DNA of 64,000 nt from positions 1,920,001 to 1,984,000 of the forward strand of contig OY776510.1 in NCBI GenBank assembly GCA_963675665.1, in the 5' to 3' direction. Below, in pieces: positions 1-64,000 of the stretch. The translations under genes were made by a program, and so were the position numbers. How positions within the stretch are numbered: the stretch's first letter is position 1; each line of letters opens with the position of its first letter. The DNA is from Spirochaetia bacterium (lineage in GTDB: Bacteria > Spirochaetota > Spirochaetia > UBA9216). Under the pieces are notes generated by a model, which was given only the letters and a program-made list of their open reading frames with translations, made no database searches and was not told the DNA's origin.

Positions 1-1
1 G

Positions 2-730
2 TCGTGTACGCTCGATACTGCATGCGCAATTCTTGAAGCGTGCTGGAAAGCCTTGTCCCAGGTGCTTCCCGATCGTGTGCCAGCCGGGTGGAATCGCTGG
101 AACGGCCCCGCAATAGCCGGAGTAGACCCGAGAAGCGAAAACTTCTACGTTATGTTCGCATTCAACGGTTTCGGCGGCGCCGGGGGGATGTCCGGAATGG
201 ACGGCAGGCATTATATCGGCGATGGAATTGATCTGGGCGGCCTGATTGCTCCGAATATCGAAACCAACGAGTCTGATTATCCCCATATAACCGAGTTCAA
301 TGAATTCACGACGGACAGCTGCGGAGCCGGAAAATTCCGCGGCGGATGCGGCGCCGGTTACAGGATTAAAATGTACGATGATGAACCGAACCTGGTAATG
401 TTCGGCGACGGCCGTGATAATCCTCCGTATGGTTTGTTCGGAGGCGGTGAAGGCAGCCCCAATATGGCTTGGCTTAATCAGGGGCTTGAAAACGAACGGC
501 TGTTGAAATCTAAAGAGTCGGTAAACCTGCGTTCAGGCGAGACCTACACATCGTATCCTTCCGGAGGCGGAGGATGGGGTAACCCTGCCGAGCGTGATCC
601 GGAACTTGTACGTCTTGATGCGATGAATGAAATAATCAGCCTCGAGGCTGCCGGGAAGATCTATAAGGTTGCTCTTGAAGGTGAAGACTTGCATATAAAC
701 GAAGAAAAGACTGCTGAATTACGGAGGTGA
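2..730 (+). CDS. Hydantoinase B/oxoprolinase family protein (5'-truncated by window edge)
   Basis: Frame is open from position 2 (SCTLDTACAILEA...). Motifs GGAGG..GMDG, DSCGAGKFRGG, PPYGLFGG and SGGGGWGNP..RDPE.V..D are typical of HyuB/OplA C-termini. Confidence 0.9.
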   Translation, partial: SCTLDTACAILEACWKALSQVLPDRVPAGWNRWNGPAIAGVDPRSENFYVMFAFNGFGGAGGMSGMDGRHYIGDGIDLGGLIAPNIETNESDYPHITEFNEFTTDSCGAGKFRGGCGAGYRIKMYDDEPNLVMFGDGRDNPPYGLFGGGEGSPNMAWLNQGLENERLLKSKESVNLRSGETYTSYPSGGGGWGNPAERDPELVRLDAMNEIISLEAAGKIYKVALEGEDLHINEEKTAELRR

Positions 731-1866
731 GTGTGGAAATAAAAAAAATAGCTGTTCTGGGATCCGGAAACGGAGGGTTTATGAGCGCAGCCGATTTTGC
801 CCTGCAGGGATATGAAGTTGCCATCTACTCCAGGAATGACGAGAAGATCGCAGGGGTTAGGGCTAACGGGGGGATAGATCTTCTGGACATTGACTCAAAC
901 CCGACGGGGCAGAAGGCTGAAATTGCGTGTGCTACCTCCGATATTAAAGAAGCGCTGAAAGGCGCCCAGGTAGTTCTGAACCCGGTTCCAATTTTTGCAA
1001 GCAGTTTTTATGCTGAAAAATGCGCGCCGTATGTTGAAGACGGGCAAATCTTTGTCAGTCTGGGCAAGGGCGGAGCTTCACTTATATGGGCAAAGGTGTT
1101 CAAGGAAAAGGGTGTTTCCAAAAAGGTCTATCTTGCCGATACAAACACTCTGCCGTACGGTGCGTCCAGGATAGATGATCATTCCGTCAGGCTGGAAAAC
1201 AGAACACAGAATCTTCTTGCGGCCTGTTTTCCCGGAAAGGACATCAAATATGTTGGAGAGATACTTGAACAACTCTATACTCCGGACAACTACGATATCC
1301 GCTACGGGCAGAATGCCATAGATTCAATTCTTGTCGATTACAATGCTATAACGCATACGCCCCCGATGATCTGCAATGCGGCACGGATAGAAACCGGAGA
1401 TCCGGATTTTCATCTTTTCGGTAAAGATGAAAACACCCCGGCAGTTGTAAGGCTGATCGAAAGAATTGATCGCGAGCGTATGGCTATAGGAAAAGCACTC
1501 GGGCTGGAGCAGCACACACTTGAAGAAGAAATCCTGATGGTTAAGTGGAACCCGAATCAGGAAGATTATATTCTTCCGCTGTATGATGCCATCCACACCC
1601 CGTTTCTGGAAGTATGCGAAGGTCCGTTCAAACTTGAAACCAGGCACCTGACCGAGGATATACCTTACGGCCTTGTAACATATTCATCTCTCGGAAAGAT
1701 GCTTGGAGTGCCTACGCCGATATCGGATGCTGTAACTGCTATTGCCGGGGTTCTGCTCGATCGCGATTTTACAGCAAAAGGGAGGACTGTTGAACAGCTG
1801 GGAATTAATCCTTCATGGACAACTGAACAGCTGAAGCAATATCTTGAAGACGGAACAATAGAATAA
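727..1866 (+). CDS. NAD/NADP-dependent octopine/nopaline (opine) dehydrogenase family protein
   Basis: Rossmann motif IAVLGSGNGG, TNTLPY, N...H.PPM..NA.RIE, D.ERMAIG.ALG and RHLTEDIPYGL. GTG start overlaps the previous stop (GTGA). Confidence 0.88.
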   Translation: MSVEIKKIAVLGSGNGGFMSAADFALQGYEVAIYSRNDEKIAGVRANGGIDLLDIDSNPTGQKAEIACATSDIKEALKGAQVVLNPVPIFASSFYAEKCAPYVEDGQIFVSLGKGGASLIWAKVFKEKGVSKKVYLADTNTLPYGASRIDDHSVRLENRTQNLLAACFPGKDIKYVGEILEQLYTPDNYDIRYGQNAIDSILVDYNAITHTPPMICNAARIETGDPDFHLFGKDENTPAVVRLIERIDRERMAIGKALGLEQHTLEEEILMVKWNPNQEDYILPLYDAIHTPFLEVCEGPFKLETRHLTEDIPYGLVTYSSLGKMLGVPTPISDAVTAIAGVLLDRDFTAKGRTVEQLGINPSWTTEQLKQYLEDGTIE

Positions 1867-1915
1867 TTCATTAAAACCCCCGCCTTCCATAGCGGGTATT
1901 ATAGAGGAGACGTAA

Positions 1916-2920
1916 ATGTCACATTTGAAAGGAAGAGATTTAAAAGGTATTCTTGATGTTAACCGCGATGAAGTTGAATTTATTCTCGATGTAGCAAAAG
2001 AGCTTAAACGGGAACAGAAGATCGGCCGGCCTCATCGATTACTGGAGGGGAAAAGTCTCGGCGGAATTTTTGAAACACCCAGTACCCGTACGAGTATAAG
2101 TTTCGAAACGGCAATGACGCATCTCGGAGGGCATATGATCTGGCTTGACTCAAGCCGACTCTGGGTAGGCGATGCTGCCGAAGAAGACTGGCGCGATACG
2201 GTTAAAACCATCGACAGGTTCCTCGACGGAGTTGCATACCGCGTAGGCGCCGCCCGCGAGAGGCTGGACAACGCCGCCGAATATGCCGAGATTCCTTTTA
2301 TTAACGCTTCCTGCCCCGTAGAACATCCCTGCCAGGCTTTTGCAGATCTTTTAACTATGCGCGAAAAGAAAGGCGACACCAAAGGGGCAAAAGTTGCATT
2401 TATGTGGGGTTATCGCGATGCCAACCCGCCTGCGGGCCTTACCAATTCGCTTATGATGATGGCCGGCACAATGGGTTTCGACATCTCAGTTGCCTGTCCC
2501 CCAGGTTATGAGCCGCATCCCGATTATATGAAAGAAGCCATGGCACGATCTGAAAAATCAGGCGGAAGCGTAAAGGTTGTTCACGATTATGAATCTGCAG
2601 CAAAGGACGCCGATTTTATCAACGTCTATTCATGGGTTTCTCCGGAAGTCTGGGCAAAGAGCGTAGCAAACCATTTTCAGGCAGATCCGGCATTTCAGGC
2701 AGAGAAGCTGAAACTCAAGGATAAATGGTGTGTTACCCAGGATGTAGTGGATATGGCGAAGAAGGATGTTATGGTAATGCATCCCATGCCGATTGCGCGT
2801 AATGAAGAAGTAACGAACGAGGTTCTTGATTCCGAAAAATGCATAATCTACGATGTAGCCGAGAACAGGCTGCACACCGAGAAAGCAATACTTGCCCTGC
2901 TTCTCGGAGGATACCGATAG
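1916..2920 (+). CDS. Ornithine/aspartate carbamoyltransferase-family protein, divergent substrate site
   Basis: Carbamoyl-phosphate motifs STRT.SFE and HPCQ..ADLLT, C-terminal AENRLH. Has HPMP instead of HCLP and NVYSWVS instead of YTDVWVSMG. Confidence 0.88.
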   Translation: MSHLKGRDLKGILDVNRDEVEFILDVAKELKREQKIGRPHRLLEGKSLGGIFETPSTRTSISFETAMTHLGGHMIWLDSSRLWVGDAAEEDWRDTVKTIDRFLDGVAYRVGAARERLDNAAEYAEIPFINASCPVEHPCQAFADLLTMREKKGDTKGAKVAFMWGYRDANPPAGLTNSLMMMAGTMGFDISVACPPGYEPHPDYMKEAMARSEKSGGSVKVVHDYESAAKDADFINVYSWVSPEVWAKSVANHFQADPAFQAEKLKLKDKWCVTQDVVDMAKKDVMVMHPMPIARNEEVTNEVLDSEKCIIYDVAENRLHTEKAILALLLGGYR

Positions 2921-2935
2921 GTAGAAGGATATATC

Positions 2936-4258
2936 ATGTCTGAAAAGATCAGGATTGTTCATTTCATCAATCAGTTTTTTGCGGGGATCGGCGGTGAAGA
3001 GGAAGCCCATGTCGGCGTATCCTTCGAAGACGGTCCCAAAGGCCCCGGCACGGGTATAGAAGCAAAACTTTCCGATTCAGCTGAAGTGGTACGCACTATC
3101 TGGTGCGGGGATAACTATATAAACGAGAACCAGGAAGAAGCGTCGGCCGAGATTGAAAAACTGATTACGGATGCCAAACCGGATGTTGTGCTGGCAGGAC
3201 CGGCGTTCAATGCAGGCCGGTACGGACTTGCATGCGGGCTTGTAGCAAAAATGTGCCGGGACAAATTGGGAATTCCGGCAATCACCGGAATGTTTCCGGA
3301 GAACCCGGCTGTGGAAATCTACAAAGAAAGTGTCTATATAATGCCTGTAGGCGGAACTGCTGCGGGAATGCGCAAGGCCATACCTATGCTGTCCGAAAAG
3401 GTCCTGAAGCTCGGCCGGAAAGGCAAGCTTGGAAATGCTCTTGAAGACGGGTATATTCAGTCGGGTTACCGGTATAATGAGCTGGTTGAAAAGCCTGCAG
3501 CCGTACGGGCGCTCAATATGCTGATGCAGAGGCTGTCCGGGGAAGACCCGATAACCGAAGTACCGAGACGGACGTTTGAACAGGTTGATCCTGCACCCCC
3601 TGTCGGCAATATGAAGGAGGCTGTTATAGCTATAGTTACCGGCGGCGGAATGGTCCCGGCGGGAAATCCCGATAAACTGAAACAAGCCTTTGCCGATGCC
3701 TTCGGTGTTTACTCGATAGAGGGTCTGGATGAACTTCCTGCCGGAGAGTTCAAGGGAATTCACGGCGGGTTTGATTCAAGCTATGTAGATGAAGATCCGG
3801 ACAGGGTCGTTCCGCTCGACGCGCTTCGGGAGATGGAAAAAGAGGGAACATTTAAAAAGCTGGTTAATGAATATTTTGCGCTTTGCGGAATAGGGACAAA
3901 TGTAGCGATGAGTAAAAAGCTTGGAGCAGAGGTGGCCGAGGAGCTTAAAAGGAGACAGGTAAGCGCGGCAATCTACACCTCTACATGAGGCACCTGTACC
4001 CGTTGCGTGTCAACGATGCAGAAAGAAGCTGAGCGGGCAGGGATACCGTCGGCTTTGATTACAGCTATCCCGTCAGTTGCAAGTTCGGTCGGCGTAAGCC
4101 GAATCATAACAGGCGGAGGCATTCCCTATCCAGCAGGAGATCCGACTCTGCCGGCAGACAGAGAGATGGAGTTTCGTAAACGACTGGTAGAAAAGGCTCT
4201 TGAAGCCGTCAGTACAGCCGTCGACGGGCCGACAATTTTCAATGTCAGCATAGCCTAG
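2936..4258 (+). CDS. grdB: Glycine/sarcosine/betaine reductase selenoprotein B (GrdB/F/H family), Sec at in-frame TGA 3986-3988, 440 aa
   Basis: N-terminal HFINQFFAGIGGEE, GPAFNAGRYG and HGGFD...EDPDRVVPLD. Read-through gives TST-U-GTCTRC, joining ORFs 2936..3988 and 4007..4258 in frame. Confidence 0.95.
3994..4021 (+). promoter_or_regulatory. Candidate bacterial SECIS of grdB
   Basis: Hairpin ctgta-cc-cgttg-[cgtgt]-caacg-a-tgcag starts 6 nt after the UGA. The apical loop contains GU. Confidence 0.6.
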
Positions 4259-4274
4259 GCAATCGGAGGTGGGA

Positions 4275-5585
4275 ATGAAACTTGAACGAGGTTATTTCGA
4301 AATAAAGGATCTGGTCTTCGGCGGCAGCCTGTCGCTGAAAGACGGGGTCCTGACAATTGAGAAAAAGGAACTTGAAAATTATCTTCTTTCCGAGGATGAA
4401 AACGGAAATATAGAGCACATAGAGCTGGAAATCGTCAGGCCCGGCGAGAACACGCGAATTGTGCATATTCTTGATACGGTTATGGCGGGCGTCAAGGTTG
4501 AGGGCGAGAGCGAATTTATGCCCGGACAGATGTGTGATCCTGTAATAGCCGGAAACGGCAAAACCCATTTAATAACAAACCTGGCGATCATGGAATGTGC
4601 CGAACTTCCCTGGGCGGGAAAATCAGCGCTGTTATATCCCCGTGATGCCATTGTCGATATGATGGGGCCGGCTGCCGGTTATTCTCCGTTTTCGGAAACT
4701 TTTAACCTGATCCTGAAAATGGATATGGTTAAGGATTCGTCTGACATCGAATACGACAATTCCGTCAGAAACGCGGGCATAAGATGCGCCAGAAAGATAG
4801 CGGAACTGCTTCGCGATCTTGTACCTGATCGAAGTGAAGTCTTTGATTTTGATCAGGAGGTTGACCCTGAATTGCCCAAAATTGCATATGTAACCCAATG
4901 CCAGAACCAGGGCGTATATTCGAACACATTTTTGTACGGACATGAAGTCTGGAACATTGTTCCGACATATCTGAATCCTACTGAAATGATGGACGGGTGT
5001 GTTGTCAGCGGAAATTATGTATGGCCCTGTTTCAAGGTGCCGTCCTGGATACAGGCAAATATGCCCGCAGTAATGGAGCTTGCACGCGGCCACGGCGTAA
5101 AGTGGAATTTCACCGGTGTGGTTTTTGACCGCGGACATAATGATTCTCATTTTCTTAAACAGAGAGCCGCAAGTCTTGCTTCAAACCTGGTGCGCAGGCT
5201 GGGGGCCGACGGTGTTCTTATCTCGTGGGAAGGCGGCGGAAACGCAGCTACGGATGCAATGCTTACCCTTCAGACTTGCGAAAAGTGGGGGATAAAAGCC
5301 GTGCCCTATACTTTCGAGTTCGGCGGTCCGGACGGCCGCGAGGGGATTCTGCTTGTGGATGATGTTCCGGAGGCTGAATATGTTGTATCAACCGGTTCGA
5401 TAGAGAAGCCGACGACTATTCCCGCTGTTGATCGCGTTGCCGGCGGCGACTGCCTGCGGCTGAGGAAAGAAACAGGGGGAGAGCCTGAACCGGCTGATGT
5501 TGAGCGAACGCTTGATGTAATCACGGCGTTCTACTGCGGTGCAAACCAGAGCGGAATAGGGAGACTGGCGGGAGTTCCCTATTAA
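4275..5585 (+). CDS. Glycine/sarcosine/betaine reductase component B proprotein (GrdE/G/I family), lacking the cleavage Cys
   Basis: MKLE.G.F.IKD..FG, IVRPGE..RI, DM.GPAA.YSPFS, PT.LNP.E.MDG.VVSGN and GADGVLIS.EGGGN...D. ATG at 4275 follows RBS GGAGG. Confidence 0.9.
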   Translation: MKLERGYFEIKDLVFGGSLSLKDGVLTIEKKELENYLLSEDENGNIEHIELEIVRPGENTRIVHILDTVMAGVKVEGESEFMPGQMCDPVIAGNGKTHLITNLAIMECAELPWAGKSALLYPRDAIVDMMGPAAGYSPFSETFNLILKMDMVKDSSDIEYDNSVRNAGIRCARKIAELLRDLVPDRSEVFDFDQEVDPELPKIAYVTQCQNQGVYSNTFLYGHEVWNIVPTYLNPTEMMDGCVVSGNYVWPCFKVPSWIQANMPAVMELARGHGVKWNFTGVVFDRGHNDSHFLKQRAASLASNLVRRLGADGVLISWEGGGNAATDAMLTLQTCEKWGIKAVPYTFEFGGPDGREGILLVDDVPEAEYVVSTGSIEKPTTIPAVDRVAGGDCLRLRKETGGEPEPADVERTLDVITAFYCGANQSGIGRLAGVPY

Positions 5586-5858
5586 AGTTGAGCAATTGGT
5601 TATTGCTCAACTTTAATCTAAAGTAATTATGACAACAAACGGGTGTCATAATTACTTATATAGGTCTAAGGAAGAAAACTGAAACTGAAGTTTCAGTTTT
5701 CAGATTGGCGATTGGTTATCACCAAGTTTCAATTTTAAGTTTAATAACACCCTTCGGTTGTTATTAAACTTCATGAAGCAATGCCGGGAAAAATTAAAAG
5801 TTGAAACTTTTAATTTTAACTTAAACAAATGCTGAAAAAAGTCAAAAGCTTGACTTTT
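5581..5858. repeat. Array of seven consecutive inverted repeats (hairpins) between grdE-like and grdA
   Basis: Stems: 5581-5617 (16 bp, loop TGGTT), 5621-5657 (14 bp), 5674-5701 (12 bp, loop TGAA), 5705-5725 (8 bp with 1 mismatch, loop TGGTT), 5737-5771 (13 bp), 5790-5817 (12 bp, loop TGAA), 5837-5858 (9 bp). Confidence 0.9.
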
Positions 5859-5933
5859 GGTTTTTAAATCCGTCGGTTAATCGGCCATGTTATGGTTCTC
5901 CGGCGGTTGTAATATTTTTTGGAGGTGATTCGG

Positions 5934-6392
5934 ATGCTTGAGGGCAAAAAGGTAATTATTCTCGGTGATCGCGACGGAATCCCGAGCGGCGCAATTGAAA
6001 ACTGCCTTTTGGGAAAAGAGCTGGAAATTATATTTTCCGTTACCGAGTGTTTTGTCTGAACTTCTGCCGGTGCAATGGATCTGGAGAACCAGAAGCGGGT
6101 GAAGGAGCTTGCTGAAAAACACGGGACTGATAATCTGTTTGTTCTGATAGGAGGAGCAGATCCCGAAGCAAGCGGTCTTGCTGTAGAGACAGTTATGGCC
6201 GGAGACCCGGCTTTTGCCGGTCCATTGACAGGAGTCCAGTTGGGACTTCCTGCATATCATATAGTAGAGCCTGAAATAAAGGCTGAAATTGATCCGACAG
6301 TTTATGAAGAAAACATCGGGATGATGGAAATGGTTCTTGATGTTGATGCTATAATTGAAGAAGTATCGACAGTCAGAAAGGATTGTTCATGA
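5934..6392 (+). CDS. grdA: Glycine/sarcosine/betaine reductase selenoprotein A, Sec at in-frame TGA 6057-6059, 152 aa
   Basis: RBS GGAGG and ATG 5934 give [24 protein letters not shown]...[21 protein letters not shown], in frame with ORF 6075..6392 ([21 protein letters not shown]). Confidence 0.96.
6061..6096 (+). promoter_or_regulatory. Candidate bacterial SECIS of grdA
   Basis: cttctg (6061-6066) pairs with cagaag (6091-6096), with an inner ccgg/ctgg stem around an atgga-containing loop, directly 3' of the UGA. Confidence 0.5.
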
Positions 6393-6703
6393 TCGAATTA
6401 GACAAGACAAACTATGACGAAACAGTAAAATCAGCAGAGAAACTGCTTGTCATTGATTTCTGGGGCACGACATGTGCCCCCTGCATGGCCCTGAAACCCT
6501 TTATCGAAAAGTACGAGAAGGAATTCGAGGGCAAAGCGGAATTCGCCGAAGTAAATATTCAGGGAAACCGACGGCTTGCGATACGCGAACAGGTTATGGG
6601 GCTTCCAACGATACTATTTTTTAAAAACGGAGAAAAAATCGACGAGCTTGTAGTTGATTTTTCCCCGCCTCAGCTTAAAAAAAAGATTGAGGAGCTTGTA
6701 TAA
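6389..6703 (+). CDS. trxA: Thioredoxin, Grd-associated type
   Basis: [11 protein letters not shown] active site and [25 protein letters not shown] 6389 overlaps the grdA stop (ATGA). Confidence 0.9.
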
Positions 6704-9267
6704 TGGGCAGTTATTCCGGAATTACTGCATGTTCATATAATCTTCTCCATGTTCCTGAATTAAGTTTCCGCTACGGAAGCACACCTGAAGCGGAACGTGA
6801 AGCACATCCGGATTCCGATTTTATTCGGAATCTGGAAGCTTCTTTCCGTTCCTTCGATGAAGCGGCCGCATATATTCCAAACCAGGTTTTTATCGGCAAT
6901 ATTGATCCTCTGAACATGCCCGAACGGCCGTGGTCCGGCAGGGATTCCGCCGTTGCCAGGAATTCAGGACCGTACGGAGACATCCTGGATGAGGTTTCCG
7001 CGATTGGTTTGCTGAAATTCTCGGACATGTTTGACCTTGTTCTGCTTGAAAGCGGCTTTGCAGCTTCCGCAAAGAAAAACCTTGAGGGCCTCGGGGTTCT
7101 GAAAGGATCCGATCTGTCGAAATTTGATACGGAAGTTTCGATTGATCAGATAAATGAGGCGATAAATACAAAAGCGCTTCCCCTGTATTACAAGAGAAAA
7201 ATTATCGGCTGTGTTAAGGCAGCTCATCCGGATGATCTCAGCCTCAGGGCCCATGTAATTTTTGAAAACCTTGCGTCTAAAGCCGGAGCGGTATATTCCG
7301 TTCTGAAACTCATTGCGTTAAGCGGAACGGACCCGGCTTCTGTTGATTATATTATTGAGACCTCGGAAGAAGCCTGCGGAGATGCAAACCAGCGCGGCGG
7401 AGGAAACTTTGCAAAAGCGATAGGAGAGCTTTCCGGGCTTAAAAATGCAACAGGCAGCGATACCCGTTCATTCTGTGCGGGCCCTGTCCACGGGATTCTG
7501 CAGGCAGCCTCGCTTGTAAAGGCCGGGACTTTCAGAAAGGTAATTGTGGCGGCAGGCGGTACAACCGCAAAGCTTGCCATGAATTCCAGAAAGCATATTG
7601 AAAAAGGCTTTCCCGTGCTTGAAGACTGTATGGGTGCTTATGCGCTGCTGATTGAAGGCGGAGACTCGCTTTCGGCGGGCAAACGGGGCGGAATAATAAT
7701 CAGAAACGATCTGGCGGGAATCCACCGGATAGGATCAGGCTCCTCGCCTCAGAACGTGATTCAGAGCCTTGTTGCCGACCCTCTGGAAAAGGCCGGAAAG
7801 CGATTTGATGAAATCGGTTATTACGCACCGGAGCTGCATAACCCGGAGATTACCGAAGCCGGAGGGGCAGGCAATGTAACCCTTGCCAACCTGAAGATGG
7901 TGGCAGCCATGGCCGTAATGAAAAAGCAGATTGAACGTTCGGATATCAACGACTTTATAGATGCTCACGGATCGCAGGGATGGGCGCCTACCCAGGGCCA
8001 CATCCCGTCAGGAATTCCCGCCCTGGGGTGGATTATGAAATGGTTTGAATCCGGGCGCATTAATAACGCGATGATTATAGGCAAGGGCAGCCTTTTTCTC
8101 GGAAGAATGACGGGACTGTTCGACGGTGTTTCAATAATACTGGAAAGCGGCCGTGTCGGAGGACCGACTTCTGAAAAGACGCCTGCTCACGCAGTTGCGA
8201 AATCTGTTTCGACCCGAAAGGGCGCCGTAAAAGTCGGGTTGACAATTCCCGGATCTGAATCAGGCGCCGGCGAGCTGCTGCGCGCGGCAGCCGAAGCTGA
8301 AACGGTTATGCCCGGGCTTGACGTGGTAACTTTCGGAGATGAATCTTCGGAACCGGGGAAGGCGCATGGAATGATGGAGAAAGCGCTTGAACAGGGTGAT
8401 GTGGATTCCGTGGTAACATTTCACTATCCGTTTCCTGTAGGAACCGCAACCGTAGGGCACACAAAAGCGCCCGGCAGCGGACGTGATATTTTTATCGCGT
8501 CGACTACCGGAATATCGGACACAAACCGAGTTGTCGCCCTGATTAAAAACGCGGTTGCCGGAATTGCTGCTGCAAAGGCCTGGGGAATAGTCTCTCCTTC
8601 TGTCGGAGTGCTTAACCTCGACGGGGCCCGCGCGGCCCTGCAGGGATTAAAACGCCTGAAGAGCTCCGGTTACGGTATAGAATTGGCCGTGTCGGCCCGG
8701 GGCGATGACCTGCTGCGCGGAAACGACATTCTTGCCGGAACAGCCGATGTAATCGTCTGCGATACTCTCAGCGGTAATGCTTTCATGAAACTTTTAACGG
8801 CATATTCTTCCGGCGGAATGCTTGAAGTCAGCGGATCAGGCTACGGGCCGGGGCTCGGCGCTGAGCTGCCACTTGTGAATATCATTTCGCGGGCAGCCGG
8901 AAGCGCCGCAGTTGTAAACGCGATAATTTATTCGGCACGAATGGCTTTGTCGGGTTTACAAACTGTCTATTCCGAAGAGTATGCATCAGCTTTAAAAGCC
9001 GGTCTTTCCGGGATAATCGAAGAAAACAGGCAACCGGAAACCAACGCGGAATCCGGATCTGAGGAGCCTGAAGCAAAGACTGTGGAACATGAGATTGAAG
9101 GAATTGATGTGCTTCAGCTTGAAGATGCCGTTAAACGACTTAAAGCGGACGGGATCTACTGCGAAGCCGGAATGGGCTGTACCGGACCGGTGGTTATGAT
9201 CGCTGTTGAAGATGTTGAACCGGCAAAGAAAATACTGATAAAGCAAGGGTTTATCGAGGAGGCTTAG
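6703..9267 (+). CDS. grdCD: Fused glycine reductase protein C (GrdC beta + GrdD alpha subunits)
   Basis: GrdC motifs YIPNQVFIGN, SEEACGDANQRGGGNFAKAIGE, DTRSFCAGP, PTQGHIPSG and GKGSLFLGRMT. After a low-complexity linker come GrdD motifs VTFHYPFPVG, RGNDIL.GT.DV, GSGYGPG and C-terminal CEAGMGCTGP. Confidence 0.92.
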   Translation: MGSYSGITACSYNLLHVPELSFRYGSTPEAEREAHPDSDFIRNLEASFRSFDEAAAYIPNQVFIGNIDPLNMPERPWSGRDSAVARNSGPYGDILDEVSAIGLLKFSDMFDLVLLESGFAASAKKNLEGLGVLKGSDLSKFDTEVSIDQINEAINTKALPLYYKRKIIGCVKAAHPDDLSLRAHVIFENLASKAGAVYSVLKLIALSGTDPASVDYIIETSEEACGDANQRGGGNFAKAIGELSGLKNATGSDTRSFCAGPVHGILQAASLVKAGTFRKVIVAAGGTTAKLAMNSRKHIEKGFPVLEDCMGAYALLIEGGDSLSAGKRGGIIIRNDLAGIHRIGSGSSPQNVIQSLVADPLEKAGKRFDEIGYYAPELHNPEITEAGGAGNVTLANLKMVAAMAVMKKQIERSDINDFIDAHGSQGWAPTQGHIPSGIPALGWIMKWFESGRINNAMIIGKGSLFLGRMTGLFDGVSIILESGRVGGPTSEKTPAHAVAKSVSTRKGAVKVGLTIPGSESGAGELLRAAAEAETVMPGLDVVTFGDESSEPGKAHGMMEKALEQGDVDSVVTFHYPFPVGTATVGHTKAPGSGRDIFIASTTGISDTNRVVALIKNAVAGIAAAKAWGIVSPSVGVLNLDGARAALQGLKRLKSSGYGIELAVSARGDDLLRGNDILAGTADVIVCDTLSGNAFMKLLTAYSSGGMLEVSGSGYGPGLGAELPLVNIISRAAGSAAVVNAIIYSARMALSGLQTVYSEEYASALKAGLSGIIEENRQPETNAESGSEEPEAKTVEHEIEGIDVLQLEDAVKRLKADGIYCEAGMGCTGPVVMIAVEDVEPAKKILIKQGFIEEA

Positions 9268-9672
9268 ATGGGGTTAAAAGTCGATCCTGAAAAATGCACC
9301 GAATGCGGAAGATGCACGGCAATATGTTCACTTGTCAAAACCGGAAGGATCCAGCCGCAGGCGGCGCGTATTCATATCGAGCGCCAGTGGCCTGAAATCC
9401 CGGTAATAGCTGTCTGCCGGTTTGAGAATTGTCCTGAACATCCCTGCATAGAGGCTTGTCCTTTTGATGCAATCGAAATAATAAACGGCAATGTACAGAT
9501 TATTGAAGATAAATGCCGGGGCTGTACAAAATGTGTAAAGGTCTGTCCGTTCGGCGCAATACAAATGGATAAGGATTCCAGGATAGCGCTCAAATGTGAT
9601 CTTTGCGGAGGAAGCCCTGCCTGCGTTCCGGAATGTGTGACTGAAGCGCTGACCTATTCGGAGGATGTGTAA
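9268..9672 (+). CDS. 4Fe-4S dicluster electron-transfer protein (AOR-associated)
   Basis: CxxCxxCxxxC, CxxxxCxxxxCxxxCP, CRGCTKCVKVCP and KCDLCGG.PACV..C. Confidence 0.9.
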   Translation: MGLKVDPEKCTECGRCTAICSLVKTGRIQPQAARIHIERQWPEIPVIAVCRFENCPEHPCIEACPFDAIEIINGNVQIIEDKCRGCTKCVKVCPFGAIQMDKDSRIALKCDLCGGSPACVPECVTEALTYSEDV

Positions 9673-11495
9673 TGAGCGGAAGTATGTACGACAGAATGTT
9701 AAGAATAAACTGCTCCGCAGCTGAAGCAAAAATCTGGAATGTTCCGGATAATCTTAAACCCTATGTCGGCGGAATGGGTTACGGAACCAAGCTGCTGATT
9801 GACGAGGTTAACCCGGAGATCGACGGTTTGTCTCCTGAAAACAAGCTGATCCTGACCGTCGGTCCTCTTACGGGAACAACTGCCCCGCTTCATGCGCAGT
9901 CGTGTATTGTGACAAAATCTCCGCTGACCAATACAATTTTGAACTGTTATGCAGGCGGCTTTATCGGCGCCGAGATAAAATACTGCGGAATAGACGGTCT
10001 GATCCTTGAGGGGGCTTTCAGCGACTGGAAGATCCTCGTTGTTGATGATGATCATGTCGGTATTGAATCTGCCGAACCTGTAATGGGTTTTGGAACCGAA
10101 GAAACCGAGGAATGGGTAAAGCAGAAATACGGTAAAGACTACAGGACGATTTCGATCGGCCGGGCCGGAGAGAAACTTGTACGAATGGCGGCGGCTTTTT
10201 CCGAAACCCGGACCTACGGCCGGGGCGGAGCGGGAGCTGTGCTCGGTTCAAAGAGAGTCAAGGCAATTGCGTTCAGGGGAACAAGAGGTGCGGGTCTGTA
10301 TGATACTGATGAATTCAGCAGGCTGGTCGGAGAAAACATGAATCTTATTAAAGATTCATGCGGGCAGGAATTTAATCTTGTAGGAATGTTTTCCCGTTTC
10401 GGCACCGGCGCCGGCATGGGGCTTATCCAGTCAAGGGGTGCACTTGCAACCAGGAATTCACAGTACGGAAGTTTCGATCATTCGGAAGAGATCTCCGGGC
10501 AGACATACGAGAAAGATTTTTATACCCGGTGGGTTTCCTGTTACGGTTGCCCGGTACATTGCGGCAGGGTACACAAGTTTCACACCTTTAACGGCGGAGA
10601 AAGCTGGGCCCGGGGGCCTGAATATGAAACAATGTATTCGCTGGGATCACAGCTGTGCAACGGAAATCCGGATGTTCTTGCCGAAGCGAACCGTCTGACT
10701 GAAGTCTATGGAGTTGATTCGCTTACAATCGGGGTTACGCTTGCATTTGCATTTGAATGCGCTGAGAAGGGTTTGCTGAAAGACGACGAACTGAACCTTG
10801 AATTCGGCGATGCGGCTTCCATTCTGGGACTGATAAAGAAAATAGGCGAACGTGAAGGAATCGGCGATATCCTTGCCGAAGGTCCCGCGCTGGCTGCCAG
10901 ACAGATTGGCGGGGGATCGGAAAAATTCGCAATGCAGGTTAAAAACTCGGGATTTGCAGCGTGGATGCCCCGGCGGATGGTCGGTACCGGTCTGGCTTTC
11001 GCGACATCGAACCGCGGGGCATGTCATAAGCGCGCGCCGATAGGCGCAGAGATTACCGGTCAGGTTGATATGCTGAGTTTTGAAGACAAGGCAATAATTG
11101 TTAAAAAGAACCAGGATGTTGTAAATGCCACTTTTACACTGATAAGCTGTCGATTTCATGAGTTTATGACCCCGCATGAGGTTTATCCCGCTTTTATTCG
11201 GGCAGCTACCGGAATTGATATTGACCTCAAAGGGTTTTACAACCTTGGGGAACGGATATGGAACCTTGAAAAGATCTTCAACCTCCGGTCCGGATTAGGC
11301 CGGGAGGATGATATTCTTCCCGAACGCTGTTTCAGGGATCCTGTTCAGGGCGATAATTCCGAGGGATCTGTACTGGACTATGAAAAATGGCAGAACATGC
11401 TTACCGAATATTACAGTCTCCGCGGCTGGGACTACAACGGCGTGCCAACCGGAGAAAAACTGGAATCACTCGGAATAGGGGGCTACGGGATCTGA
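9672..11495 (+). CDS. aor: Aldehyde:ferredoxin oxidoreductase (W-pterin AOR family)
   Basis: GPLTGT, KSPLT, GRGG.GAVLGSK.VKA, CxxCxxxC, GPEYET, ATSNRGACH and EYY.LRGWD.NG.PT.EKL..LG. Confidence 0.92.
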   Translation: MSGSMYDRMLRINCSAAEAKIWNVPDNLKPYVGGMGYGTKLLIDEVNPEIDGLSPENKLILTVGPLTGTTAPLHAQSCIVTKSPLTNTILNCYAGGFIGAEIKYCGIDGLILEGAFSDWKILVVDDDHVGIESAEPVMGFGTEETEEWVKQKYGKDYRTISIGRAGEKLVRMAAAFSETRTYGRGGAGAVLGSKRVKAIAFRGTRGAGLYDTDEFSRLVGENMNLIKDSCGQEFNLVGMFSRFGTGAGMGLIQSRGALATRNSQYGSFDHSEEISGQTYEKDFYTRWVSCYGCPVHCGRVHKFHTFNGGESWARGPEYETMYSLGSQLCNGNPDVLAEANRLTEVYGVDSLTIGVTLAFAFECAEKGLLKDDELNLEFGDAASILGLIKKIGEREGIGDILAEGPALAARQIGGGSEKFAMQVKNSGFAAWMPRRMVGTGLAFATSNRGACHKRAPIGAEITGQVDMLSFEDKAIIVKKNQDVVNATFTLISCRFHEFMTPHEVYPAFIRAATGIDIDLKGFYNLGERIWNLEKIFNLRSGLGREDDILPERCFRDPVQGDNSEGSVLDYEKWQNMLTEYYSLRGWDYNGVPTGEKLESLGIGGYGI

Positions 11496-11783
11496 GTGAA
11501 GGTTGTTGTTGAGTTTATCGGATATTTCCGGATTAAGGCGGGCTGCGAACTGGTTGAGTTTGAGCTGCCGGACGATGTTTCCGCAGCAGAACTGGTTGAT
11601 GCAATTGAGCAGAAATTTGAACGGCAGAAGCTGAAAATCAGTAAAGAAGGTATTCTTCAGGAGGGCGTTCTTATGTTTTACAGGAAAGAAAACGGCGGAC
11701 TTGAACGGATATTTAATCTGTCGTCCGGTCTGAAGGATGCAGGCGAAAGAATTGTGATAGCTAATCTGATGGGTGGAGGTTGA
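11496..11783 (+). CDS. MoaD/ThiS-like sulfur-carrier (ubiquitin-like) protein
   Basis: 95 aa with C-terminal MGGG, directly after AOR as is typical. Confidence 0.8.
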   Translation: MKVVVEFIGYFRIKAGCELVEFELPDDVSAAELVDAIEQKFERQKLKISKEGILQEGVLMFYRKENGGLERIFNLSSGLKDAGERIVIANLMGGG

Positions 11784-11788
11784 GCTGA

Positions 11789-12637
11789 ATGGAATATTAT
11801 CGTCCGCATACTGTTGAAGAAGCGGTTAACCTGAAAGACGGGAACTCTTTATTTATAGCCGGAGGAACCGACCTCGGTGTAATGCTGGCCGACGCTGTAA
11901 AACAGCCGGGAGCATTGATTGATTTAAGTGCCATCGGCAGCCTCGACGGAATCAGGGAAAGAAAAGACGGGCTGGTTATAGGTCCCTGTACAAAAATTGC
12001 CGATATAGCTTCCTCGGATGTTCTCCCGGCAGCCCTTACCCGTGGCGCCGCAGCAATTGGCTCTCCACAGATCCGAAATATGGCCACAATAGGGGGAAAT
12101 ATCTGCAATGCATCGCCGTGCGGCGATACGCTGACCCCGTTAACGGTGTTTCATGCGGTATTTACGCTTCAGGGAAGGGAAGGCTCCAGGACAATCACTA
12201 CCGGTGATTTTTTCAGGGGACCAAAACAAACCGACCTCAGGGAGACGGAGATTCTGACCGAAATTTTTATTCCGGGAACAGCGCTTGCCGGTCTCAGCGG
12301 GTTCAGGATGACCGGGAAACGTAACGGGCAGGCGATATCACAGGTGAATATGGCACTCAGGCTGACGGTTGAAAACGGTACTGTAACCGGAGCGGTAATA
12401 GCCGCCGGGTCCGTAGCCCCGGTTCCAATCCGGCTTGAAAAATGCGAACAGCTTCTTACTGGGGTAAGAACAGCGGACCTTGTTTTCGGGGCCCCGTTTC
12501 TGAAAGAACTGGCGGCAGAGGCAGAGGCTGAAGTAATGCCGATATCTGATATACGCGCCGGGGAAGATTATCGCAGAAGCGTAAGCGGCTCCATACTTTC
12601 AGAGCTGGTTGCCGGGATAATTGCGGAGGGAGTGTGA
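11789..12637 (+). CDS. xdhB: Xanthine dehydrogenase family FAD-binding subunit
   Basis: IAGGTDL, IGSPQIRNMATIGGNICNASP.GD and PISDIRA..DYRR. Confidence 0.92.
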   Translation: MEYYRPHTVEEAVNLKDGNSLFIAGGTDLGVMLADAVKQPGALIDLSAIGSLDGIRERKDGLVIGPCTKIADIASSDVLPAALTRGAAAIGSPQIRNMATIGGNICNASPCGDTLTPLTVFHAVFTLQGREGSRTITTGDFFRGPKQTDLRETEILTEIFIPGTALAGLSGFRMTGKRNGQAISQVNMALRLTVENGTVTGAVIAAGSVAPVPIRLEKCEQLLTGVRTADLVFGAPFLKELAAEAEAEVMPISDIRAGEDYRRSVSGSILSELVAGIIAEGV

Positions 12638-13116
12638 GCGGTATGGAAATCAACTTTGTCATAAATGGGGAAAAACGGACAGAATATGCAGCAGCCGAGA
12701 CGAGGGCTCTTGATCTGCTTCGCGAAGATCTGAATCTTACCGGCACAAAAGAGGGCTGCGGCAAGGGAGAATGCGGGGCCTGTACAATTCTTCTTGACGG
12801 AAAACCCGTTTGTTCTTGTCTTCTTCCGGCCCCGAAGCTTGAGGGATGCAGTATTGTTACAATTGAAGGACTTAAAGGTGACGACGGAGGTCTTCATCCG
12901 ATACAGCAGGCTTTTCTTGATGCCGGCGCTATTCAGTGCGGATTCTGTACTCCCGGAATGATTTTAAGCGCCAAGGCTCTTCTGGATAATAACCCCGCGC
13001 CTGAGACAGCCGAGATAGAAACGGCATTAAGCGGAAATATCTGTCGTTGCACGGGCTACGGTAAAATTATCGAAGCGGTACAGCTTGCAGCTGAAAGGAT
13101 GCGGGTGGCCAAATGA
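12634..13116 (+). CDS. xdhC: Xanthine dehydrogenase family 2Fe-2S subunit
   Basis: GTKEGCGKGECGACT, QCGFCTPG and GNICRCTGY. Confidence 0.95.
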   Translation: MSGMEINFVINGEKRTEYAAAETRALDLLREDLNLTGTKEGCGKGECGACTILLDGKPVCSCLLPAPKLEGCSIVTIEGLKGDDGGLHPIQQAFLDAGAIQCGFCTPGMILSAKALLDNNPAPETAEIETALSGNICRCTGYGKIIEAVQLAAERMRVAK

Positions 13117-15413
13117 CTGATAAAAACAGCGATATGAATTTAAAGGTAGTCGGCAAACCGGCCGTCAAGGTCGACGGTTTGGAGCTTGTTACCGGAAGGG
13201 CCAAATTTTCAGGTGATATGCGGTTTCCGGGAATGGTTTACGGATACGCGGCCCGCGCGGGGGTTCCTGCGGGGAAGCTTAAATCAGTCGATGTTACCGG
13301 GGCATTGGAGGCAGAGGGTGTGCTGGCTGTTTTGACGGCGGAATCATTGCCGGGGCCCAATCTGATGGGTATTCTTCCGCCGTTTGATCAGCCGGTTCTG
13401 GCCGCTGATGAAATCAGGTATGCAGGAGAAAGCGTGGCTTTTGTAGTTGCACGCACAAAACGTGCGGCAAGGCTGGCTTCAAAGCTTGTAAAAATCGAAA
13501 TCGAAGAGTATGCCCCGGTCCTGACAACCGAAGAAGCGCTGAAAACAGGCGCCAGAAAGATTCATCCCGACGGAAATATTACGTATACACGCAAACTGAT
13601 CAAGGGTGATGTTGAAGCCGGTTTTGCCGATGCTGATCTTGTAGTTGAAAATGATTATGAAACATCTTTCCAGGAGCATGCCTACATTGAACCTGAAAGC
13701 GTATGCGCAGTGCCGTCAGGAGATAACAGGGTTACGGTTTACGCAAGCTGCCAGTCTCCGTATCATCTGCGTTCCCACATAGCGGCGAACATCGGGCTTC
13801 CGCATACGAAGGTCAAGGTTATTCAGGCATATACCGGCGGGTCTTTCGGCGGCAAGGATGATGCTGCTGCCGAGATAGGTATTCTTGCTGCGGCTGCCGC
13901 GGTTAAACTGCAACGACCGGTAATGGTTGCCCATGACAGGGAAGAATCGATAATCGGAACAAACCTGCGGCACGCCATGAAGATACACTATAAAACCGGT
14001 CTGAAAAAGGACGGAACAATTACCGCCCGTAAAGCGGAGCTTGTTCTTGACGGCGGGGCCTATGCTTCGGAAAGCCCTTTTGTTGTAATGAAAGCGCTTA
14101 TCCACGCTGCAGGACCGTACATCATTCCGAATGTGATGATTGAATCCACGGCTGTTTATACCAACAAGACTTATTCGGGCGCATTCAGGGGGTTCGGGGT
14201 TCCACAGGTTACCTTTGCCGGTGAAACGCAGCTGCAGGAAGCCGCCGACAGGTTGGGGCTTGATCCGCTTGATATACGGATGAAAAACGCACTTAAACCG
14301 GGAGAAGCCACGGCTACAAGTCAGGTGCTTAATGAATCGGTGGGAATAAGACAGACCATAGAATGCGTGCAAAAGCGGGCAAATGAAATTTCAGTCGAAA
14401 CATACGAAGACGAACGATATCTTTACGGCACCGGATATGCTTCGATGTTGCAGGGAATATCCAACGGGGCCGAAGGCATTGACGTTGTAGGCGCCTCGGT
14501 GCAGATGAGCCAGGACGGTTCTGTCCTGGTCGGCGCGGGGCTTACCGAACTGGGGCAGGGCGCCCGGACGGTGCTTGCCCAGATTGCGGCCGAAGTCCTC
14601 GGCGTGCCGGTTGAAAGGGTAACGGCCAGGCTGGCAGATACCGATTCGGTTCATGATTCGGGGCCTACTGTAGCCTCGCGTACAACAACAACCGGCGGGA
14701 TGGCTGTATACAAGGCCGCAAACGAGGTTAAAAACAGCCTGCTGCAGATGGCGGCGCTGATGTTCAAGACCGAAGCGGAAAATATTGTGCTGAAAGAGGG
14801 ATTCGCAGTGCTTGTTTTTGACGACTCGGCCAGAATTCCAATCAGCGATGTTGCAACTGCGGCATACTGGACCGGGTTCCCGCTGATGAATATGGCGTTT
14901 TCCCGTGCGCCCGATGCCGAATATGATCATGATACTCACCAGGGACGAATCTATATCGCTTATAACTTCGGGACCCATATGATGAGGATAAGAATTGATA
15001 AATCCACAGGCCGTGTAGAGGTTTTAAACCATGTTGCTTCGCATGATGTCGGCAAAGTCATCAATCCTCTTGGATTGACCGGCCAGGTTGAAGGCGCGTC
15101 GCTGATAGGTTTTGGTCTCGGGCATATGGAAAAGATTGAATATGACGGCGGTATTATCAGGAATCCGAATTTTGCTGATTATGCCGTGCCTACGATAATG
15201 GACAGAATTCCGACTGAAGTAATTGCTGTGGAAGAGGCGACTGTAAACGGGCCTTACGGGGCAAAGGGGGTCGGAGAACCGCCGGTTGCAGGAGCAACTG
15301 CAGCATTTGCTAACGCGGTGGCTGATGCGGTCGGCTGCAGATTCAGAAAGATTCCTGTAACCAGAGAGGATATCCTGGCTGCAATTCGCAGCGCAGAGCG
15401 GCAGGGAGAGTGA
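13113..15413 (+). CDS. xdhA: Xanthine dehydrogenase family molybdopterin-binding subunit
   Basis: QEHAYIEPE, GGSFGGK, AFRGFGVPQ, ELGQG, TVASR, GQVEG and GAKGVGEPP. Confidence 0.93.
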   Translation: MTDKNSDMNLKVVGKPAVKVDGLELVTGRAKFSGDMRFPGMVYGYAARAGVPAGKLKSVDVTGALEAEGVLAVLTAESLPGPNLMGILPPFDQPVLAADEIRYAGESVAFVVARTKRAARLASKLVKIEIEEYAPVLTTEEALKTGARKIHPDGNITYTRKLIKGDVEAGFADADLVVENDYETSFQEHAYIEPESVCAVPSGDNRVTVYASCQSPYHLRSHIAANIGLPHTKVKVIQAYTGGSFGGKDDAAAEIGILAAAAAVKLQRPVMVAHDREESIIGTNLRHAMKIHYKTGLKKDGTITARKAELVLDGGAYASESPFVVMKALIHAAGPYIIPNVMIESTAVYTNKTYSGAFRGFGVPQVTFAGETQLQEAADRLGLDPLDIRMKNALKPGEATATSQVLNESVGIRQTIECVQKRANEISVETYEDERYLYGTGYASMLQGISNGAEGIDVVGASVQMSQDGSVLVGAGLTELGQGARTVLAQIAAEVLGVPVERVTARLADTDSVHDSGPTVASRTTTTGGMAVYKAANEVKNSLLQMAALMFKTEAENIVLKEGFAVLVFDDSARIPISDVATAAYWTGFPLMNMAFSRAPDAEYDHDTHQGRIYIAYNFGTHMMRIRIDKSTGRVEVLNHVASHDVGKVINPLGLTGQVEGASLIGFGLGHMEKIEYDGGIIRNPNFADYAVPTIMDRIPTEVIAVEEATVNGPYGAKGVGEPPVAGATAAFANAVADAVGCRFRKIPVTREDILAAIRSAERQGE

Positions 15414-15431
15414 TCTCCTGAAGGAGCTTTT

Positions 15432-16820
15432 ATGGCTGATATTTTTATAAAGAACGCGCTGGTAATGACCTGTGAGCCGAATGTCATCAGCGGAGAAATT
15501 ATCGACGGCGGCGCTGTCGCAGTCAGGGACGACCGGATCATCGCAGTCGGTAAAACTGCGGATCTTGAACCTGAATACGGCAAATCCGAAAGGGTGATTG
15601 ATGCTGCCGGTAAAATCGTAATGCCCGGGTTTATAATTACCCATACTCATATGCCGTATGTGATGGGACATAACCAGCCGGTTGATTTCAGCCAGCTTCG
15701 CTCTTTTTGGGACATGCTTCAGAAAATGGGATGGGAATGGCTGGAAGATCTTATTACCCGGGAAGGAATCTACGCGGCAACCCGCTATGCAGCGGCAAAG
15801 ATGCTGAAAAGCGGTACGACCACGGTATGCGATCTTGTCGAGGCTCCCAATGACATGGACGGCGCCCTTGAGGCAAGTTCAAAAGCGATAGAAGAAATCG
15901 GAATAAGAGCTAACCTCGGGTACGAAGTAACCGAAAGGGTTCCGGGAGTTTCAATTCTCGAAAAACTGGATCCCGCAATGGCCCGAAAGGGGCTTGAAGA
16001 AAATATCCGGCTGATAGAAAAGTATCCGGCCGACGGCAATTCGCTGATAAAACCCCGCCTCGGAGTGCATACCGCCTATACAAACTCGCCTGAAACCCTG
16101 AAACTCGCCCGTGAAACCGCGGACCGCTACGGCTGCGGCATACAGATTCATATTGCCGAGATACCGAGGGCTTTCCTGGTTGAGAAATACGGAAAATCAG
16201 CACCGATGCTGCTTGAGGAATGCGGTCTTCTTGGCCCTGATGTTGTAGCCGCACATTGTATAGATTTAACCGATGAAGATTTGAACATCCTGGCGCGAAA
16301 CAGAGTGAACGTTGCACATACGCCGATGACCAACTCGCTGGGCGGAAACGGCGTTGCAAGGGTTCCCGATATGTTGCAGAGCGGTATGAACGTCACAATA
16401 GGACATGATTGTTTCTTTACTCTCGATACGTCGGAGTATATCCGTTATACATACCTTATTCATAAGGCCCATAATGCAAACCCGGCCCTGATGCCTCCTT
16501 TCATGCCGCTTGATTTTGCTTTGGGTAATGCTGCAAAAGCGTTAGGAATGGAAAAAACAATCGGCAGTATAACCGGAGGTAAAAAAGCGGATCTGCTGAT
16601 AATCAAACCCGATTGCCCGACCCCGCTGACTCCTGCGTCTGTTATGTCGTTTTTTACAATGACTTTTCTCGGCAAGGATGTCGAGACAGTGCTTGTCGAC
16701 GGCAGAATTGTAGTAGACGATAAAAAACTTGCCACAGGGGACGAAGATGCAATAATGGCCGAATGCGTAAGGCAAAGCACCGATCTCTGGGAACGGTGCA
16801 GCAGAAAGGGAGGTAATTGA
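15432..16820 (+). CDS. Metal-dependent amidohydrolase (SsnA/MTA-SAH deaminase-like)
   Basis: MPGFI.THTH (HxH), HTAYT, HIAE, AHC, HTP.TN, GHD and G.I..GKKADL. Confidence 0.88.
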   Translation: MADIFIKNALVMTCEPNVISGEIIDGGAVAVRDDRIIAVGKTADLEPEYGKSERVIDAAGKIVMPGFIITHTHMPYVMGHNQPVDFSQLRSFWDMLQKMGWEWLEDLITREGIYAATRYAAAKMLKSGTTTVCDLVEAPNDMDGALEASSKAIEEIGIRANLGYEVTERVPGVSILEKLDPAMARKGLEENIRLIEKYPADGNSLIKPRLGVHTAYTNSPETLKLARETADRYGCGIQIHIAEIPRAFLVEKYGKSAPMLLEECGLLGPDVVAAHCIDLTDEDLNILARNRVNVAHTPMTNSLGGNGVARVPDMLQSGMNVTIGHDCFFTLDTSEYIRYTYLIHKAHNANPALMPPFMPLDFALGNAAKALGMEKTIGSITGGKKADLLIIKPDCPTPLTPASVMSFFTMTFLGKDVETVLVDGRIVVDDKKLATGDEDAIMAECVRQSTDLWERCSRKGGN

Positions 16821-17995
16821 TGGCCGATATAAAGATTAATTTCTGCGGATTCAAACTGGATAATCCCGTGATTGTCCCCGCAGGGGCCCACGGCAGGGAC
16901 GCCGAGACCATTATCAGCGTCGGTAAAACCGGAGTAGCCGGTGTCTGCACTAAAACAATTACCGCCCAGGCTCCGCCGGATGTACGCCCGTGCTTTACGG
17001 CCGTTAATTCCGGCATGATCAATTCGGTATTCGGTTCGGATAAGCCGGCTGAATACTGGTTTTCGGAAGGTATTTCAAAGGCAAAAAAGACCGGCAGCGC
17101 GCTTGTGATTGCGAACCTGGCCGGTTTTTATCCCGAGCAGGCTGCCGAACTGGCAAAAATGGCGGTAGACTGCGGGGCTGATATGGTTGAAGTACCTACA
17201 CATTGCCCTCATATGGGCGAAATCCTGATGGCCATGTTTCCCGAAATGGAGATGTCCGAACCCAAACTTACGGACCTGGGCCCGATGAAAGCTTCGGTCG
17301 CCCTGATTAAAGAAGCAGTGAATGTTCCGGTAATCGTCAAACTCTCCGGAAGCTTTTCGAATATTGTCCGGGAATGGGCTGCCGGGGTCAGGGATTCGGG
17401 TGCGGATGCAATTGCGTGTTCCGATGCATTCGGACCGGCCCTTTCGATTGATCTCAAGACAGGACAACCGGCGCTCGGCGGACCGAGGGGCGTAGGAGGG
17501 CTGACAGGCCCGGCCATCAAGCCGATTGTACTGCGAATGGTAATGGAAATAGCCGATACGGTTGATTTACCGATAATAGGGGTCGGGGGAGCTTCAAGCG
17601 CTGAGGATGTTCTTGAATACACAATGGCGGGCGCTACCCTGGTAGGCGTATGCACTCACGGGCATATGAAAGGCATAAACGCATATGAAAAGCTTATAAA
17701 CTCCATATCCCCGGCACTTGACAAATACGGCTACGACAGCCTGGATGAGATCCGGGGATTGACTTTGAAACGAATTGAACAACGAAAAACTGAAGGAAAG
17801 CAGGCGGTTACAGAAGCTGTTGTACCTGCGGTTGATCATTCCCGTTGTATCCTCTGTAAAAAATGTGCCCGGGTATGTGCTTATGATGCTATAGTGATTA
17901 GGGACAAGGTTGAAGTATCGTCCGAAAAGTGTTACGGCTGCGGTTTGTGCGTCAGCGTATGCCCTGAAGATGCTTTGAGCCAGAATTATTACTAA
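16820..17995 (+). CDS. Dihydroorotate/dihydropyrimidine dehydrogenase-like (PreA-like) flavoprotein with C-terminal 2x4Fe-4S
   Basis: G.KL.NPVI, KTIT, CPH, PVIVKL, GGLTGPAIKP and PIIGVGG. C-terminal CILCKKCARVC and CYGCGLCVSVCP. Confidence 0.85.
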   Translation: MADIKINFCGFKLDNPVIVPAGAHGRDAETIISVGKTGVAGVCTKTITAQAPPDVRPCFTAVNSGMINSVFGSDKPAEYWFSEGISKAKKTGSALVIANLAGFYPEQAAELAKMAVDCGADMVEVPTHCPHMGEILMAMFPEMEMSEPKLTDLGPMKASVALIKEAVNVPVIVKLSGSFSNIVREWAAGVRDSGADAIACSDAFGPALSIDLKTGQPALGGPRGVGGLTGPAIKPIVLRMVMEIADTVDLPIIGVGGASSAEDVLEYTMAGATLVGVCTHGHMKGINAYEKLINSISPALDKYGYDSLDEIRGLTLKRIEQRKTEGKQAVTEAVVPAVDHSRCILCKKCARVCAYDAIVIRDKVEVSSEKCYGCGLCVSVCPEDALSQNYY

Positions 17996-18060
17996 TACAG
18001 TTTTAAATATGTTATTTATTAGCCGGAAGGCTGTAAAAATAAATAAAAAAGGAGAAAACC

Positions 18061-19149
18061 ATGAAGGATAACAAAAAAATCCTGGCCGCGGCAGTAATTT
18101 TCTTACTGCTGATCACTCCGGTTCTTGTTTTTGCAGGAGGACAGCAGGAAGCTGCCGCTCCGGCAGCTCAGGAAGTCAAGAAGGAAGAACCTGCAAAAAA
18201 GGCTGAACCGTTCAAGCTGGCGGTAGTTGTCCCGGGCGTAACAGCCGGCAGTCCGCTATATGAACAGCTTGTTGAAGGGGCTCAGAAAGCTGTTGATGAA
18301 TATCCGAACGCTTCGATGAAGGTTGTCGAGCTTGGATTCAATCAGGCCGAATGGGCGGAAAAGATGACATCAATAGTTGCAACCTCCATGTATGACGTTG
18401 TTATCACTTCAAACCCGTCAATGCCGTTTGTATGTATGGATCTTGCCGCGCAGTTCCCCGAGCAGAAGTTTATTTTCGTCGATGCGTTTATAGAAGGGCA
18501 TCCCCAGATGGCTTCTTTCCTCTACAACCAGGTAGAGCAGTCCTATATGCTCGGTTATCTTGCCGGACTTATTACTACCAGCAAAATGCCGGGCGCAAAT
18601 GCTGATCTTAAAATCGGAGTTGTTGTAGCACAGGAATATCCCGCGCTTAACAAAATGATGGTTCCCGGTTTTGAACAGGGTGCCAAGGCGGTTAACCCCG
18701 GAATAACTCTTGATTATCGTGTAATCGGAAACTGGTATGATGCAAATAAAGCGGGTGAACTGGCAAAGAGCATGGTTGATTCGGGAGTAGATGTCATCGG
18801 CGTTATCTGCGGCGGAGCAGCCCCCGGTGTATTCGAAGTCTGTAAGGAAAGAAACAAATACGTTATGTACTGGGATGATAATTCCTACTCAAAGGCTCCC
18901 GGGATCATTGCAGGCTGCGGTGCTCTGCACCAGACCAAGCTTGTATATGAAGTTGTAAGCGATGCCATCAATGGAATGGTTGATTACGGAACAGGAACAA
19001 AGCTCTATTCAAGAGACGGATATATTGAATTTGTAAGCGATGATCCTAACTATATCAGCCTGATTCCGGAAGATATCAAGGCGAAGCAGAAGGAAGTTGT
19101 TGACTCAATCATGTCGGGGAAACTGAAACTGGAGATTCCCCAACTGTAA
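18061..19149 (+). CDS. rfuA: BMP-family ABC substrate-binding protein resembling spirochaetal riboflavin-binding RfuA
   Basis: Signal peptide ending FAGGQQE. Motifs VPG...SP.Y, NQA.W.EK, SNP..P, YNQ.EQ.Y..G, NAD.KIG, GNWYDA.K, ICGGA, WDDN.Y..APG and DGY..F...DP.Y match my recollection of Treponema RfuA (needs alignment). Confidence 0.7.
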   Translation: MKDNKKILAAAVIFLLLITPVLVFAGGQQEAAAPAAQEVKKEEPAKKAEPFKLAVVVPGVTAGSPLYEQLVEGAQKAVDEYPNASMKVVELGFNQAEWAEKMTSIVATSMYDVVITSNPSMPFVCMDLAAQFPEQKFIFVDAFIEGHPQMASFLYNQVEQSYMLGYLAGLITTSKMPGANADLKIGVVVAQEYPALNKMMVPGFEQGAKAVNPGITLDYRVIGNWYDANKAGELAKSMVDSGVDVIGVICGGAAPGVFEVCKERNKYVMYWDDNSYSKAPGIIAGCGALHQTKLVYEVVSDAINGMVDYGTGTKLYSRDGYIEFVSDDPNYISLIPEDIKAKQKEVVDSIMSGKLKLEIPQL

Positions 19150-19164
19150 GGTTGAAAATGAACA

Positions 19165-19192
19165 GAGGCCGTGGGCGGAAGTCCACGGCTTC
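19165..19192 (+). terminator. Stem-loop after binding-protein gene (mRNA stabiliser or partial terminator)
   Basis: gaggccgtgggc-GGAA-gtccacggcttc, GNRA loop. Confidence 0.65.
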
Positions 19193-19215
19193 AAATTTTA
19201 TTCAGGAAGGTGTAA

Positions 19216-20760
19216 GTGGAATCCTATCTTGGCATGCAGAACATCTGTAAAACGTTCAGTACAACGGGGCTTAAAGCAAACGACAATGTGAACCTTAATG
19301 TAAAAAAAGGGGAAATACACGCGCTTGTAGGTGAAAACGGCGCCGGAAAGACAACTCTGATGAATATCCTTTACGGGATAGAGCAAATGGATTCCGGGGT
19401 TGTCAGGCTCAACGGCAGGGATGTGAAGATTAACAATCCGATTGATGCAAACCGCCTGGGGATAGGAATGGTCCATCAGCACTTTAAACTAATAAACGAG
19501 TTTACTGTTGCCCAGAATGTGGTTTTGGGAATTGAGCCTGTTAAAGGGGCTGTTTTTTTTGATAACAGGAGGGCAGAGAAGGCTGTAGCCGATGTTATTG
19601 AAAAAAATCATTTCCATATTTCACCGGACGCCAGAATATCAGAGCTTAGCGTAGGACAGATGCAGCAGGTAGAAATAATAAAAATGCTCTACCGAAAGGC
19701 CGAACTGCTGATTCTTGATGAACCCACGTCGGTTCTGACGGAACAGGAGATACAAAGACTATTTGAAACCCTTACCGGACTTATCAAGCAGGATAAAACG
19801 ATTATTATTATCACTCATAAGCTTACCGAGGTTAAGGATATATCGGATCGCATTACCGTAATGAGGCGGGGTCAGGTTGTTGCTGAAAAGGATACGGCCG
19901 ATGTAGATGAAAGCGAAATATCCAGGCTAATGGTAGGAAAGCGCGTGCTGTTTGATTTCGGACAGAAGGTGGACGGCTGCAGGGACGCTGTTCTCAGTCT
20001 TGAAGATGTCACTATCAGCAAAAAAAAGCAGGGACGGCTTGTGCTTGATAGCATTAATTTCAGCGCTTCGACATGCGAGATTGTAGGGATAACCGGGGTA
20101 GCCGGAAACGGTCTTACCGAACTTGAAGATGTTATTGCAGGTTTGCAGAAAATCAGCAGCGGAAAGATATACCATAATGACAGTGATATTACTAATATTT
20201 CACCACGGGAGCGGCGTGACAAGGGCCTTGCGTATGTACCCACAGACAGGCTCAACCGCGGTTCAAGCCTTGAAACTTCAGTAAAGGAAAACCTTATATT
20301 GACCAGTCATCATGAGTTTATGAAATCGGGCGGAATTTTTGACGAAGAAAAGATTACACGTCACAGCAAGCGGCTTATTTCAGAATACATGATTGACGGG
20401 TCGTCCGATGTTGCAATCGGGACATTGTCGGGAGGCAATATCCAGAAAGTTATTCTGGCGCGTGAACTTGACCGGGTTAAGGATTTTGTTTTGTTCTCGG
20501 AACCGACCTGGGGGCTTGATGTTGCAAGCAGCGAGTTTATATACGAAAAGATGCTTGAAATGAGGGCGAGGGGCGTTGCAGTAGTTCTGATATCATCCAA
20601 CATAGATGAAATCCTGTCGCTTTCCGATACAATAATTGTTTTGTACCGGGGCAGAATTGTAACCAGGAAGAACGCCGGATCTGAACTTACGCGTGAGGAG
20701 ATAGGCGAGTATATGCTGGGTATCAAGGATGATTTTAAGGGAGACGCAGATGAAAATTAA
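19216..20760 (+). CDS. ABC ATP-binding protein, nucleoside/riboflavin (NupA/RfuB-like), two NBDs
   Basis: GENGAGKT, GMVHQHF, LILDEPT, THK and LSGGNIQK..PTWGLDV. Confidence 0.92.
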   Translation: MESYLGMQNICKTFSTTGLKANDNVNLNVKKGEIHALVGENGAGKTTLMNILYGIEQMDSGVVRLNGRDVKINNPIDANRLGIGMVHQHFKLINEFTVAQNVVLGIEPVKGAVFFDNRRAEKAVADVIEKNHFHISPDARISELSVGQMQQVEIIKMLYRKAELLILDEPTSVLTEQEIQRLFETLTGLIKQDKTIIIITHKLTEVKDISDRITVMRRGQVVAEKDTADVDESEISRLMVGKRVLFDFGQKVDGCRDAVLSLEDVTISKKKQGRLVLDSINFSASTCEIVGITGVAGNGLTELEDVIAGLQKISSGKIYHNDSDITNISPRERRDKGLAYVPTDRLNRGSSLETSVKENLILTSHHEFMKSGGIFDEEKITRHSKRLISEYMIDGSSDVAIGTLSGGNIQKVILARELDRVKDFVLFSEPTWGLDVASSEFIYEKMLEMRARGVAVVLISSNIDEILSLSDTIIVLYRGRIVTRKNAGSELTREEIGEYMLGIKDDFKGDADEN

Positions 20761-21790
20761 CCGCAGCGAAATGTTTATCTCATTTTCAGCGCTTCTAATC
20801 ACTCTCGGCGCGGCATTTCTGGTTATGCTTTTAATGATTTTTCTGATGAGCGAGACACCGGGTGAAACTATCTGGTTCTTTTTTGCCGGGCCGCTGACAA
20901 ACAGATATTACCTGGGAAACATGTTTAACGCCGCCATCCCCCTGATCCTGACCGGGCTTGGGATTTCGTTTGCATTCAGGGCATCAATGTTTAATCTCGG
21001 GGGCGAAGGCCAGGTATACGCCGGCGGATTGGCCGCCACAGCTGTCTGCCTTGCAATGCCAGCCGCCGCAGGTTTTTTCGGAATCACCGTCAGCCTTCTG
21101 GCGGCAGTTGTTACCGGCTCCGTGATTGCCGGGCTCTCAGGATTTTTCAAGATGAAATGGAGAACGGATGAACTGATATCATCATTTCTTATCTCAAATG
21201 CACTGATATATGTAGTTGACTTTTTCATTACGGGGCCGCTTGATGATCCTGTAAACAACCTGCTTACTACCGGTAAAATTTCCGAGCAGTTTTGGTTTAT
21301 GAAGATCTTTTTACCGTCAAATCTTGATATCAGCATCATTTTTGTAGTTTTAATCGCTGTTCTGGCCTTTTTCTATTTATTCAGAACCCATCAGGGCTAT
21401 GAAATGAGAATGTGCGGTCTTAATTCGGAATTTGCACGGTACGGGGGGATTAATGTAAAAATCTATATGATTCTGCCGATGCTGTGGAGCGGCGCTTTTC
21501 ACGGTCTTGCCGGCGCATTATCAATTCTGGGTACGCACCATATGTGCCTGAAAGGTTTTTCCGGAGGAATGGGCTGGAACGGAATTGCCGTTGCGCTTAT
21601 AGCCAAGAACAATCCTGTGGCTGTAATACCGGCGGCGTTGTTTTTTGCATACCTGGAGGCCGGGGCAAAGTCAGCAATGATTAATGCCGATGTTACAATT
21701 GAAATAGCGTCCGTTGTCCAGTCGGTTGTATTCTTTTTAATAACGGCCCAGGCCATATATAATTTTGTCAGATACAGGAGTGCAAGATGA
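20750..21790 (+). CDS. ABC permease (NupB/RfuC-like)
   Basis: Hydrophobic. FNLGGEGQ, G.EMR..G.N.EFARYGG and GWNGIAVALIA.NNP. Confidence 0.9.
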   Translation: MKINRSEMFISFSALLITLGAAFLVMLLMIFLMSETPGETIWFFFAGPLTNRYYLGNMFNAAIPLILTGLGISFAFRASMFNLGGEGQVYAGGLAATAVCLAMPAAAGFFGITVSLLAAVVTGSVIAGLSGFFKMKWRTDELISSFLISNALIYVVDFFITGPLDDPVNNLLTTGKISEQFWFMKIFLPSNLDISIIFVVLIAVLAFFYLFRTHQGYEMRMCGLNSEFARYGGINVKIYMILPMLWSGAFHGLAGALSILGTHHMCLKGFSGGMGWNGIAVALIAKNNPVAVIPAALFFAYLEAGAKSAMINADVTIEIASVVQSVVFFLITAQAIYNFVRYRSAR

Positions 21791-22689
21791 ACGGCAATGA
21801 GTTCACAATCCCTCTGATACATAATTCAATAAATATAATGACTCCGTTCCTGCTTGCCGGAATCGGCGGCCTGATGACCGAGCTTGCCGGAATGCTTAAT
21901 ATCGCGCTTGAAGGTCTGATCCTTATAGGTGCATTTTTCAGCGTAATTTTCGCAGCTGCCACGGGAAGCCTGTTTCTGGGACTGCTGCTTGGAATTCTTA
22001 TGACAGTGCTTGTTTCATATGTGTTCGGAGCAATTACCCTTTACCTCAAGGCAAATGTATTTATAACCGGGCTGGCAACAAACCTTCTTGCCGGGGGACT
22101 TACAGCTGTTTTGTCTTTCTATTTTTTCGGAACAAAGGGAAACCTGATGTTTAACGATCTCCCTGATCTGCCGCGGCTGAATGTTCCCGCACTTCATGGA
22201 ATCCCGGTGATTGGAGATATTCTTTTCGGTCATAATGTTCTTGTTTACATAGGATGGGTGATTGTAATAATTGCGTGGATAGCCATTTATAAGACCGCGT
22301 TCGGTTTCAGACTTCGGGGGACGGGAAGTAATCCGAAAGCCATGATAGCACTGGGATTGAATCCGAAAAACTACCAGATGATTGGAATCCTTATTTCCGG
22401 GTTTACCTGCGGAATTGCGGGGGCTGTGCTTACGCTTAACCTGGGAGCGTATGTTCCGAACATATCGGCAGGAAGGGGATGGATTGCACTGGTTGTAATA
22501 TACCTCGGCGGGAAAACACCCTTCGGTATTCTCGGGGCTGCTTTTGTGTTCGGACTTGCCGAGAGCCTGTCCAATTACGCGCAGGGGTTTACGGACATAC
22601 CGGCGGATTTCATCCTGGCTTTTCCGTATATAATAACTGTTGTTGCGATGGTGATAATGTCGGTTGTCCGGCATCGGCGGGAGGAATAG
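21787..22689 (+). CDS. ABC permease (NupC/RfuD-like)
   Basis: E.AG.LNIALEG, T.FG.RLR..G.NP, GRGWIAL and FPY..T. Confidence 0.9.
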   Translation: MNGNEFTIPLIHNSINIMTPFLLAGIGGLMTELAGMLNIALEGLILIGAFFSVIFAAATGSLFLGLLLGILMTVLVSYVFGAITLYLKANVFITGLATNLLAGGLTAVLSFYFFGTKGNLMFNDLPDLPRLNVPALHGIPVIGDILFGHNVLVYIGWVIVIIAWIAIYKTAFGFRLRGTGSNPKAMIALGLNPKNYQMIGILISGFTCGIAGAVLTLNLGAYVPNISAGRGWIALVVIYLGGKTPFGILGAAFVFGLAESLSNYAQGFTDIPADFILAFPYIITVVAMVIMSVVRHRREE

Positions 22690-22720
22690 AAGCGTTTTAA
22701 AGTAAAACATCATGTTGTGC

Positions 22721-22785
22721 TTGATAAACCGGAAACTCTAACGTATAATAAACCTAACGTTATACGTAAGAAAAAACAACGTAAG
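22721..22785 (+). promoter_or_regulatory. Sigma70 promoter with candidate MerR-type operator
   Basis: TTGATA(22721)-17 bp-TATAAT(22744). Imperfect palindrome ctaacgt-tat-acgtaag at 22754-22770, with extra half-sites at 22738 and 22779. Confidence 0.6.
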
Positions 22786-22791
22786 GTGTGT

Positions 22792-23235
22792 ATGTACAGG
22801 ATAGGTGATTTGGCAAAGCTTGCGGACGTAACCGTAAGAACCATTCGATATTATGAAGAACTGGGGCTTATTGAGGCCCCGAACAGAAAGGACAGCGGTC
22901 AGAGAAGGTATTCCGAGAAGGATTTAATCTATCTGAAACGAATCATCCAGCTTAAAAGCTACGGGCTGACGCTCGTTGAGATTAAAGAGATTATCGATCT
23001 CGGGAAAACGGACCCTTCCGGTGAAATGCGTAGAATCAGGCTGTTGAAACATTACAGAGAAAAGATGAGCGATGCCATGACCAGGAAAGAGAATCTTGAG
23101 AGTTATATTGATGAGCTTAAATGGCATGTAGAACAGCTTGAGGAGGTCTCTGACTTTCAGGGCTGCCCGGGTCCGGCCTGCGCGGACTGCAAGTTTCTTG
23201 AGAAGTGCCGTTTTGCGGTTAGAGAGGAGGACTAA
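22792..23235 (+). CDS. MerR-family transcriptional regulator with C-terminal 4-Cys cluster
   Basis: MYRIGDLAKLADVTVRTIRYYEELGLI...R.YS. C-terminus CPGPACADCKFLEKC. ATG 22792 follows AAGGTG. Confidence 0.9.
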   Translation: MYRIGDLAKLADVTVRTIRYYEELGLIEAPNRKDSGQRRYSEKDLIYLKRIIQLKSYGLTLVEIKEIIDLGKTDPSGEMRRIRLLKHYREKMSDAMTRKENLESYIDELKWHVEQLEEVSDFQGCPGPACADCKFLEKCRFAVREED

Positions 23236-24257
23236 TGAAATCAGCTGTACTGGTTGATGCCGGTAAAATAGAAATACAGGAAGTTCCTGTTCCCGAATGC
23301 GGAGATAATGACGTACTTGTAAAGATCGCGTACTGCGGAATCTGTACCCTGGAGCAGCGGCTGTTCAGCGGCGATATGAAAATATATTACCCGATAGTGC
23401 CGGGGCATGAGGCGTCAGGCACTGTTGAGGCGGTCGGCAGCGGGGTCAAGTCGTCGATAAAGCCCGGGGACCGGGTTGCTCTTGATATGGTCTACCGCTG
23501 TCATCAATGTTATTACTGCCGCACCGGGCAATCCAATTTATGCGAGAACCGTTTCAGTAAGGGTATCAAGCCTCTTGGGGGGTTTTCGCAATATGTGGCT
23601 GTTGAACCTGCAAGGATCTTCCAGGTCGGCGACAGCCTGCCGCTTGAAGAAGCAGCCTTTGTTGAACCTGTTGCCTGTTGTCTTCGTTCGCTTAAAAAAC
23701 TTAATGTAACTGTCGCCGAAGATGTGCTGATTGTCGGAGCCGGACCGATGGGGCTGATGCATCTTCAGGTTGCGCTTGTTATGGGTGCAAGGGTATTTGT
23801 TTCCGATGTTGATGAATCAAGACTGAAAACGGCCGGGCAGATGGGAGCCGACGGGATAATAAACCCGCTGAAACAGGATGTGGCGGGTGTGCTCAAAGCC
23901 CAAACAGACGGACGGGGTGTTGATGCCTGTGTTGTTACCAGCCCGGCGCTTCCCGCGCTGGATTCTGCGTTTCAGTCGATACGAAAAAACGGCAGGATTA
24001 ATATTTATACTGCATATATGACGGATAAACCGGAAATGCCTATTGATATGAATACGCTTCACAGGAATGAAGTTCTTGTAACCGGTACGGAAGGCCGTAC
24101 CGAGTTTGATTTTCAACAGGCCGCAAGACTGCTTTCTTTCGGAAAAATAAACATTAAGCCGTTGATAAGCAGAATTGCAGGTTTCGGGGATTTGGAAGAC
24201 GGTATAAAAGCCGCTTCAGGAACCGGGACCCAGCGTGTCCTTTTGAGGCTTAACTGA
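23235..24257 (+). CDS. Zn-dependent medium-chain (polyol) dehydrogenase
   Basis: CGICT, GHEASG, C..C.YC..G....C and GAGPMG. Confidence 0.9.
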   Translation: MKSAVLVDAGKIEIQEVPVPECGDNDVLVKIAYCGICTLEQRLFSGDMKIYYPIVPGHEASGTVEAVGSGVKSSIKPGDRVALDMVYRCHQCYYCRTGQSNLCENRFSKGIKPLGGFSQYVAVEPARIFQVGDSLPLEEAAFVEPVACCLRSLKKLNVTVAEDVLIVGAGPMGLMHLQVALVMGARVFVSDVDESRLKTAGQMGADGIINPLKQDVAGVLKAQTDGRGVDACVVTSPALPALDSAFQSIRKNGRINIYTAYMTDKPEMPIDMNTLHRNEVLVTGTEGRTEFDFQQAARLLSFGKINIKPLISRIAGFGDLEDGIKAASGTGTQRVLLRLN

Positions 24258-25717
24258 TGATAATTGCATTTGATATAGGAACGACAGTTCTGAAGGCTGC
24301 GCTTTTAACTGAAGACGGAAAATTCAGGGGACTGACATCAAGATCGATGTCACTCTGCGATACCGTTGAAAGCGGCTGTTATGAGGCGGAATCCCGCGAG
24401 TGGATAGAGGCTTTCGGTTCTGCCGTAAAGGAACTGCTGCAAATCCCAGGGGCGGAAAGTTTGAGGGCCGTCGTGATAAGCGGAAACGGTCCGACCCTTG
24501 TGCCGGTAGCGTCCGACGGGACCTTCCTTGAACCTGTGATGTCGTGGATGGATCGCAGGGGTACTGAACAATCCCGGAAAATCGGGAGCGTGCAGGACTT
24601 TGTAATCGACCCGACATTCTATCTTCCGAAGGCTATGTGGATAGCAGACAACCTGCCCGAAGTTTATAAACAAACGAAATACTTCCTCTCATGTCCTGAA
24701 GCTATGGCTTTCTGGCTGACCGGAGAGGCTGTAACGATTCTTCCCGGGCTGAAATTTGAAAAATATTTCTGGAGTGATACTCTCCTCGAGGCTGTAGGGA
24801 TGGACAAAACCAAATTTCCCGGTTTTGTGAAGCCCGGGCATATAACAGGAAAGATCAGCCGTAGCGGGGCCGTCGAATCAGGGCTGCCCGAAGGGCTGCC
24901 GGTAGTATCCGCAGGCCCTGATTTTGTTGTAACCCAGCTAGGCACTGCGGCTGTATATCCGGGACGGGCCTGCGACAGGGCCGGGACCTCGGAAGGAATT
25001 AACCTGTGTACAGAAAAGTATGTGGAAGATCCGAGGCTTATGGGATACGGACATGTTGTTGAGCCGTGGTTCAATATTTCAGGGATTATCTCCACATCGG
25101 GAAAAGCCTTTGAATGGGCGAAACAGCAGTACGGCGATTTTGATGATGATTATGAAAGTCTTCTGAAAGCTGCAAAAACTGCATCTCCCGGGGCCGACGG
25201 GCTGATTTTCCTGCCTTACCTCGCAGGCGAGCGGGCCCCGCACTGGGACCCTTCCGCACGCGGCGCTTTTATCGGTCTCGGTCTGCACCACGGGCGGGCG
25301 GAAATGATCAGGGCCGTACTGGAGTCGATCGGATTTGCAATGCGTGACGTTATTGATGTGATGGCGGAAAACGACGGCCGTGTCGACGAGTTGAGAATCA
25401 CAGGGGGTCCGTCAAAAAGTCCGCTTTGGAACCAGATAAAAGCCGACGTAACCGGCCGGAGACTGCTGGTCCCCGAATCAACCGAATCGGAACTTCTGGG
25501 TAATCTGGTTATTGCTCTCAGGGCACTGGGCGATACCGATGAACTGGCCGACACGGCAGATCGAATTGTAAGGATCAGGGATGTCTATGAACCCGATCCG
25601 AACAGGCATGCTCTTTATTCGGAATATTTTGAAATATACAGGGATTCGTACAAGAGACTGAAGGATATATTCAGCTCACTGCAGAAAGCAGTCCCCGGCA
25701 GGGGGAAAGGAGAATAG
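24257..25717 (+). CDS. FGGY-family carbohydrate kinase
   Basis: DIGTTVLKA, W.D.RG, FLPYLAGERAPHWD..ARGAFIGL, TGGPSKS.LWNQIKADV. Confidence 0.92.
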   Translation: MIIAFDIGTTVLKAALLTEDGKFRGLTSRSMSLCDTVESGCYEAESREWIEAFGSAVKELLQIPGAESLRAVVISGNGPTLVPVASDGTFLEPVMSWMDRRGTEQSRKIGSVQDFVIDPTFYLPKAMWIADNLPEVYKQTKYFLSCPEAMAFWLTGEAVTILPGLKFEKYFWSDTLLEAVGMDKTKFPGFVKPGHITGKISRSGAVESGLPEGLPVVSAGPDFVVTQLGTAAVYPGRACDRAGTSEGINLCTEKYVEDPRLMGYGHVVEPWFNISGIISTSGKAFEWAKQQYGDFDDDYESLLKAAKTASPGADGLIFLPYLAGERAPHWDPSARGAFIGLGLHHGRAEMIRAVLESIGFAMRDVIDVMAENDGRVDELRITGGPSKSPLWNQIKADVTGRRLLVPESTESELLGNLVIALRALGDTDELADTADRIVRIRDVYEPDPNRHALYSEYFEIYRDSYKRLKDIFSSLQKAVPGRGKGE

Positions 25718-26506
25718 ATGAATTTCGGAAAAACAGTCAGAATGAATAATATATTCAGAAAGGATACCGGCAGATCGGTAATCGTTGCCATTGATCACGG
25801 TGGAATAGCCGGGCCCATGAAGGGTATCAATGAGCCTGCAAAACTGATTCAGGCCTGTGTCGACGGAGGCGCGGATGGGGTTCTCACAACCAGGGGGTTT
25901 CTGAGAGCGGCTGAAGATGGGTTTGACCGAAACCTTTCAATTATCCTTAGACTGACCGGCGGATTCACAGTTCTCGGGGGGATGTTTGAAGAAGAGATGA
26001 TTACCTCTGTTGAAACCGCGCTTCGTTACGGTTCGGCCGGCGCCGCTGTTACCGTAAAATTCGGTCACCAGCGGGAAGGTCATTTTACCAGGCAGGCGTC
26101 GCTTGTTGCAGACAGCTGTGAGGAATGGGGGCTTCCGCTTATGGTTGAAGCAATGGCAAAAGGAAAGGATCTGAAAGCCACTGATCCGAAGGGGATAAAA
26201 CTCGCTGCCCGCGCAGCAGCCGAGATAGGGGCCGATATGGTTAAAACATATTATACCGGTGATCCTGACTCATTTGCCGAAGTTGTTGAAGGCTGCATGG
26301 TTCCTGTTGTGATCCTCGGCGGGGAAAAAAGCGATTCAATCCGTGATGTTTTTGACGATGTGTACTATTCGATTCAGGCAGGCGGTTCAGGTATAGCAAT
26401 CGGCCGGAATATATGGCAGCATGAAAATGTAAAAGCGATGGTTGAAGCCATGTGCGGACTCGTTCATGAAGGATGGTCTGTGGATCAGGCAATGGCCCAT
26501 ATATAA
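25718..26506 (+). CDS. Class I aldolase, DhnA/LsrF/ADH-synthase family
   Basis: AIDHG, AR.AAEIGADMVKTYY (Schiff-base Lys), PVVILGG and GRNIWQH. Confidence 0.9.
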   Translation: MNFGKTVRMNNIFRKDTGRSVIVAIDHGGIAGPMKGINEPAKLIQACVDGGADGVLTTRGFLRAAEDGFDRNLSIILRLTGGFTVLGGMFEEEMITSVETALRYGSAGAAVTVKFGHQREGHFTRQASLVADSCEEWGLPLMVEAMAKGKDLKATDPKGIKLAARAAAEIGADMVKTYYTGDPDSFAEVVEGCMVPVVILGGEKSDSIRDVFDDVYYSIQAGGSGIAIGRNIWQHENVKAMVEAMCGLVHEGWSVDQAMAHI

Positions 26507-26531
26507 ACTGAAGAAAATAAGGCAGGTTTGG

Positions 26532-27668
26532 ATGCCCTGGATTACTTTTATGGCTAACGGTCTGTGGGTCCTTGTTATAGGACTTATGGGACCGTCGGTT
26601 CCGTTTATTATCAATGAATTCTCAATTGATTATTCTCAGGCCGGGTTAATATTTACTCTGCTTTCAATCGCATCTTTCCTGGGCACCTTCGCCGGCGGCT
26701 GGATTTCGGATTACCGCTACCGAAAGTTTTTCTGGATGCTTTTTCTGGTTATGCTGACCGCCGGACTGGTGTTTTTCGGGTTTGCCGCCTCTTTTTCAAT
26801 GATTCTCGTAATTGTATTTGTAATGAGTTTATTCGGCAGTCCAATCGGTGCGGTAGGGCAGAGCATCATGCTTCAGATGTTTCCGGAAAAGAGAAGCTCC
26901 TATCTGTCGCTGTCTACTATGTTCGCCGCCGTCGGAAGTTTTCTTGCGCCGATATTGATTTCTCTTGCCTGCCTGACAGGTTTCGGATGGCGCGGAGCTT
27001 TTTATGCAGCTGCGTTAATAGCACTGGTTCTGTTTACACTTGTATCTTTTTCCGGATTGCCGAAACCGCCGGTCCATCAGGGCGGAGCATTAAGCGTGTT
27101 CAGGCTGTTCGGCGATCGAAGGGTCCTTTTTGCCGGGATTATGATTTTTTTAAGCGTCGGTCTTGATTTGGGATTCTCGTATTGGCTTGCTGAATATTTT
27201 GTAAGTAAAGTTGGAACAGCGGCAGAGTTTTCAGGATTTGCTGTCGGCTGTTATCTTGCCGGAGTCATCTCCGGGCGTTTTGCGAACTCCAGAAAGCCTT
27301 TATCAATCGGTTATGGTAAGCTGTGCGGAACAGGTCTTGTGCTTGCCGCGGTATGGCTTGTATTGTTTCTGAATGTTGAACTTGTATCGATGAAGCTTGT
27401 CTTTTGTTTTCTGTACGGATTATGTATTGCGCCGACCTTTCCTTCAATGATGGCTGTGGGAACGGGGTTTTATCCTAAGCGTTCAGGAGCGGTAACTGCG
27501 GTTCTTTTTTCAATGATGTCTTTAAGCGGAGCAGTATTCCCGGTAGTTATCGGTTCCATCGGCCAGGTAATGGGGATAGAAAAAGCATACTATGCGCTTA
27601 TTCTGATAATGGTTCCTGTTCTCGCAGGACTGCTTTTCAGCGGAAAACTTACCCGGCAGCCTTCCTGA
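26532..27668 (+). CDS. MFS transporter
   Basis: About 12 hydrophobic segments, motif GWISDYRYRK. Start uncertain. The 3' end overlaps selB by 20 bp. Confidence 0.85.
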   Translation: MPWITFMANGLWVLVIGLMGPSVPFIINEFSIDYSQAGLIFTLLSIASFLGTFAGGWISDYRYRKFFWMLFLVMLTAGLVFFGFAASFSMILVIVFVMSLFGSPIGAVGQSIMLQMFPEKRSSYLSLSTMFAAVGSFLAPILISLACLTGFGWRGAFYAAALIALVLFTLVSFSGLPKPPVHQGGALSVFRLFGDRRVLFAGIMIFLSVGLDLGFSYWLAEYFVSKVGTAAEFSGFAVGCYLAGVISGRFANSRKPLSIGYGKLCGTGLVLAAVWLVLFLNVELVSMKLVFCFLYGLCIAPTFPSMMAVGTGFYPKRSGAVTAVLFSMMSLSGAVFPVVIGSIGQVMGIEKAYYALILIMVPVLAGLLFSGKLTRQPS

Positions 27669-29391
27669 CCCTTCTGAGGTTCTCTTCCCGTTCAACAAAA
27701 CCATCCTCTTCCATGCGGTTTAACAGCGGAATTATATATTTGCGGGACAGCCCGGAACGCTCCTTTGCATGCGCTATATCAAAGGTGTCGCCTGAAGTTA
27801 ATCCCCGAAGAATGTCGGCTTTCAGGTTTTCATAGTTTTCCTGCGTCAGAAAAAGGTTTTCCGCAAGCGGTATTATGAGTCCCGCACGCGTAAGGTTCCT
27901 CAGCTCGTTTTTTGCTCCGGGAATCCTTGTTTTATTCAGATCCAGGCCTAATTTACCTTCTTTACCGGCTAGATCAAGGATCTTCCTTGCATTTTCCGAA
28001 AGCTTTGCCCTGGTGTCGGAACTGTCGCCGCTGAACAGCGTGCCGTTCTTTTCAACGAGTTTATCGTCCGACAGAAGCGAGTTGATTATAAAGTCGGCGG
28101 CCCCTGCGGGCATGTCAAGCTTTCCCGAGAGTTCTTCCCGACGCAATCCGCCGGCTCCTGAAGCATGTTCAAGCAGTATCTTTTCCGTTTCTGCTTTTTT
28201 TATCTGATCGAAGACCCATTTCCCGTTATCTGCAGCAAAACCTTTTACTGCAAGCTGCAACTCCGCCCGGGTTACACCTGGCTTTCCGGCAGAGGCTTTG
28301 ATTATGCTTATTCTTTCGTCACGGTTTGTTTTGCCCTTCCAGATAATAATCCCGCTGCCGGTAATAAGGCTGCCGCCCTTTCGGATGATAACGACCGGCT
28401 GGCTGTATCTGAGTGCCATCGCATTGTCGAGAACAACACGTGCACATACCGGAATCCCCGATTCATCTTTTATAAGGTGAATGGTGCCGATTGTATGATC
28501 CGTTCCGGCTGCAAATTCGGCTTCAGAATGGTTTCTTATATTGCTGCAGTCGCCGGTGAGCTTCAAAATCAGTTCTTTTTCAGCCGTGAACCCTGATCCG
28601 GCTGTTGTCAGGCAGCAGCCGCGCCGGACTTCTGAAGCATCTGTTCCGCTGATGTTAAGGGCTGTGCGGCATGCGGGAACCGCCCTGTCGGTTTCGGTAT
28701 CGTATGTCTGAAGCCCTCTTACGCGGACTTCCCGGCCCTCCGGCAGGACCACCAGGCTGTCGCCGCGGCGAACGGCTCCTTCACGGAGGCTGCCGGTTAC
28801 AACAAGGCCTGCGCCTCGTATTGTAAATACCCTGTCGATATAGATTAACGGGTCAGAGGCAGTTCTGTTCTGCAGCCCGTCACTGATCAGCGAAAGCTGC
28901 CTGATAATAAGGTCTTTAAGTTCGGATATACCGCTGTCCGTTACGGAAGAAACAGCAATTAAAGGAGGAACCTGCCCGGTCTTGTCAAGAATTCTCAACT
29001 CGACATCGTCAGCAACCTCTTTTACACGCTCTGCAGGTACAATATCTGTTTTGGTAATCACGGCAATAAGTTGATTTATCCCCATTGCAGACAAAACATG
29101 CAGATGATTTTCGGTTTGATACATCCAGCCGTCGTCCGCGGCAACAACAAGAAGCGCAAGATCTATACCCCAGGCTCCGGCAGTCATGTTGCGGATAAAT
29201 TTTTCATGGCCTGGAACATCCACAACACCGATATCTTCCCCTTCGGTATTTTTAAAATGCGCAAACCCCAGATCTATAGTCAGGCCGCGCTTTTTTTCTT
29301 CAGGCAGCCTGTCGGTATCGATTCCGGTAAGCGCTTTTATGAGACATGTTTTACCGTGATCCACGTGGCCGGCGGTTCCGATTATATGCAT
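27649..29391 (-). CDS. selB: Selenocysteine-specific translation elongation factor
   Basis: IGTAGHVDHGKT, EEKKRGLTIDLGFA, DVPGHEKF and IDRVFT..GAG.VVTG. C-terminal winged helix LSRKYIIPLL. Confidence 0.96.
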   Translation of the reverse strand: MHIIGTAGHVDHGKTCLIKALTGIDTDRLPEEKKRGLTIDLGFAHFKNTEGEDIGVVDVPGHEKFIRNMTAGAWGIDLALLVVAADDGWMYQTENHLHVLSAMGINQLIAVITKTDIVPAERVKEVADDVELRILDKTGQVPPLIAVSSVTDSGISELKDLIIRQLSLISDGLQNRTASDPLIYIDRVFTIRGAGLVVTGSLREGAVRRGDSLVVLPEGREVRVRGLQTYDTETDRAVPACRTALNISGTDASEVRRGCCLTTAGSGFTAEKELILKLTGDCSNIRNHSEAEFAAGTDHTIGTIHLIKDESGIPVCARVVLDNAMALRYSQPVVIIRKGGSLITGSGIIIWKGKTNRDERISIIKASAGKPGVTRAELQLAVKGFAADNGKWVFDQIKKAETEKILLEHASGAGGLRREELSGKLDMPAGAADFIINSLLSDDKLVEKNGTLFSGDSSDTRAKLSENARKILDLAGKEGKLGLDLNKTRIPGAKNELRNLTRAGLIIPLAENLFLTQENYENLKADILRGLTSGDTFDIAHAKERSGLSRKYIIPLLNRMEEDGFVEREENLRRVRKAAG

Positions 29392-29392
29392 C

Positions 29393-30742
29393 TCAGAGTT
29401 TTTCCTCGAGCTCTTTTAATATGTTTTTAAGCTGTTTGATCTCGTCGTCATTAAGAGCCGCAGGATTCAATAATGCTTTATCATGTTTTATTGTTCCTAT
29501 TACAGGCGGGCTGCTTTCCCGAAGAAGCTTGAGAATCTGGTCGGGTTTAAATTTATCCGACTTGATTTCAATTGCCCTGGATTCAAAGAACTGGTCCGGG
29601 GTGCTGCCGCCGCCTATGCACTGCAGATCATCGGCGAGCTGGAATATTTCGGTCGACAGGCCCCTTTTTATTTTCCGGCACTTGTCGGCTGTTTCTTCAC
29701 CGTTAACGGCTGTTTCGGCGTGACGTGAGAAGGCTCCCGGATTGTCCATCCTCTGAATGAGTGTGGATTCAAGAAGAGAATATATCGTTTTTCCCGGTCT
29801 CATGGTTCTAATCAACGGGTGTCTGTCGAGGATTTCGATCAGCTTTTTCCTTCCTGCTATGATTCCGCCCTGAGGTCCTCCCGGCATTTTATCGCACGAG
29901 AAGGTAACAAGATCGGCACCGTCCGTTATGAGCGAACGAGTTTTCTGTTCGCCCGGAAGATTTTCATTCAGAACACCCGAACCCTGGTCCACTACGGTGA
30001 GGACTCCTTCTGGCAGGGCGGACGTAATTTCCTTAAGCGAAGGTTCAGATGTGAACCCCCTCAGGGCAAAATTTGATCTATGAACTTTAAGGACCATTGC
30101 CGTGTTTTCATTTACAGCGTTAATGTAATCCGAAAGGGTTGTTATGTTTGTTGTGCCGACTTCCACAAGTTTTGCTCCCGAAGCCTTAAGAATTTCCGGA
30201 ATCCTGAAGCCTCCGCCGATCTGTACCTGTTCGCTTCTTGATACGATAACTTCTTTGCCTGCGGCAAAAGTGTTGAGAACCAGGTAAACTGCCGCAGCAT
30301 TGTTGTTTACGACAGCACAGCTTTCTGCTCCGCACAGGGTTTTTATCAGAAGAGGGATAAGGCCGTTGCGCTTTCCGCGCTTGCCTGTTTTAAGGGAAAG
30401 TTCCAGGCTGGAGTAGCCGGTATTTATCTCGCGGCAGTCTTCCCATACTTCGGGGCGTATTGGTGAACGCCCCATGTTTGTATGGAGTATAACACCGGTA
30501 GCATTGATTACGGGTCTTATTCTGCGGCTGTACAGGTCGATGCAGATTTTATCAATCAGCTTATAGAGTTCTTTCTCGCTGTACGATTTGCCGGCTTTCA
30601 GTTTTTCCCGGTAATGATCTACAGCCCGTTTTACTGCCGAGGATGTTAACGGCCGGCTGATTCTTTGCGGCCATACTGAAATACGATCGTCTTCCATGAT
30701 TTGTTCTATCTGGGGTATTTTCTTTAATTCGGAATTATCCAT
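29393..30742 (-). CDS. selA: L-seryl-tRNA(Sec) selenium transferase
   Basis: VINATGVILHTNMGRS, VNNNAAAV, IGGGFRIPE, EVGTTN, KVHRSNF, FSCDK..GGPQGG and GGGSTP. Confidence 0.96.
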   Translation of the reverse strand: MDNSELKKIPQIEQIMEDDRISVWPQRISRPLTSSAVKRAVDHYREKLKAGKSYSEKELYKLIDKICIDLYSRRIRPVINATGVILHTNMGRSPIRPEVWEDCREINTGYSSLELSLKTGKRGKRNGLIPLLIKTLCGAESCAVVNNNAAAVYLVLNTFAAGKEVIVSRSEQVQIGGGFRIPEILKASGAKLVEVGTTNITTLSDYINAVNENTAMVLKVHRSNFALRGFTSEPSLKEITSALPEGVLTVVDQGSGVLNENLPGEQKTRSLITDGADLVTFSCDKMPGGPQGGIIAGRKKLIEILDRHPLIRTMRPGKTIYSLLESTLIQRMDNPGAFSRHAETAVNGEETADKCRKIKRGLSTEIFQLADDLQCIGGGSTPDQFFESRAIEIKSDKFKPDQILKLLRESSPPVIGTIKHDKALLNPAALNDDEIKQLKNILKELEEKL

Positions 30743-30833
30743 GGTTACCTTCTTTTTTTAAGAATCGGCCCGGCGGCCGTTAATCTGAAATAATAAAAAA
30801 GGGGAATAAAAAGGAATTATGCAGGATGTTGTA

Positions 30834-30862
30834 TTGACTGAAAAGTATTAATAGGTAATAAT
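30834..30862 (+). promoter_or_regulatory. Candidate sigma70 promoter
   Basis: TTGACT-17 bp-AATAAT upstream of RBS AAGGAG. Confidence 0.45.
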
Positions 30863-30893
30863 AAGGAATATTGAGTGATGTAAGGAGCATAAA

Positions 30894-31355
30894 ATGAACA
30901 AGACATTGTATTCAGTTAATGAAATCGCTGAAATTCTCGGGTTACATCCAAAAACAGTTCAGCGTTTTATTCGCGAAGGGAAACTTAAAGCCCATAAAAT
31001 CGGCCGTGCATGGAAGGTCAGTATTGATGATCTGAAAGAATATTCTCATGCAGAACTGTCGGTTGGAACAGACGGCTCAACCGGAAAAGGTTATCCTGTT
31101 TCAGCAGACAAGCCTCTGGAGGAGCGTATAAACGTTTCGGCAGTAATTGAACTGAAAGATGCCGCCGACAGGGAAGTCTCAAGAATATCAAATACGCTGA
31201 TTGCTGTACTTAACAGCAAAGATCCCGCCTGGGGGAAAACAAGATACGACTATATTTATCAACCTGAGACAGGTACGGCAAGGTTTATCCTGTACGGAAA
31301 ACCGTTGTTTATAAGCAGTATTATAAAAATGCTGGAACCGTTGATGGATGATTAG
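30894..31355 (+). CDS. HTH_17 (excisionase-like/MerR-like) DNA-binding protein
   Basis: LYSVNEIAEILGLHPKTVQRFIREGKLKAHKIGRAWKV. Confidence 0.85.
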   Translation: MNKTLYSVNEIAEILGLHPKTVQRFIREGKLKAHKIGRAWKVSIDDLKEYSHAELSVGTDGSTGKGYPVSADKPLEERINVSAVIELKDAADREVSRISNTLIAVLNSKDPAWGKTRYDYIYQPETGTARFILYGKPLFISSIIKMLEPLMDD

Positions 31356-31375
31356 GTAGGGAACAGGAGAAGGAA

Positions 31376-32251
31376 ATGAATAAAATTGATGTGAAAAAAA
31401 GTGTTTTCCGTTCGGAAGACGGTAAAAAAAGGATACAGGATTATTACGGAAAACTCCTCGAGCAGTGGCCGGGCGGCTGCGAAAGAAAGCTGATACCTAC
31501 TGTATGCGGTGATACTCATGTAATAAGTTCCGGTAATCCGGATCTTCCCCCGCTGCTGCTTCTGCATGGAGCTTCCGGTAATTCCTCGGCATGGATGGGT
31601 TATGCAACGATATGGGCAGAATCGTTCAGGCTGGTGGCGGCTGATATGCCGGGAGAGCCGGGGTTGAGTGAAGATCGCCGGATGAGCCCCTCGGGTGATG
31701 ATTATATTTTATGGCTGGAAAGCCTGCTTGACCGGCTTGGAATTGCGCAGGTTCCAATTGTCGGAATGTCGCTCGGAAGTTTCGTTGCGCTGCGGTTTGC
31801 ATCAGCTTTTCCGGATCGTGTCAGCTCTTTAAGTCTGATTACTGCTTCAGGTCTTGCCCCTGCACGGATCAGCTATCTTTTTAAAGCTCTTCCACTGATG
31901 ATGCTCGGAAAATGGGGAGCCGATCGCAATTACAGGATGATCTCCCATGGGCAGCCCCTTACGGATGAGGTTTTTGAATTCGGAAGGCTTGTTTCAAAAT
32001 ATTACAGGCCTTTGATGGGACCGATTCCGATGCTGACGGATACGGAGCTTGACAGTCTGACGATGCCGGTTCAGTATTTCGGCGGATGTCATGATGTTCT
32101 TTTGAATAGCGAGGCGTCGGCGAATCGGCTGAAAAAATCGGTCCCACAGGCGGAAATTAATCTTCTTCAGGAAACAGGGCACGTTATCCTGGGGCAGGGA
32201 ATGAAGGTTTTGGAGTTTGTAGAGAAAAATTCTTCAGAGTATGTTGTTTGA
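31376..32251 (+). CDS. Alpha/beta-fold hydrolase
   Basis: LLLLHG, D.PGEPGLS, nucleophile GMSLG, GCHDVL and TGH. Confidence 0.9.
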   Translation: MNKIDVKKSVFRSEDGKKRIQDYYGKLLEQWPGGCERKLIPTVCGDTHVISSGNPDLPPLLLLHGASGNSSAWMGYATIWAESFRLVAADMPGEPGLSEDRRMSPSGDDYILWLESLLDRLGIAQVPIVGMSLGSFVALRFASAFPDRVSSLSLITASGLAPARISYLFKALPLMMLGKWGADRNYRMISHGQPLTDEVFEFGRLVSKYYRPLMGPIPMLTDTELDSLTMPVQYFGGCHDVLLNSEASANRLKKSVPQAEINLLQETGHVILGQGMKVLEFVEKNSSEYVV

Positions 32252-32281
32252 TCTGAAAGAAAGCAGTGATGCGTAGAGAGC

Positions 32282-32318
32282 ACGGAGCAGAATTGACTGG
32301 TTGTCAATTCTGCTCCGT
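32282..32318. repeat. Perfect 16-bp hairpin with TGGTT loop (bidirectional terminator or dispersed palindromic element)
   Basis: acggagcagaattgac-TGGTT-gtcaattctgctccgt between convergent genes. Same loop as hairpins at 5581 and 5705. Confidence 0.8.
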
Positions 32319-32422
32319 CACCAGCGAAATTTTTAATTCAAGCATACGGTGATTACGGAAAAAGTTTTACTTCAACGGTTTCAGTCCGGGGGAGGTTTGG
32401 GGCTGATCTTGCCTGATTAATA

Positions 32423-34240
32423 CTATTTAATCAGGGGAAATTTTACAGTAAATCTGGTTCCGCCTTTAGGTATGTTTTCTGCTGTAATTTCCCCTTTAAA
32501 TTTTGTGATGGTATTGTAGCTGATATACAGCCCCATACCCATGCTCTGATTTCTTTTTTTATTGGAGGAGTAGAACGGCATGAATATAGTATTCATTTTC
32601 CCCTCTTCAATACCGGTTCCCGTATCTTCAAAAATGATCGCTACTTTATCATGTTCCTTATCGCTGTATTTGGTGCTGATGAGAAGTTCGCCTCCGTCCG
32701 GCATGGCTTCTATTGCATTGCGGATTAGATTGAGAAATACCTGTCTTATTTCTGTCTTGCTGGCATAAATTTCAAAAATCTGTTTTGAATCATCAACAAT
32801 AATTCTGACATTACTTTTCTTTGCATTGAATGTTAGAAGCATTACAACTCTTAGGAGCAGATCCGTAACATTGAAAACTTCAAGAGGGGCGTTCTCTTCT
32901 GTTGAGAAACCCATCAGGTTGCTGATAGTCTGGGTGATAACCTTGATCTCATCTTCAATTATTTCAATATCAGCTGTAAGTGAAGTTTCATTACAGTTAT
33001 ATTTCATAATCTCAATGATATTTCTGATTATCCCCAGAGGATGATTGATTTCATGAGCAACACCAGCCGCAAGCATCCCGACAGAAGCAAGTTTTTCATT
33101 CTGGATAATATGTTCTCTGAGTGATTCTTCTTCGGTAGTGTCTGTAAGTATAAGAATCTTCCCGATAGAGTTATTATCTTCCATTATCGAAAATGAAGTT
33201 ATATTTGCTATACGTTTGATTCCGTTGAAGAATATCTGGGTTTTAACTGTCTTTGGAGTTGCATCTGAATTCATCAGCGATGTTTCATACTCTTTGGGAA
33301 CGGTAAGAAGCGCCCTCATGGGTCGGTTAAGCAATTGGGAGGTTTTAATCTGAAAGTAATTTTCGGCATGCAGATTCAGAAATTTAATATTGTAGTTATT
33401 GTCGACAGCGATAAGTACTACAGGCAGATCTATCAAAATGGCCTGATTGTATTTTATCAGGTTATAAAAATCTTTATTTGATGTGATCGTATTATGATTC
33501 AGAACATGGCTGTAGAGAATTTTAAGCAGATTATATTTGTCAAGATTGCCGTAAAGATCTGTAAGTATTATTTCACCCTGTCTCAATACAGAAAGATTTG
33601 TCGTAATCGGCGGAATGTAATCAATATGATTTATAAGAAGCAGGATTACGCCTCCGTTTGAAGCGAGTGTCTTTATTATTGCAATAGTCTTGTTGAAATT
33701 ATCAGCTGTCAGTTTGGACAGCACTTCATCAAGTATAAGAACTTTAGGTTTGCAGAAAATGGATATAAGTATTTCCAGAAAAATCTTTTCTGATTCGCTC
33801 AAACTGCCGATTGGCGTCTCTGCAGTAAAATCAGTATCGTAATCTTTAAGAAATTTATTCACCTCTATATTATATGATTTTGAGTCAAAGACCTTGCTGT
33901 ATTTTTTAATCTGGATATAAATGAAAAATTGTTCGCCTACGGTTATGTTTTCAAGAAGAAATCTGCTGTCGGTTATTACTTCAATGCCCAGCCTTCTGGA
34001 TTCTTTTATTGTAAGATTTCTGTAGGATTTGCTGCCGATTCTTATGCGGCCAGTTGATGCTTTCAGACTGCCTTTAAGTATATTGCTGATCAGACTTTTA
34101 CCGGATTCCTTTTCTCCAAGAATTGTATGAATATCTCCGGGGTGGAGTATAATATTTAAAGGTTTGAGCTCTGTTTTTTGAGCGTTCTTTTTTTGTGGTA
34201 TATATGTAATATTTTCTATTGAAATATCGTCTTTGTTCAT
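32423..34240 (-). CDS. Soluble histidine kinase with N-terminal degenerate sugar-ABC ATPase domain, PAS, HisKA and HATPase
   Basis: ILGEKESGKS (Walker A), VLILDE (Walker B), PAS-like segment, LAAGVAHEINHPL (H box), NLIRNA, EDTGTGI and GMGL. No TM segment seen. Confidence 0.88.
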   Translation of the reverse strand: MNKDDISIENITYIPQKKNAQKTELKPLNIILHPGDIHTILGEKESGKSLISNILKGSLKASTGRIRIGSKSYRNLTIKESRRLGIEVITDSRFLLENITVGEQFFIYIQIKKYSKVFDSKSYNIEVNKFLKDYDTDFTAETPIGSLSESEKIFLEILISIFCKPKVLILDEVLSKLTADNFNKTIAIIKTLASNGGVILLLINHIDYIPPITTNLSVLRQGEIILTDLYGNLDKYNLLKILYSHVLNHNTITSNKDFYNLIKYNQAILIDLPVVLIAVDNNYNIKFLNLHAENYFQIKTSQLLNRPMRALLTVPKEYETSLMNSDATPKTVKTQIFFNGIKRIANITSFSIMEDNNSIGKILILTDTTEEESLREHIIQNEKLASVGMLAAGVAHEINHPLGIIRNIIEIMKYNCNETSLTADIEIIEDEIKVITQTISNLMGFSTEENAPLEVFNVTDLLLRVVMLLTFNAKKSNVRIIVDDSKQIFEIYASKTEIRQVFLNLIRNAIEAMPDGGELLISTKYSDKEHDKVAIIFEDTGTGIEEGKMNTIFMPFYSSNKKRNQSMGMGLYISYNTITKFKGEITAENIPKGGTRFTVKFPLIK

Positions 34241-35574
34241 ACATCGACCTTTTTAAGAGAAATCCTGTACCTGGTGATTTTCCTGTAAAGGGTAGTTCTG
34301 CTGATTCCAAGAGCTTTTGCAGTATCGATTTTGTTGTAATTATACTTCTGCAGAGCCAGTTCAATTCTCTCTCTATCAATTTCAGGTTCAGTTTCAATCG
34401 GGTTGAACTCCCTGGTTTTTACAGCAGGTTTCATGAATTCCGGAAGGCTGTCGACCCCTATAGTATCGTTCAGTGAAGTAGCGCAGGAATATGAAATAAT
34501 ATTTATCAGTTCGCGAATATTTCCAGGCCAGTCGTAATCCATCAGCTTGCCGAAGACATCGTCCTTAATGAAGATCTCTTTCTGGTAATCCCTGTTGTAT
34601 TTATCAACAATATTTTTTACCAGAAGCGGAATGTCGTCTTTACGCTCTCGCAGCGGAGGTATTGTGAAGATTCCGGTATTTAACCTGTAGAAAAGATCTT
34701 CCCTGAATGAATTCTGCTGTACCAGGGTATAAAGGTCCTTATTTGTAGCTGCAATAAACCTGACATCAACTTTAATTATTTCCTTGCCTCCGATTCTTCG
34801 CAGTTCCTTGTTTTGTATTGCGCGCAGGATCTTTGCCTGAAGCGCCATCGACATATCGCCAAGCTCATCAAGAAATAATGAGCTGTTATGTGAGCGCTCA
34901 AAAATTCCCTTATACTGTTTGTCTGCGCCGGTAAAAGCGCCTCTGTCATGTCCGAAAAGTTCATTATCAAGCAGTGATTCCGGAAAGGCGGCGCAGTTTA
35001 TTTTCTGCAGCTGCTGATTCCTCCTTAGTGAATTTGAATGAATGAATTCGGCAAGGAGCTCTTTTCCGGTGCCGCTTTCACCGTTAATAAGTGCCGGCAG
35101 ATCTGTGGAAGCATATAAGGAGGCTTTTTCAAGAAGTTCCAGCATCTTCCGGTTTCTGGTAATTATCCCGTGCGTATGCGAGAAGTATTTTTGAAGTTCG
35201 AACTGTTCGATATTATTATTGCAGTACTTCTCAATCAGGCTTACAAGGTGCTCAATTGAAATAGGCTTCTGTATATAGTCTACCGCACCGGCCTGCATGG
35301 ATATTACCGCTGTTGAGATGGTGCCGTAGGCCGTAATCATGATTACAGGAATTCTGGGATATTTGTCGGCAAATTTTAAAAGCAGATCCATTCCTGATTC
35401 TTCACCGAGCATAATATCAAGAAGTATCATATCTATTTGTTTATCCAACAGAATATTAAAAGCCGAACTGCCGTTTAATGCGCTGAAAGCATTATATCCC
35501 CTTATTTTTAATAATCTGGAAAGCGATATATTATGCATCTCCTGATCGTCGACGATGAGTATGTTCTGTTTCAT
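34237..35574 (-). CDS. Sigma54-dependent NtrC-family response regulator
   Basis: REC (ILIVDD, LLDIML, K), GESGTGKE, GAFTGA, LFLDE, WPGNIREL and Fis HTH. ATG 35574 follows CAGGAGG. Confidence 0.95.
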   Translation of the reverse strand: MKQNILIVDDQEMHNISLSRLLKIRGYNAFSALNGSSAFNILLDKQIDMILLDIMLGEESGMDLLLKFADKYPRIPVIMITAYGTISTAVISMQAGAVDYIQKPISIEHLVSLIEKYCNNNIEQFELQKYFSHTHGIITRNRKMLELLEKASLYASTDLPALINGESGTGKELLAEFIHSNSLRRNQQLQKINCAAFPESLLDNELFGHDRGAFTGADKQYKGIFERSHNSSLFLDELGDMSMALQAKILRAIQNKELRRIGGKEIIKVDVRFIAATNKDLYTLVQQNSFREDLFYRLNTGIFTIPPLRERKDDIPLLVKNIVDKYNRDYQKEIFIKDDVFGKLMDYDWPGNIRELINIISYSCATSLNDTIGVDSLPEFMKPAVKTREFNPIETEPEIDRERIELALQKYNYNKIDTAKALGISRTTLYRKITRYRISLKKVDV

Positions 35575-35584
35575 TAAATCCTCC

Positions 35585-35649
35585 TGAAACAATAATGTTT
35601 CACTTTGTGGTACATTATTGTTACGGTTGGTGGTACATTATTGTACCAC
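35585..35649. promoter_or_regulatory. Three tandem palindromic sites (candidate enhancer/UAS of the NtrC-type regulator)
   Basis: tgaaaca-ataa-tgtttca (35585), gtggtaca-ttat-tgttac (35607) and gtggtaca-ttat-tgtaccac (35630). Common ACA-N4-TGT core, about 22-23 bp period. Confidence 0.7.
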
Positions 35650-35774
35650 TTTAACATTGAATTCAAATTTATAAAAGTAAAATGTTTAGCTGTTCCAAAT
35701 AAAAGGTTAAGTAATTTCATAATATATAAGGCATTATAAATTTACTTGTGTATTGTGTTGTATAAAACCGACGA

Positions 35775-35790
35775 TGGCATGTTTGTTGCT
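35775..35790 (+). promoter_or_regulatory. Sigma54 -24/-12 promoter
   Basis: TGGCATGTTTGTTGCT with exact GG-N10-GC spacing, upstream of the SBP gene and divergent from a bEBP. Confidence 0.85.
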
Positions 35791-35877
35791 CTAAGAGGGT
35801 GGGCAGCAATAAGTCGAATAATTCGGCTTCGTCCGTTATAATTAATTTAAGCCTGGAACAGGCTAAAAGGAGAGTTT

Positions 35878-37167
35878 ATGAAATTAAGAAAGCAGTTGGT
35901 TCTTTTATTATGCTTTCTGTTGCTCGGAGCCGTCGTCTTTGCGACCGGTGATCAGGAAAGCAGCTCTGCTGATACAGCAGCAGCCGATTCAGATCTTCAT
36001 GAGATCTACCGGATCCTTCCGAAAGTACCTTTGTCAGGTGTTTTTGATCCTAACATGAAAGACCGATCCGGAATAGAAAAAGCATTTCCTGTTAAACCTA
36101 ATGATCCGGACAACATCGTAATTGGCTGGTCTGAAATAACACTTGCAAATCCCTGGTTTGTAGGCGTTTCGGATGAAGCACATCGTCTGGCTGAAAAATA
36201 CGGATACGAGTTGAAATTTCTTGTTGCTGATTACGATATTCAGAGACAGAGTCAGCACATTGATACTTTCATTACTCAGGATGTTGATATTATTGTTGTT
36301 GACCCGGTTGATATAATGGCTCCTGCTGCAGATATCAAGAGAGCTGTAGATGCCGGTATTCCTACGATATGTATAGGAACAGTACCGGACTATTCTGCTC
36401 CGATTCTCACAACTGTGATTCCCAATCCTTTTGAAAACGGATTTGCATCCGGTGAGTATATCGGTAAAACGTGGAGTGTTAATGAAGAAATCAATGCCGG
36501 GTATATCATCGGCGTTATGGGCAGTTCTACATCTGAAAGTCGGGGTTGTGGAGCAGTTTCCGGTATAGTTTATGGCAGGGCTCAGAAGCTGGGCGTTGAT
36601 ATGAGCAGAGAAGACGCCATGCTTCTGGGCTATAATCTGTTTGAAGAAATAAAAACAAAAGGTAAATTTTCCTATCCTAAACTTAAATTCAATGTTCTCG
36701 CCTGGGGTGTTGGTTCATGGACTGATGAAGGCGGAATGACAGCGGCCGAAGATATGATTACTGCTCATAAGGAAGATATGAATCTTATATTGGGTGGAAA
36801 TGATTTTATGGCAATGGGCGCTCTAAAGGCTGTTACCAACAATGGTCTTAAATCCCAGATTAAAGTAGCCGCCTGTGGGGCTGACGGGTTCAGGGAAGCG
36901 CTTGAACTGATTAAATCGGGAGACCTTATGTGTACTGGTCCATTTGCCGGAACAGCAGTTGGTGCGGCTGCAGTTGAACTGATTCACAAGATATTTGCTG
37001 AAGGTTATGACGCGGGTAATATGCCGATGGGTTCGTATTTCCCTGCTTCCGTAATTTCTCCGGAAACTATTGATGATTATTATGATCCGGACACTTCTAA
37101 TCCGTTTTATAAGCTGCAGCCTGTTCTTTTCAGATCCATTCCTGAAATACTGGCCAGCGGGAAATAA
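35878..37167 (+). CDS. Sugar ABC substrate-binding protein (RbsB/Peripla_BP_4 family), long form
   Basis: Signal peptide, IGWSEITLANPWF, Q.Q.ID.FI..DVD.IVV.P, GGNDFMAMGA and GADG. Confidence 0.88.
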   Translation: MKLRKQLVLLLCFLLLGAVVFATGDQESSSADTAAADSDLHEIYRILPKVPLSGVFDPNMKDRSGIEKAFPVKPNDPDNIVIGWSEITLANPWFVGVSDEAHRLAEKYGYELKFLVADYDIQRQSQHIDTFITQDVDIIVVDPVDIMAPAADIKRAVDAGIPTICIGTVPDYSAPILTTVIPNPFENGFASGEYIGKTWSVNEEINAGYIIGVMGSSTSESRGCGAVSGIVYGRAQKLGVDMSREDAMLLGYNLFEEIKTKGKFSYPKLKFNVLAWGVGSWTDEGGMTAAEDMITAHKEDMNLILGGNDFMAMGALKAVTNNGLKSQIKVAACGADGFREALELIKSGDLMCTGPFAGTAVGAAAVELIHKIFAEGYDAGNMPMGSYFPASVISPETIDDYYDPDTSNPFYKLQPVLFRSIPEILASGK

Positions 37168-37180
37168 TTGCAGTTTTTTG

Positions 37181-37211
37181 GAGTTCCGGCTGTAAATGCC
37201 GGAACTCTTTT
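37181..37211 (+). terminator. Stem-loop plus U tract after SBP gene
   Basis: gagttccggc-tgtaaat-gccggaactc-tttt. Confidence 0.7.
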
Positions 37212-37246
37212 GCAGGCAGGAGATTTTAGTTATGGGAGATTCAGCA

Positions 37247-38752
37247 ATGTACAATGAAACAATCAACTTTGTTGAAATGCGGGACATCTGTAAGCATTTC
37301 GGCGGTGTACAGGCTTTAAATAAGGTTTCATTCAGTGCCGGTAAAGGCGAAGTGCATGCTTTAATGGGAGAGAACGGCGCAGGGAAGTCTACCCTAATGA
37401 AAATTTTATCGGGGGCTCATTTAAAGGATTCCGGAGAGATAAAATTAGACAATGAAGTCGTTGATATCAATAGTCCCAGATGCAGTCACGAAAATGGAAT
37501 ATCCATCATATACCAGGAATTTACCCTTGCAAGGGATTTGACTGTTGCTGAGAATATTTTTATAGACAATCTTGGGAAAGGCCGTTCAATTATCGACTGG
37601 AAAACTCTGAATGCCAAAGCAGCAAAACTGCTTAACAAACTTGGATTCAATGATATTAATGTATCCAGGCCTGTTTCTGAACTGTCGGTCGGATATCAGC
37701 AGGTTGTGGAAATCTGCAAAGCTTTGTCCCGGGATTCCAAAGTAATTATTTTTGACGAACCGACTGCTGTTCTGACGGTAAATGAAGTCACAAAGCTTTT
37801 CGAGATAATCAATACGCTGAAGAAGCATGATGTATGCATTATTTATATCTCTCACAGACTGGAAGAAATATTTGAAATCTGTGATCGTATTACGGTTCTT
37901 AAAGACGGCGGATATGTCGATACAGTTTCAGTTAAAGATACAACCAACAATGCTCTCGTTAGAATGATGATTGGGCGTGACCTTAAAGAGTTTTTCCCAC
38001 CCCGAAATGTAAAAATAGGAGAAACGATCCTTTCGGTAAATAATCTTTCCGCCGGCAAAGCGGTTAGGGACGTATCATTTGAACTTCGCAAAGGTGAAGT
38101 CCTCGGATTTAACGGGCTTGTCGGGGCAGGCCGGACTGAAACAATGCGGGCTATATTCGGAGCAGACAGAATTGATTGCGGAGAAATTTACCTCAGAAAC
38201 AAGCTTGTAAAAATAAAGTCTCCAAAAGAGGCTGTTAAAATGGGTTTGGGCATGCTGCCTGAAGACAGAAAAAATCAGGGAGTTTTATTGGAGCAGTCGG
38301 TACGTGTGAATGCATCATTAAGCTTTCTCAACAGAATCAGCAATTCATTCGGTTTTATTGACGGAAAGAAAGAAAAAGAAATTGTAAATGATTTAATGAA
38401 AAAACTTTCCGTCAAAGCAGAGTCAATCGATATTGAGACTTCAAGTCTTTCAGGCGGAAACCAGCAGAAGGTTTCGCTGATGAAATGGCTCGGTTCAGGC
38501 TGTGATATTTTAATACTGGATGAACCTACACGCGGAGTTGATGTAGGGGCGAAAATAGAAATATATAAAGTAATAAATAAATTAGCTGAAGAAGGAGTGG
38601 CCATAATTATGATCTCATCAGAATTACCTGAAGTTATCGGGATGAGCGACAGGGCAATAATAATGAGACAGGGTGTGGTAATGGGTGAATGTGCTGAAGA
38701 TACTCTTACAGAGCACGGATGCATAGAACTCGCAATGGGAGTAAATGTATGA
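37247..38752 (+). CDS. Sugar ABC ATP-binding protein (RbsA/MglA family)
   Basis: GENGAGKST, FDEPT, SHRLEE, LSGGNQQK and DEPTRGVDVGAK. Confidence 0.95.
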   Translation: MYNETINFVEMRDICKHFGGVQALNKVSFSAGKGEVHALMGENGAGKSTLMKILSGAHLKDSGEIKLDNEVVDINSPRCSHENGISIIYQEFTLARDLTVAENIFIDNLGKGRSIIDWKTLNAKAAKLLNKLGFNDINVSRPVSELSVGYQQVVEICKALSRDSKVIIFDEPTAVLTVNEVTKLFEIINTLKKHDVCIIYISHRLEEIFEICDRITVLKDGGYVDTVSVKDTTNNALVRMMIGRDLKEFFPPRNVKIGETILSVNNLSAGKAVRDVSFELRKGEVLGFNGLVGAGRTETMRAIFGADRIDCGEIYLRNKLVKIKSPKEAVKMGLGMLPEDRKNQGVLLEQSVRVNASLSFLNRISNSFGFIDGKKEKEIVNDLMKKLSVKAESIDIETSSLSGGNQQKVSLMKWLGSGCDILILDEPTRGVDVGAKIEIYKVINKLAEEGVAIIMISSELPEVIGMSDRAIIMRQGVVMGECAEDTLTEHGCIELAMGVNV

Positions 38753-39765
38753 GTACAATAATAAACAGCGAAAGCAAAACAGGCAAAAAAATTGACATTG
38801 GTGCCTTGATAATAAAATATAATGCCTTTTTTATGCTTATAGTATTAATAATTGTATCCAGTTTTTTGTCAAAGTCGTTCCTGACTTCAGGTAATATTCT
38901 GAATATTCTTCGTCAGAACACCCCCCTGATGCTTGCAAGTCTCGGAATGCTTCTGGTAATTCTTACCGGTGGAATTGATCTGGCGGTAGGATCAATTGCA
39001 GCAGTCAGCTGCATGATGGTTTCAATCGCAATAGCCAAATGGAATTTCACGTCGGTTTTCGGACTTGTCCTCGCTATCCTGATTTCGGTATTAGTCGGAT
39101 TCCTTCTGGGTGCAGCCACCGGCTCTCTGGTTGCGTTTATGAGAATGGCTCCTTTTGTCGCTTCACTGTCCATGATGACTATCGGCAGGGGAATTGCATA
39201 CCTTCTGACAAACGGGCAGCCCCTCAGGCTTCCGATGGAACGTACTGCTAGCAATATTCTCAATGCAATAGGAAATTCAAAAGTACCTTTTATAAACCTG
39301 CCGTGGCCTATCCTGATTTCGATTATTGCTATTGTGATTCTGTTTCTGGTGATGAAATACACAACATTCGGCCGGCTGCTGATTGCAACCGGAAGTAATG
39401 AAACAGCCGTCCGCCTGGCAGGAATTACCGTTGAGAAGTATAAATTCTTTTCATATGCAATATGCGGAGGATTGTGTGCAGTATCGGGTATTCTTGTAAC
39501 CAGCCGTGCGGCTATCGGAACGCCTGCAACAGGTTTAAATCTCGAACTTGATGCAATAGCCGCCTGCGTTATCGGCGGGGCAAGCCTTTCCGGAGGAAAA
39601 GGTACCGTTGTAAACACGGTTATAGGCGTGCTGGTTCTGGGTCTGATCGGAAATATTATGAACCTTTTAAGTGTTCCGGCATACCCGCAGCAAATTATCA
39701 AGGGGCTGATAATCATAGTTGCAGTTTTTCTGCAGGGAGTAACTGATAAAAAGACTAGAGTTTAA
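38749..39765 (+). CDS. Sugar ABC permease (RbsC family)
   Basis: ILTGGIDLAVGS, G.NE.AVRLAG and ELDAIAACVIGGASLSGG.G. Confidence 0.93.
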   Translation: MSTIINSESKTGKKIDIGALIIKYNAFFMLIVLIIVSSFLSKSFLTSGNILNILRQNTPLMLASLGMLLVILTGGIDLAVGSIAAVSCMMVSIAIAKWNFTSVFGLVLAILISVLVGFLLGAATGSLVAFMRMAPFVASLSMMTIGRGIAYLLTNGQPLRLPMERTASNILNAIGNSKVPFINLPWPILISIIAIVILFLVMKYTTFGRLLIATGSNETAVRLAGITVEKYKFFSYAICGGLCAVSGILVTSRAAIGTPATGLNLELDAIAACVIGGASLSGGKGTVVNTVIGVLVLGLIGNIMNLLSVPAYPQQIIKGLIIIVAVFLQGVTDKKTRV

Positions 39766-39800
39766 AGACATGATAAAGAGGTAGATAAAGGAAGTTTGTA

Positions 39801-40331
39801 ATGATTCACGAAAAAGAGGTTGTGAAGGATAGATTGATGGCAACTGCCAAAAGGATGGCTGTTGCCGCCAGAACTGCTCCCAAATGCATGGGAGTAGATA
39901 ATATATTTATTTCCATTCTTGAAGAAGACGAAATTACCGCTGTAGCTGAACATATGCAGAAGATGCACCGTGAAAAAATGGTTCCGGATTATTACATCAG
40001 GGATGCAGAGAATATTATGGCGGTTCAGATTATGCTGCTGATAGGCACAGATTATGTTGCTACCGGAGCTCCCTCCTGCGGCGCCTGCGGTTTTAGAGAT
40101 TGCGGACATAAGGAAAAGGCTGTTCCGTGTGCATTCAATACTGCTGATATGGGTCTCGCTGTCGGGTCTGCAGTCTCGATTGCGGCGGACGACAGAATTG
40201 ATAACCGGATAATGTTTTCTGTAGGCCAGGCGGTTATCGATCTGAAACTTATAGATAAAGATTTGAAGTTTATTTACGGAATACCTTTGAGTATAAGTTC
40301 AAAGAATCCGTTCTTTGACAGAGGCAAATAA
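39801..40331 (+). CDS. DUF2148-like ferredoxin-domain protein
   Basis: AARTAPK..G.D, CGACGF..C, C......D.G.AVGSA, DNRIMFSVG and S.SSKNPFFDR. Confidence 0.75.
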   Translation: MIHEKEVVKDRLMATAKRMAVAARTAPKCMGVDNIFISILEEDEITAVAEHMQKMHREKMVPDYYIRDAENIMAVQIMLLIGTDYVATGAPSCGACGFRDCGHKEKAVPCAFNTADMGLAVGSAVSIAADDRIDNRIMFSVGQAVIDLKLIDKDLKFIYGIPLSISSKNPFFDRGK

Positions 40332-40342
40332 CAGAGAGAAAT

Positions 40343-41377
40343 ATGAAGGCATTGGTTCTTGAAAAAAAAGGCGATATCAGGTTGCGGGATATTGATATAG
40401 AAGAAACTCTCGGCCCTGGAGACGTCAGAATATCACCGGTCAGCGTTGGTATCTGCGGCAGTGATATACATTACTATCTCGACGGTGAAATAGGTTCATT
40501 TACTGTCAACGCCCCGATGGTTCTTGGTCATGAGGCTTCCGGTGTAATTATCGAAACCGGTTCGGATGTACATAATCTGAAAGTGGGCGACAGGGTATGT
40601 ATTGAGCCGGGCATTCCTGATTGGTCGGGCAAAGCGTGCAGGGAAGGGTTTTATAATCTCGATCCGGGACTAGTTTTCTGGGCAACTCCGCCGTGGCACG
40701 GTTGTCTACGTGAAAATGTAGTTATGCCTGAATCGCTTGTTTACAGGTTGCCTGATAATGTCGGAAACGAAGAAGGCGCGATGGTTGAACCGCTTGCGGT
40801 CGGGGTACATGCATCGTCAAAGGCGAATATAAAACCGGGCGATATTGCTCTTGTGCTTGGGGCCGGAACAATCGGGTATATGACGGCATTTGCGGCCCTT
40901 GCCTCCGGGTGCAGCCAGGTGATCATTACTGATATTAAACGGGACAGGCTGTCGGCGGCGGAAGAATATGATTCTGTTCTTCCGGTATGCGTTGCCGACT
41001 CGGATCTGTCTGAAATGGTTAACGAAAAGACAGGGAACCGGGGATGCAATATTGTATTTGAAACAACAGGCAGTGCAAGGATTTATGACGATGTTGCTGA
41101 ATATATATGCCCGGGCGGGACATTTATCATAATCGGAACGCCGCCGTGTTCTGTCGGCGTGAATATCGGCGCGCTGCAGGTAAAAGAAGTAACTGTAAAA
41201 CCAATATTCAGGTATGCAAATGTATACGACAGGGCCCTTGCTTTAATCAGCAGCGGACATGTAAACGTTAAACCTCTGATAACCCACCGGTTCGGTTTTA
41301 ATGATAGTGTTGAAGCTTTTAAATTTGCAGCAACCCTGCCTCAGGGTGCAATAAAAACAATGATTAATTTTTCATAA
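40343..41377 (+). CDS. Zn-dependent polyol dehydrogenase (xylitol/sorbitol dehydrogenase-like)
   Basis: [35 protein letters not shown] and FRYAN.Y. Confidence 0.9.
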
Positions 41378-41390
41378 TAAGGAGATTGTA

Positions 41391-42557
41391 ATGAGTCAAT
41401 TCAGTTTTGTAATACCGGGAGAAGTTGTACTGGGCGCAGGTGTGGTAAACAAACTTGCTGAAATAGGAAAATCCTACGGAAGCAAAGCATACCTATGCAT
41501 GGATCCTTTTCTTGAGATCTCAGGAGTAGGGTCCGAGATTGAGGGCCTTCTAAAGAAAGACGGCGTTGATATAGTTAAATTCACGAAGGTTAAACCCAAC
41601 CCGAGTTGCCATGATATTGATGAAGGCGCTGATCTTTGCAGAAAAGAAAAATGTGATTTTATGGTTGCTGTCGGCGGAGGAAGCGCAATAGATACAGCAA
41701 AGGCAATTGCAATCCTCGCAATAAATCCCGGAAACAGCTGGGAGTATATTGCCCGTTCCGATCGTGAATTCAGAACCTTCAGTGAGAGTCTGCCTTTGAT
41801 TGCCGTACCTACTACAGCAGGAACAGGAACTGAAGTAACGCATTATTCAGTAATCAGCAACCCGGACATTCATGAGAAGGGATGTATTCATAACAAGGTC
41901 CTTGTTCCTGACTTCGCACTTGTTGACCCTGAACTTATGGTATCAAAACCCCCGAAACTTACTGCCTATACCGGTATTGATGCAATGTGCCATTCGCTGG
42001 AATCGTTTCTTAATGTAAATTCAACCCCGTTCCCGGATATGATAGCGCTTGAATCAGTAAGCCTTGTAGCAAGATACCTTCCCGAAGCGGTTGCAAACGG
42101 AACAAATATTGTTGCCCGTGAAAAGATGGCTTATGCAAGCACTCTCGGGGGTGTTGCTATTGCTCTGGCAGGAACAATACTGCCGCATGGTCTTGGCCAG
42201 CCGGTAAGCGGTCTTGTTGATATGCCTCACGGTGCAAGTATGGCTGCTTCATTGGGTCATATTATGGAAATATCCTATACAAGTAACATAGAAAAATTTG
42301 CAAGGCTTGCCGAATGTTTCGGAGAACCTCTTGACGGTTTGTCTACCTATGCAAAAGCCGAGATGAGTGTGGAATTTGTGCAGCGTCTGCTGAAAGATAC
42401 CGGCGCAGAAGTGACATTCGGAGAATACGGGCTTACTGAGGCCGATCTGGAAAAGACGGCTGAGATTGCCGTTAATAACTACTCATTTGATTTGAACAAC
42501 AGTCCTCTCAAGGTCTCAAAAGAGGAAATCATTGAAATATACAGAAATTGTCTATAG
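41391..42557 (+). CDS. Iron-containing alcohol dehydrogenase
   Basis: GGGSAIDTAK, PTTAGTGTE, D..CHSLE, H...Q and PHG. Confidence 0.92.
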   Translation: MSQFSFVIPGEVVLGAGVVNKLAEIGKSYGSKAYLCMDPFLEISGVGSEIEGLLKKDGVDIVKFTKVKPNPSCHDIDEGADLCRKEKCDFMVAVGGGSAIDTAKAIAILAINPGNSWEYIARSDREFRTFSESLPLIAVPTTAGTGTEVTHYSVISNPDIHEKGCIHNKVLVPDFALVDPELMVSKPPKLTAYTGIDAMCHSLESFLNVNSTPFPDMIALESVSLVARYLPEAVANGTNIVAREKMAYASTLGGVAIALAGTILPHGLGQPVSGLVDMPHGASMAASLGHIMEISYTSNIEKFARLAECFGEPLDGLSTYAKAEMSVEFVQRLLKDTGAEVTFGEYGLTEADLEKTAEIAVNNYSFDLNNSPLKVSKEEIIEIYRNCL

Positions 42558-42569
42558 GGAGCGTGCAGA

Positions 42570-43646
42570 ATGAAAGCAGCAATGTGGTTTAAAAGAGGTG
42601 ATATCAGGGTTATAGATAATGTTCAGGAACCTGAACCCGGCCCGGGACAGGTGAAAATAAAGGTTAAATGGTGCGGAATCTGCGGTTCGGATATTCATGA
42701 ATATACCGACGGTCCCATCAGTATCCCCGGCGACAAGCCGCATCCTGTAACCGGGGAAAAGGCCCCGGTAATTCTGGGCCATGAGTTTTCAGGCGATGTT
42801 GTTTCAGTCGGCAAAGGTGTTACGAAATTCAAAGCTGGCGACCGTGTTGCCGTAGAGCCGATTGTCAGGTGCGGGAAATGCAAGGCCTGTCTGGAAGGTC
42901 GTTACCACAACTGTATGAACCTTGGCTTTCACGGTATCTCCGGCGGCGGCGGCGGTTTTGCCGATTACACTGTATTCACGGAAGAGTTTATCCATAAGCT
43001 TCCCGACGAAATCAGTTATGAACAAGGCGCTACTATTGAACCTTTTTCGGTCGGAATGCACGCAGTACTGAAGGCGGACTTCAGGGCCGGCGGTGAGGCT
43101 CTTGTTCTGGGGGCCGGTCCGATCGGTATAGGTGTTATAGCATGTCTGAAAGCTGCGGGAGCACGCAAGATTGTATGTATGCAGAGAAAGTCCGTCAAAC
43201 AGCAGTATGCAATAGAGGCCGGCGCGGACGTAGTACTTGATCCGAATGAATGCAATGTAGCTGAAGAAATTAAGAAATTAACCGATGGCAACGGTATTGA
43301 ATATGTCTTTGAAACAACAGCAGCCCCGGTAGGCTTTGAAATGGCGCTGGACAGCGTAATGAAAGCGGGAACCATAACAGTGGTCAGTTTCTGGGATAAG
43401 GAAGTATCTTTCAACCTGAACCGGATGATGCTTACCGAAGTAAAAATAATCGGTTCAATCTGTTTTAATGATAATTTTCCGACTGTAATGAAGATGATGG
43501 CTGACAAGAGGATTAATACAGGATCGTATGTCACCAGGAAAATTCATCTTGATAAAATTATGGAAGAAGGTTTCAGCATCCTGATGGGACCGGAGAAGAA
43601 AGAGAATCTGAAAATTCTTGTAACTCCGGATTTGGCGCTGCTATGA
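42570..43646 (+). CDS. Zn-dependent dehydrogenase, 2,3-butanediol dehydrogenase-like
   Basis: [15 protein letters not shown]...PHP.TG...P..LGHEFSG, CxxCxxC, GGGGF and GAGPIG. Confidence 0.88.
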   Translation: MKAAMWFKRGDIRVIDNVQEPEPGPGQVKIKVKWCGICGSDIHEYTDGPISIPGDKPHPVTGEKAPVILGHEFSGDVVSVGKGVTKFKAGDRVAVEPIVRCGKCKACLEGRYHNCMNLGFHGISGGGGGFADYTVFTEEFIHKLPDEISYEQGATIEPFSVGMHAVLKADFRAGGEALVLGAGPIGIGVIACLKAAGARKIVCMQRKSVKQQYAIEAGADVVLDPNECNVAEEIKKLTDGNGIEYVFETTAAPVGFEMALDSVMKAGTITVVSFWDKEVSFNLNRMMLTEVKIIGSICFNDNFPTVMKMMADKRINTGSYVTRKIHLDKIMEEGFSILMGPEKKENLKILVTPDLALL

Positions 43647-44689
43647 GTAAAAATACTAAATGCATGAAACAGGCAGTAATGATAAAACCCGGGGAAATCC
43701 GGTTCAGGGAAGTAGATATCCCTGAGATAAACAATAACCAGGTGCTGATCAGGATTCATGAAATCGGAATATGCGGCTCGGATGTCCATGTTTATCACGG
43801 AAAACATCCGACAACAGATTATCCGGTTGTGCAGGGGCATGAAGTAAGCGGTGAAGTGGTTGAAACGGGAGCGAACGTTAAAAGGGTTAAACCCGGTGAT
43901 CGGGTAATAATTCGGCCCCAGATCGTATGCGGAAAATGTATGCATTGCCTTGAGGGTAATTATAACATCTGTGAAGAACTTAAGGTTCTTGGATTCCAGG
44001 CAGACGGTGCCGGTTCTGAATATTATGCTTCAGACGAGGAATACCTGATAAAAATGCCGGATGGACTTTCTTATTCAGGGGGTACTATTGCGGAGCCTTT
44101 GGCGGTAGGTATTCATGCTCTTGAAAAAGCCGGCGGTGTAAGCGGGTTGAATATATTGATAATAGGGGCAGGCCCAATCGGGAATTTAACAGCGCAGGCT
44201 GCCGGAGCAAAAGGTGCTTCCGCCGTGATGATTTCCGATATAAGCGCAAATCGTTTAAAACTGGCTGCAGCTTGCGGTATTGATTTCACTCACAACGCTG
44301 AAAGAGAAGAACTGGGTTCAGCGCTTATTAAGAATTTCGGTTATAAAAAGGCTGATATTATATTCGATTGCGTGGGTTCTGAAGCAAGTCTTGGGGTCTG
44401 TATAAAAAATGCAAGAAAAGGTACCGGAATTATTAATGTCGGTGTGTATGAAGGCGAGATCCTGGCCGACATGAGCAAGGTTCAGGACAATGAGTCAAAG
44501 CTGTCGGGCACTCTCATGTATACCGAAAAGGACATGCTTGAGGCGTTAGCCCTTCTTTCGTCGGGTTCAATCGATTATGACAGTTTAATTACCAGTAAGT
44601 TCCCATTTTCCGAATATCCTGAGGCGTATAAACACCTTGATGCAAACCGTGATGCCGAGATGAAAATTATTATCGACTTATTTAATTAA
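43643..44689 (+). CDS. Zn-dependent medium-chain dehydrogenase
   Basis: GICGSDVH, GHEVSG, CGKCMHC..G....C and GAGPIG. Confidence 0.9.
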   Translation: MSKNTKCMKQAVMIKPGEIRFREVDIPEINNNQVLIRIHEIGICGSDVHVYHGKHPTTDYPVVQGHEVSGEVVETGANVKRVKPGDRVIIRPQIVCGKCMHCLEGNYNICEELKVLGFQADGAGSEYYASDEEYLIKMPDGLSYSGGTIAEPLAVGIHALEKAGGVSGLNILIIGAGPIGNLTAQAAGAKGASAVMISDISANRLKLAAACGIDFTHNAEREELGSALIKNFGYKKADIIFDCVGSEASLGVCIKNARKGTGIINVGVYEGEILADMSKVQDNESKLSGTLMYTEKDMLEALALLSSGSIDYDSLITSKFPFSEYPEAYKHLDANRDAEMKIIIDLFN

Positions 44690-44716
44690 TGTACTTTTAT
44701 ATAGGGAGTATATCTG

Positions 44717-45484
44717 GTGATCAGCAAAGAATATAAAGCCGGGTTCAGGCTTGACGGAAAAACAGCAGTAATTACAGGCGGTGCCTCGGGGATTGGATAT
44801 GAAACAGCAAAACTGTTCGTGGAAAACGGGGCAAAAATATATTTGCTGGATTTCCAACGGGAAAAAGCCGCAAAAGCTGCCGGAGAAATAAAAAATGCTT
44901 CTAGTGCTTTCGTTGATGTGACGGATCCTTCTTCCGTAAGCGGGGTAATTGACTCGATAATTGAAAAAACGGGAGGGATTGATATACTTGTTAACTGTGC
45001 CGGAATAGGTGATATAGACAAAGCTGAAAATTTCTCTCCCGACTCATGGCGGCGGGTAATTAATACAAACCTTAACGGCACTTTCTTTATGTCGCAGCGA
45101 GTTGGTAAAGAAATGATCAGAATCGGTAACGGCGGGAAAATAATCTGTCTTGCATCACAGGCCGGAATAGTAGCTATTGATAAACATGCAGCCTACAGCG
45201 CAAGCAAATCCGGTGTTATATCCGTTGTAAAATCGCTTGCATATGAATGGGGAAAATACGGTATACAGGTGAATGCCATATCGCCTACCGCCACCGAGAC
45301 CCCGATGATCAAGGGATACTGGGATGAAGGCGAGGTCCATGAGAATGCAATCAGCAACACACCTGCCGGAAGATATTGCAAGCCGGCTGAAATCGCTGCT
45401 GCTGCACTTTTCCTCGCATCCGACTCGGCAAACATGATCACCGGAGCTAATCTTGTAATCGACGGCGGATTTACGATCCATTAA
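44717..45484 (+). CDS. Short-chain dehydrogenase (GolD/DthD polyol-dehydrogenase-like)
   Basis: TGGASGIG, NCAG, SQAG, YSASK, VNAISPT and IDGG. Confidence 0.9.
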   Translation: MISKEYKAGFRLDGKTAVITGGASGIGYETAKLFVENGAKIYLLDFQREKAAKAAGEIKNASSAFVDVTDPSSVSGVIDSIIEKTGGIDILVNCAGIGDIDKAENFSPDSWRRVINTNLNGTFFMSQRVGKEMIRIGNGGKIICLASQAGIVAIDKHAAYSASKSGVISVVKSLAYEWGKYGIQVNAISPTATETPMIKGYWDEGEVHENAISNTPAGRYCKPAEIAAAALFLASDSANMITGANLVIDGGFTIH

Positions 45485-45544
45485 TTTATCAGTGTACAAA
45501 GATACGAACAATATTCTCAATTTTAATTCAGAAGGGAGAAACAA

Positions 45545-46573
45545 ATGAAAGCGGCAGTATTAACTGAATTTAATAAAATAGAAATAATTGATAAAGTCCG
45601 GCCTTCGATAAGTGACGATGAAGTTCTTGTAAAGGTTAAATACAACGGAATCTGCGGCACAGATCTGCATGTTATGCAGGGACATCACCCTGCGGCCGTT
45701 CCGCCTCTTGTTATGGGACATGAATTCAGCGGGACGGTTGAAAAAAAGGGAAAACATGTCGGTGATGAAATAAAAATCAGAGACCGGGTCGTTGTTCAGC
45801 CGTATGAATCCTGCGGCGAATGTGAGCCGTGTAAATCAGGATGCGAGAACGTCTGCCGTGAGTTGAAGATCTTCGGAGTTCACAGGGACGGTGCATATCA
45901 GGAATATGTTAATGTAAAGGCGTCGCGGCTTTTCAGGCTGGATGATTCAATTTCTGATATTGCAGCTGCACTTATTGAGCCGCTGGCTGTTGCTGTTCAT
46001 GATGTAAAAAAGAGCGGTTTGAAGATTGGCGGTTCAGTTATCGTAATAGGCGGAGGCCCGATCGGTTTGCTTATTGCTGTTGTTGCAGGAATTAATGGCG
46101 CTTCGAAGATCGCTATCAGTGAGATAAATCCGGCACGTATTAAAAAAGCACGGCAACTGGGATTCCAGGTGATTAATCCTGCAGAAGAGAACCTTGCCGA
46201 TAAAGCATATAAGATGACTGACGGCCGAGGTTTTGACGCCGTATTCGAGGTTTCGGGCAGCCGGCCCGGAACAGAAGCGATGACTATGCTTGCCAAAACC
46301 AGCGGAACAATTGTAATTGTCGGGATCCCTCCGGAAAAACATCCTGTTGATACAGACACCGTTTTCAAGAAAGAATTGAATATAGTCGGAGTCAGACTTT
46401 ACTCTAAGGTAGATTTTCAGGCTGCCGTTGATATCATGAAGAATGAAGAAAACCGCAGGAAGCTGATGGAGCTTGTATCGGCTGAGTATCCGCTGGAGCA
46501 GTTGACTGAAGCAATTGCTTACCTGCGGAACAGCAGTGATGCGTACAAGGTCCTGATAAAGATTGGGGAGTAG
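45545..46573 (+). CDS. Zn-dependent medium-chain dehydrogenase
   Basis: GICGTDLH, GHEFSG, CGECEPC..G....C and GGGPIG. Confidence 0.9.
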   Translation: MKAAVLTEFNKIEIIDKVRPSISDDEVLVKVKYNGICGTDLHVMQGHHPAAVPPLVMGHEFSGTVEKKGKHVGDEIKIRDRVVVQPYESCGECEPCKSGCENVCRELKIFGVHRDGAYQEYVNVKASRLFRLDDSISDIAAALIEPLAVAVHDVKKSGLKIGGSVIVIGGGPIGLLIAVVAGINGASKIAISEINPARIKKARQLGFQVINPAEENLADKAYKMTDGRGFDAVFEVSGSRPGTEAMTMLAKTSGTIVIVGIPPEKHPVDTDTVFKKELNIVGVRLYSKVDFQAAVDIMKNEENRRKLMELVSAEYPLEQLTEAIAYLRNSSDAYKVLIKIGE

Positions 46574-46622
46574 TAAGTATTTTTTCCCTTAAAAATCTGA
46601 AATGTTAAAATCTATTTAATTC

Positions 46623-47568
46623 ATGCTTACGATGCAGCGTTTTCCGTGGGAACAGGGAGCAGCCTCCCAGGCGGCGCTTGAAATAGGAGATTTCACGACT
46701 GCAAAACTGCTTGCCCACGACGCTGTTCTCAGGCAGTCGCCTGACGGTCGCCTGAGCACAGCTTTTTACCGCGACGATATCGCTATCTTCGGCGATAATA
46801 TCACGGTTACCGACTCATCGGCAAACGGGGAGGCGGTGCTCTACTTCGCCGATAAAGATAAGGACGACGCCCTTCGCAAAGCTGCCGACTTACAGCCTAC
46901 ATGGCTTGCCGAATGCGCGCCGAGAACTAAAGGCGGGGTACTCTACCATGTTAAAAACAACAGACAAGTTTGGGTAGATTCGATATTCATGGCCCTGCCG
47001 TTCATGGTTTTAATGGGTGCAGACCTCGAAGCAGAGCAGCCGTTTGACGGTTTCTACCGTATTCTGCATGATTCCGAAACAAGCCTGCTCTCACACATCT
47101 GGGATGAGGCAACCGGAGACTTCGCCCACAGGGATTTCTGGGATGTGGGCAACGGATGGGCTGCGGCGGGCATGGCCAAGATAATCCGCTTTCTGCCGGA
47201 CTCCGAAGATTTATTTAAAACAAAGACAATCGGAATGGTAACGGATATAGTAGATGCAGTACTGAAATACAGGAACGACAAATATTTATTCAACAATATC
47301 ATAGATCGTCCTGAAACATTCGTTGAAGTAAACCAGGCTCAAATGATTTGCACACGATCTTTTCCGGTGTTTCGGAGGGCTGGATGAATGATTCCTATGC
47401 CGATGTAGCAATTAAAATCCGGACTGCCGTACTGGAAAACGTCGATGAGCTAGAGTTAGTTCATAACCTCTGAGGCTCGCAACCTTCGCGGAACCGGGGA
47501 CTGCTGTCGAAGGCCAGGCGTTTTTCCTCCTGATGGAAGCGGCCTACGCGAGGTATTCTGAACAGTAA
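46623..47568 (+). pseudogene. Disrupted GH88/GH105-family unsaturated glycuronyl hydrolase
   Basis: MQR..WEQG, WVDSIFM..P and HIWD....FW..GNGWAAAG. Frameshift near 47350 continues as HTIFSGVSEGW...VHNL, then TGA 47471-47473, then a second frameshift to PGTAVEGQAFFLLMEAAY* (TAA 47568). Confidence 0.8.
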
Positions 47569-47804
47569 TTAATCTCAAACCGTTTGCACCATTCACAGAT
47601 TGCCTTAACGCTGGTCTGATACTTGTACTGCAGGTTAATTGCCATGCTTTTTCGAGGTTCAACTATTGCGTTAATAAAGTGTGTAAGTTATTTACATGTT
47701 TCCAGTCTTTATGTTTCTTTACATTGAAAGGTAACACTTTCTTAAATACGGTCTTTTGTATATAATTCTTTACTATGAAAAGATTTAGTTGAATTCGTTT
47801 GGAT

Positions 47805-47820
47805 TGGTACAGGAATTGCA
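47805..47820 (+). promoter_or_regulatory. Sigma54 -24/-12 promoter of the GRE operon
   Basis: TGGTACAGGAATTGCA with GG-N10-GC spacing. Candidate UAS tgtaa-gttat-ttaca at 47682-47696. Confidence 0.75.
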
Positions 47821-47857
47821 TTATATTAAACCGAATAATCAACAGAGGAGGAGAAAA

Positions 47858-48865
47858 ATGTTGAGAAAATCTTTACTTTTCATCCTGGTGCTTCTTTTAG
47901 TCGGCGCGTTTTTTGCAGTAGCGGGCGGCCAGCAGGAAGCAGGCACAAATCCGGACGACGCTGAATTTCTTGTCGGCTTTGCAAACAGTTCAGTTGAACA
48001 CCCATGGAGGATTGCAATTCAGAACGCGATTCTTGATGAAGCTGCAAAGTATGATGATATTGCCATCATTACTACAGAAGCCGGTGAAGACCCGGTTCGG
48101 CAGGTACATAACGTTGAGGATATGCTGGCCAGGGGAATCGATCTCCTACTGGTCTGTACAGTGGAAGGCGAACCTTTCAAACCTGCAGTCGAGATGGTTA
48201 AGGACGCAGGAATCCCGCTTGTTCCTGTTGACAGGGCGATTATCGGAGATGATTATACCTGTTATATCGAACAGAGCAATATTGATATAGGAAAGAGAGC
48301 TGCCGACTGGATTGCCGAGCAGATGGTGAAGAAGTACGGTGAAGCCAGAGGCAAAGTCGTTGAACTTCAGGGGTTTCCCGGAAATATTCCTGCTGAACAC
48401 AGAAGAATCGGTTTTCATGACCAGGTAGAAGCAAAATACCCGAAACTTGAAATTGTTTCCGCACAGCCTACTGATTATACAAGAGCGAATTCATTACAGG
48501 TAATGGAAAATATCATTCAGGGACAACCCGAGATTGACGCTGTATATACTCATGAAGATGAAATTGCTTTCGGCGCAATTGATGCGTTAAAAGAAGCTAA
48601 AAGACTTGATGGCGTTATTATTACCGGTAACGGCGGTTCCGACAGAGCTCTGGAATCAATAAAAAAGGGAGAAATGACAGCATGCTTTACATATTCTCCG
48701 ATTGATTTCGGCCTTGTAGGTATGCAGATGGCCGCAAAGATTCTTCATGGTGAAGAGGTTCCGCGCATAGTCAATCTTCAGGGTGATATAATCACTTCTG
48801 AGAATGTCGACAAGTATATTGCCCAGCTTAAAGCAAACGGTGAAGTTTACGTAACAACAAGATAA
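47858..48865 (+). CDS. Sugar ABC substrate-binding protein (RbsB family)
   Basis: ATG 47858 after GAGGAGG, signal peptide then AGGQQE. VGFAN....HPWR, VDR and H.DE.A.GA. Confidence 0.9.
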   Translation: MLRKSLLFILVLLLVGAFFAVAGGQQEAGTNPDDAEFLVGFANSSVEHPWRIAIQNAILDEAAKYDDIAIITTEAGEDPVRQVHNVEDMLARGIDLLLVCTVEGEPFKPAVEMVKDAGIPLVPVDRAIIGDDYTCYIEQSNIDIGKRAADWIAEQMVKKYGEARGKVVELQGFPGNIPAEHRRIGFHDQVEAKYPKLEIVSAQPTDYTRANSLQVMENIIQGQPEIDAVYTHEDEIAFGAIDALKEAKRLDGVIITGNGGSDRALESIKKGEMTACFTYSPIDFGLVGMQMAAKILHGEEVPRIVNLQGDIITSENVDKYIAQLKANGEVYVTTR

Positions 48866-48885
48866 CAATAAAAAATAATGTTTGT

Positions 48886-48912
48886 ACCTCCCGGATTGCC
48901 GGGAGGTTTTTC
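48886..48912 (+). terminator. Stem-loop plus U tract after SBP gene
   Basis: acctcccgg-attg-ccgggaggt-ttttt. Confidence 0.7.
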
Positions 48913-48927
48913 ACCAAAGGAGACAGG

Positions 48928-50439
48928 ATGTCAAACGATTTCTTTTGTATTGATAAAATTGATAAATCATTCAGTGGAACACAGGTCCTGACTGATGTCA
49001 GTTTTTCCATGAAGAAGGGAGAGGTCCGGGCGCTGGTTGGAGAAAACGGCGCCGGTAAATCTACCCTAATGAAAATACTGTCGGGTGTACATCTTCCCGA
49101 CGGCGGAACAATGACATTGGACGGCAACAATATTCCTTTCGGGCATCTTTTAACAATTCAGGAATTGGGCGTAAGCGTTATATATCAGGAATTCAGCCTG
49201 GTTGAAGAACTTTCGGTAGCAGAGAATATTTTTCTGCGTCAGGCTGCTGAGGAATTTCCCCTGCGTATGATTTCCTGGAAAGATTATAACGAGCGAACTG
49301 TAGAAATACTGAAGGATTTGGGAATAGAAGGGATATTGCCTCAGGCTAAAGTAAAAACCTTAAGTGTAGCGCATAAGCAGATGGTTGAGATTGCCAAGGC
49401 CTTAACGATCGATGCCGGATTGATTGTAATGGACGAACCTTCTGCAACTTTAAATCAGAAAGAAACTGATCACCTTTTGGCAATTATTAAAGATTTAAAA
49501 GCGAAAGGTAAATCAATAATATATATAACACACAGACTTGAAGAGGTTAAACGAATTTGTGATTCGGTAACGATTCTAAAAGACGGCAGGGTCATCGAGA
49601 CAAGGGATATAGATACTATTGATAATGAGGAAATTATTTCATTGATGGTCGGGCGGGAAATGTCTGATTATTTTCCGTCCCGGCTTGATAGAGAGCTTGA
49701 TAAGGATAATCCGATTCTCGAAGTTCATTGTTTAAGAAGCAATAAAATTTCAGCTTCATCGTTCAAACTTTGCCGCGGAGAAATACTCGGCATAGGCGGT
49801 TTAACCGGTTCAGGCAGAACCGAACTTGTTCGCGCATTATGCGGGCTTGACAACAGCAAGGCAGATGAAATGTTTCTTGACGGCAATCCTGTGAATATAC
49901 GTTCTGTAAAAGACGCCATTTCTCACGGAATAGCATATCTGCCGGAAGAAAGAAAGACGCAGGGTCTTATTTTGGGAATGAGTATCAGACATAATGCTTC
50001 ATATACCGCTTTAAGGAAATTTATCAGAACACTTATAATTAATCAGGGAAAAGAAAGAGAAGCGGTTATGAAACAGGTTTCAGCACTTAGAATTAAATGT
50101 TCGGATATTGAACAAAGAGTTAAAGAGCTTAGCGGCGGGAATCAGCAGAAGGTTGTTCTTGCAAAGTGGCTTCTTAATGATCCCAAAATATATATCATGG
50201 ACGAACCTACCCGAGGAATTGATGTAGGAGCAAAAAAAGAAATTTATGAAATAATGCATAAGCTTGCGGTGTCGGGAGCGTCGATAATATTCATTTCATC
50301 CGAAATGCCGGAATTGCTTAACATGAGCGATAAAATTCTTGTTATGGCAAACGGTTCTCTTGTTGATGAAATAGACGCGGAATTTGCAACAGAAGAAAAA
50401 ATACTTACTATGGCAATTAAGGAAAAGGAGGCATGTTGA
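48928..50439 (+). CDS. Sugar ABC ATP-binding protein (RbsA family)
   Basis: GENGAGKST, MDEPS, THRLEE, LSGGNQQK and DEPTRGIDVGAK. Confidence 0.95.
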   Translation: MSNDFFCIDKIDKSFSGTQVLTDVSFSMKKGEVRALVGENGAGKSTLMKILSGVHLPDGGTMTLDGNNIPFGHLLTIQELGVSVIYQEFSLVEELSVAENIFLRQAAEEFPLRMISWKDYNERTVEILKDLGIEGILPQAKVKTLSVAHKQMVEIAKALTIDAGLIVMDEPSATLNQKETDHLLAIIKDLKAKGKSIIYITHRLEEVKRICDSVTILKDGRVIETRDIDTIDNEEIISLMVGREMSDYFPSRLDRELDKDNPILEVHCLRSNKISASSFKLCRGEILGIGGLTGSGRTELVRALCGLDNSKADEMFLDGNPVNIRSVKDAISHGIAYLPEERKTQGLILGMSIRHNASYTALRKFIRTLIINQGKEREAVMKQVSALRIKCSDIEQRVKELSGGNQQKVVLAKWLLNDPKIYIMDEPTRGIDVGAKKEIYEIMHKLAVSGASIIFISSEMPELLNMSDKILVMANGSLVDEIDAEFATEEKILTMAIKEKEAC

Positions 50440-51407
50440 TGTCGGGAGTGATATCGGTTTCAAACAGTTCCAAAGAAAAGGTTATAAAAATTATAAATAT
50501 AAAGGGTTTGCCGATTTTGATCGGTTTTATTGTACTTGTCGTGTTGGCAAGTGTGTTATCGCCGTCTTTCCTGCAACCAACTAACCTGTTTAATATTTTA
50601 AGGCAGGTCTCATCCAATTGCATAATAGCAGTCGGCATGACCTTTGTTATCCTGACCGGGGGCATAGATTTATCGGTTGGTTCGATTGTTGCTCTTGCGA
50701 GTGTTCTTGTTGCGCTTGCACAGAATTACGGAATGAACAGTTTTGTAACCGTTATAATCGGTTTAGGCACCGGAGCTTTTTGCGGTTTGTTTAACGGCTT
50801 TATAATTGTAAACAGAAAACTTCAGCCTTTTATTGTTACTCTCGCAACCATGACCATAGCGCGCGGTTTTGCTTATATAATCTCTGGCGGGCGTCCGATT
50901 ATGGGAATCAGCGACAATTTCAGGGTGATTGCAACCAGTTATATTGGGCCTTTGCCGATACCTGCTGTTTACATGATAGTAATTATTGTCCTTTCCTATA
51001 TAGTATTGACCAGAACCTATTGGGGAAGGGCTTATTTTGCAATCGGAGGCAATGAAGAAGCTGCCAGGCTGTCCGGCACCAGGGTAGATCTCTATAAATC
51101 ACTTGCATATGTGTTATCGGGGATGTTGTGTGGGTTTGTTGCTATCACTGTTGTAGCCAGGGTAACTGTCGGAGAACCTATTATTGGTCAGGGTTGGGAA
51201 CTTGATGCTATAGCTGCAGTTGTAATAGGCGGAACATCGCTGTCGGGCGGAGTCGGGGGTGTAATAGGCACTTTAATAGGGGCCCTGATCCTTGGGGTTT
51301 TAAGCAATATATTTAACCTGCTGAATATTTCCGCTTATGTGCAAATGGTTTTTAAAGGCATAATCATACTTGTTGCTGTTCTGGCATCAACAAAGAAGGA
51401 TTCCTGA
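50433..51407 (+). CDS. Sugar ABC permease (RbsC family)
   Basis: GMTFVILTGGIDLSVGS, GGNEEAARLSG and ELDAIAAVVIGG.SL.GG. Confidence 0.93.
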   Translation: MLMSGVISVSNSSKEKVIKIINIKGLPILIGFIVLVVLASVLSPSFLQPTNLFNILRQVSSNCIIAVGMTFVILTGGIDLSVGSIVALASVLVALAQNYGMNSFVTVIIGLGTGAFCGLFNGFIIVNRKLQPFIVTLATMTIARGFAYIISGGRPIMGISDNFRVIATSYIGPLPIPAVYMIVIIVLSYIVLTRTYWGRAYFAIGGNEEAARLSGTRVDLYKSLAYVLSGMLCGFVAITVVARVTVGEPIIGQGWELDAIAAVVIGGTSLSGGVGGVIGTLIGALILGVLSNIFNLLNISAYVQMVFKGIIILVAVLASTKKDS

Positions 51408-51425
51408 TATATTAATGAGGTTTGA

Positions 51426-53852
51426 ATGGAAAATATAATCAGCAATGAAGCTTATTTTAAATTGAAAACGGAGTTTTCCGTGCCTTCGGAAAGGTTCACT
51501 GAGCTTAGGGCCAGGTTGCTGGCTGTAAAACCCGAATTGTGCCCGGAGCGTGCACGATATTTGACACAGTCGTTTAAAGAAACAGAGGGCGAACCGTATA
51601 TAATCAGACGGGCAAAGGGTTTCTATAATGTCCTTGCCAATATGTCGTTGTTTATAAATGAAAAAGAACTGTTTGCAGGTAACCAGGCAGGTTCGCTCAG
51701 GGCTTGTCCGTTTTATCCTGAAACGGAAAGTGTATACTTTAAGGAAGAAATTGATCTTTTTCCTGTCAGAGAAAACGATCGTGTTCAGATAAATCCTGAA
51801 GTCAGGGAAGAAGTGCTAAATGAAATCATCCCGTACTGGATTGACAAGAACACGGAAAAGATTTCTCTGAAACGTATTCCTCCGGAAACCCTTGAGTTGA
51901 TAAATGCGCCTCACCAGATCTTTTCTCCCCAGATACATATGAGGGGAAGTCTTGCGCATACTATTGCAGATTATTCCATGGTTCTGGATAAAGGCATACT
52001 TAATATCAGGGAAGAGCTTTTACAAAGGCAAAAAGCCCTGGATTTGACGATACCGGAAAACCTTGAACACTATCATTTTTGCGAAGCAGAAATCATAATT
52101 TGTAATGCGCTTATGCTGCTGGCTTCAAGATACTCCGACCTTGCTTATAAAATGGCTGATGAAGAAACCGATCCCGTCCGTTCGGAAGAGCTTCGTACTA
52201 CAGCTGCAGCATGTGCAAGGGTCCCTGCGTATCCCGTAGAAAGTTTCTTTGAAGCGTTGCAATCCTTCTGGCTTGTTCACCTCGGACTTTATATAGAACA
52301 GAACGGTTTGGCCATTTCGGTAGGACGGTTTGATCAGTATATGTATCCTTACCTGAATGCTGATCTTAAAAATAAAAAAATTACTCTTTCAGAGGCTCAG
52401 GAGTATCTGGATATTTTATGGATTAAATTCACGGAAATAATGAGGGCATATGATCTTAAATCCGCCAGATACTACGGCGGGTTTGCCATATCCGAGAATC
52501 TTGTTCTCGGCGGAATCCTTGAAAACGGGAAAGATGCTACGAACATTCTCTCTTATATGTGCCTTGATTCAGAGTTTAAAACGAGGTTGAGCCAGCCGAA
52601 TGTTGCCGTAAGGATGCATCAGAATATTCCCCGCGCCCTTTTGATAAAGGCATGTAAAATTATAAGAGAGGGCGGCGGAAAACCCGAACTGTTCAATGAT
52701 GACGTCGGTATTCCATTGCTTCTCAGGACCGGCGTCACGCTGGAAGATTCACGCAATTATGATATCTCCGGCTGTGTAGAGCCGGTTCCTCCGGGGACTC
52801 TGGGAATCACGAACGCTTCGATGTCCAACCTTGCAAAGGCGCTGGAGCTTGCCCTTAATAACGGAAAATGCCGTCTGAGCGGAACTCAGATGGGTCCCGT
52901 GACCGGCACGCCCGATAAATTCAAATCAATAGAAGACGTAATATACGCTTTCAGGCAGCAGGTCGAAGCGTATGTAGAGCATATGATTATCGCTATTAAT
53001 ACCATTGAGAGTGTCCACAGGGAGTTTCTGCAGATACCTTTTACTTCGCTTACGCTTACAGGATGTTTAGAGAAGTGTCTTGACGCCACCGCCGGAGGAG
53101 CAATTTATAATTACACAGGACCGCAGGGAGTCGGCGTGGCTGATGTAGCTGACTCTCTTGCCGCAATCCAGAAACTTGTTTTTGAGGATCATTTTATTTC
53201 AATGGATGAACTGAATGCTGCTCTTGATAATAATTTCGAATCATTGCCTGAACTTCTCAATATGGCCCGTAAGGTTCCCAAATACGGTAACGATGATGAT
53301 TATGTCGATCAATATGCATCCGTGATTGCAAAAATTTACTGTGATGCTGTAGAAAAGTATAAAAACCCGAGAGGCGGGGCCTACAGGCCCGGGTTATATC
53401 CGGTATCGGCCAATGTGCCTTTGGGGGAAGCTGTAGGTGCGCTTCCTTCAGGCAGGAAAGCCGGAACTCCTCTTGCTGACGGGATATCCCCGGAACATTT
53501 TATGGACACAAACGGGCCTACGGCGGTTATGAGATCGGCTGCAAAAATGGATCATACTATCGTTTCAAACGGCACGCTTCTTAATCAAAAATTTGATCCG
53601 GTTTATTTAAAAACCGATGAGAACATAAACCGGTTGGTGGATATGATCAGGGCGTATTTTGATCTTGGCGGGTGGCACGTTCAATTCAATGTTGTAAACA
53701 AGGAAACACTGTTGAAGGCCCAGGCTAATCCCGGGGAATATTCAGGACTCCTGGTCAGGGTAGCAGGATACAGCGCTTTCTTTGCCGAGTTAAGCGATGT
53801 TATCCAGAATGATATAATCGACCGAACAGAGTTCTCAGAAATTATAAACTAG
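51426..53852 (+). CDS. Glycyl radical enzyme (PFL2/dehydratase-like), substrate unknown
   Basis: 808 aa. ERAR..T, SVGRFDQY, Cys loop SGCVEP, PKYGNDD, GTLLNQKF, HVQFNV and Gly loop LLVRVAGYSAFF. Confidence 0.95.
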   Translation: MENIISNEAYFKLKTEFSVPSERFTELRARLLAVKPELCPERARYLTQSFKETEGEPYIIRRAKGFYNVLANMSLFINEKELFAGNQAGSLRACPFYPETESVYFKEEIDLFPVRENDRVQINPEVREEVLNEIIPYWIDKNTEKISLKRIPPETLELINAPHQIFSPQIHMRGSLAHTIADYSMVLDKGILNIREELLQRQKALDLTIPENLEHYHFCEAEIIICNALMLLASRYSDLAYKMADEETDPVRSEELRTTAAACARVPAYPVESFFEALQSFWLVHLGLYIEQNGLAISVGRFDQYMYPYLNADLKNKKITLSEAQEYLDILWIKFTEIMRAYDLKSARYYGGFAISENLVLGGILENGKDATNILSYMCLDSEFKTRLSQPNVAVRMHQNIPRALLIKACKIIREGGGKPELFNDDVGIPLLLRTGVTLEDSRNYDISGCVEPVPPGTLGITNASMSNLAKALELALNNGKCRLSGTQMGPVTGTPDKFKSIEDVIYAFRQQVEAYVEHMIIAINTIESVHREFLQIPFTSLTLTGCLEKCLDATAGGAIYNYTGPQGVGVADVADSLAAIQKLVFEDHFISMDELNAALDNNFESLPELLNMARKVPKYGNDDDYVDQYASVIAKIYCDAVEKYKNPRGGAYRPGLYPVSANVPLGEAVGALPSGRKAGTPLADGISPEHFMDTNGPTAVMRSAAKMDHTIVSNGTLLNQKFDPVYLKTDENINRLVDMIRAYFDLGGWHVQFNVVNKETLLKAQANPGEYSGLLVRVAGYSAFFAELSDVIQNDIIDRTEFSEIIN

Positions 53853-54779
53853 ATGAATGGTAATTACGGTATAATTTCGGAGATACAACGATTCTGTATT
53901 CATGACGGGAAGGGTTTAAGGACCACAGTATTTTTAAAAGGCTGTCCGCTTAGATGTGCATGGTGTTCAAATCCTGAAACACAGTCAGCAGAAAAAGAAC
54001 TGATGTATTTTCAAAAAAACTGCGTCGGGTGCGGGCGTTGCATTAACAGTTGTCCAAATAATGCCTTAAGTTTCGATAATCAAAGGGTTGTTGTCGAAAA
54101 GGATAAATGCGATCTATGCGGGAAATGTGAAAAAAGCTGTTTTTATAATGCGCTTAAAATCAAAGGCGAAGAAATGGAAGTCTTTGAAATAATTGAGCTG
54201 CTGATGAAGGATTTCAAGTTTTTTGAAAAGAGCGGCGGAGGCCTGACGATTTCGGGAGGCGAACCTACATCACAACCGGAGTTTACAAAAAAGTTATTAA
54301 TCACTGCTGGAAAGCTGGGAATAAATACAGCTATTGAGACCTGCGCCCTGTGCAGGCAGGAAACCTTGCTGGATATTGCTGAATATTGTGATGAAATATT
54401 TATTGATCTGAAAATTGCGGATGCGGTGGCGCACAGCAAATGGACCGGGGCGGATAACAGGACGATTGTTGAAAATATAAGAATATTATTGAAGACTATG
54501 GCATCCAAAGTAAATATTCGAATTCCTGTGATTGAGGGAATAAATACCGGATATAATGATATTTTTCAAATTTCAAAACTTTTGAAAGATCTTTATTGTG
54601 ATCTTTTACCCAAAGAAATTGTTATAGAGTTAATGCCTTATCATCGTTTGGGCAGCGGCAAGTATGATGCTCTTCAGATGAAATATTCCCTGGAAAATCT
54701 TAAGCCGATGAGTATGGAAAGAATTGAAGATATAAAGAATATTTTTAAAGAAAACGGTATTACAGCCATTACCCCGTAA
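53853..54779 (+). CDS. Glycyl-radical enzyme activating enzyme (radical SAM with ferredoxin insert)
   Basis: HDG.GLRTTVFLKGCPLRCAWCSNPE, two CxxCxxC motifs, GGLTISGGEP and MPYH.LG..KY. Confidence 0.95.
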   Translation: MNGNYGIISEIQRFCIHDGKGLRTTVFLKGCPLRCAWCSNPETQSAEKELMYFQKNCVGCGRCINSCPNNALSFDNQRVVVEKDKCDLCGKCEKSCFYNALKIKGEEMEVFEIIELLMKDFKFFEKSGGGLTISGGEPTSQPEFTKKLLITAGKLGINTAIETCALCRQETLLDIAEYCDEIFIDLKIADAVAHSKWTGADNRTIVENIRILLKTMASKVNIRIPVIEGINTGYNDIFQISKLLKDLYCDLLPKEIVIELMPYHRLGSGKYDALQMKYSLENLKPMSMERIEDIKNIFKENGITAITP

Positions 54780-54792
54780 TTTACGGGGTAAT
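54768..54792. repeat. Perfect palindrome formed by the last four codons of two convergent genes
   Basis: attaccccgtaa-t-ttacggggtaat. Both proteins end ITP* with identical codons ATT ACC CCG TAA. Confidence 0.9.
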
Positions 54793-56595
54793 AACAGGGA
54801 GCTCGATCAGAAATTGAGCTCCCTTCCCGATATCCCTGCCGATTGTGATGTTCCCCTCATGTTTTGTGATAATGCTATGGATAATTGACAAACCCATACC
54901 CAGATGGGTCCCGGTTTTTGTTTTTGTCGAGAAAAAAGGAAGAAAAATATCGCTTATAATATCTGTCGAAATTCCGGGGCCATTATCCTCAAATGTTAAT
55001 TTTAGTTTATCATTAGTATTCTCAAGAGTGATATTGATCTCTCCATTTCCTGTCAGAACATCATTACTGTTTCTTATTAAATTTAACATAATTTGTTTAT
55101 ATTCGTTTTGGGTTATCGGACAAAATGCAAGATCCTCAAGTTTATTTAGAAGATTGATTCTCAACCCGTCATATTGCGGATTATGTTTGATAAAGCTTAT
55201 TATTTGGGCTGTTGTTTCATAAATATTGACATAGTCGTTCTTTGTCGGGTTTTTATCCGAAAAGGATATAAGGTTGTCGACTACATTCTCAATGAAATCC
55301 AACTCCTCTCTTATATGATCATACAGTTCAATATCTTCAGACTTTGTTCTTTTAAACAACAGCAGGTTAGAGAAACTGTTCAGGGCCTCGAGAGAGTTGT
55401 TAATTTCATGGGCAATGCCTGCGGACAGAATACCAATTGAGGAAAGATTCTGTGCGAGGATAAGTTTTTCCTGCAAAGTCACAAGTTCAGAAACATCTTC
55501 AATTAAAAAAATATTCCCGATATTCATACTGTCTTCTGTAATCGGTAAAATTTTTATATTTACACTCGTCTGTCTGTTCCCTATTATCATCGGGACATGG
55601 TAAAAACTGTGAATTTGATTTGTATTTGATGATTCTTCAATTATATGAAGAAATGAATTATTATTCTTTGCAAAAAAATCATTAAGCCGGCTTTTCAGGT
55701 AGTCTTCATTTTCAATATTAAAATATTTCTTGAAATAGTTGTTTACCATTATAATTTCCATTTGACGATTTGTAACAATTATATTTGACGGAAGGCTTTC
55801 AAGAATTGCTTCGTTGAATTTCAGGAAATGATAAAATGACTTATTTAATTCTTCCATATTATATGTAAGCGAAGGATTTGTGTATGTAAGTCTGATAAGA
55901 TTAATTTTGTCAATGCTGTCTATTTTATCCGAAAAGATTATTTCGCCGTTTTTTATTATACTGACTCTTTCGGCGATATCGTAAATATAACTTATTTTTG
56001 TTGTAAAGAATAATACTGATCCACCTTTTTGGGAGTAATCCTTAAGTATCTCGTAAACCCTGACAAGATCCGCCGAGTTGATTTTGGAAAACATCTCGTC
56101 AATAATCAGCAATTCAGGAACAGGTTCCAGCTTGTTTAATAATTCAAGAATTGCAATATCTGATTGATTAAGATTTTTAAGCTGTGCAAAGGGGTCGATA
56201 TCAAAACCATACTTGTGAAAGTCTCTTTTTGCCATACTCACAAATCTTTTTCTGCTGCTGAAGCCTATTATATGTTTGCTAAACTTGTTGTGGTACAGAT
56301 ACTCCCCGGCTATAAAGGCCTGATTAAGAATAAGATGCTGGGGTACCATGGTTATTGACGGTTTATTTTTTATTCTGGCAAGTTTAGAATGGGTTTGCCC
56401 CCGGTATGTAAATGTTCCGGAAGAATTCAGCAATTGATTTTTCAGCAGTTTTCCCAGCAATGTTTTTCCGGCTCCGGATTCTCCGATTATTGCATGAACC
56501 TCGCCCCTGTTTAAATCAAGATTTATTATATTCAGATACATTTTATCTTTAAAATGGACTTTTATATTGTTCAGACTTAATAACGGATTAATCAT
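54781..56595 (-). CDS. Soluble histidine kinase with N-terminal degenerate sugar-ABC ATPase domain, PAS, HisKA and HATPase
   Basis: GEVHAIIGESGAGKT, MVPQ, LLIIDE, PAS-like segment, SAGIAHEINNSL, NLIRNS, EDNGPGI and GMGL. ATG 56595 overlaps the regulator stop (ATGA). Confidence 0.88.
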   Translation of the reverse strand: MINPLLSLNNIKVHFKDKMYLNIINLDLNRGEVHAIIGESGAGKTLLGKLLKNQLLNSSGTFTYRGQTHSKLARIKNKPSITMVPQHLILNQAFIAGEYLYHNKFSKHIIGFSSRKRFVSMAKRDFHKYGFDIDPFAQLKNLNQSDIAILELLNKLEPVPELLIIDEMFSKINSADLVRVYEILKDYSQKGGSVLFFTTKISYIYDIAERVSIIKNGEIIFSDKIDSIDKINLIRLTYTNPSLTYNMEELNKSFYHFLKFNEAILESLPSNIIVTNRQMEIIMVNNYFKKYFNIENEDYLKSRLNDFFAKNNNSFLHIIEESSNTNQIHSFYHVPMIIGNRQTSVNIKILPITEDSMNIGNIFLIEDVSELVTLQEKLILAQNLSSIGILSAGIAHEINNSLEALNSFSNLLLFKRTKSEDIELYDHIREELDFIENVVDNLISFSDKNPTKNDYVNIYETTAQIISFIKHNPQYDGLRINLLNKLEDLAFCPITQNEYKQIMLNLIRNSNDVLTGNGEINITLENTNDKLKLTFEDNGPGISTDIISDIFLPFFSTKTKTGTHLGMGLSIIHSIITKHEGNITIGRDIGKGAQFLIELPVITP

Positions 56596-57911
56596 TTTTT
56601 CTCTTGGCATGGAATCTTATATTTATCGATTTTATTGTAAAGGGTTTTTCTGGATATTCCCAATTCTTCTGCTGTCCGTTTCTTGTTAAATTTATTTTTC
56701 CTCAACGAGTTGAAGATTGTATTGTATTCAACATTGGCGATAGGGCTGGGATTAAAATTGGAGTTCTTTAAACTGTATAAATTGTGCGGCAGGTCTGATA
56801 TTTTGATATTATTATCAGTACAAACCGCAGAAGCATATTCAATAACATTTTTGAGTTCGCGAATATTCCCCGGCCAATGATATTTACAAAGCAGTTTTAT
56901 AACTTCCTTGTCAATTGAAATACTATTGTCTGATATTTCAATAAAATGAGTAATCAGCAGCGGTATGTCCTCACGTCTTTCCCTTAAAGGGGGAATCTCA
57001 AATATTACAGTATTTAACCTGAAATATAGGTCCTCCCGGAATGTGTTATTATGCATCATCTGTTGTATATTTTTATTTGTTGCCGCTATAAATCTTGTAT
57101 TTATTTTGATAATTTCATCTCCGCCAAGCCTTCTTATTTCATTGTTTTGCAAAGTTCGTAGTATCTTTGCTTGGATATCCAGAGACATATCGCCTATCTC
57201 ATCAAGAAACAGGCTGCTGTTATCAGCACGTTCGAATACGCCTTTATATTGTCTGTCTGCACCTGTGAAAGCTCCTCTTTCATGTCCGAAAAGTTCATTG
57301 TCGAGCAGGTTCTCCTGAAAAGCAGCGCAATTAATTTTCAGTATTCTGTTTTCTTTTCGGGGAGAATGAAAGTGCAGTTTCTCGGCTATATTTTCTTTTC
57401 CGACACCATTTTCGCCCAAGATAAGGACAGGTAGGTTTGTCGGCCCTATCTTTTCAATCCTGCTGATTATTTCAAGCATTCTTGGGTTCTGGGTAATTAT
57501 CCGGGTTTCAAATGAGTCTTCAGATGTTTTTTTATCAATACTTTTAAAATTGTTTAGTATGGAACTTTTAACTGTATTATAAAGCTGATCGTATTTAATC
57601 GGTTTCTGAATATAATCATATGCCCCGTATTTCATTGCGTCAACAGCAGACACTACAGTTCCAAAGCCGGTTATTATGATGACAGGTACTGACGGAATCA
57701 TTTTTTTTAATTTTTTCAGGACCTCTATGCCGTTCTCATCGCCCAACATTAAATCAAGAAGAATACAATGCGGATTAAATTTGATAATACGATGAAATAC
57801 ACTTTTAGAAGAGAGCGCGTATTCCGCTTGATATCCATTTTTTTCGAAGTTTTTCTTCAGGCCTATACAAATATTTTCTTTATCATCTATAATAAAAAGT
57901 CTGTATTTCAT
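56592..57911 (-). CDS. Sigma54-dependent NtrC-family response regulator
   Basis: REC (IIDD, LLDLML), GENGVGKE, GAFTGA, FLDEIGD, WPGNIREL and Fis HTH. Confidence 0.95.
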   Translation of the reverse strand: MKYRLFIIDDKENICIGLKKNFEKNGYQAEYALSSKSVFHRIIKFNPHCILLDLMLGDENGIEVLKKLKKMIPSVPVIIITGFGTVVSAVDAMKYGAYDYIQKPIKYDQLYNTVKSSILNNFKSIDKKTSEDSFETRIITQNPRMLEIISRIEKIGPTNLPVLILGENGVGKENIAEKLHFHSPRKENRILKINCAAFQENLLDNELFGHERGAFTGADRQYKGVFERADNSSLFLDEIGDMSLDIQAKILRTLQNNEIRRLGGDEIIKINTRFIAATNKNIQQMMHNNTFREDLYFRLNTVIFEIPPLRERREDIPLLITHFIEISDNSISIDKEVIKLLCKYHWPGNIRELKNVIEYASAVCTDNNIKISDLPHNLYSLKNSNFNPSPIANVEYNTIFNSLRKNKFNKKRTAEELGISRKTLYNKIDKYKIPCQEKK

Positions 57912-58090
57912 ATTTATTTTTTCCAGCTGATCAAATCAACCAGATTAATAGAATTGCCTCCGATCTTTTAATAGATCCAATTATTGTACATTGTACACTA
58001 AAATTGAATGGCTGTATATAAATTTCAGTTTATTGATATTATTCTGCTGTGCCGGAAAGTTAATTGGGATGTGTTGTTTGAATTATAGAT

Positions 58091-58129
58091 AAACCTCTGA
58101 TAACACTAAATCAATGTTGTCAGAGGTTT
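58091..58129 (-). terminator. Long hairpin downstream of the minus-strand ABC operon
   Basis: aaacctctgataaca-ctaaatcaa-tgttgtcagaggttt, 15 bp with one mismatch or wobble. Confidence 0.6.
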
Positions 58130-58152
58130 GCTTAATATAAGCAGTTAATAAG

Positions 58153-58677
58153 TTATTCCGGAAAAAATTTCACTTCGCTGGTTTCAGTCCAGGGGATGTC
58201 CGGCGGTGTGCCGAAATTTTTCACCATTTCGATACGTATGTACTTTGCATTTACAGGCTTATCCAGTTTGAAGGTCTGCCAGCTTTCCTCTTTTTTAATT
58301 TTGCATTCTAGGACCTTTGTCCATTCGACCGAATCTATATCATCCAGATCAGATTTAAGCTCCCGCGGAGCTTCTGTATTGCAGATATAGATATTAATGT
58401 CGCTTGCGAGTTCTTCCAGTATGCTTATCGGCAGTCCGACGTTTGTGAAAAACCTGACTGTTTTGACGGGCTGCTCTTCCCCGAAAAAACTCAGAATTAC
58501 GTTTACCGGCCCCATTGTATTGGCGCCGTATGTTCCTCCGCTGCGTTCAATATCATCATCGATTATGTTGAGTACCCAGAAAAGCGGGTTGCTTTCCGTG
58601 TGACTGGCCCATTCAATCCTGGTGTAATAGGAGCCGTCGCGTCTGAGCCCCAGCGGATATAGTTCTTTATTATTCAT
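58153..58677 (-). CDS. Stand-alone discoidin/F5-8 type C (galactose-binding-like) domain protein
   Basis: N.IDDD..., W..V, WQTF.L..PVNAKYIRIE...NFG and C-terminal SEVKFF. RBS GGAGG; no signal peptide. Confidence 0.6.
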   Translation of the reverse strand: MNNKELYPLGLRRDGSYYTRIEWASHTESNPLFWVLNIIDDDIERSGGTYGANTMGPVNVILSFFGEEQPVKTVRFFTNVGLPISILEELASDINIYICNTEAPRELKSDLDDIDSVEWTKVLECKIKKEESWQTFKLDKPVNAKYIRIEMVKNFGTPPDIPWTETSEVKFFPE

Positions 58678-58692
58678 GTCATTCCTCCAATA

Positions 58693-59655
58693 TTATGCGG
58701 CGTTGTCCACGCCGATTCGTTTTTTACGGAATTTTTCAGATTGCGACTGCGCAACAACCACACCGAGCAGCAGAAGGGCAGTGAAGATGTTTATCCACCA
58801 GACCATTACGTTGAAACGGCCCAACAGCGTTTCAATTACTGCATAGATGAGTACGCCGTAAACGGTTCCGCTGCAGTTGCCGCGCCCTCCTGTCAGAAGT
58901 GTGCCTCCGAGAACAACGGATGCTATTGCAGTCAGCTCCCAGCCCTGTCCGGCTGTGTTCTGGGCCGAACTGAGCCTTGCCGTAAGCAGCAGGCCTGCAA
59001 GGCCTGAACAGAAGCCGCTGATCCCGTATACAATCATTTTTACTTTTACAACATTTATGCCCATCATCTTGGCGGCTTCTTCATTGCCTCCGACTGCATA
59101 GACTTCCCGCCCGAATTTTGTGTAGTTCAGAACGATGATCGAAATAAATACAATGACAGCGAAAAGCCAGATCAGAATTGGGAAACCCAGGAAGTTTCCC
59201 TGTCCCAGTCTTGTGAATGAGTCCGAGATTTCTTTCAGTCCCAGTGGTTTCTCGCCGGAGATAATCAGAGATGCGCCTCTTGCTCCCATCATCATTGCAA
59301 GGGTTGCAACAAAAGGCGGAACCTTAAGCTTTCCGACGACAAAACCGTTAAAAAGACCCAGAGCTGCGCCGGCTACCAGCGGTACAATAATGGGCAGAAG
59401 CCAGAAGCTGTCTGTGAGTACTGCGGCGCTGAACCCTGCAACTGCCGCTATTGAGCCGACAGAAAGATCAATTCCGCCGGTAAGAATAATAAATGTCATT
59501 CCGACTGCGACAATTCCCACCATGCTGTAACCTCTTACTATATCCATTGCAACATTAAACGAAAGAAGTGAGGGGAATTTTATGATGCCGAAGAGAATCA
59601 GCAACAGCAAAGCGGATAGTGCCGCCCGCTTTTTGAAAAAATTGAAAATAAACAT
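58693..59655 (-). CDS. Sugar ABC permease (YjfF-like)
   Basis: GMTFIILTGGIDLSVGS, GGNEEAA.MMG and EL.AIASVVLGGTLLTGG. Confidence 0.9.
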   Translation of the reverse strand: MFIFNFFKKRAALSALLLLILFGIIKFPSLLSFNVAMDIVRGYSMVGIVAVGMTFIILTGGIDLSVGSIAAVAGFSAAVLTDSFWLLPIIVPLVAGAALGLFNGFVVGKLKVPPFVATLAMMMGARGASLIISGEKPLGLKEISDSFTRLGQGNFLGFPILIWLFAVIVFISIIVLNYTKFGREVYAVGGNEEAAKMMGINVVKVKMIVYGISGFCSGLAGLLLTARLSSAQNTAGQGWELTAIASVVLGGTLLTGGRGNCSGTVYGVLIYAVIETLLGRFNVMVWWINIFTALLLLGVVVAQSQSEKFRKKRIGVDNAA

Positions 59656-59668
59656 CGCTCAAGCTCCT

Positions 59669-60628
59669 TTAATCTTTTTTACGGTACACGTTGGGTATAA
59701 CTGCCAGAATAAGAATTGCTGCCTTTGCCACCTTTCCCCAGCTGGAGAGTATGCCGTTCATATTTACCGTCATGACTACCAGCTGCATAATCAGGGCGCC
59801 GATTATTGTTCCCCAGAGATATGCCTTGCCTCCGTTCAGGGATGTTCCGCCGACGGCTACAGCGGCTATTGCATTCATCTCCATGTTTATTCCCATCCGG
59901 GCCGCTTCCGCCTGGCTTTCCCGTCCTACTTCGATTACCGATGCAATACCGGCTGCAAAAGCGCTGATAATATAGACAAGGGCTGTAATTTTAAAGGTAT
60001 CTATTCCGGTAAAGTTTGCTGCTGTGCGGTTATTGCCTATGCACTGTATCTGGCTGCCGAAAACTGTTCTTTTAATGATAAAAACAGCTGCGACGGTGAA
60101 AATTAATATCAGTGCAAACTGCAGCGGCATTCCCTGCTTCCAGAAACGGAATGAAGCGATGGTGTTTAACGGTGTGTAGGAGAACGGTACAGGCCTTCCT
60201 GCCGTCACTACCTGGGCAAACCCGCGGATGGCCAGCATGGTCACAAGAGTCATGACTATAGGCTGTACTTCGAATTTTGCAATAAAATATCCGTTTACTG
60301 CGCCGACGAGAATACCGATTGAGAGTGCAACGATTATACAAATAATCAGCGGAATTCCGGATACCATCATCGCGGCCAGGATTGTACCTGTCAGAGCCAT
60401 TGTTGCCCCTACGGAAATATCAATGCCGCCGGAGGATATCACAAAGGTCATGCCGAGACCCACTATAGCAATCGGAAAAGCCTGTACAACCAGAAGCCAG
60501 AGCGTTCTCAGGCTTAAAAAATTATTTGTAAATATACAGTTGAATATTACCATTACCAGCAGAAAAATTGCTGCGCCCCACTTCTGAATAAAAGAAGCAT
60601 CGTAATTATCAGTTTTTATCCCTTTCAT
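59669..60628 (-). CDS. Sugar ABC permease (YtfT-like)
   Basis: GMTFVI.SGGIDISVGA, QPIV.TL..M.A.RG.AQ and EM.AIAAVAVGGTSL.GG. Confidence 0.9.
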   Translation of the reverse strand: MKGIKTDNYDASFIQKWGAAIFLLVMVIFNCIFTNNFLSLRTLWLLVVQAFPIAIVGLGMTFVISSGGIDISVGATMALTGTILAAMMVSGIPLIICIIVALSIGILVGAVNGYFIAKFEVQPIVMTLVTMLAIRGFAQVVTAGRPVPFSYTPLNTIASFRFWKQGMPLQFALILIFTVAAVFIIKRTVFGSQIQCIGNNRTAANFTGIDTFKITALVYIISAFAAGIASVIEVGRESQAEAARMGINMEMNAIAAVAVGGTSLNGGKAYLWGTIIGALIMQLVVMTVNMNGILSSWGKVAKAAILILAVIPNVYRKKD

Positions 60629-62154
60629 TTGTCCCTCTCATGAACTCTGGCCATTGCATTCATCAGGTTCTTTTCGGAAATCTCCTCTCCGATAAACTCT
60701 CCGGCCTTTCTGCCTTCGGAAAGTACTGCAATCCGGTCGCATGCCCTTACCAGTTCTTCAACTTCGGAAGAAATCATCAGGACGCCGATATTATCATCTG
60801 CAAGTCCTTTGATAATTTCTTCAATTTCTTTTTTCGCTCCGACATCTATTCCCCGTGTCGGTTCGTCGAGAATCAGAAGTTCAGGATTAAGACACAGCCA
60901 TCTTGCAAGCAGAACCTTTTGTTGATTTCCTCCGGAAAGGTTTTTTATAAGCTGATTTTCACTGGGGGTCTTGATTCTGAGAATATCAATAAATTTATTA
61001 ACAATTTCATTTATCCTGGTTTCATCTTTAAGCCCGAATTTACTTATCCGCGGCAGAAGTGCAACAATCAGGTTGTCCTTGATGGACATGTCGGGGAATA
61101 TCCCCTCGGCTTTTCTGTCTTCAGAACAGAAGCCCATTCCACTCTTAATGGCTTCCAGTGATTTCTTTAACACAACCTCGTTGCCATGAATACTGACAGT
61201 TCCGGAATCTCTCTCGTCAATACCGAAAAGCACTCGTGCAAATTCAGTTCTGCCGGATCCGAGCAGCCCCGATAACCCTACAACCTCGCCTTTTTTCAGC
61301 TCCAGGCTCAGGTCTCTGAGTTTGATGCCTGACGCTATGCCCTGACTTTTGCAGATGGTTTCTCCGGTAATCGGTTTATAATCTTTTTTATAATCAAGAA
61401 CAGTTGATGCGTTTCTTCCGATCATTCTGGTAACAAGGTCAAGCTTGTCGGTTTCCGAGGTCGGCATGGTCCCAACCATTTTGCCGTCCCTGAGAATGGT
61501 AACCGTATCAGCTATTTCAAAAATCTCATCCAGCCTGTGCGAGACAAAGATTATTGAAATACCGTTTGACTTGAGATCATTTATAATTTTAAAAAGAATC
61601 TTTACTTCATGTTCGTCAAGAGAAGATGTCGGTTCGTCCATGACAACCAGTTTAGCCTGTGTGGAAATAGCACGGGCAATGGCCGTCAGCTGGGAAATCG
61701 CGGTGCTGCATTCTTCAAGGGGTTTCAGGGTATCCATTTCAAGTCCGAAATTATCCAGAAAAATTGCTTTGGATTCTTTCTCCATTAAAGTCCAGTCGAT
61801 TAACCCCGTCTTTTTCCGCGGCTGTCTTCCGATGAAAATATTCTCGGCAATTGAAAGATATGGTATCAGGTTAAGTTCCTGATAGATTGTGCTTATTCCG
61901 ATGTGCTGGGCTTCCAGCGGCGACTGCGGTCTGATCGAGTCTCCGTCAAGCAAAATCGAGCCCTCGTCCATACTGAAAACACCGGTGAGAATTTTGATTA
62001 ATGTTGATTTTCCGGCGCCGTTTTCTCCCATTAAAGCGTGTACTTCATTTCTTTTTACTGTGAAATCGACATTCTGAAGGGCCTGGACGCCGGTGAATGA
62101 TTTTGAAATATTCGACATTTCAAGCAGGTTGTTAGTATCCAATTTAAACCTCAC
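60625..62154 (-). CDS. Sugar ABC ATP-binding protein (YtfR-like)
   Basis: GENGAGKSTLIK.LTG, DEPTSSLD, GLLGSGRTE and LSGGNQQK. Confidence 0.93.
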   Translation of the reverse strand: MRFKLDTNNLLEMSNISKSFTGVQALQNVDFTVKRNEVHALMGENGAGKSTLIKILTGVFSMDEGSILLDGDSIRPQSPLEAQHIGISTIYQELNLIPYLSIAENIFIGRQPRKKTGLIDWTLMEKESKAIFLDNFGLEMDTLKPLEECSTAISQLTAIARAISTQAKLVVMDEPTSSLDEHEVKILFKIINDLKSNGISIIFVSHRLDEIFEIADTVTILRDGKMVGTMPTSETDKLDLVTRMIGRNASTVLDYKKDYKPITGETICKSQGIASGIKLRDLSLELKKGEVVGLSGLLGSGRTEFARVLFGIDERDSGTVSIHGNEVVLKKSLEAIKSGMGFCSEDRKAEGIFPDMSIKDNLIVALLPRISKFGLKDETRINEIVNKFIDILRIKTPSENQLIKNLSGGNQQKVLLARWLCLNPELLILDEPTRGIDVGAKKEIEEIIKGLADDNIGVLMISSEVEELVRACDRIAVLSEGRKAGEFIGEEISEKNLMNAMARVHERDK

Positions 62155-62158
62155 ATAA

Positions 62159-62182
62159 ACAGCCGGGCATTAGCCCGGCTGT
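62159..62182 (-). terminator. Stem-loop after SBP gene
   Basis: acagccgggc-atta-gcccggctgt. Confidence 0.65.
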
Positions 62183-62200
62183 GATAAATCTCTTTTACTG

Positions 62201-63286
62201 TCAGAGTGCTTCGTGGTACAGTTTGGTTACATTTGAAGCGTCGTATACCTTACCCGGCACTACTACCCTCATCGGGACTTCCTTTCCTGCTTCAAGCGCT
62301 TCGATAATATCGAATACAAGTGTTCCGAGAGCTGCGGTACATTCTACGGAAGCTCCGAGTTCTCCGGCTATGATTCCGTCAAAGGCTTCTTTATATCCGC
62401 ACATTGAAACTGTAACAATTTCGCCGTTTTTGATGTCTGTTCCGGGAGTATAACCGGCGGCTTTGAGCGCCTGCGCGGCGGCAATAGCTGCATCATCAAC
62501 ATGTCCGAACACGCAGTTGAACTGGCCGTCATAAGCCTGGATGATGTTTTCCATTGCAGCAAGTGATTCGGCCCTTCCGAAATTCCCGTCTGCTGAGGTT
62601 ACAATATTGAAATTACCGTCATTCTCAGCGAACATCCGGAATCCTTCGCTGAGGTCCCTGGCTACAGATGAACCGGCAGTTCCGGTAATTTCAACAGCGT
62701 TTATTGTCTGGTTGCCGAATTCTGATCTCAGCCATTTGGCTGCATCGTGTCCGACCTGAACAAAGTCTCCGAGAACGCTGCAGACATAATCTTCTCCGCG
62801 TACGCCGGCGGCTTCCCTGTCGGAAAGAATGACAGGCACGCCTTTTTTGGCGGCTTCAGCAAGCGCGGGGCCGAGGCCTTCGTATTCGTACGGTGAGAGA
62901 ACAAGGTAGTCTACGCCTTCATTAAGAATATCAATAACATCCCTGTTCTGTTTTTCTATTGAAGACTGGGCATCCCTGTAAACAAGCTCAATCCCGCGCA
63001 CTTTTGCTGCATGTTGAAAAGATTCGTTGTTAACAATCCTCCATGTATTGTTGACTTCCATCTGTGAAAAGCCTACTTTCAAAGGTCTTCCGGGATTAAC
63101 AGGGTCAATACTAATCTTTCCGTATTTCTCTCCGTTCATCAGTTCAACATCCTGAACATCGTCAAGTGTATACTCAACGCGCAGATATTCGTCTTCTTCA
63201 GAGTCCTGTTGTCCTCCTGCAAATAAAGCAGGTGCGCTCAGTACCAGAATGAGCACGCAGGCAACCAGTAAAAATCTTTTTTTCAT
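62201..63286 (-). CDS. Sugar ABC substrate-binding protein (YtfQ/galactofuranose-type family)
   Basis: Signal peptide then FAGGQQD. VGFSQ.....WR, DAQ, V.LSDR, GTAGSS and H.DD.A..A..AL..AG..PG.DI. Confidence 0.85.
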   Translation of the reverse strand: MKKRFLLVACVLILVLSAPALFAGGQQDSEEDEYLRVEYTLDDVQDVELMNGEKYGKISIDPVNPGRPLKVGFSQMEVNNTWRIVNNESFQHAAKVRGIELVYRDAQSSIEKQNRDVIDILNEGVDYLVLSPYEYEGLGPALAEAAKKGVPVILSDREAAGVRGEDYVCSVLGDFVQVGHDAAKWLRSEFGNQTINAVEITGTAGSSVARDLSEGFRMFAENDGNFNIVTSADGNFGRAESLAAMENIIQAYDGQFNCVFGHVDDAAIAAAQALKAAGYTPGTDIKNGEIVTVSMCGYKEAFDGIIAGELGASVECTAALGTLVFDIIEALEAGKEVPMRVVVPGKVYDASNVTKLYHEAL

Positions 63287-63402
63287 ACAATCCTCCTGAT
63301 ATGTATACTGTGTGTTTAAACAACCCTATCGTAAGCCCACGGATTTTTGAATTAAATATTTTTGGAACAGTTTTAAAACTTTTTGAATTCCCGCTTTTCA
63401 GA

Positions 63403-63449
63403 TTGACATCTGCTATGTCTGAATTTAATGTGCAATGTATACAATGCAC
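63403..63449 (+). promoter_or_regulatory. Sigma70 promoter with overlapping palindromic operator
   Basis: TTGACA(63403)-17 bp-TAATGT. Near-perfect palindrome gtgcaatgtatacaatgcac at 63430-63449 with a TGTATACA core. Confidence 0.55.
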
Positions 63450-63466
63450 TATGTGAGGGAGAGTTG

Positions 63467-64000
63467 ATGGGAAAAATAATCAAGCAGCGTGAGGTTACAT
63501 TATTTCTGGTTGTTGTATTAATGATGATAACCCTTAGCGTTACAAGTCCTATCTTTTTTAAAGTTTCAAATTTCCTGTCTCTGGCCAGGAGTTTTTCCAT
63601 AGAAGGGATTGTCCTGATAGGCATGACAGTTTTACTTGTATCCGGTTACATGGATCTGTCGGCAGGATCGGTTATGGCGCTGTCCGGTGTTTTTGCAGCT
63701 TTACTCATAGAAGCGGGAATGCCGTTTATTATTGCTGTTGCAGGAGCTGTTACCGTCGGACTTTTATGCGGTTTTATAAACGGCTGGATAATTACCAAAT
63801 TCAAAATTCATCCGTTTATTATAACTTTTGGAATGATGTCGATAGCAAGAGGCATTGCCCTGTCAATTACGCAGGGACAGCCCATCAGAATATTTAACGA
63901 GTCATTTGATTTTATCGGTCAGGCGGCAGTGTTCGGAATACCGCTTGTAACCATAATTTTTCTGCTGTTTGTAATTTTCTTTGATTTCTGTATGAGAAAG
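63467..64000 (+). CDS. Sugar ABC permease (RbsC family), 3'-truncated by window edge; absent from ORF track
   Basis: RBS GGGAGAG. MGKIIKQREVTLFL...GMT.LLVSG.MDLSAGS...NG......I.PFI.T.GMM.IARG, open to 64000. Confidence 0.9.
   Translation, partial: MGKIIKQREVTLFLVVVLMMITLSVTSPIFFKVSNFLSLARSFSIEGIVLIGMTVLLVSGYMDLSAGSVMALSGVFAALLIEAGMPFIIAVAGAVTVGLLCGFINGWIITKFKIHPFIITFGMMSIARGIALSITQGQPIRIFNESFDFIGQAAVFGIPLVTIIFLLFVIFFDFCMRK

Follow-up and report, generated by a model that had tools for sequence, protein, structure and literature searches.

A widespread family of two-component systems whose sensor kinase carries an ABC nucleotide-binding domain of the CUT2 type

Introduction

The nucleotide-binding domains (NBDs) of ABC transporters are known as motors, and it is also known that sensor kinases use transporters as co-sensors, with kinase and transporter being separate proteins. 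In PstSCAB-PhoU-PhoR, BceAB-BceS, MalK-MalT and DctA-DcuS, the regulator reads the working state of the transporter and not the free ligand, and in the case of Pst/PhoR and MalK/MalT this read-out runs via the importer NBD. CbrB, the partner regulator of the kinase CbrA, is sigma54-dependent. In the kinases of the CbrA/CrbS type, a solute-symporter domain of the SLC5 family is fused to the kinase (PMC7096432, PMC5715377). A fusion of an NBD with a kinase was not found described in the open-access literature searched, which included passages of PMC12316311, and no dedicated NCBIfam model for such a family was found.

Organization of the kinase/regulator pair

The window, i.e. the whole stretch of DNA that was analysed (64,000 nucleotides of a Spirochaetia genome), contains two kinase/regulator pairs, of which the second (copy 2) is in focus here. 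Both of its open reading frames, 54781-56610(-) and 56592-57911(-), are present. They encode a sigma54-dependent two-component system that belongs to a widespread but so far uncharacterised family. Its features are:

54781..56595 (-), sensor histidine kinase, 604 aa, soluble, with NBD, PAS, DHp and CA
55882..56595 (-), ABC nucleotide-binding domain of the CUT2 first-NBD type, N-terminal, residues 1-238
55789..55881 (-), variable tether (residues ~240-250, predicted disordered) and conserved PAS N-cap helices (SFYHFLKFNEAILESLP)
55495..55788 (-), PAS domain, residues ~270-367 (Pfam PAS_4/PAS_9)
54784..55491 (-), kinase core with DHp (369-444) and catalytic ATP-binding domain (458-604) (Pfam HisKA, HATPase_c)
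56592..57911 (-), NtrC/AtoC-type response regulator, 439 aa, with receiver, AAA+ and Fis-type HTH
32423..35592 (-), copy 1 system, kinase 32423-34240 and regulator 34237-35592

The kinase frame is open from 54781 up to 56610 on the reverse strand, but the second Met is the preferred start, and the database protein P0003 (98% identical) has the matching length of 604 aa. Given this start, the kinase ATG (56595-56593) overlaps the regulator stop codon (56594-56592) in an ATGA, so that the proposed coupling of the two genes holds, provided that the kinase begins at the second Met. In Pfam searches, the kinase matched ABC_tran (26-173, 49.2 bits, cut-off 25), PAS_4 (270-376, 25.4 bits, cut-off 23.1) as well as PAS_9, and HATPase_c (503-606, 69.7 bits). 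HisKA (395-453) reached 23.1 bits and is under its cut-off of 26.9, yet the H-box carries an invariant His throughout the family: the phospho-acceptor His396 in HEINN was found in 107/107 representatives and in all of 119 aligned sequences. The same Pfam domain order is found in copy 1, as had been claimed, and the two kinases share 28% identity over 600 residues (E 1e-70). The regulator matched Response_reg, Sigma54_activat (212 bits), AAA_lid_14 and HTH_8, and its translation contains GAFTGA and the acidic-pocket Asp, while its NCBIfam AtoC/NtrC matches fall below their cut-offs.

The copy 2 kinase has no membrane-helix-like hydrophobic stretch outside the NBD core and is a soluble protein without membrane anchor. 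Its AlphaFold2 model (mean pLDDT 77) consists of a confident NBD, a disordered tether at 240-250, where pLDDT is about 40, N-cap helices at 252-267, and then a PAS-DHp-CA part that resembles LOV/PAS-kinases. The best Foldseek matches of the model are PAS/LOV-kinases such as 4gcz, and the best solved relative of the kinase core is the PAS-kinase 3a0r_A.

The nucleotide-binding domain and its origin

The top 50-odd matches of the NBD among non-family proteins of the genome all align at residues ~3-255 of tandem ATPases of ~500 aa, and its NCBIfam matches, YtfR, AlsA, LsrA, AraG, XylG and MglA, all cover profile positions 1-240. Judged by these alignments, the kinase NBD derives from the first NBD of the tandem ATPases of CUT2 sugar importers, which is also the domain that it resembles most. 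As it has one NBD only, followed by PAS and kinase domains, the protein is a CUT2 first-NBD derivative and no RbsA-like ATPase.

In the copy 2 NBD, Walker A (GESGAGKT) and the Q-loop (Gln86) are kept, as the earlier note had stated, and Walker B reads LLIIDE. The canonical ABC signature motif is LSGGQ. At its position, copy 2 has LNQSD, the D-loop is degenerate (DEMFSKIN region), the H-switch position contains FTTKI with Thr instead of His at residue 199, and the closing helix is IDKINLIRLTY. The absence of the H-switch from copy 2 had been recognised correctly, but it had also been taken for a trait shared by the copies, and such a loss is no family trait, as 74 of the 107 representatives of the family retain the His.

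The motif counts out of 107 refer to these full-length representatives. The Walker A Lys is present in 102/107, the Walker B Asp in 103/107 and the catalytic Glu in 97/107 (it is gone in 3/24 aligned members). The Walker A Gly/Lys and the Walker B Asp hardly vary across the family, and neither does the helix that closes the NBD. The Q-loop Gln is found in 82 and missing in 25 representatives, and it is absent also from copy 1 and from the paralogue L017. The fourth signature position is Gly in just six of the 107, the family consensus being L-x-L-S-D/E-R. Relative to the CUT2 first NBDs, DEAL stands in place of the DEPT of the D-loop region (in CUT2, P 0.97, T 0.88) and conservation of the third signature Gln is relaxed, whereas the VAENxF helix after the Q-loop is retained about equally (N99 0.86 vs 0.99). 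Overall, the family conserves the ATP/Mg-binding residues, with catalytic and dimer-interface motifs relaxed or altered.

It could be argued that the NBD is a working motor subunit that energises the neighbouring permease, alone or together with the tandem ATPase, the protein being then a transporter ATPase with a kinase tail. Walker A, the Walker B Asp-Glu, the Q-loop and the H-switch each occur in the family majority (74-103/107), and a few neighbouring operons (L139, L142) have only single-NBD ATPases of 262-281 aa. Every well-sampled neighbour operon encodes its own ATPase, however, and the missing H-switch His and altered D-loop of copy 2, the near-absence of the fourth signature Gly and the losses of the catalytic Glu also speak against a motor function, which we regard as improbable.

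Linker, PAS domain and kinase core

The earlier note had pointed to a conserved NBD-PAS linker, which in copy 2 comprises the strings IDKINLIRLTY and FYHFLKFNEAIL..LP, and this linker indeed stands out in the alignments as the most conserved part of the family. Its residues Y238, F254, N261, A263, L265, L268 and P269 are near-invariant, and the tether with the N-cap helices is the hallmark of the family. The PAS domain is the least conserved domain, with a mean identity of 23% among eight paralogues as compared to 30-39% for the other domains, and of 29% over all module pairs. In the catalytic domain, the N, G1, F and G2 boxes of HATPase_c are all present, with N505, N509, D537, G539, F551, G566 and G568 invariant. 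Among the eight nearest non-fusion relatives that were scanned, six have HAMP or GAF at the position of the NBD, and the remaining two have a diguanylate-cyclase-like sensor domain there.

The family and its linkage to CUT2 importers

The genome carries not two copies, as had been assumed, but eight full-length kinase/regulator pairs; all eight paralogues are intact and without stop codons, and each kinase gene comes after an NtrC-type regulator gene. Both ABC_tran and HATPase_c are present in 119 of the 120 best database matches, a family-specific linker profile collected 357 clusters at 50% identity, and the fusion occurs in several phyla. The view that this is a real family and no chance fusion is supported by the eight paralogues, the database matches and the linker clusters. 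Among the best 150 representatives, 107 have a length of ~600-625 aa, 41 are shorter (most likely fragments) and two are longer. A contig profile search with the full-length alignment found fusions in just 5 of 80 loci (L019-L022, L095), because its search patterns had been drawn from the kinase core, and in a metagenome scan with a single protein, none of 146 pattern matches encoded a relative.

An NBD that is the decaying relic of a chance fusion, in a protein that acts as an ordinary PAS kinase, would agree with the degradation of several canonical ABC motifs in copy 2. The uniform length of the fusions, their occurrence in several phyla, the intact state of all eight paralogues and the near-invariant Walker A, Walker B and last-helix residues argue against it, and because of this conservation of the NBD the relic reading is close to refuted.

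Genes of this family almost always neighbour a CUT2 importer operon, in most cases a single-permease one. A CUT2 ATPase is encoded within 9 kb of the kinase and regulator genes in 43 of 59 modules, 38 of which have one permease and five have two. Clustered by an ATPase identity of 50-60% or more, the importers beside the kinases represent 21-25 single-permease and 1-4 double-permease lineages; the single-permease background is 31/65, taken from this one genome only. The linkage of the homologues to mostly single-permease CUT2 importers, which had been named as the point on which the earlier proposal could fail, is strong. Two loci (L013, L138) have no ABC genes within at least 7 kb on both sides. 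In the genome studied here, six of the eight pairs are divergent from an operon of binding protein, ATPase and one permease, and copy 2 is convergent with one.

Sigma54-type promoters and the probable target operon

The following features lie on the forward strand next to the copy 2 kinase gene:

47805..47820 (+), sigma54-type -24/-12 promoter TGGTACAGGAATTGCA, 38 nt before the binding-protein start codon
47858..51407 (+), CUT2 importer genes, whole block
47858-48865 (+), CUT2 binding protein (Pfam; NCBIfam RbsB-like, below equivalog cut-off)
48928-50439 (+), CUT2 tandem-NBD ATPase (Pfam; NCBIfam XylG-like, below equivalog cut-off)
50433-51407 (+), CUT2 single permease (Pfam; NCBIfam RbsC-like, below equivalog cut-off)
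51426-53852 (+), glycyl radical enzyme (Pfam), same operon as the importer
53853-54779 (+), radical-SAM activase (Pfam), same operon as the glycyl radical enzyme

The glycyl-radical-enzyme and activase genes matched TIGR01774 with 771.9 bits (cut-off 678) and TIGR02494 with 323 bits. Copy 1 is divergent from its operon of binding protein, ATPase and single permease, which has a sigma54-type promoter at 35775-35790(+). Copy 2 does not follow this layout: its kinase gene and the importer/glycyl-radical-enzyme operon are convergent and meet tail to tail, and their stop codons lie 2 nt from each other. The claim that this operon has a sigma54 promoter of its own agrees with the sigma54-type site at 47805: the consensus has two matches in the window against 0.33 expected, and the site scores 10/11, whereas scores of at least 9 occur in 0.8% of random 300-nt windows. 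Sites of at least 8/11 are found upstream of the neighbouring operon in all eight loci of the genome (5.3% of random 300-nt windows reach 8), which also contains rpoN. No sigma54-like site was found upstream of the regulator genes themselves or of the two-permease operon described below, and a search for upstream activator sites at 47450-47860 gave weak repeats only and no motif shared with the promoter region of L013. Position and conservation point to the 47805 promoter as the putative target of the regulator, and the two-component pair probably turns the neighbouring importer on.

Copy 2 lies also downstream, on the same strand, of a different CUT2 operon with two permeases (58153-63286(-)). 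As a target of copy 2 this operon was rejected: its best sigma54 score is just 6/11, a hairpin and T-rich stretch at ~58097-58131 separates it from the regulator gene, and the orthologous locus L144 retains the glycyl-radical-enzyme operon instead. The hairpin with its T-rich stretch was spotted by eye, and the terminator scan did not report one. The L144 orthologue, which the search matched with 57% identity over the N-terminal 290 aa, shares the convergent arrangement of copy 2, and in the domain alignment its NBD is 52% and the permease 74% identical. The paralogue closest to copy 2 (38%) has beside it, in divergent orientation, an ADH-ADH-glycyl-radical-enzyme operon that bears a sigma54 site. 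We infer that the target of copy 2 is the convergent operon of binding protein, ATPase, permease, glycyl radical enzyme and activase.

What the nucleotide-binding domain may do

The NBD would be the input domain of the kinase, and it is possible, though we say so tentatively and with somewhat less than even confidence, that an ATP-loaded pair of NBDs docks on the permease dimer and reports the state of the importer. The kinase dimer, with ATP bound to both of its NBDs, would sit on the coupling helices of the homodimeric CUT2 permease instead of the tandem ATPase. Once a sugar-loaded binding protein engages the permease, the two NBDs would close, and in copy 2 the closed state may persist, as without the H-switch the usual route of ATP turnover would not be available. 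The closure would be relayed by the short tether and the conserved PAS N-cap helices to the DHp helices and read as His autophosphorylation, and the phosphorylated regulator would activate the promoter at 47805. With such a relay, the external substrate would be sensed through the importer and uptake would not be needed. A more far-reaching form of this reading, which we consider conceivable but short of probable, is a signalling-only ABC complex, in which the closure of two poorly hydrolysing NBDs would be read directly as His autophosphorylation and the ABC importer would become a transmembrane receptor without a membrane-spanning sensor protein of its own.

A specific pairing with the transporter, as the earlier note had suggested, should have left traces of co-evolution between NBD and permease, which was addressed by mirror-tree analyses with partial correlations, nearest-neighbour ranks and a permease motif search. 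Kinase-NBD distances and permease distances correlate with rho 0.22, no more than those of the kinase core (0.24) or the regulator (0.30), and the partial r is -0.04, in a test of low power, as permease and ATPase of the same importer reach only 0.31-0.40. Kinase and regulator distances correlate with rho 0.85-0.89. Nearest-neighbour ranks, likewise of low power, gave no support for a specific NBD-permease pairing, and no residue pattern separates kinase-adjacent from other single-permease permeases (maximal difference 0.45; permutation 95th percentile 0.43). Similar kinases are found next to unrelated importers: in six kinase pairs with NBDs that are 52-62% identical, the adjoining permeases share 26-45% identity, as compared to a mean of 36% for all pairs. 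The suggested co-evolution is not supported, and any docking of the NBD would need to be generic, which leaves the specificity of the signal without explanation in a cell that encodes 70 CUT2 ATPases and eight NBD-kinases. The lack of co-variation beyond shared descent, the loss of the Q-loop Gln in copy 1, L017 and 25 of the 107 representatives, and the two loci without neighbouring ABC genes all speak against docking.

The main alternative is that the NBD is an ATP-dependent dimerisation clamp or an energy-charge sensor that never touches the importer, and that the PAS domain provides the substrate specificity and binds an imported sugar or a catabolite within the cytoplasm; the CUT2 origin would then be a by-product of regulator genes having adjoined a CUT2 ATPase gene at the time of the fusion. 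Such a role is a serious possibility, if not a probable one. It agrees with the best conservation in the NBD being that of the ATP-binding residues while catalytic residues are dispensable, with the predicted flexibility of the tether that leads from the NBD to the PAS N-cap, with the repeated change of importer partners in the absence of co-variation, with the loci that have no neighbouring importer, and with the strong divergence of the PAS domain, as expected of a specificity module. But it gives no reason for the single-permease bias over 22-29 importer lineages nor for the near-exclusive occurrence of this input domain beside CUT2 operons, and the PAS domain is conserved no less in 'swapped' pairs (0.38-0.53) than in orthologous pairs (0.37-0.76), so that these pairs do not speak for a specificity role of PAS.

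If the NBD docks as proposed, the fusion would give a direct handle on the conversion of importer conformation into a phosphorylation signal, and it would be explained how soluble kinases sense external sugars; if it does not dock, kinases would have in it a novel input module that depends on ATP. Under both readings, regulators can be assigned to operons for many sugar and glycyl-radical-enzyme pathways that lack annotation, in anaerobes that are rich in sigma54-dependent sugar operons.

Comparison with known systems

AtoS/AtoC and NtrB/NtrC likewise combine a PAS-DHp-CA kinase with a regulator of receiver, AAA+ sigma54 activator and Fis-HTH, and AtoS (kinase residues 246-601) and AtoC are the best NCBIfam matches, though far under the equivalog cut-offs (183 vs 646 and 387 vs 714 bits). 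The solved PAS-kinases ThkA (3a0r) and YF1 (4gcz) resemble the kinase core. What sets the family apart from kinases of the AtoS, NtrB, ThkA and YF1 types is the input, which is an ABC NBD and not a membrane, HAMP, GAF or LOV module.

For the NBD, the closest known proteins are the first NBDs of RbsA, XylG, AraG, MglA, AlsA, LsrA and YtfR, ATPases of ~500 aa to whose profile positions 1-240 residues 1-237 of the kinase align. They have in common with the kinase NBD Walker A (GExGAGKS) and Walker B, the Q-loop, the VAENxF helix and also the helix that follows the domain. Unlike the CUT2 ATPases, the kinase has no second NBD, its signature is L-x-L-S-D/E-R and it has DEAL where they have DEPT; conservation is relaxed at the third signature Gln and at E176, copy 2 has lost the H-switch, and P160, D202, A208 and IDKxNLIKLAYTQ are newly conserved. 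MalK, MetN, FbpC and PotA also have an NBD followed by a regulatory module, and Foldseek aligns 384-424 columns of the model to them, but as the rmsd is 11-14 A, the likeness is one of module order only, and in the present family the NBD is followed by a PAS domain that continues into a kinase.

In Pst/PhoR, Bce, MalK/MalT and DctA/DcuS, a separate kinase or activator binds the transporter or an adaptor, whereas here the NBD is built into the kinase and we infer the contact with the importer. NBD and kinase are thereby fused within one family that is found in several phyla, with up to eight copies per genome, and next to one class of importers. The CbrA/CrbS kinases also have a module of a transporter family N-terminal to the sensor-kinase core, but there a secondary transporter has contributed its membrane permease, whereas in the kinases described here the module is the soluble ATPase head of a primary transporter, an ABC importer.

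The gene pair and its domains

Copy 2 consists of an NtrC-type regulator gene and a kinase gene, the product of which is headed by an ABC nucleotide-binding domain (NBD).

Genes of copy 2
54781-56610, minus strand: kinase gene as the longest ORF, downstream partner; Pfam ABC_tran 26-173, PAS 266-376, HisKA 395-453, HATPase_c 503-606
56592-57911, minus strand: regulator gene, upstream partner, overlapping the kinase gene; Pfam Response_reg, Sigma54_activat, AAA_lid_14, HTH_8

The translated regulator (56592-57911) contains GAFTGA, and its TGA overlaps the second Met codon of the kinase in an ATGA, as read in AAAATGATTAAT. From this second Met the kinase has 604 aa, the same length as a 98%-identical database protein, and residues are numbered on this form. 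The motifs quoted in the earlier note are all present, and the gene and domain order is the same in copy 1 (kinase 32423-34240, regulator 34237-35592), as had been stated, with 28% identity over 600 residues (E 1e-70).

An AlphaFold2 model of the kinase (119 sequences as input, mean pLDDT 77, pTM 0.44) gave the following parts.

Modelled parts of the copy 2 kinase
Residues 1-238: NBD, confident
Residues 240-250: tether, disordered and variable, pLDDT about 40
Residues 252-267: PAS N-cap, two short helices
Residues 271-367: PAS
Residues 369-444: DHp, long helices, followed by the catalytic domain

The N-cap region carries the invariant residues F254, N261, A263, L265, L268 and P269. The conservation of the linker that had been noticed between the copies is real, with the last NBD helix and the PAS N-cap conserved more strongly than any other part of the kinase (39% identity among the paralogues, NBD 30%, PAS 23%), but this linker is not a single element: it consists of these two parts, between which the model places the disordered tether. 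In Foldseek searches, the C-terminal two thirds of the kinase match PAS/LOV kinases such as 4gcz, and the NBD with the next module loosely matches importer ATPases with C-terminal regulatory domains. None of the solved structures covers both halves; the top match is the PAS-kinase 3a0r_A, at profile positions 264-615. A 19-residue hydropathy scan of the kinase detected no segment suggestive of a membrane helix, the highest means (1.15-1.96) falling on stretches buried within the NBD and PAS folds. The NBD occupies the input slot, because the closest NBD-less relatives mostly have HAMP or GAF there (6 of the 8 scanned; the other two match a diguanylate-cyclase-like sensor domain).

Size and spread of the family

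The NBD-kinase family is firmly established as real and widespread. Where two pairs had been seen and taken as a family, the genome (5.15 Mb, one contig) holds eight, with full-length kinase paralogues 27-38% identical to copy 2 that are each preceded by an NtrC-type regulator gene; a linker-only profile also counts eight copies. In a collection of 5.8 billion proteins, 119 of the best 120 hits have both ABC_tran and HATPase_c at about 570-660 aa; these 120 come from candidate division KSB3, Spirochaetes, Desulfomarina and Spartobacteria and bear only generic source names ('histidine kinase', 'ATP-binding cassette domain-containing protein'). An 86-position family profile, spanning NBD end, linker and PAS start, was searched in 1.84 billion clusters at 50% identity and found 357 representatives at E <= 0.001 and 180 at E <= 1e-10. 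Among the best 150 of the 357, 107 have 585-650 aa, 2 are longer and 41 are shorter, the latter most likely being fragments. The family occurs in 14 of 401 sampled genomes of the window's phylum, with eight copies here and 1-3 in the others, and in the phylum of a KSB3 locus (L019), 7 of 9 genomes have 2-6 copies.

There is no NCBIfam model for the fusion: residues 246-601 of the kinase match AtoS with 183 bits (cut-off 646), and residues 1-237 match the first half of models for the ATPases of CUT2, a class of sugar ABC importers with a tandem-NBD ATPase. The fusion is also not described in the full-text literature searched, which mostly lies outside subscription journals, including passages of a sigma54-regulon paper (PMC12316311). 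Seven of the eight regulator-kinase pairs have a G+C content (0.345-0.406) below that of the genome (0.433) and of their own 5-kb flanks, copy 2 being the lowest (0.345); weak expression or recent spread are candidate reasons.

Origin of the NBD

It is firmly shown that the input domain derives from a CUT2 first NBD and has kept the nucleotide-binding residues. Among all ORFs of the genome, its best hits outside the family are without exception N-terminal NBDs of tandem ATPases of about 500 aa. In a column-by-column comparison of 86 non-redundant kinase NBDs with 103 CUT2 first NBDs, the former retain Walker A, G53, G60 and the VAENxF helix after the Q-loop, and also the Walker B Asp (1.00), the Glu (0.87) and the H-switch His (0.81), with the Q-loop Gln at 0.95 versus 1.00 in CUT2. 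Relaxed are K13, G17 and V18 near the A-loop, K49, E87, G103, the third signature Gln, E176 and the DEPT motif, which has become DEAL, and newly conserved are P160, D202, A208 and the last helix IDKxNLIKLAYTQ.

The least biased sample for motif counts are the 107 full-length representatives, in which the phospho-acceptor His is invariant (107/107), while the Walker B Asp is kept in 103, the Walker A Lys in 102 and the catalytic Glu in 97, with lower counts for the Q-loop Gln (82), the H-switch His (74) and the fourth-position Gly of the signature (6). Nucleotide binding is thus under strong selection, unlike hydrolysis by the canonical route and the canonical NBD-NBD interface. The H-switch had been said to be lacking, which is true of copy 2, with Thr at 199 one of the roughly 30% of members without it, but not of the family, though only 3 of the 8 paralogues in this genome have the His. 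As to the role of the NBD, that of a motor is very improbable, and that the domain is a relic is hardly credible.

Promoters and the probable target of copy 2

It is firmly shown that the neighbouring operons carry promoter sequences of the sigma54 type. A search of the 64-kb window with a strict -24/-12 pattern gives two sites, where 0.33 would be expected.

Sigma54-type sites
35775: strict -24/-12 pattern before the divergent binding-protein gene of copy 1
47805: TGGTACAGGAATTGCA, 38 nt upstream of the first ATG (47858) of the glycyl-radical-enzyme operon, which runs from the binding-protein gene through ATPase, permease (50433-51407) and glycyl radical enzyme to the activase

The strict match at 47805 agrees with the earlier view that this operon has its own sigma54 promoter. 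With a graded score, the neighbouring operon is preceded by a site of at least 8 of 11 in all eight loci (random 300-nt windows reach 8 in 5.3% and 9 in 0.8% of cases); for the two-permease operon that lies upstream of copy 2 the score is 6, and no sigma54 site was found upstream of the regulator genes. The genome has one sigma54 gene. That copy 2 is associated with the glycyl-radical-enzyme operon in a conserved way is firmly shown: the metagenomic orthologue L144 keeps the convergent layout, including activase and glycyl radical enzyme. In the search, its kinase was 57% identical to that of copy 2 over 290 N-terminal aa, and by domain alignment the identity is 52% for the NBD, 74% for the permease and 65-75% for the ATPase. 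The glycyl radical enzyme next to copy 2 scores above the TIGR01774 subfamily cut-off and reaches no equivalog cut-off. It is likely that the regulator drives the promoter at 47805.

Where the convergent activase and kinase genes meet, their stop regions make up a perfect palindrome of 12+1+12 (54768-54792, ATTACCCCGTAA T TTACGGGGTAAT), and therefore both proteins end in Ile-Thr-Pro-stop, read in opposite directions from the same 12 bases. The palindrome could fold into a hairpin used by the two transcripts; it is absent from L144, where the gene ends differ and are separated by 12 nt. On the other side of the pair, a two-permease CUT2 operon (permease genes at 58693-60628) ends in a 174-aa ORF (58153-58677, minus strand) with no Pfam or NCBIfam hit, and between it and the regulator gene a hairpin with a T-rich stretch can be seen by eye (about 58097-58131) that was not reported by a terminator scan. 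Elsewhere, the minus strand encodes SelB (580 aa) and SelA (449 aa) at 27649-30742, so the organism uses selenocysteine. Downstream of the copy 1 importer, a run of plus-strand genes (39801-47387) encodes one protein with a DUF2148 ferredoxin domain, five alcohol dehydrogenases (four zinc-type, one iron-type), one short-chain dehydrogenase and a protein of 254 aa. The latter matches just the central part of the profile for glycoside hydrolase family 88 (positions 72-256 of 352) and may be truncated.

Neighbouring importers and the mode of input

Adjacency to CUT2 operons is firmly shown to be near-obligate, with a preference for single-permease ones. Six of the eight pairs in this genome are divergent from an operon of binding protein, tandem ATPase and single permease, and copy 2 faces one in convergent orientation. 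The eighth pair contains the paralogue closest to copy 2 (L013, 38%, G000:C1:4312120-4313949) and diverges from an ADH-ADH-glycyl-radical-enzyme operon. This operon has a strong sigma54 site (TGGCACGTCGATTGCT), and no ABC genes lie within 9 kb of L013; if its NBD needs a permease, this must be encoded elsewhere.

In the own genome, 14 other genomes and 53 metagenome contigs, 59 kinase-regulator modules were found, from which count L166, on the same contig as L019, was dropped. A CUT2 ATPase lies within 9 kb in 43, and the linkage to single-permease systems proposed from two copies holds in 38 of these, the other 5 having two permeases. Among the 15 remaining modules, four (L176-L179) do have a CUT2 operon, the over-long ATPase ORF call of which failed the length filter, one (L139) has a single-NBD ATPase, and in eight the contig extends for less than 3 kb beyond the regulator gene on its upstream side; L013 and L138 are the only well-flanked modules without ABC genes. 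Clustered on ATPase identity with cut-offs of 50, 55 and 60%, the 43 importers fall into 21-25 single-permease and 1-4 double lineages, which, against 31 of 65 single-permease systems in this one genome as background and with lineages that are not fully independent, gives a binomial p of about 1e-5 to 1e-6. The set of sugar importers in the whole genome is unusually large, with 70 genes for tandem-NBD ATPases and 95 for permeases of the CUT2 class; there is one permease near 31 of the ATPases, two near 32, three near 2 and none near 5. In two other genomes, kinase-adjacent operons combine single-NBD ATPases of 262-281 aa with CUT2-type permeases (L139, 5803-6600; L142, 3922-4710 and 7207-8052).

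The adjacency can be explained if the two ATP-loaded NBDs of a kinase dimer dock on a homodimeric permease, which is the reading tentatively favoured here. Docking would explain the origin of the NBD, the CUT2 adjacency and the single-permease bias, and also the missing membrane or periplasmic part and the dispensable hydrolysis.

A transporter-specific pairing, as had been suggested, is not borne out by co-evolution in the 38 single-permease modules: the kinase domains and the regulator correlate closely (Spearman 0.83-0.89), whereas the NBD reaches 0.22 with the permease (partial correlation given kinase core and regulator -0.04) and about 0 with either ATPase NBD, in a test that is weak, as permease and ATPase of one importer reach only 0.31-0.40. 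The nearest NBD neighbour also has the nearest permease in 22 of the 38, which are orthologues inherited as blocks. Six pairs with NBDs 52-62% identical have permeases only 26-45% identical (all-pairs mean 36%), and no residue pattern separates kinase-adjacent permeases from other single-permease ones. Because similar NBDs thus adjoin dissimilar permeases at greater depth, the system has been re-attached to unrelated CUT2 importers several times, the NBD showing no visible adaptation.

Docking fails on specificity because the importer partners were swapped. Both the specificity and the swaps are accounted for by the main rival, in which the NBD would be an ATP-dependent clamp and the PAS domain the ligand sensor; this is quite possible as well, but leaves the single-permease bias unexplained. 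Docking of the kinase NBDs on the permease stays the tentatively favoured reading. None of the comparable known systems has a kinase with an NBD of its own.
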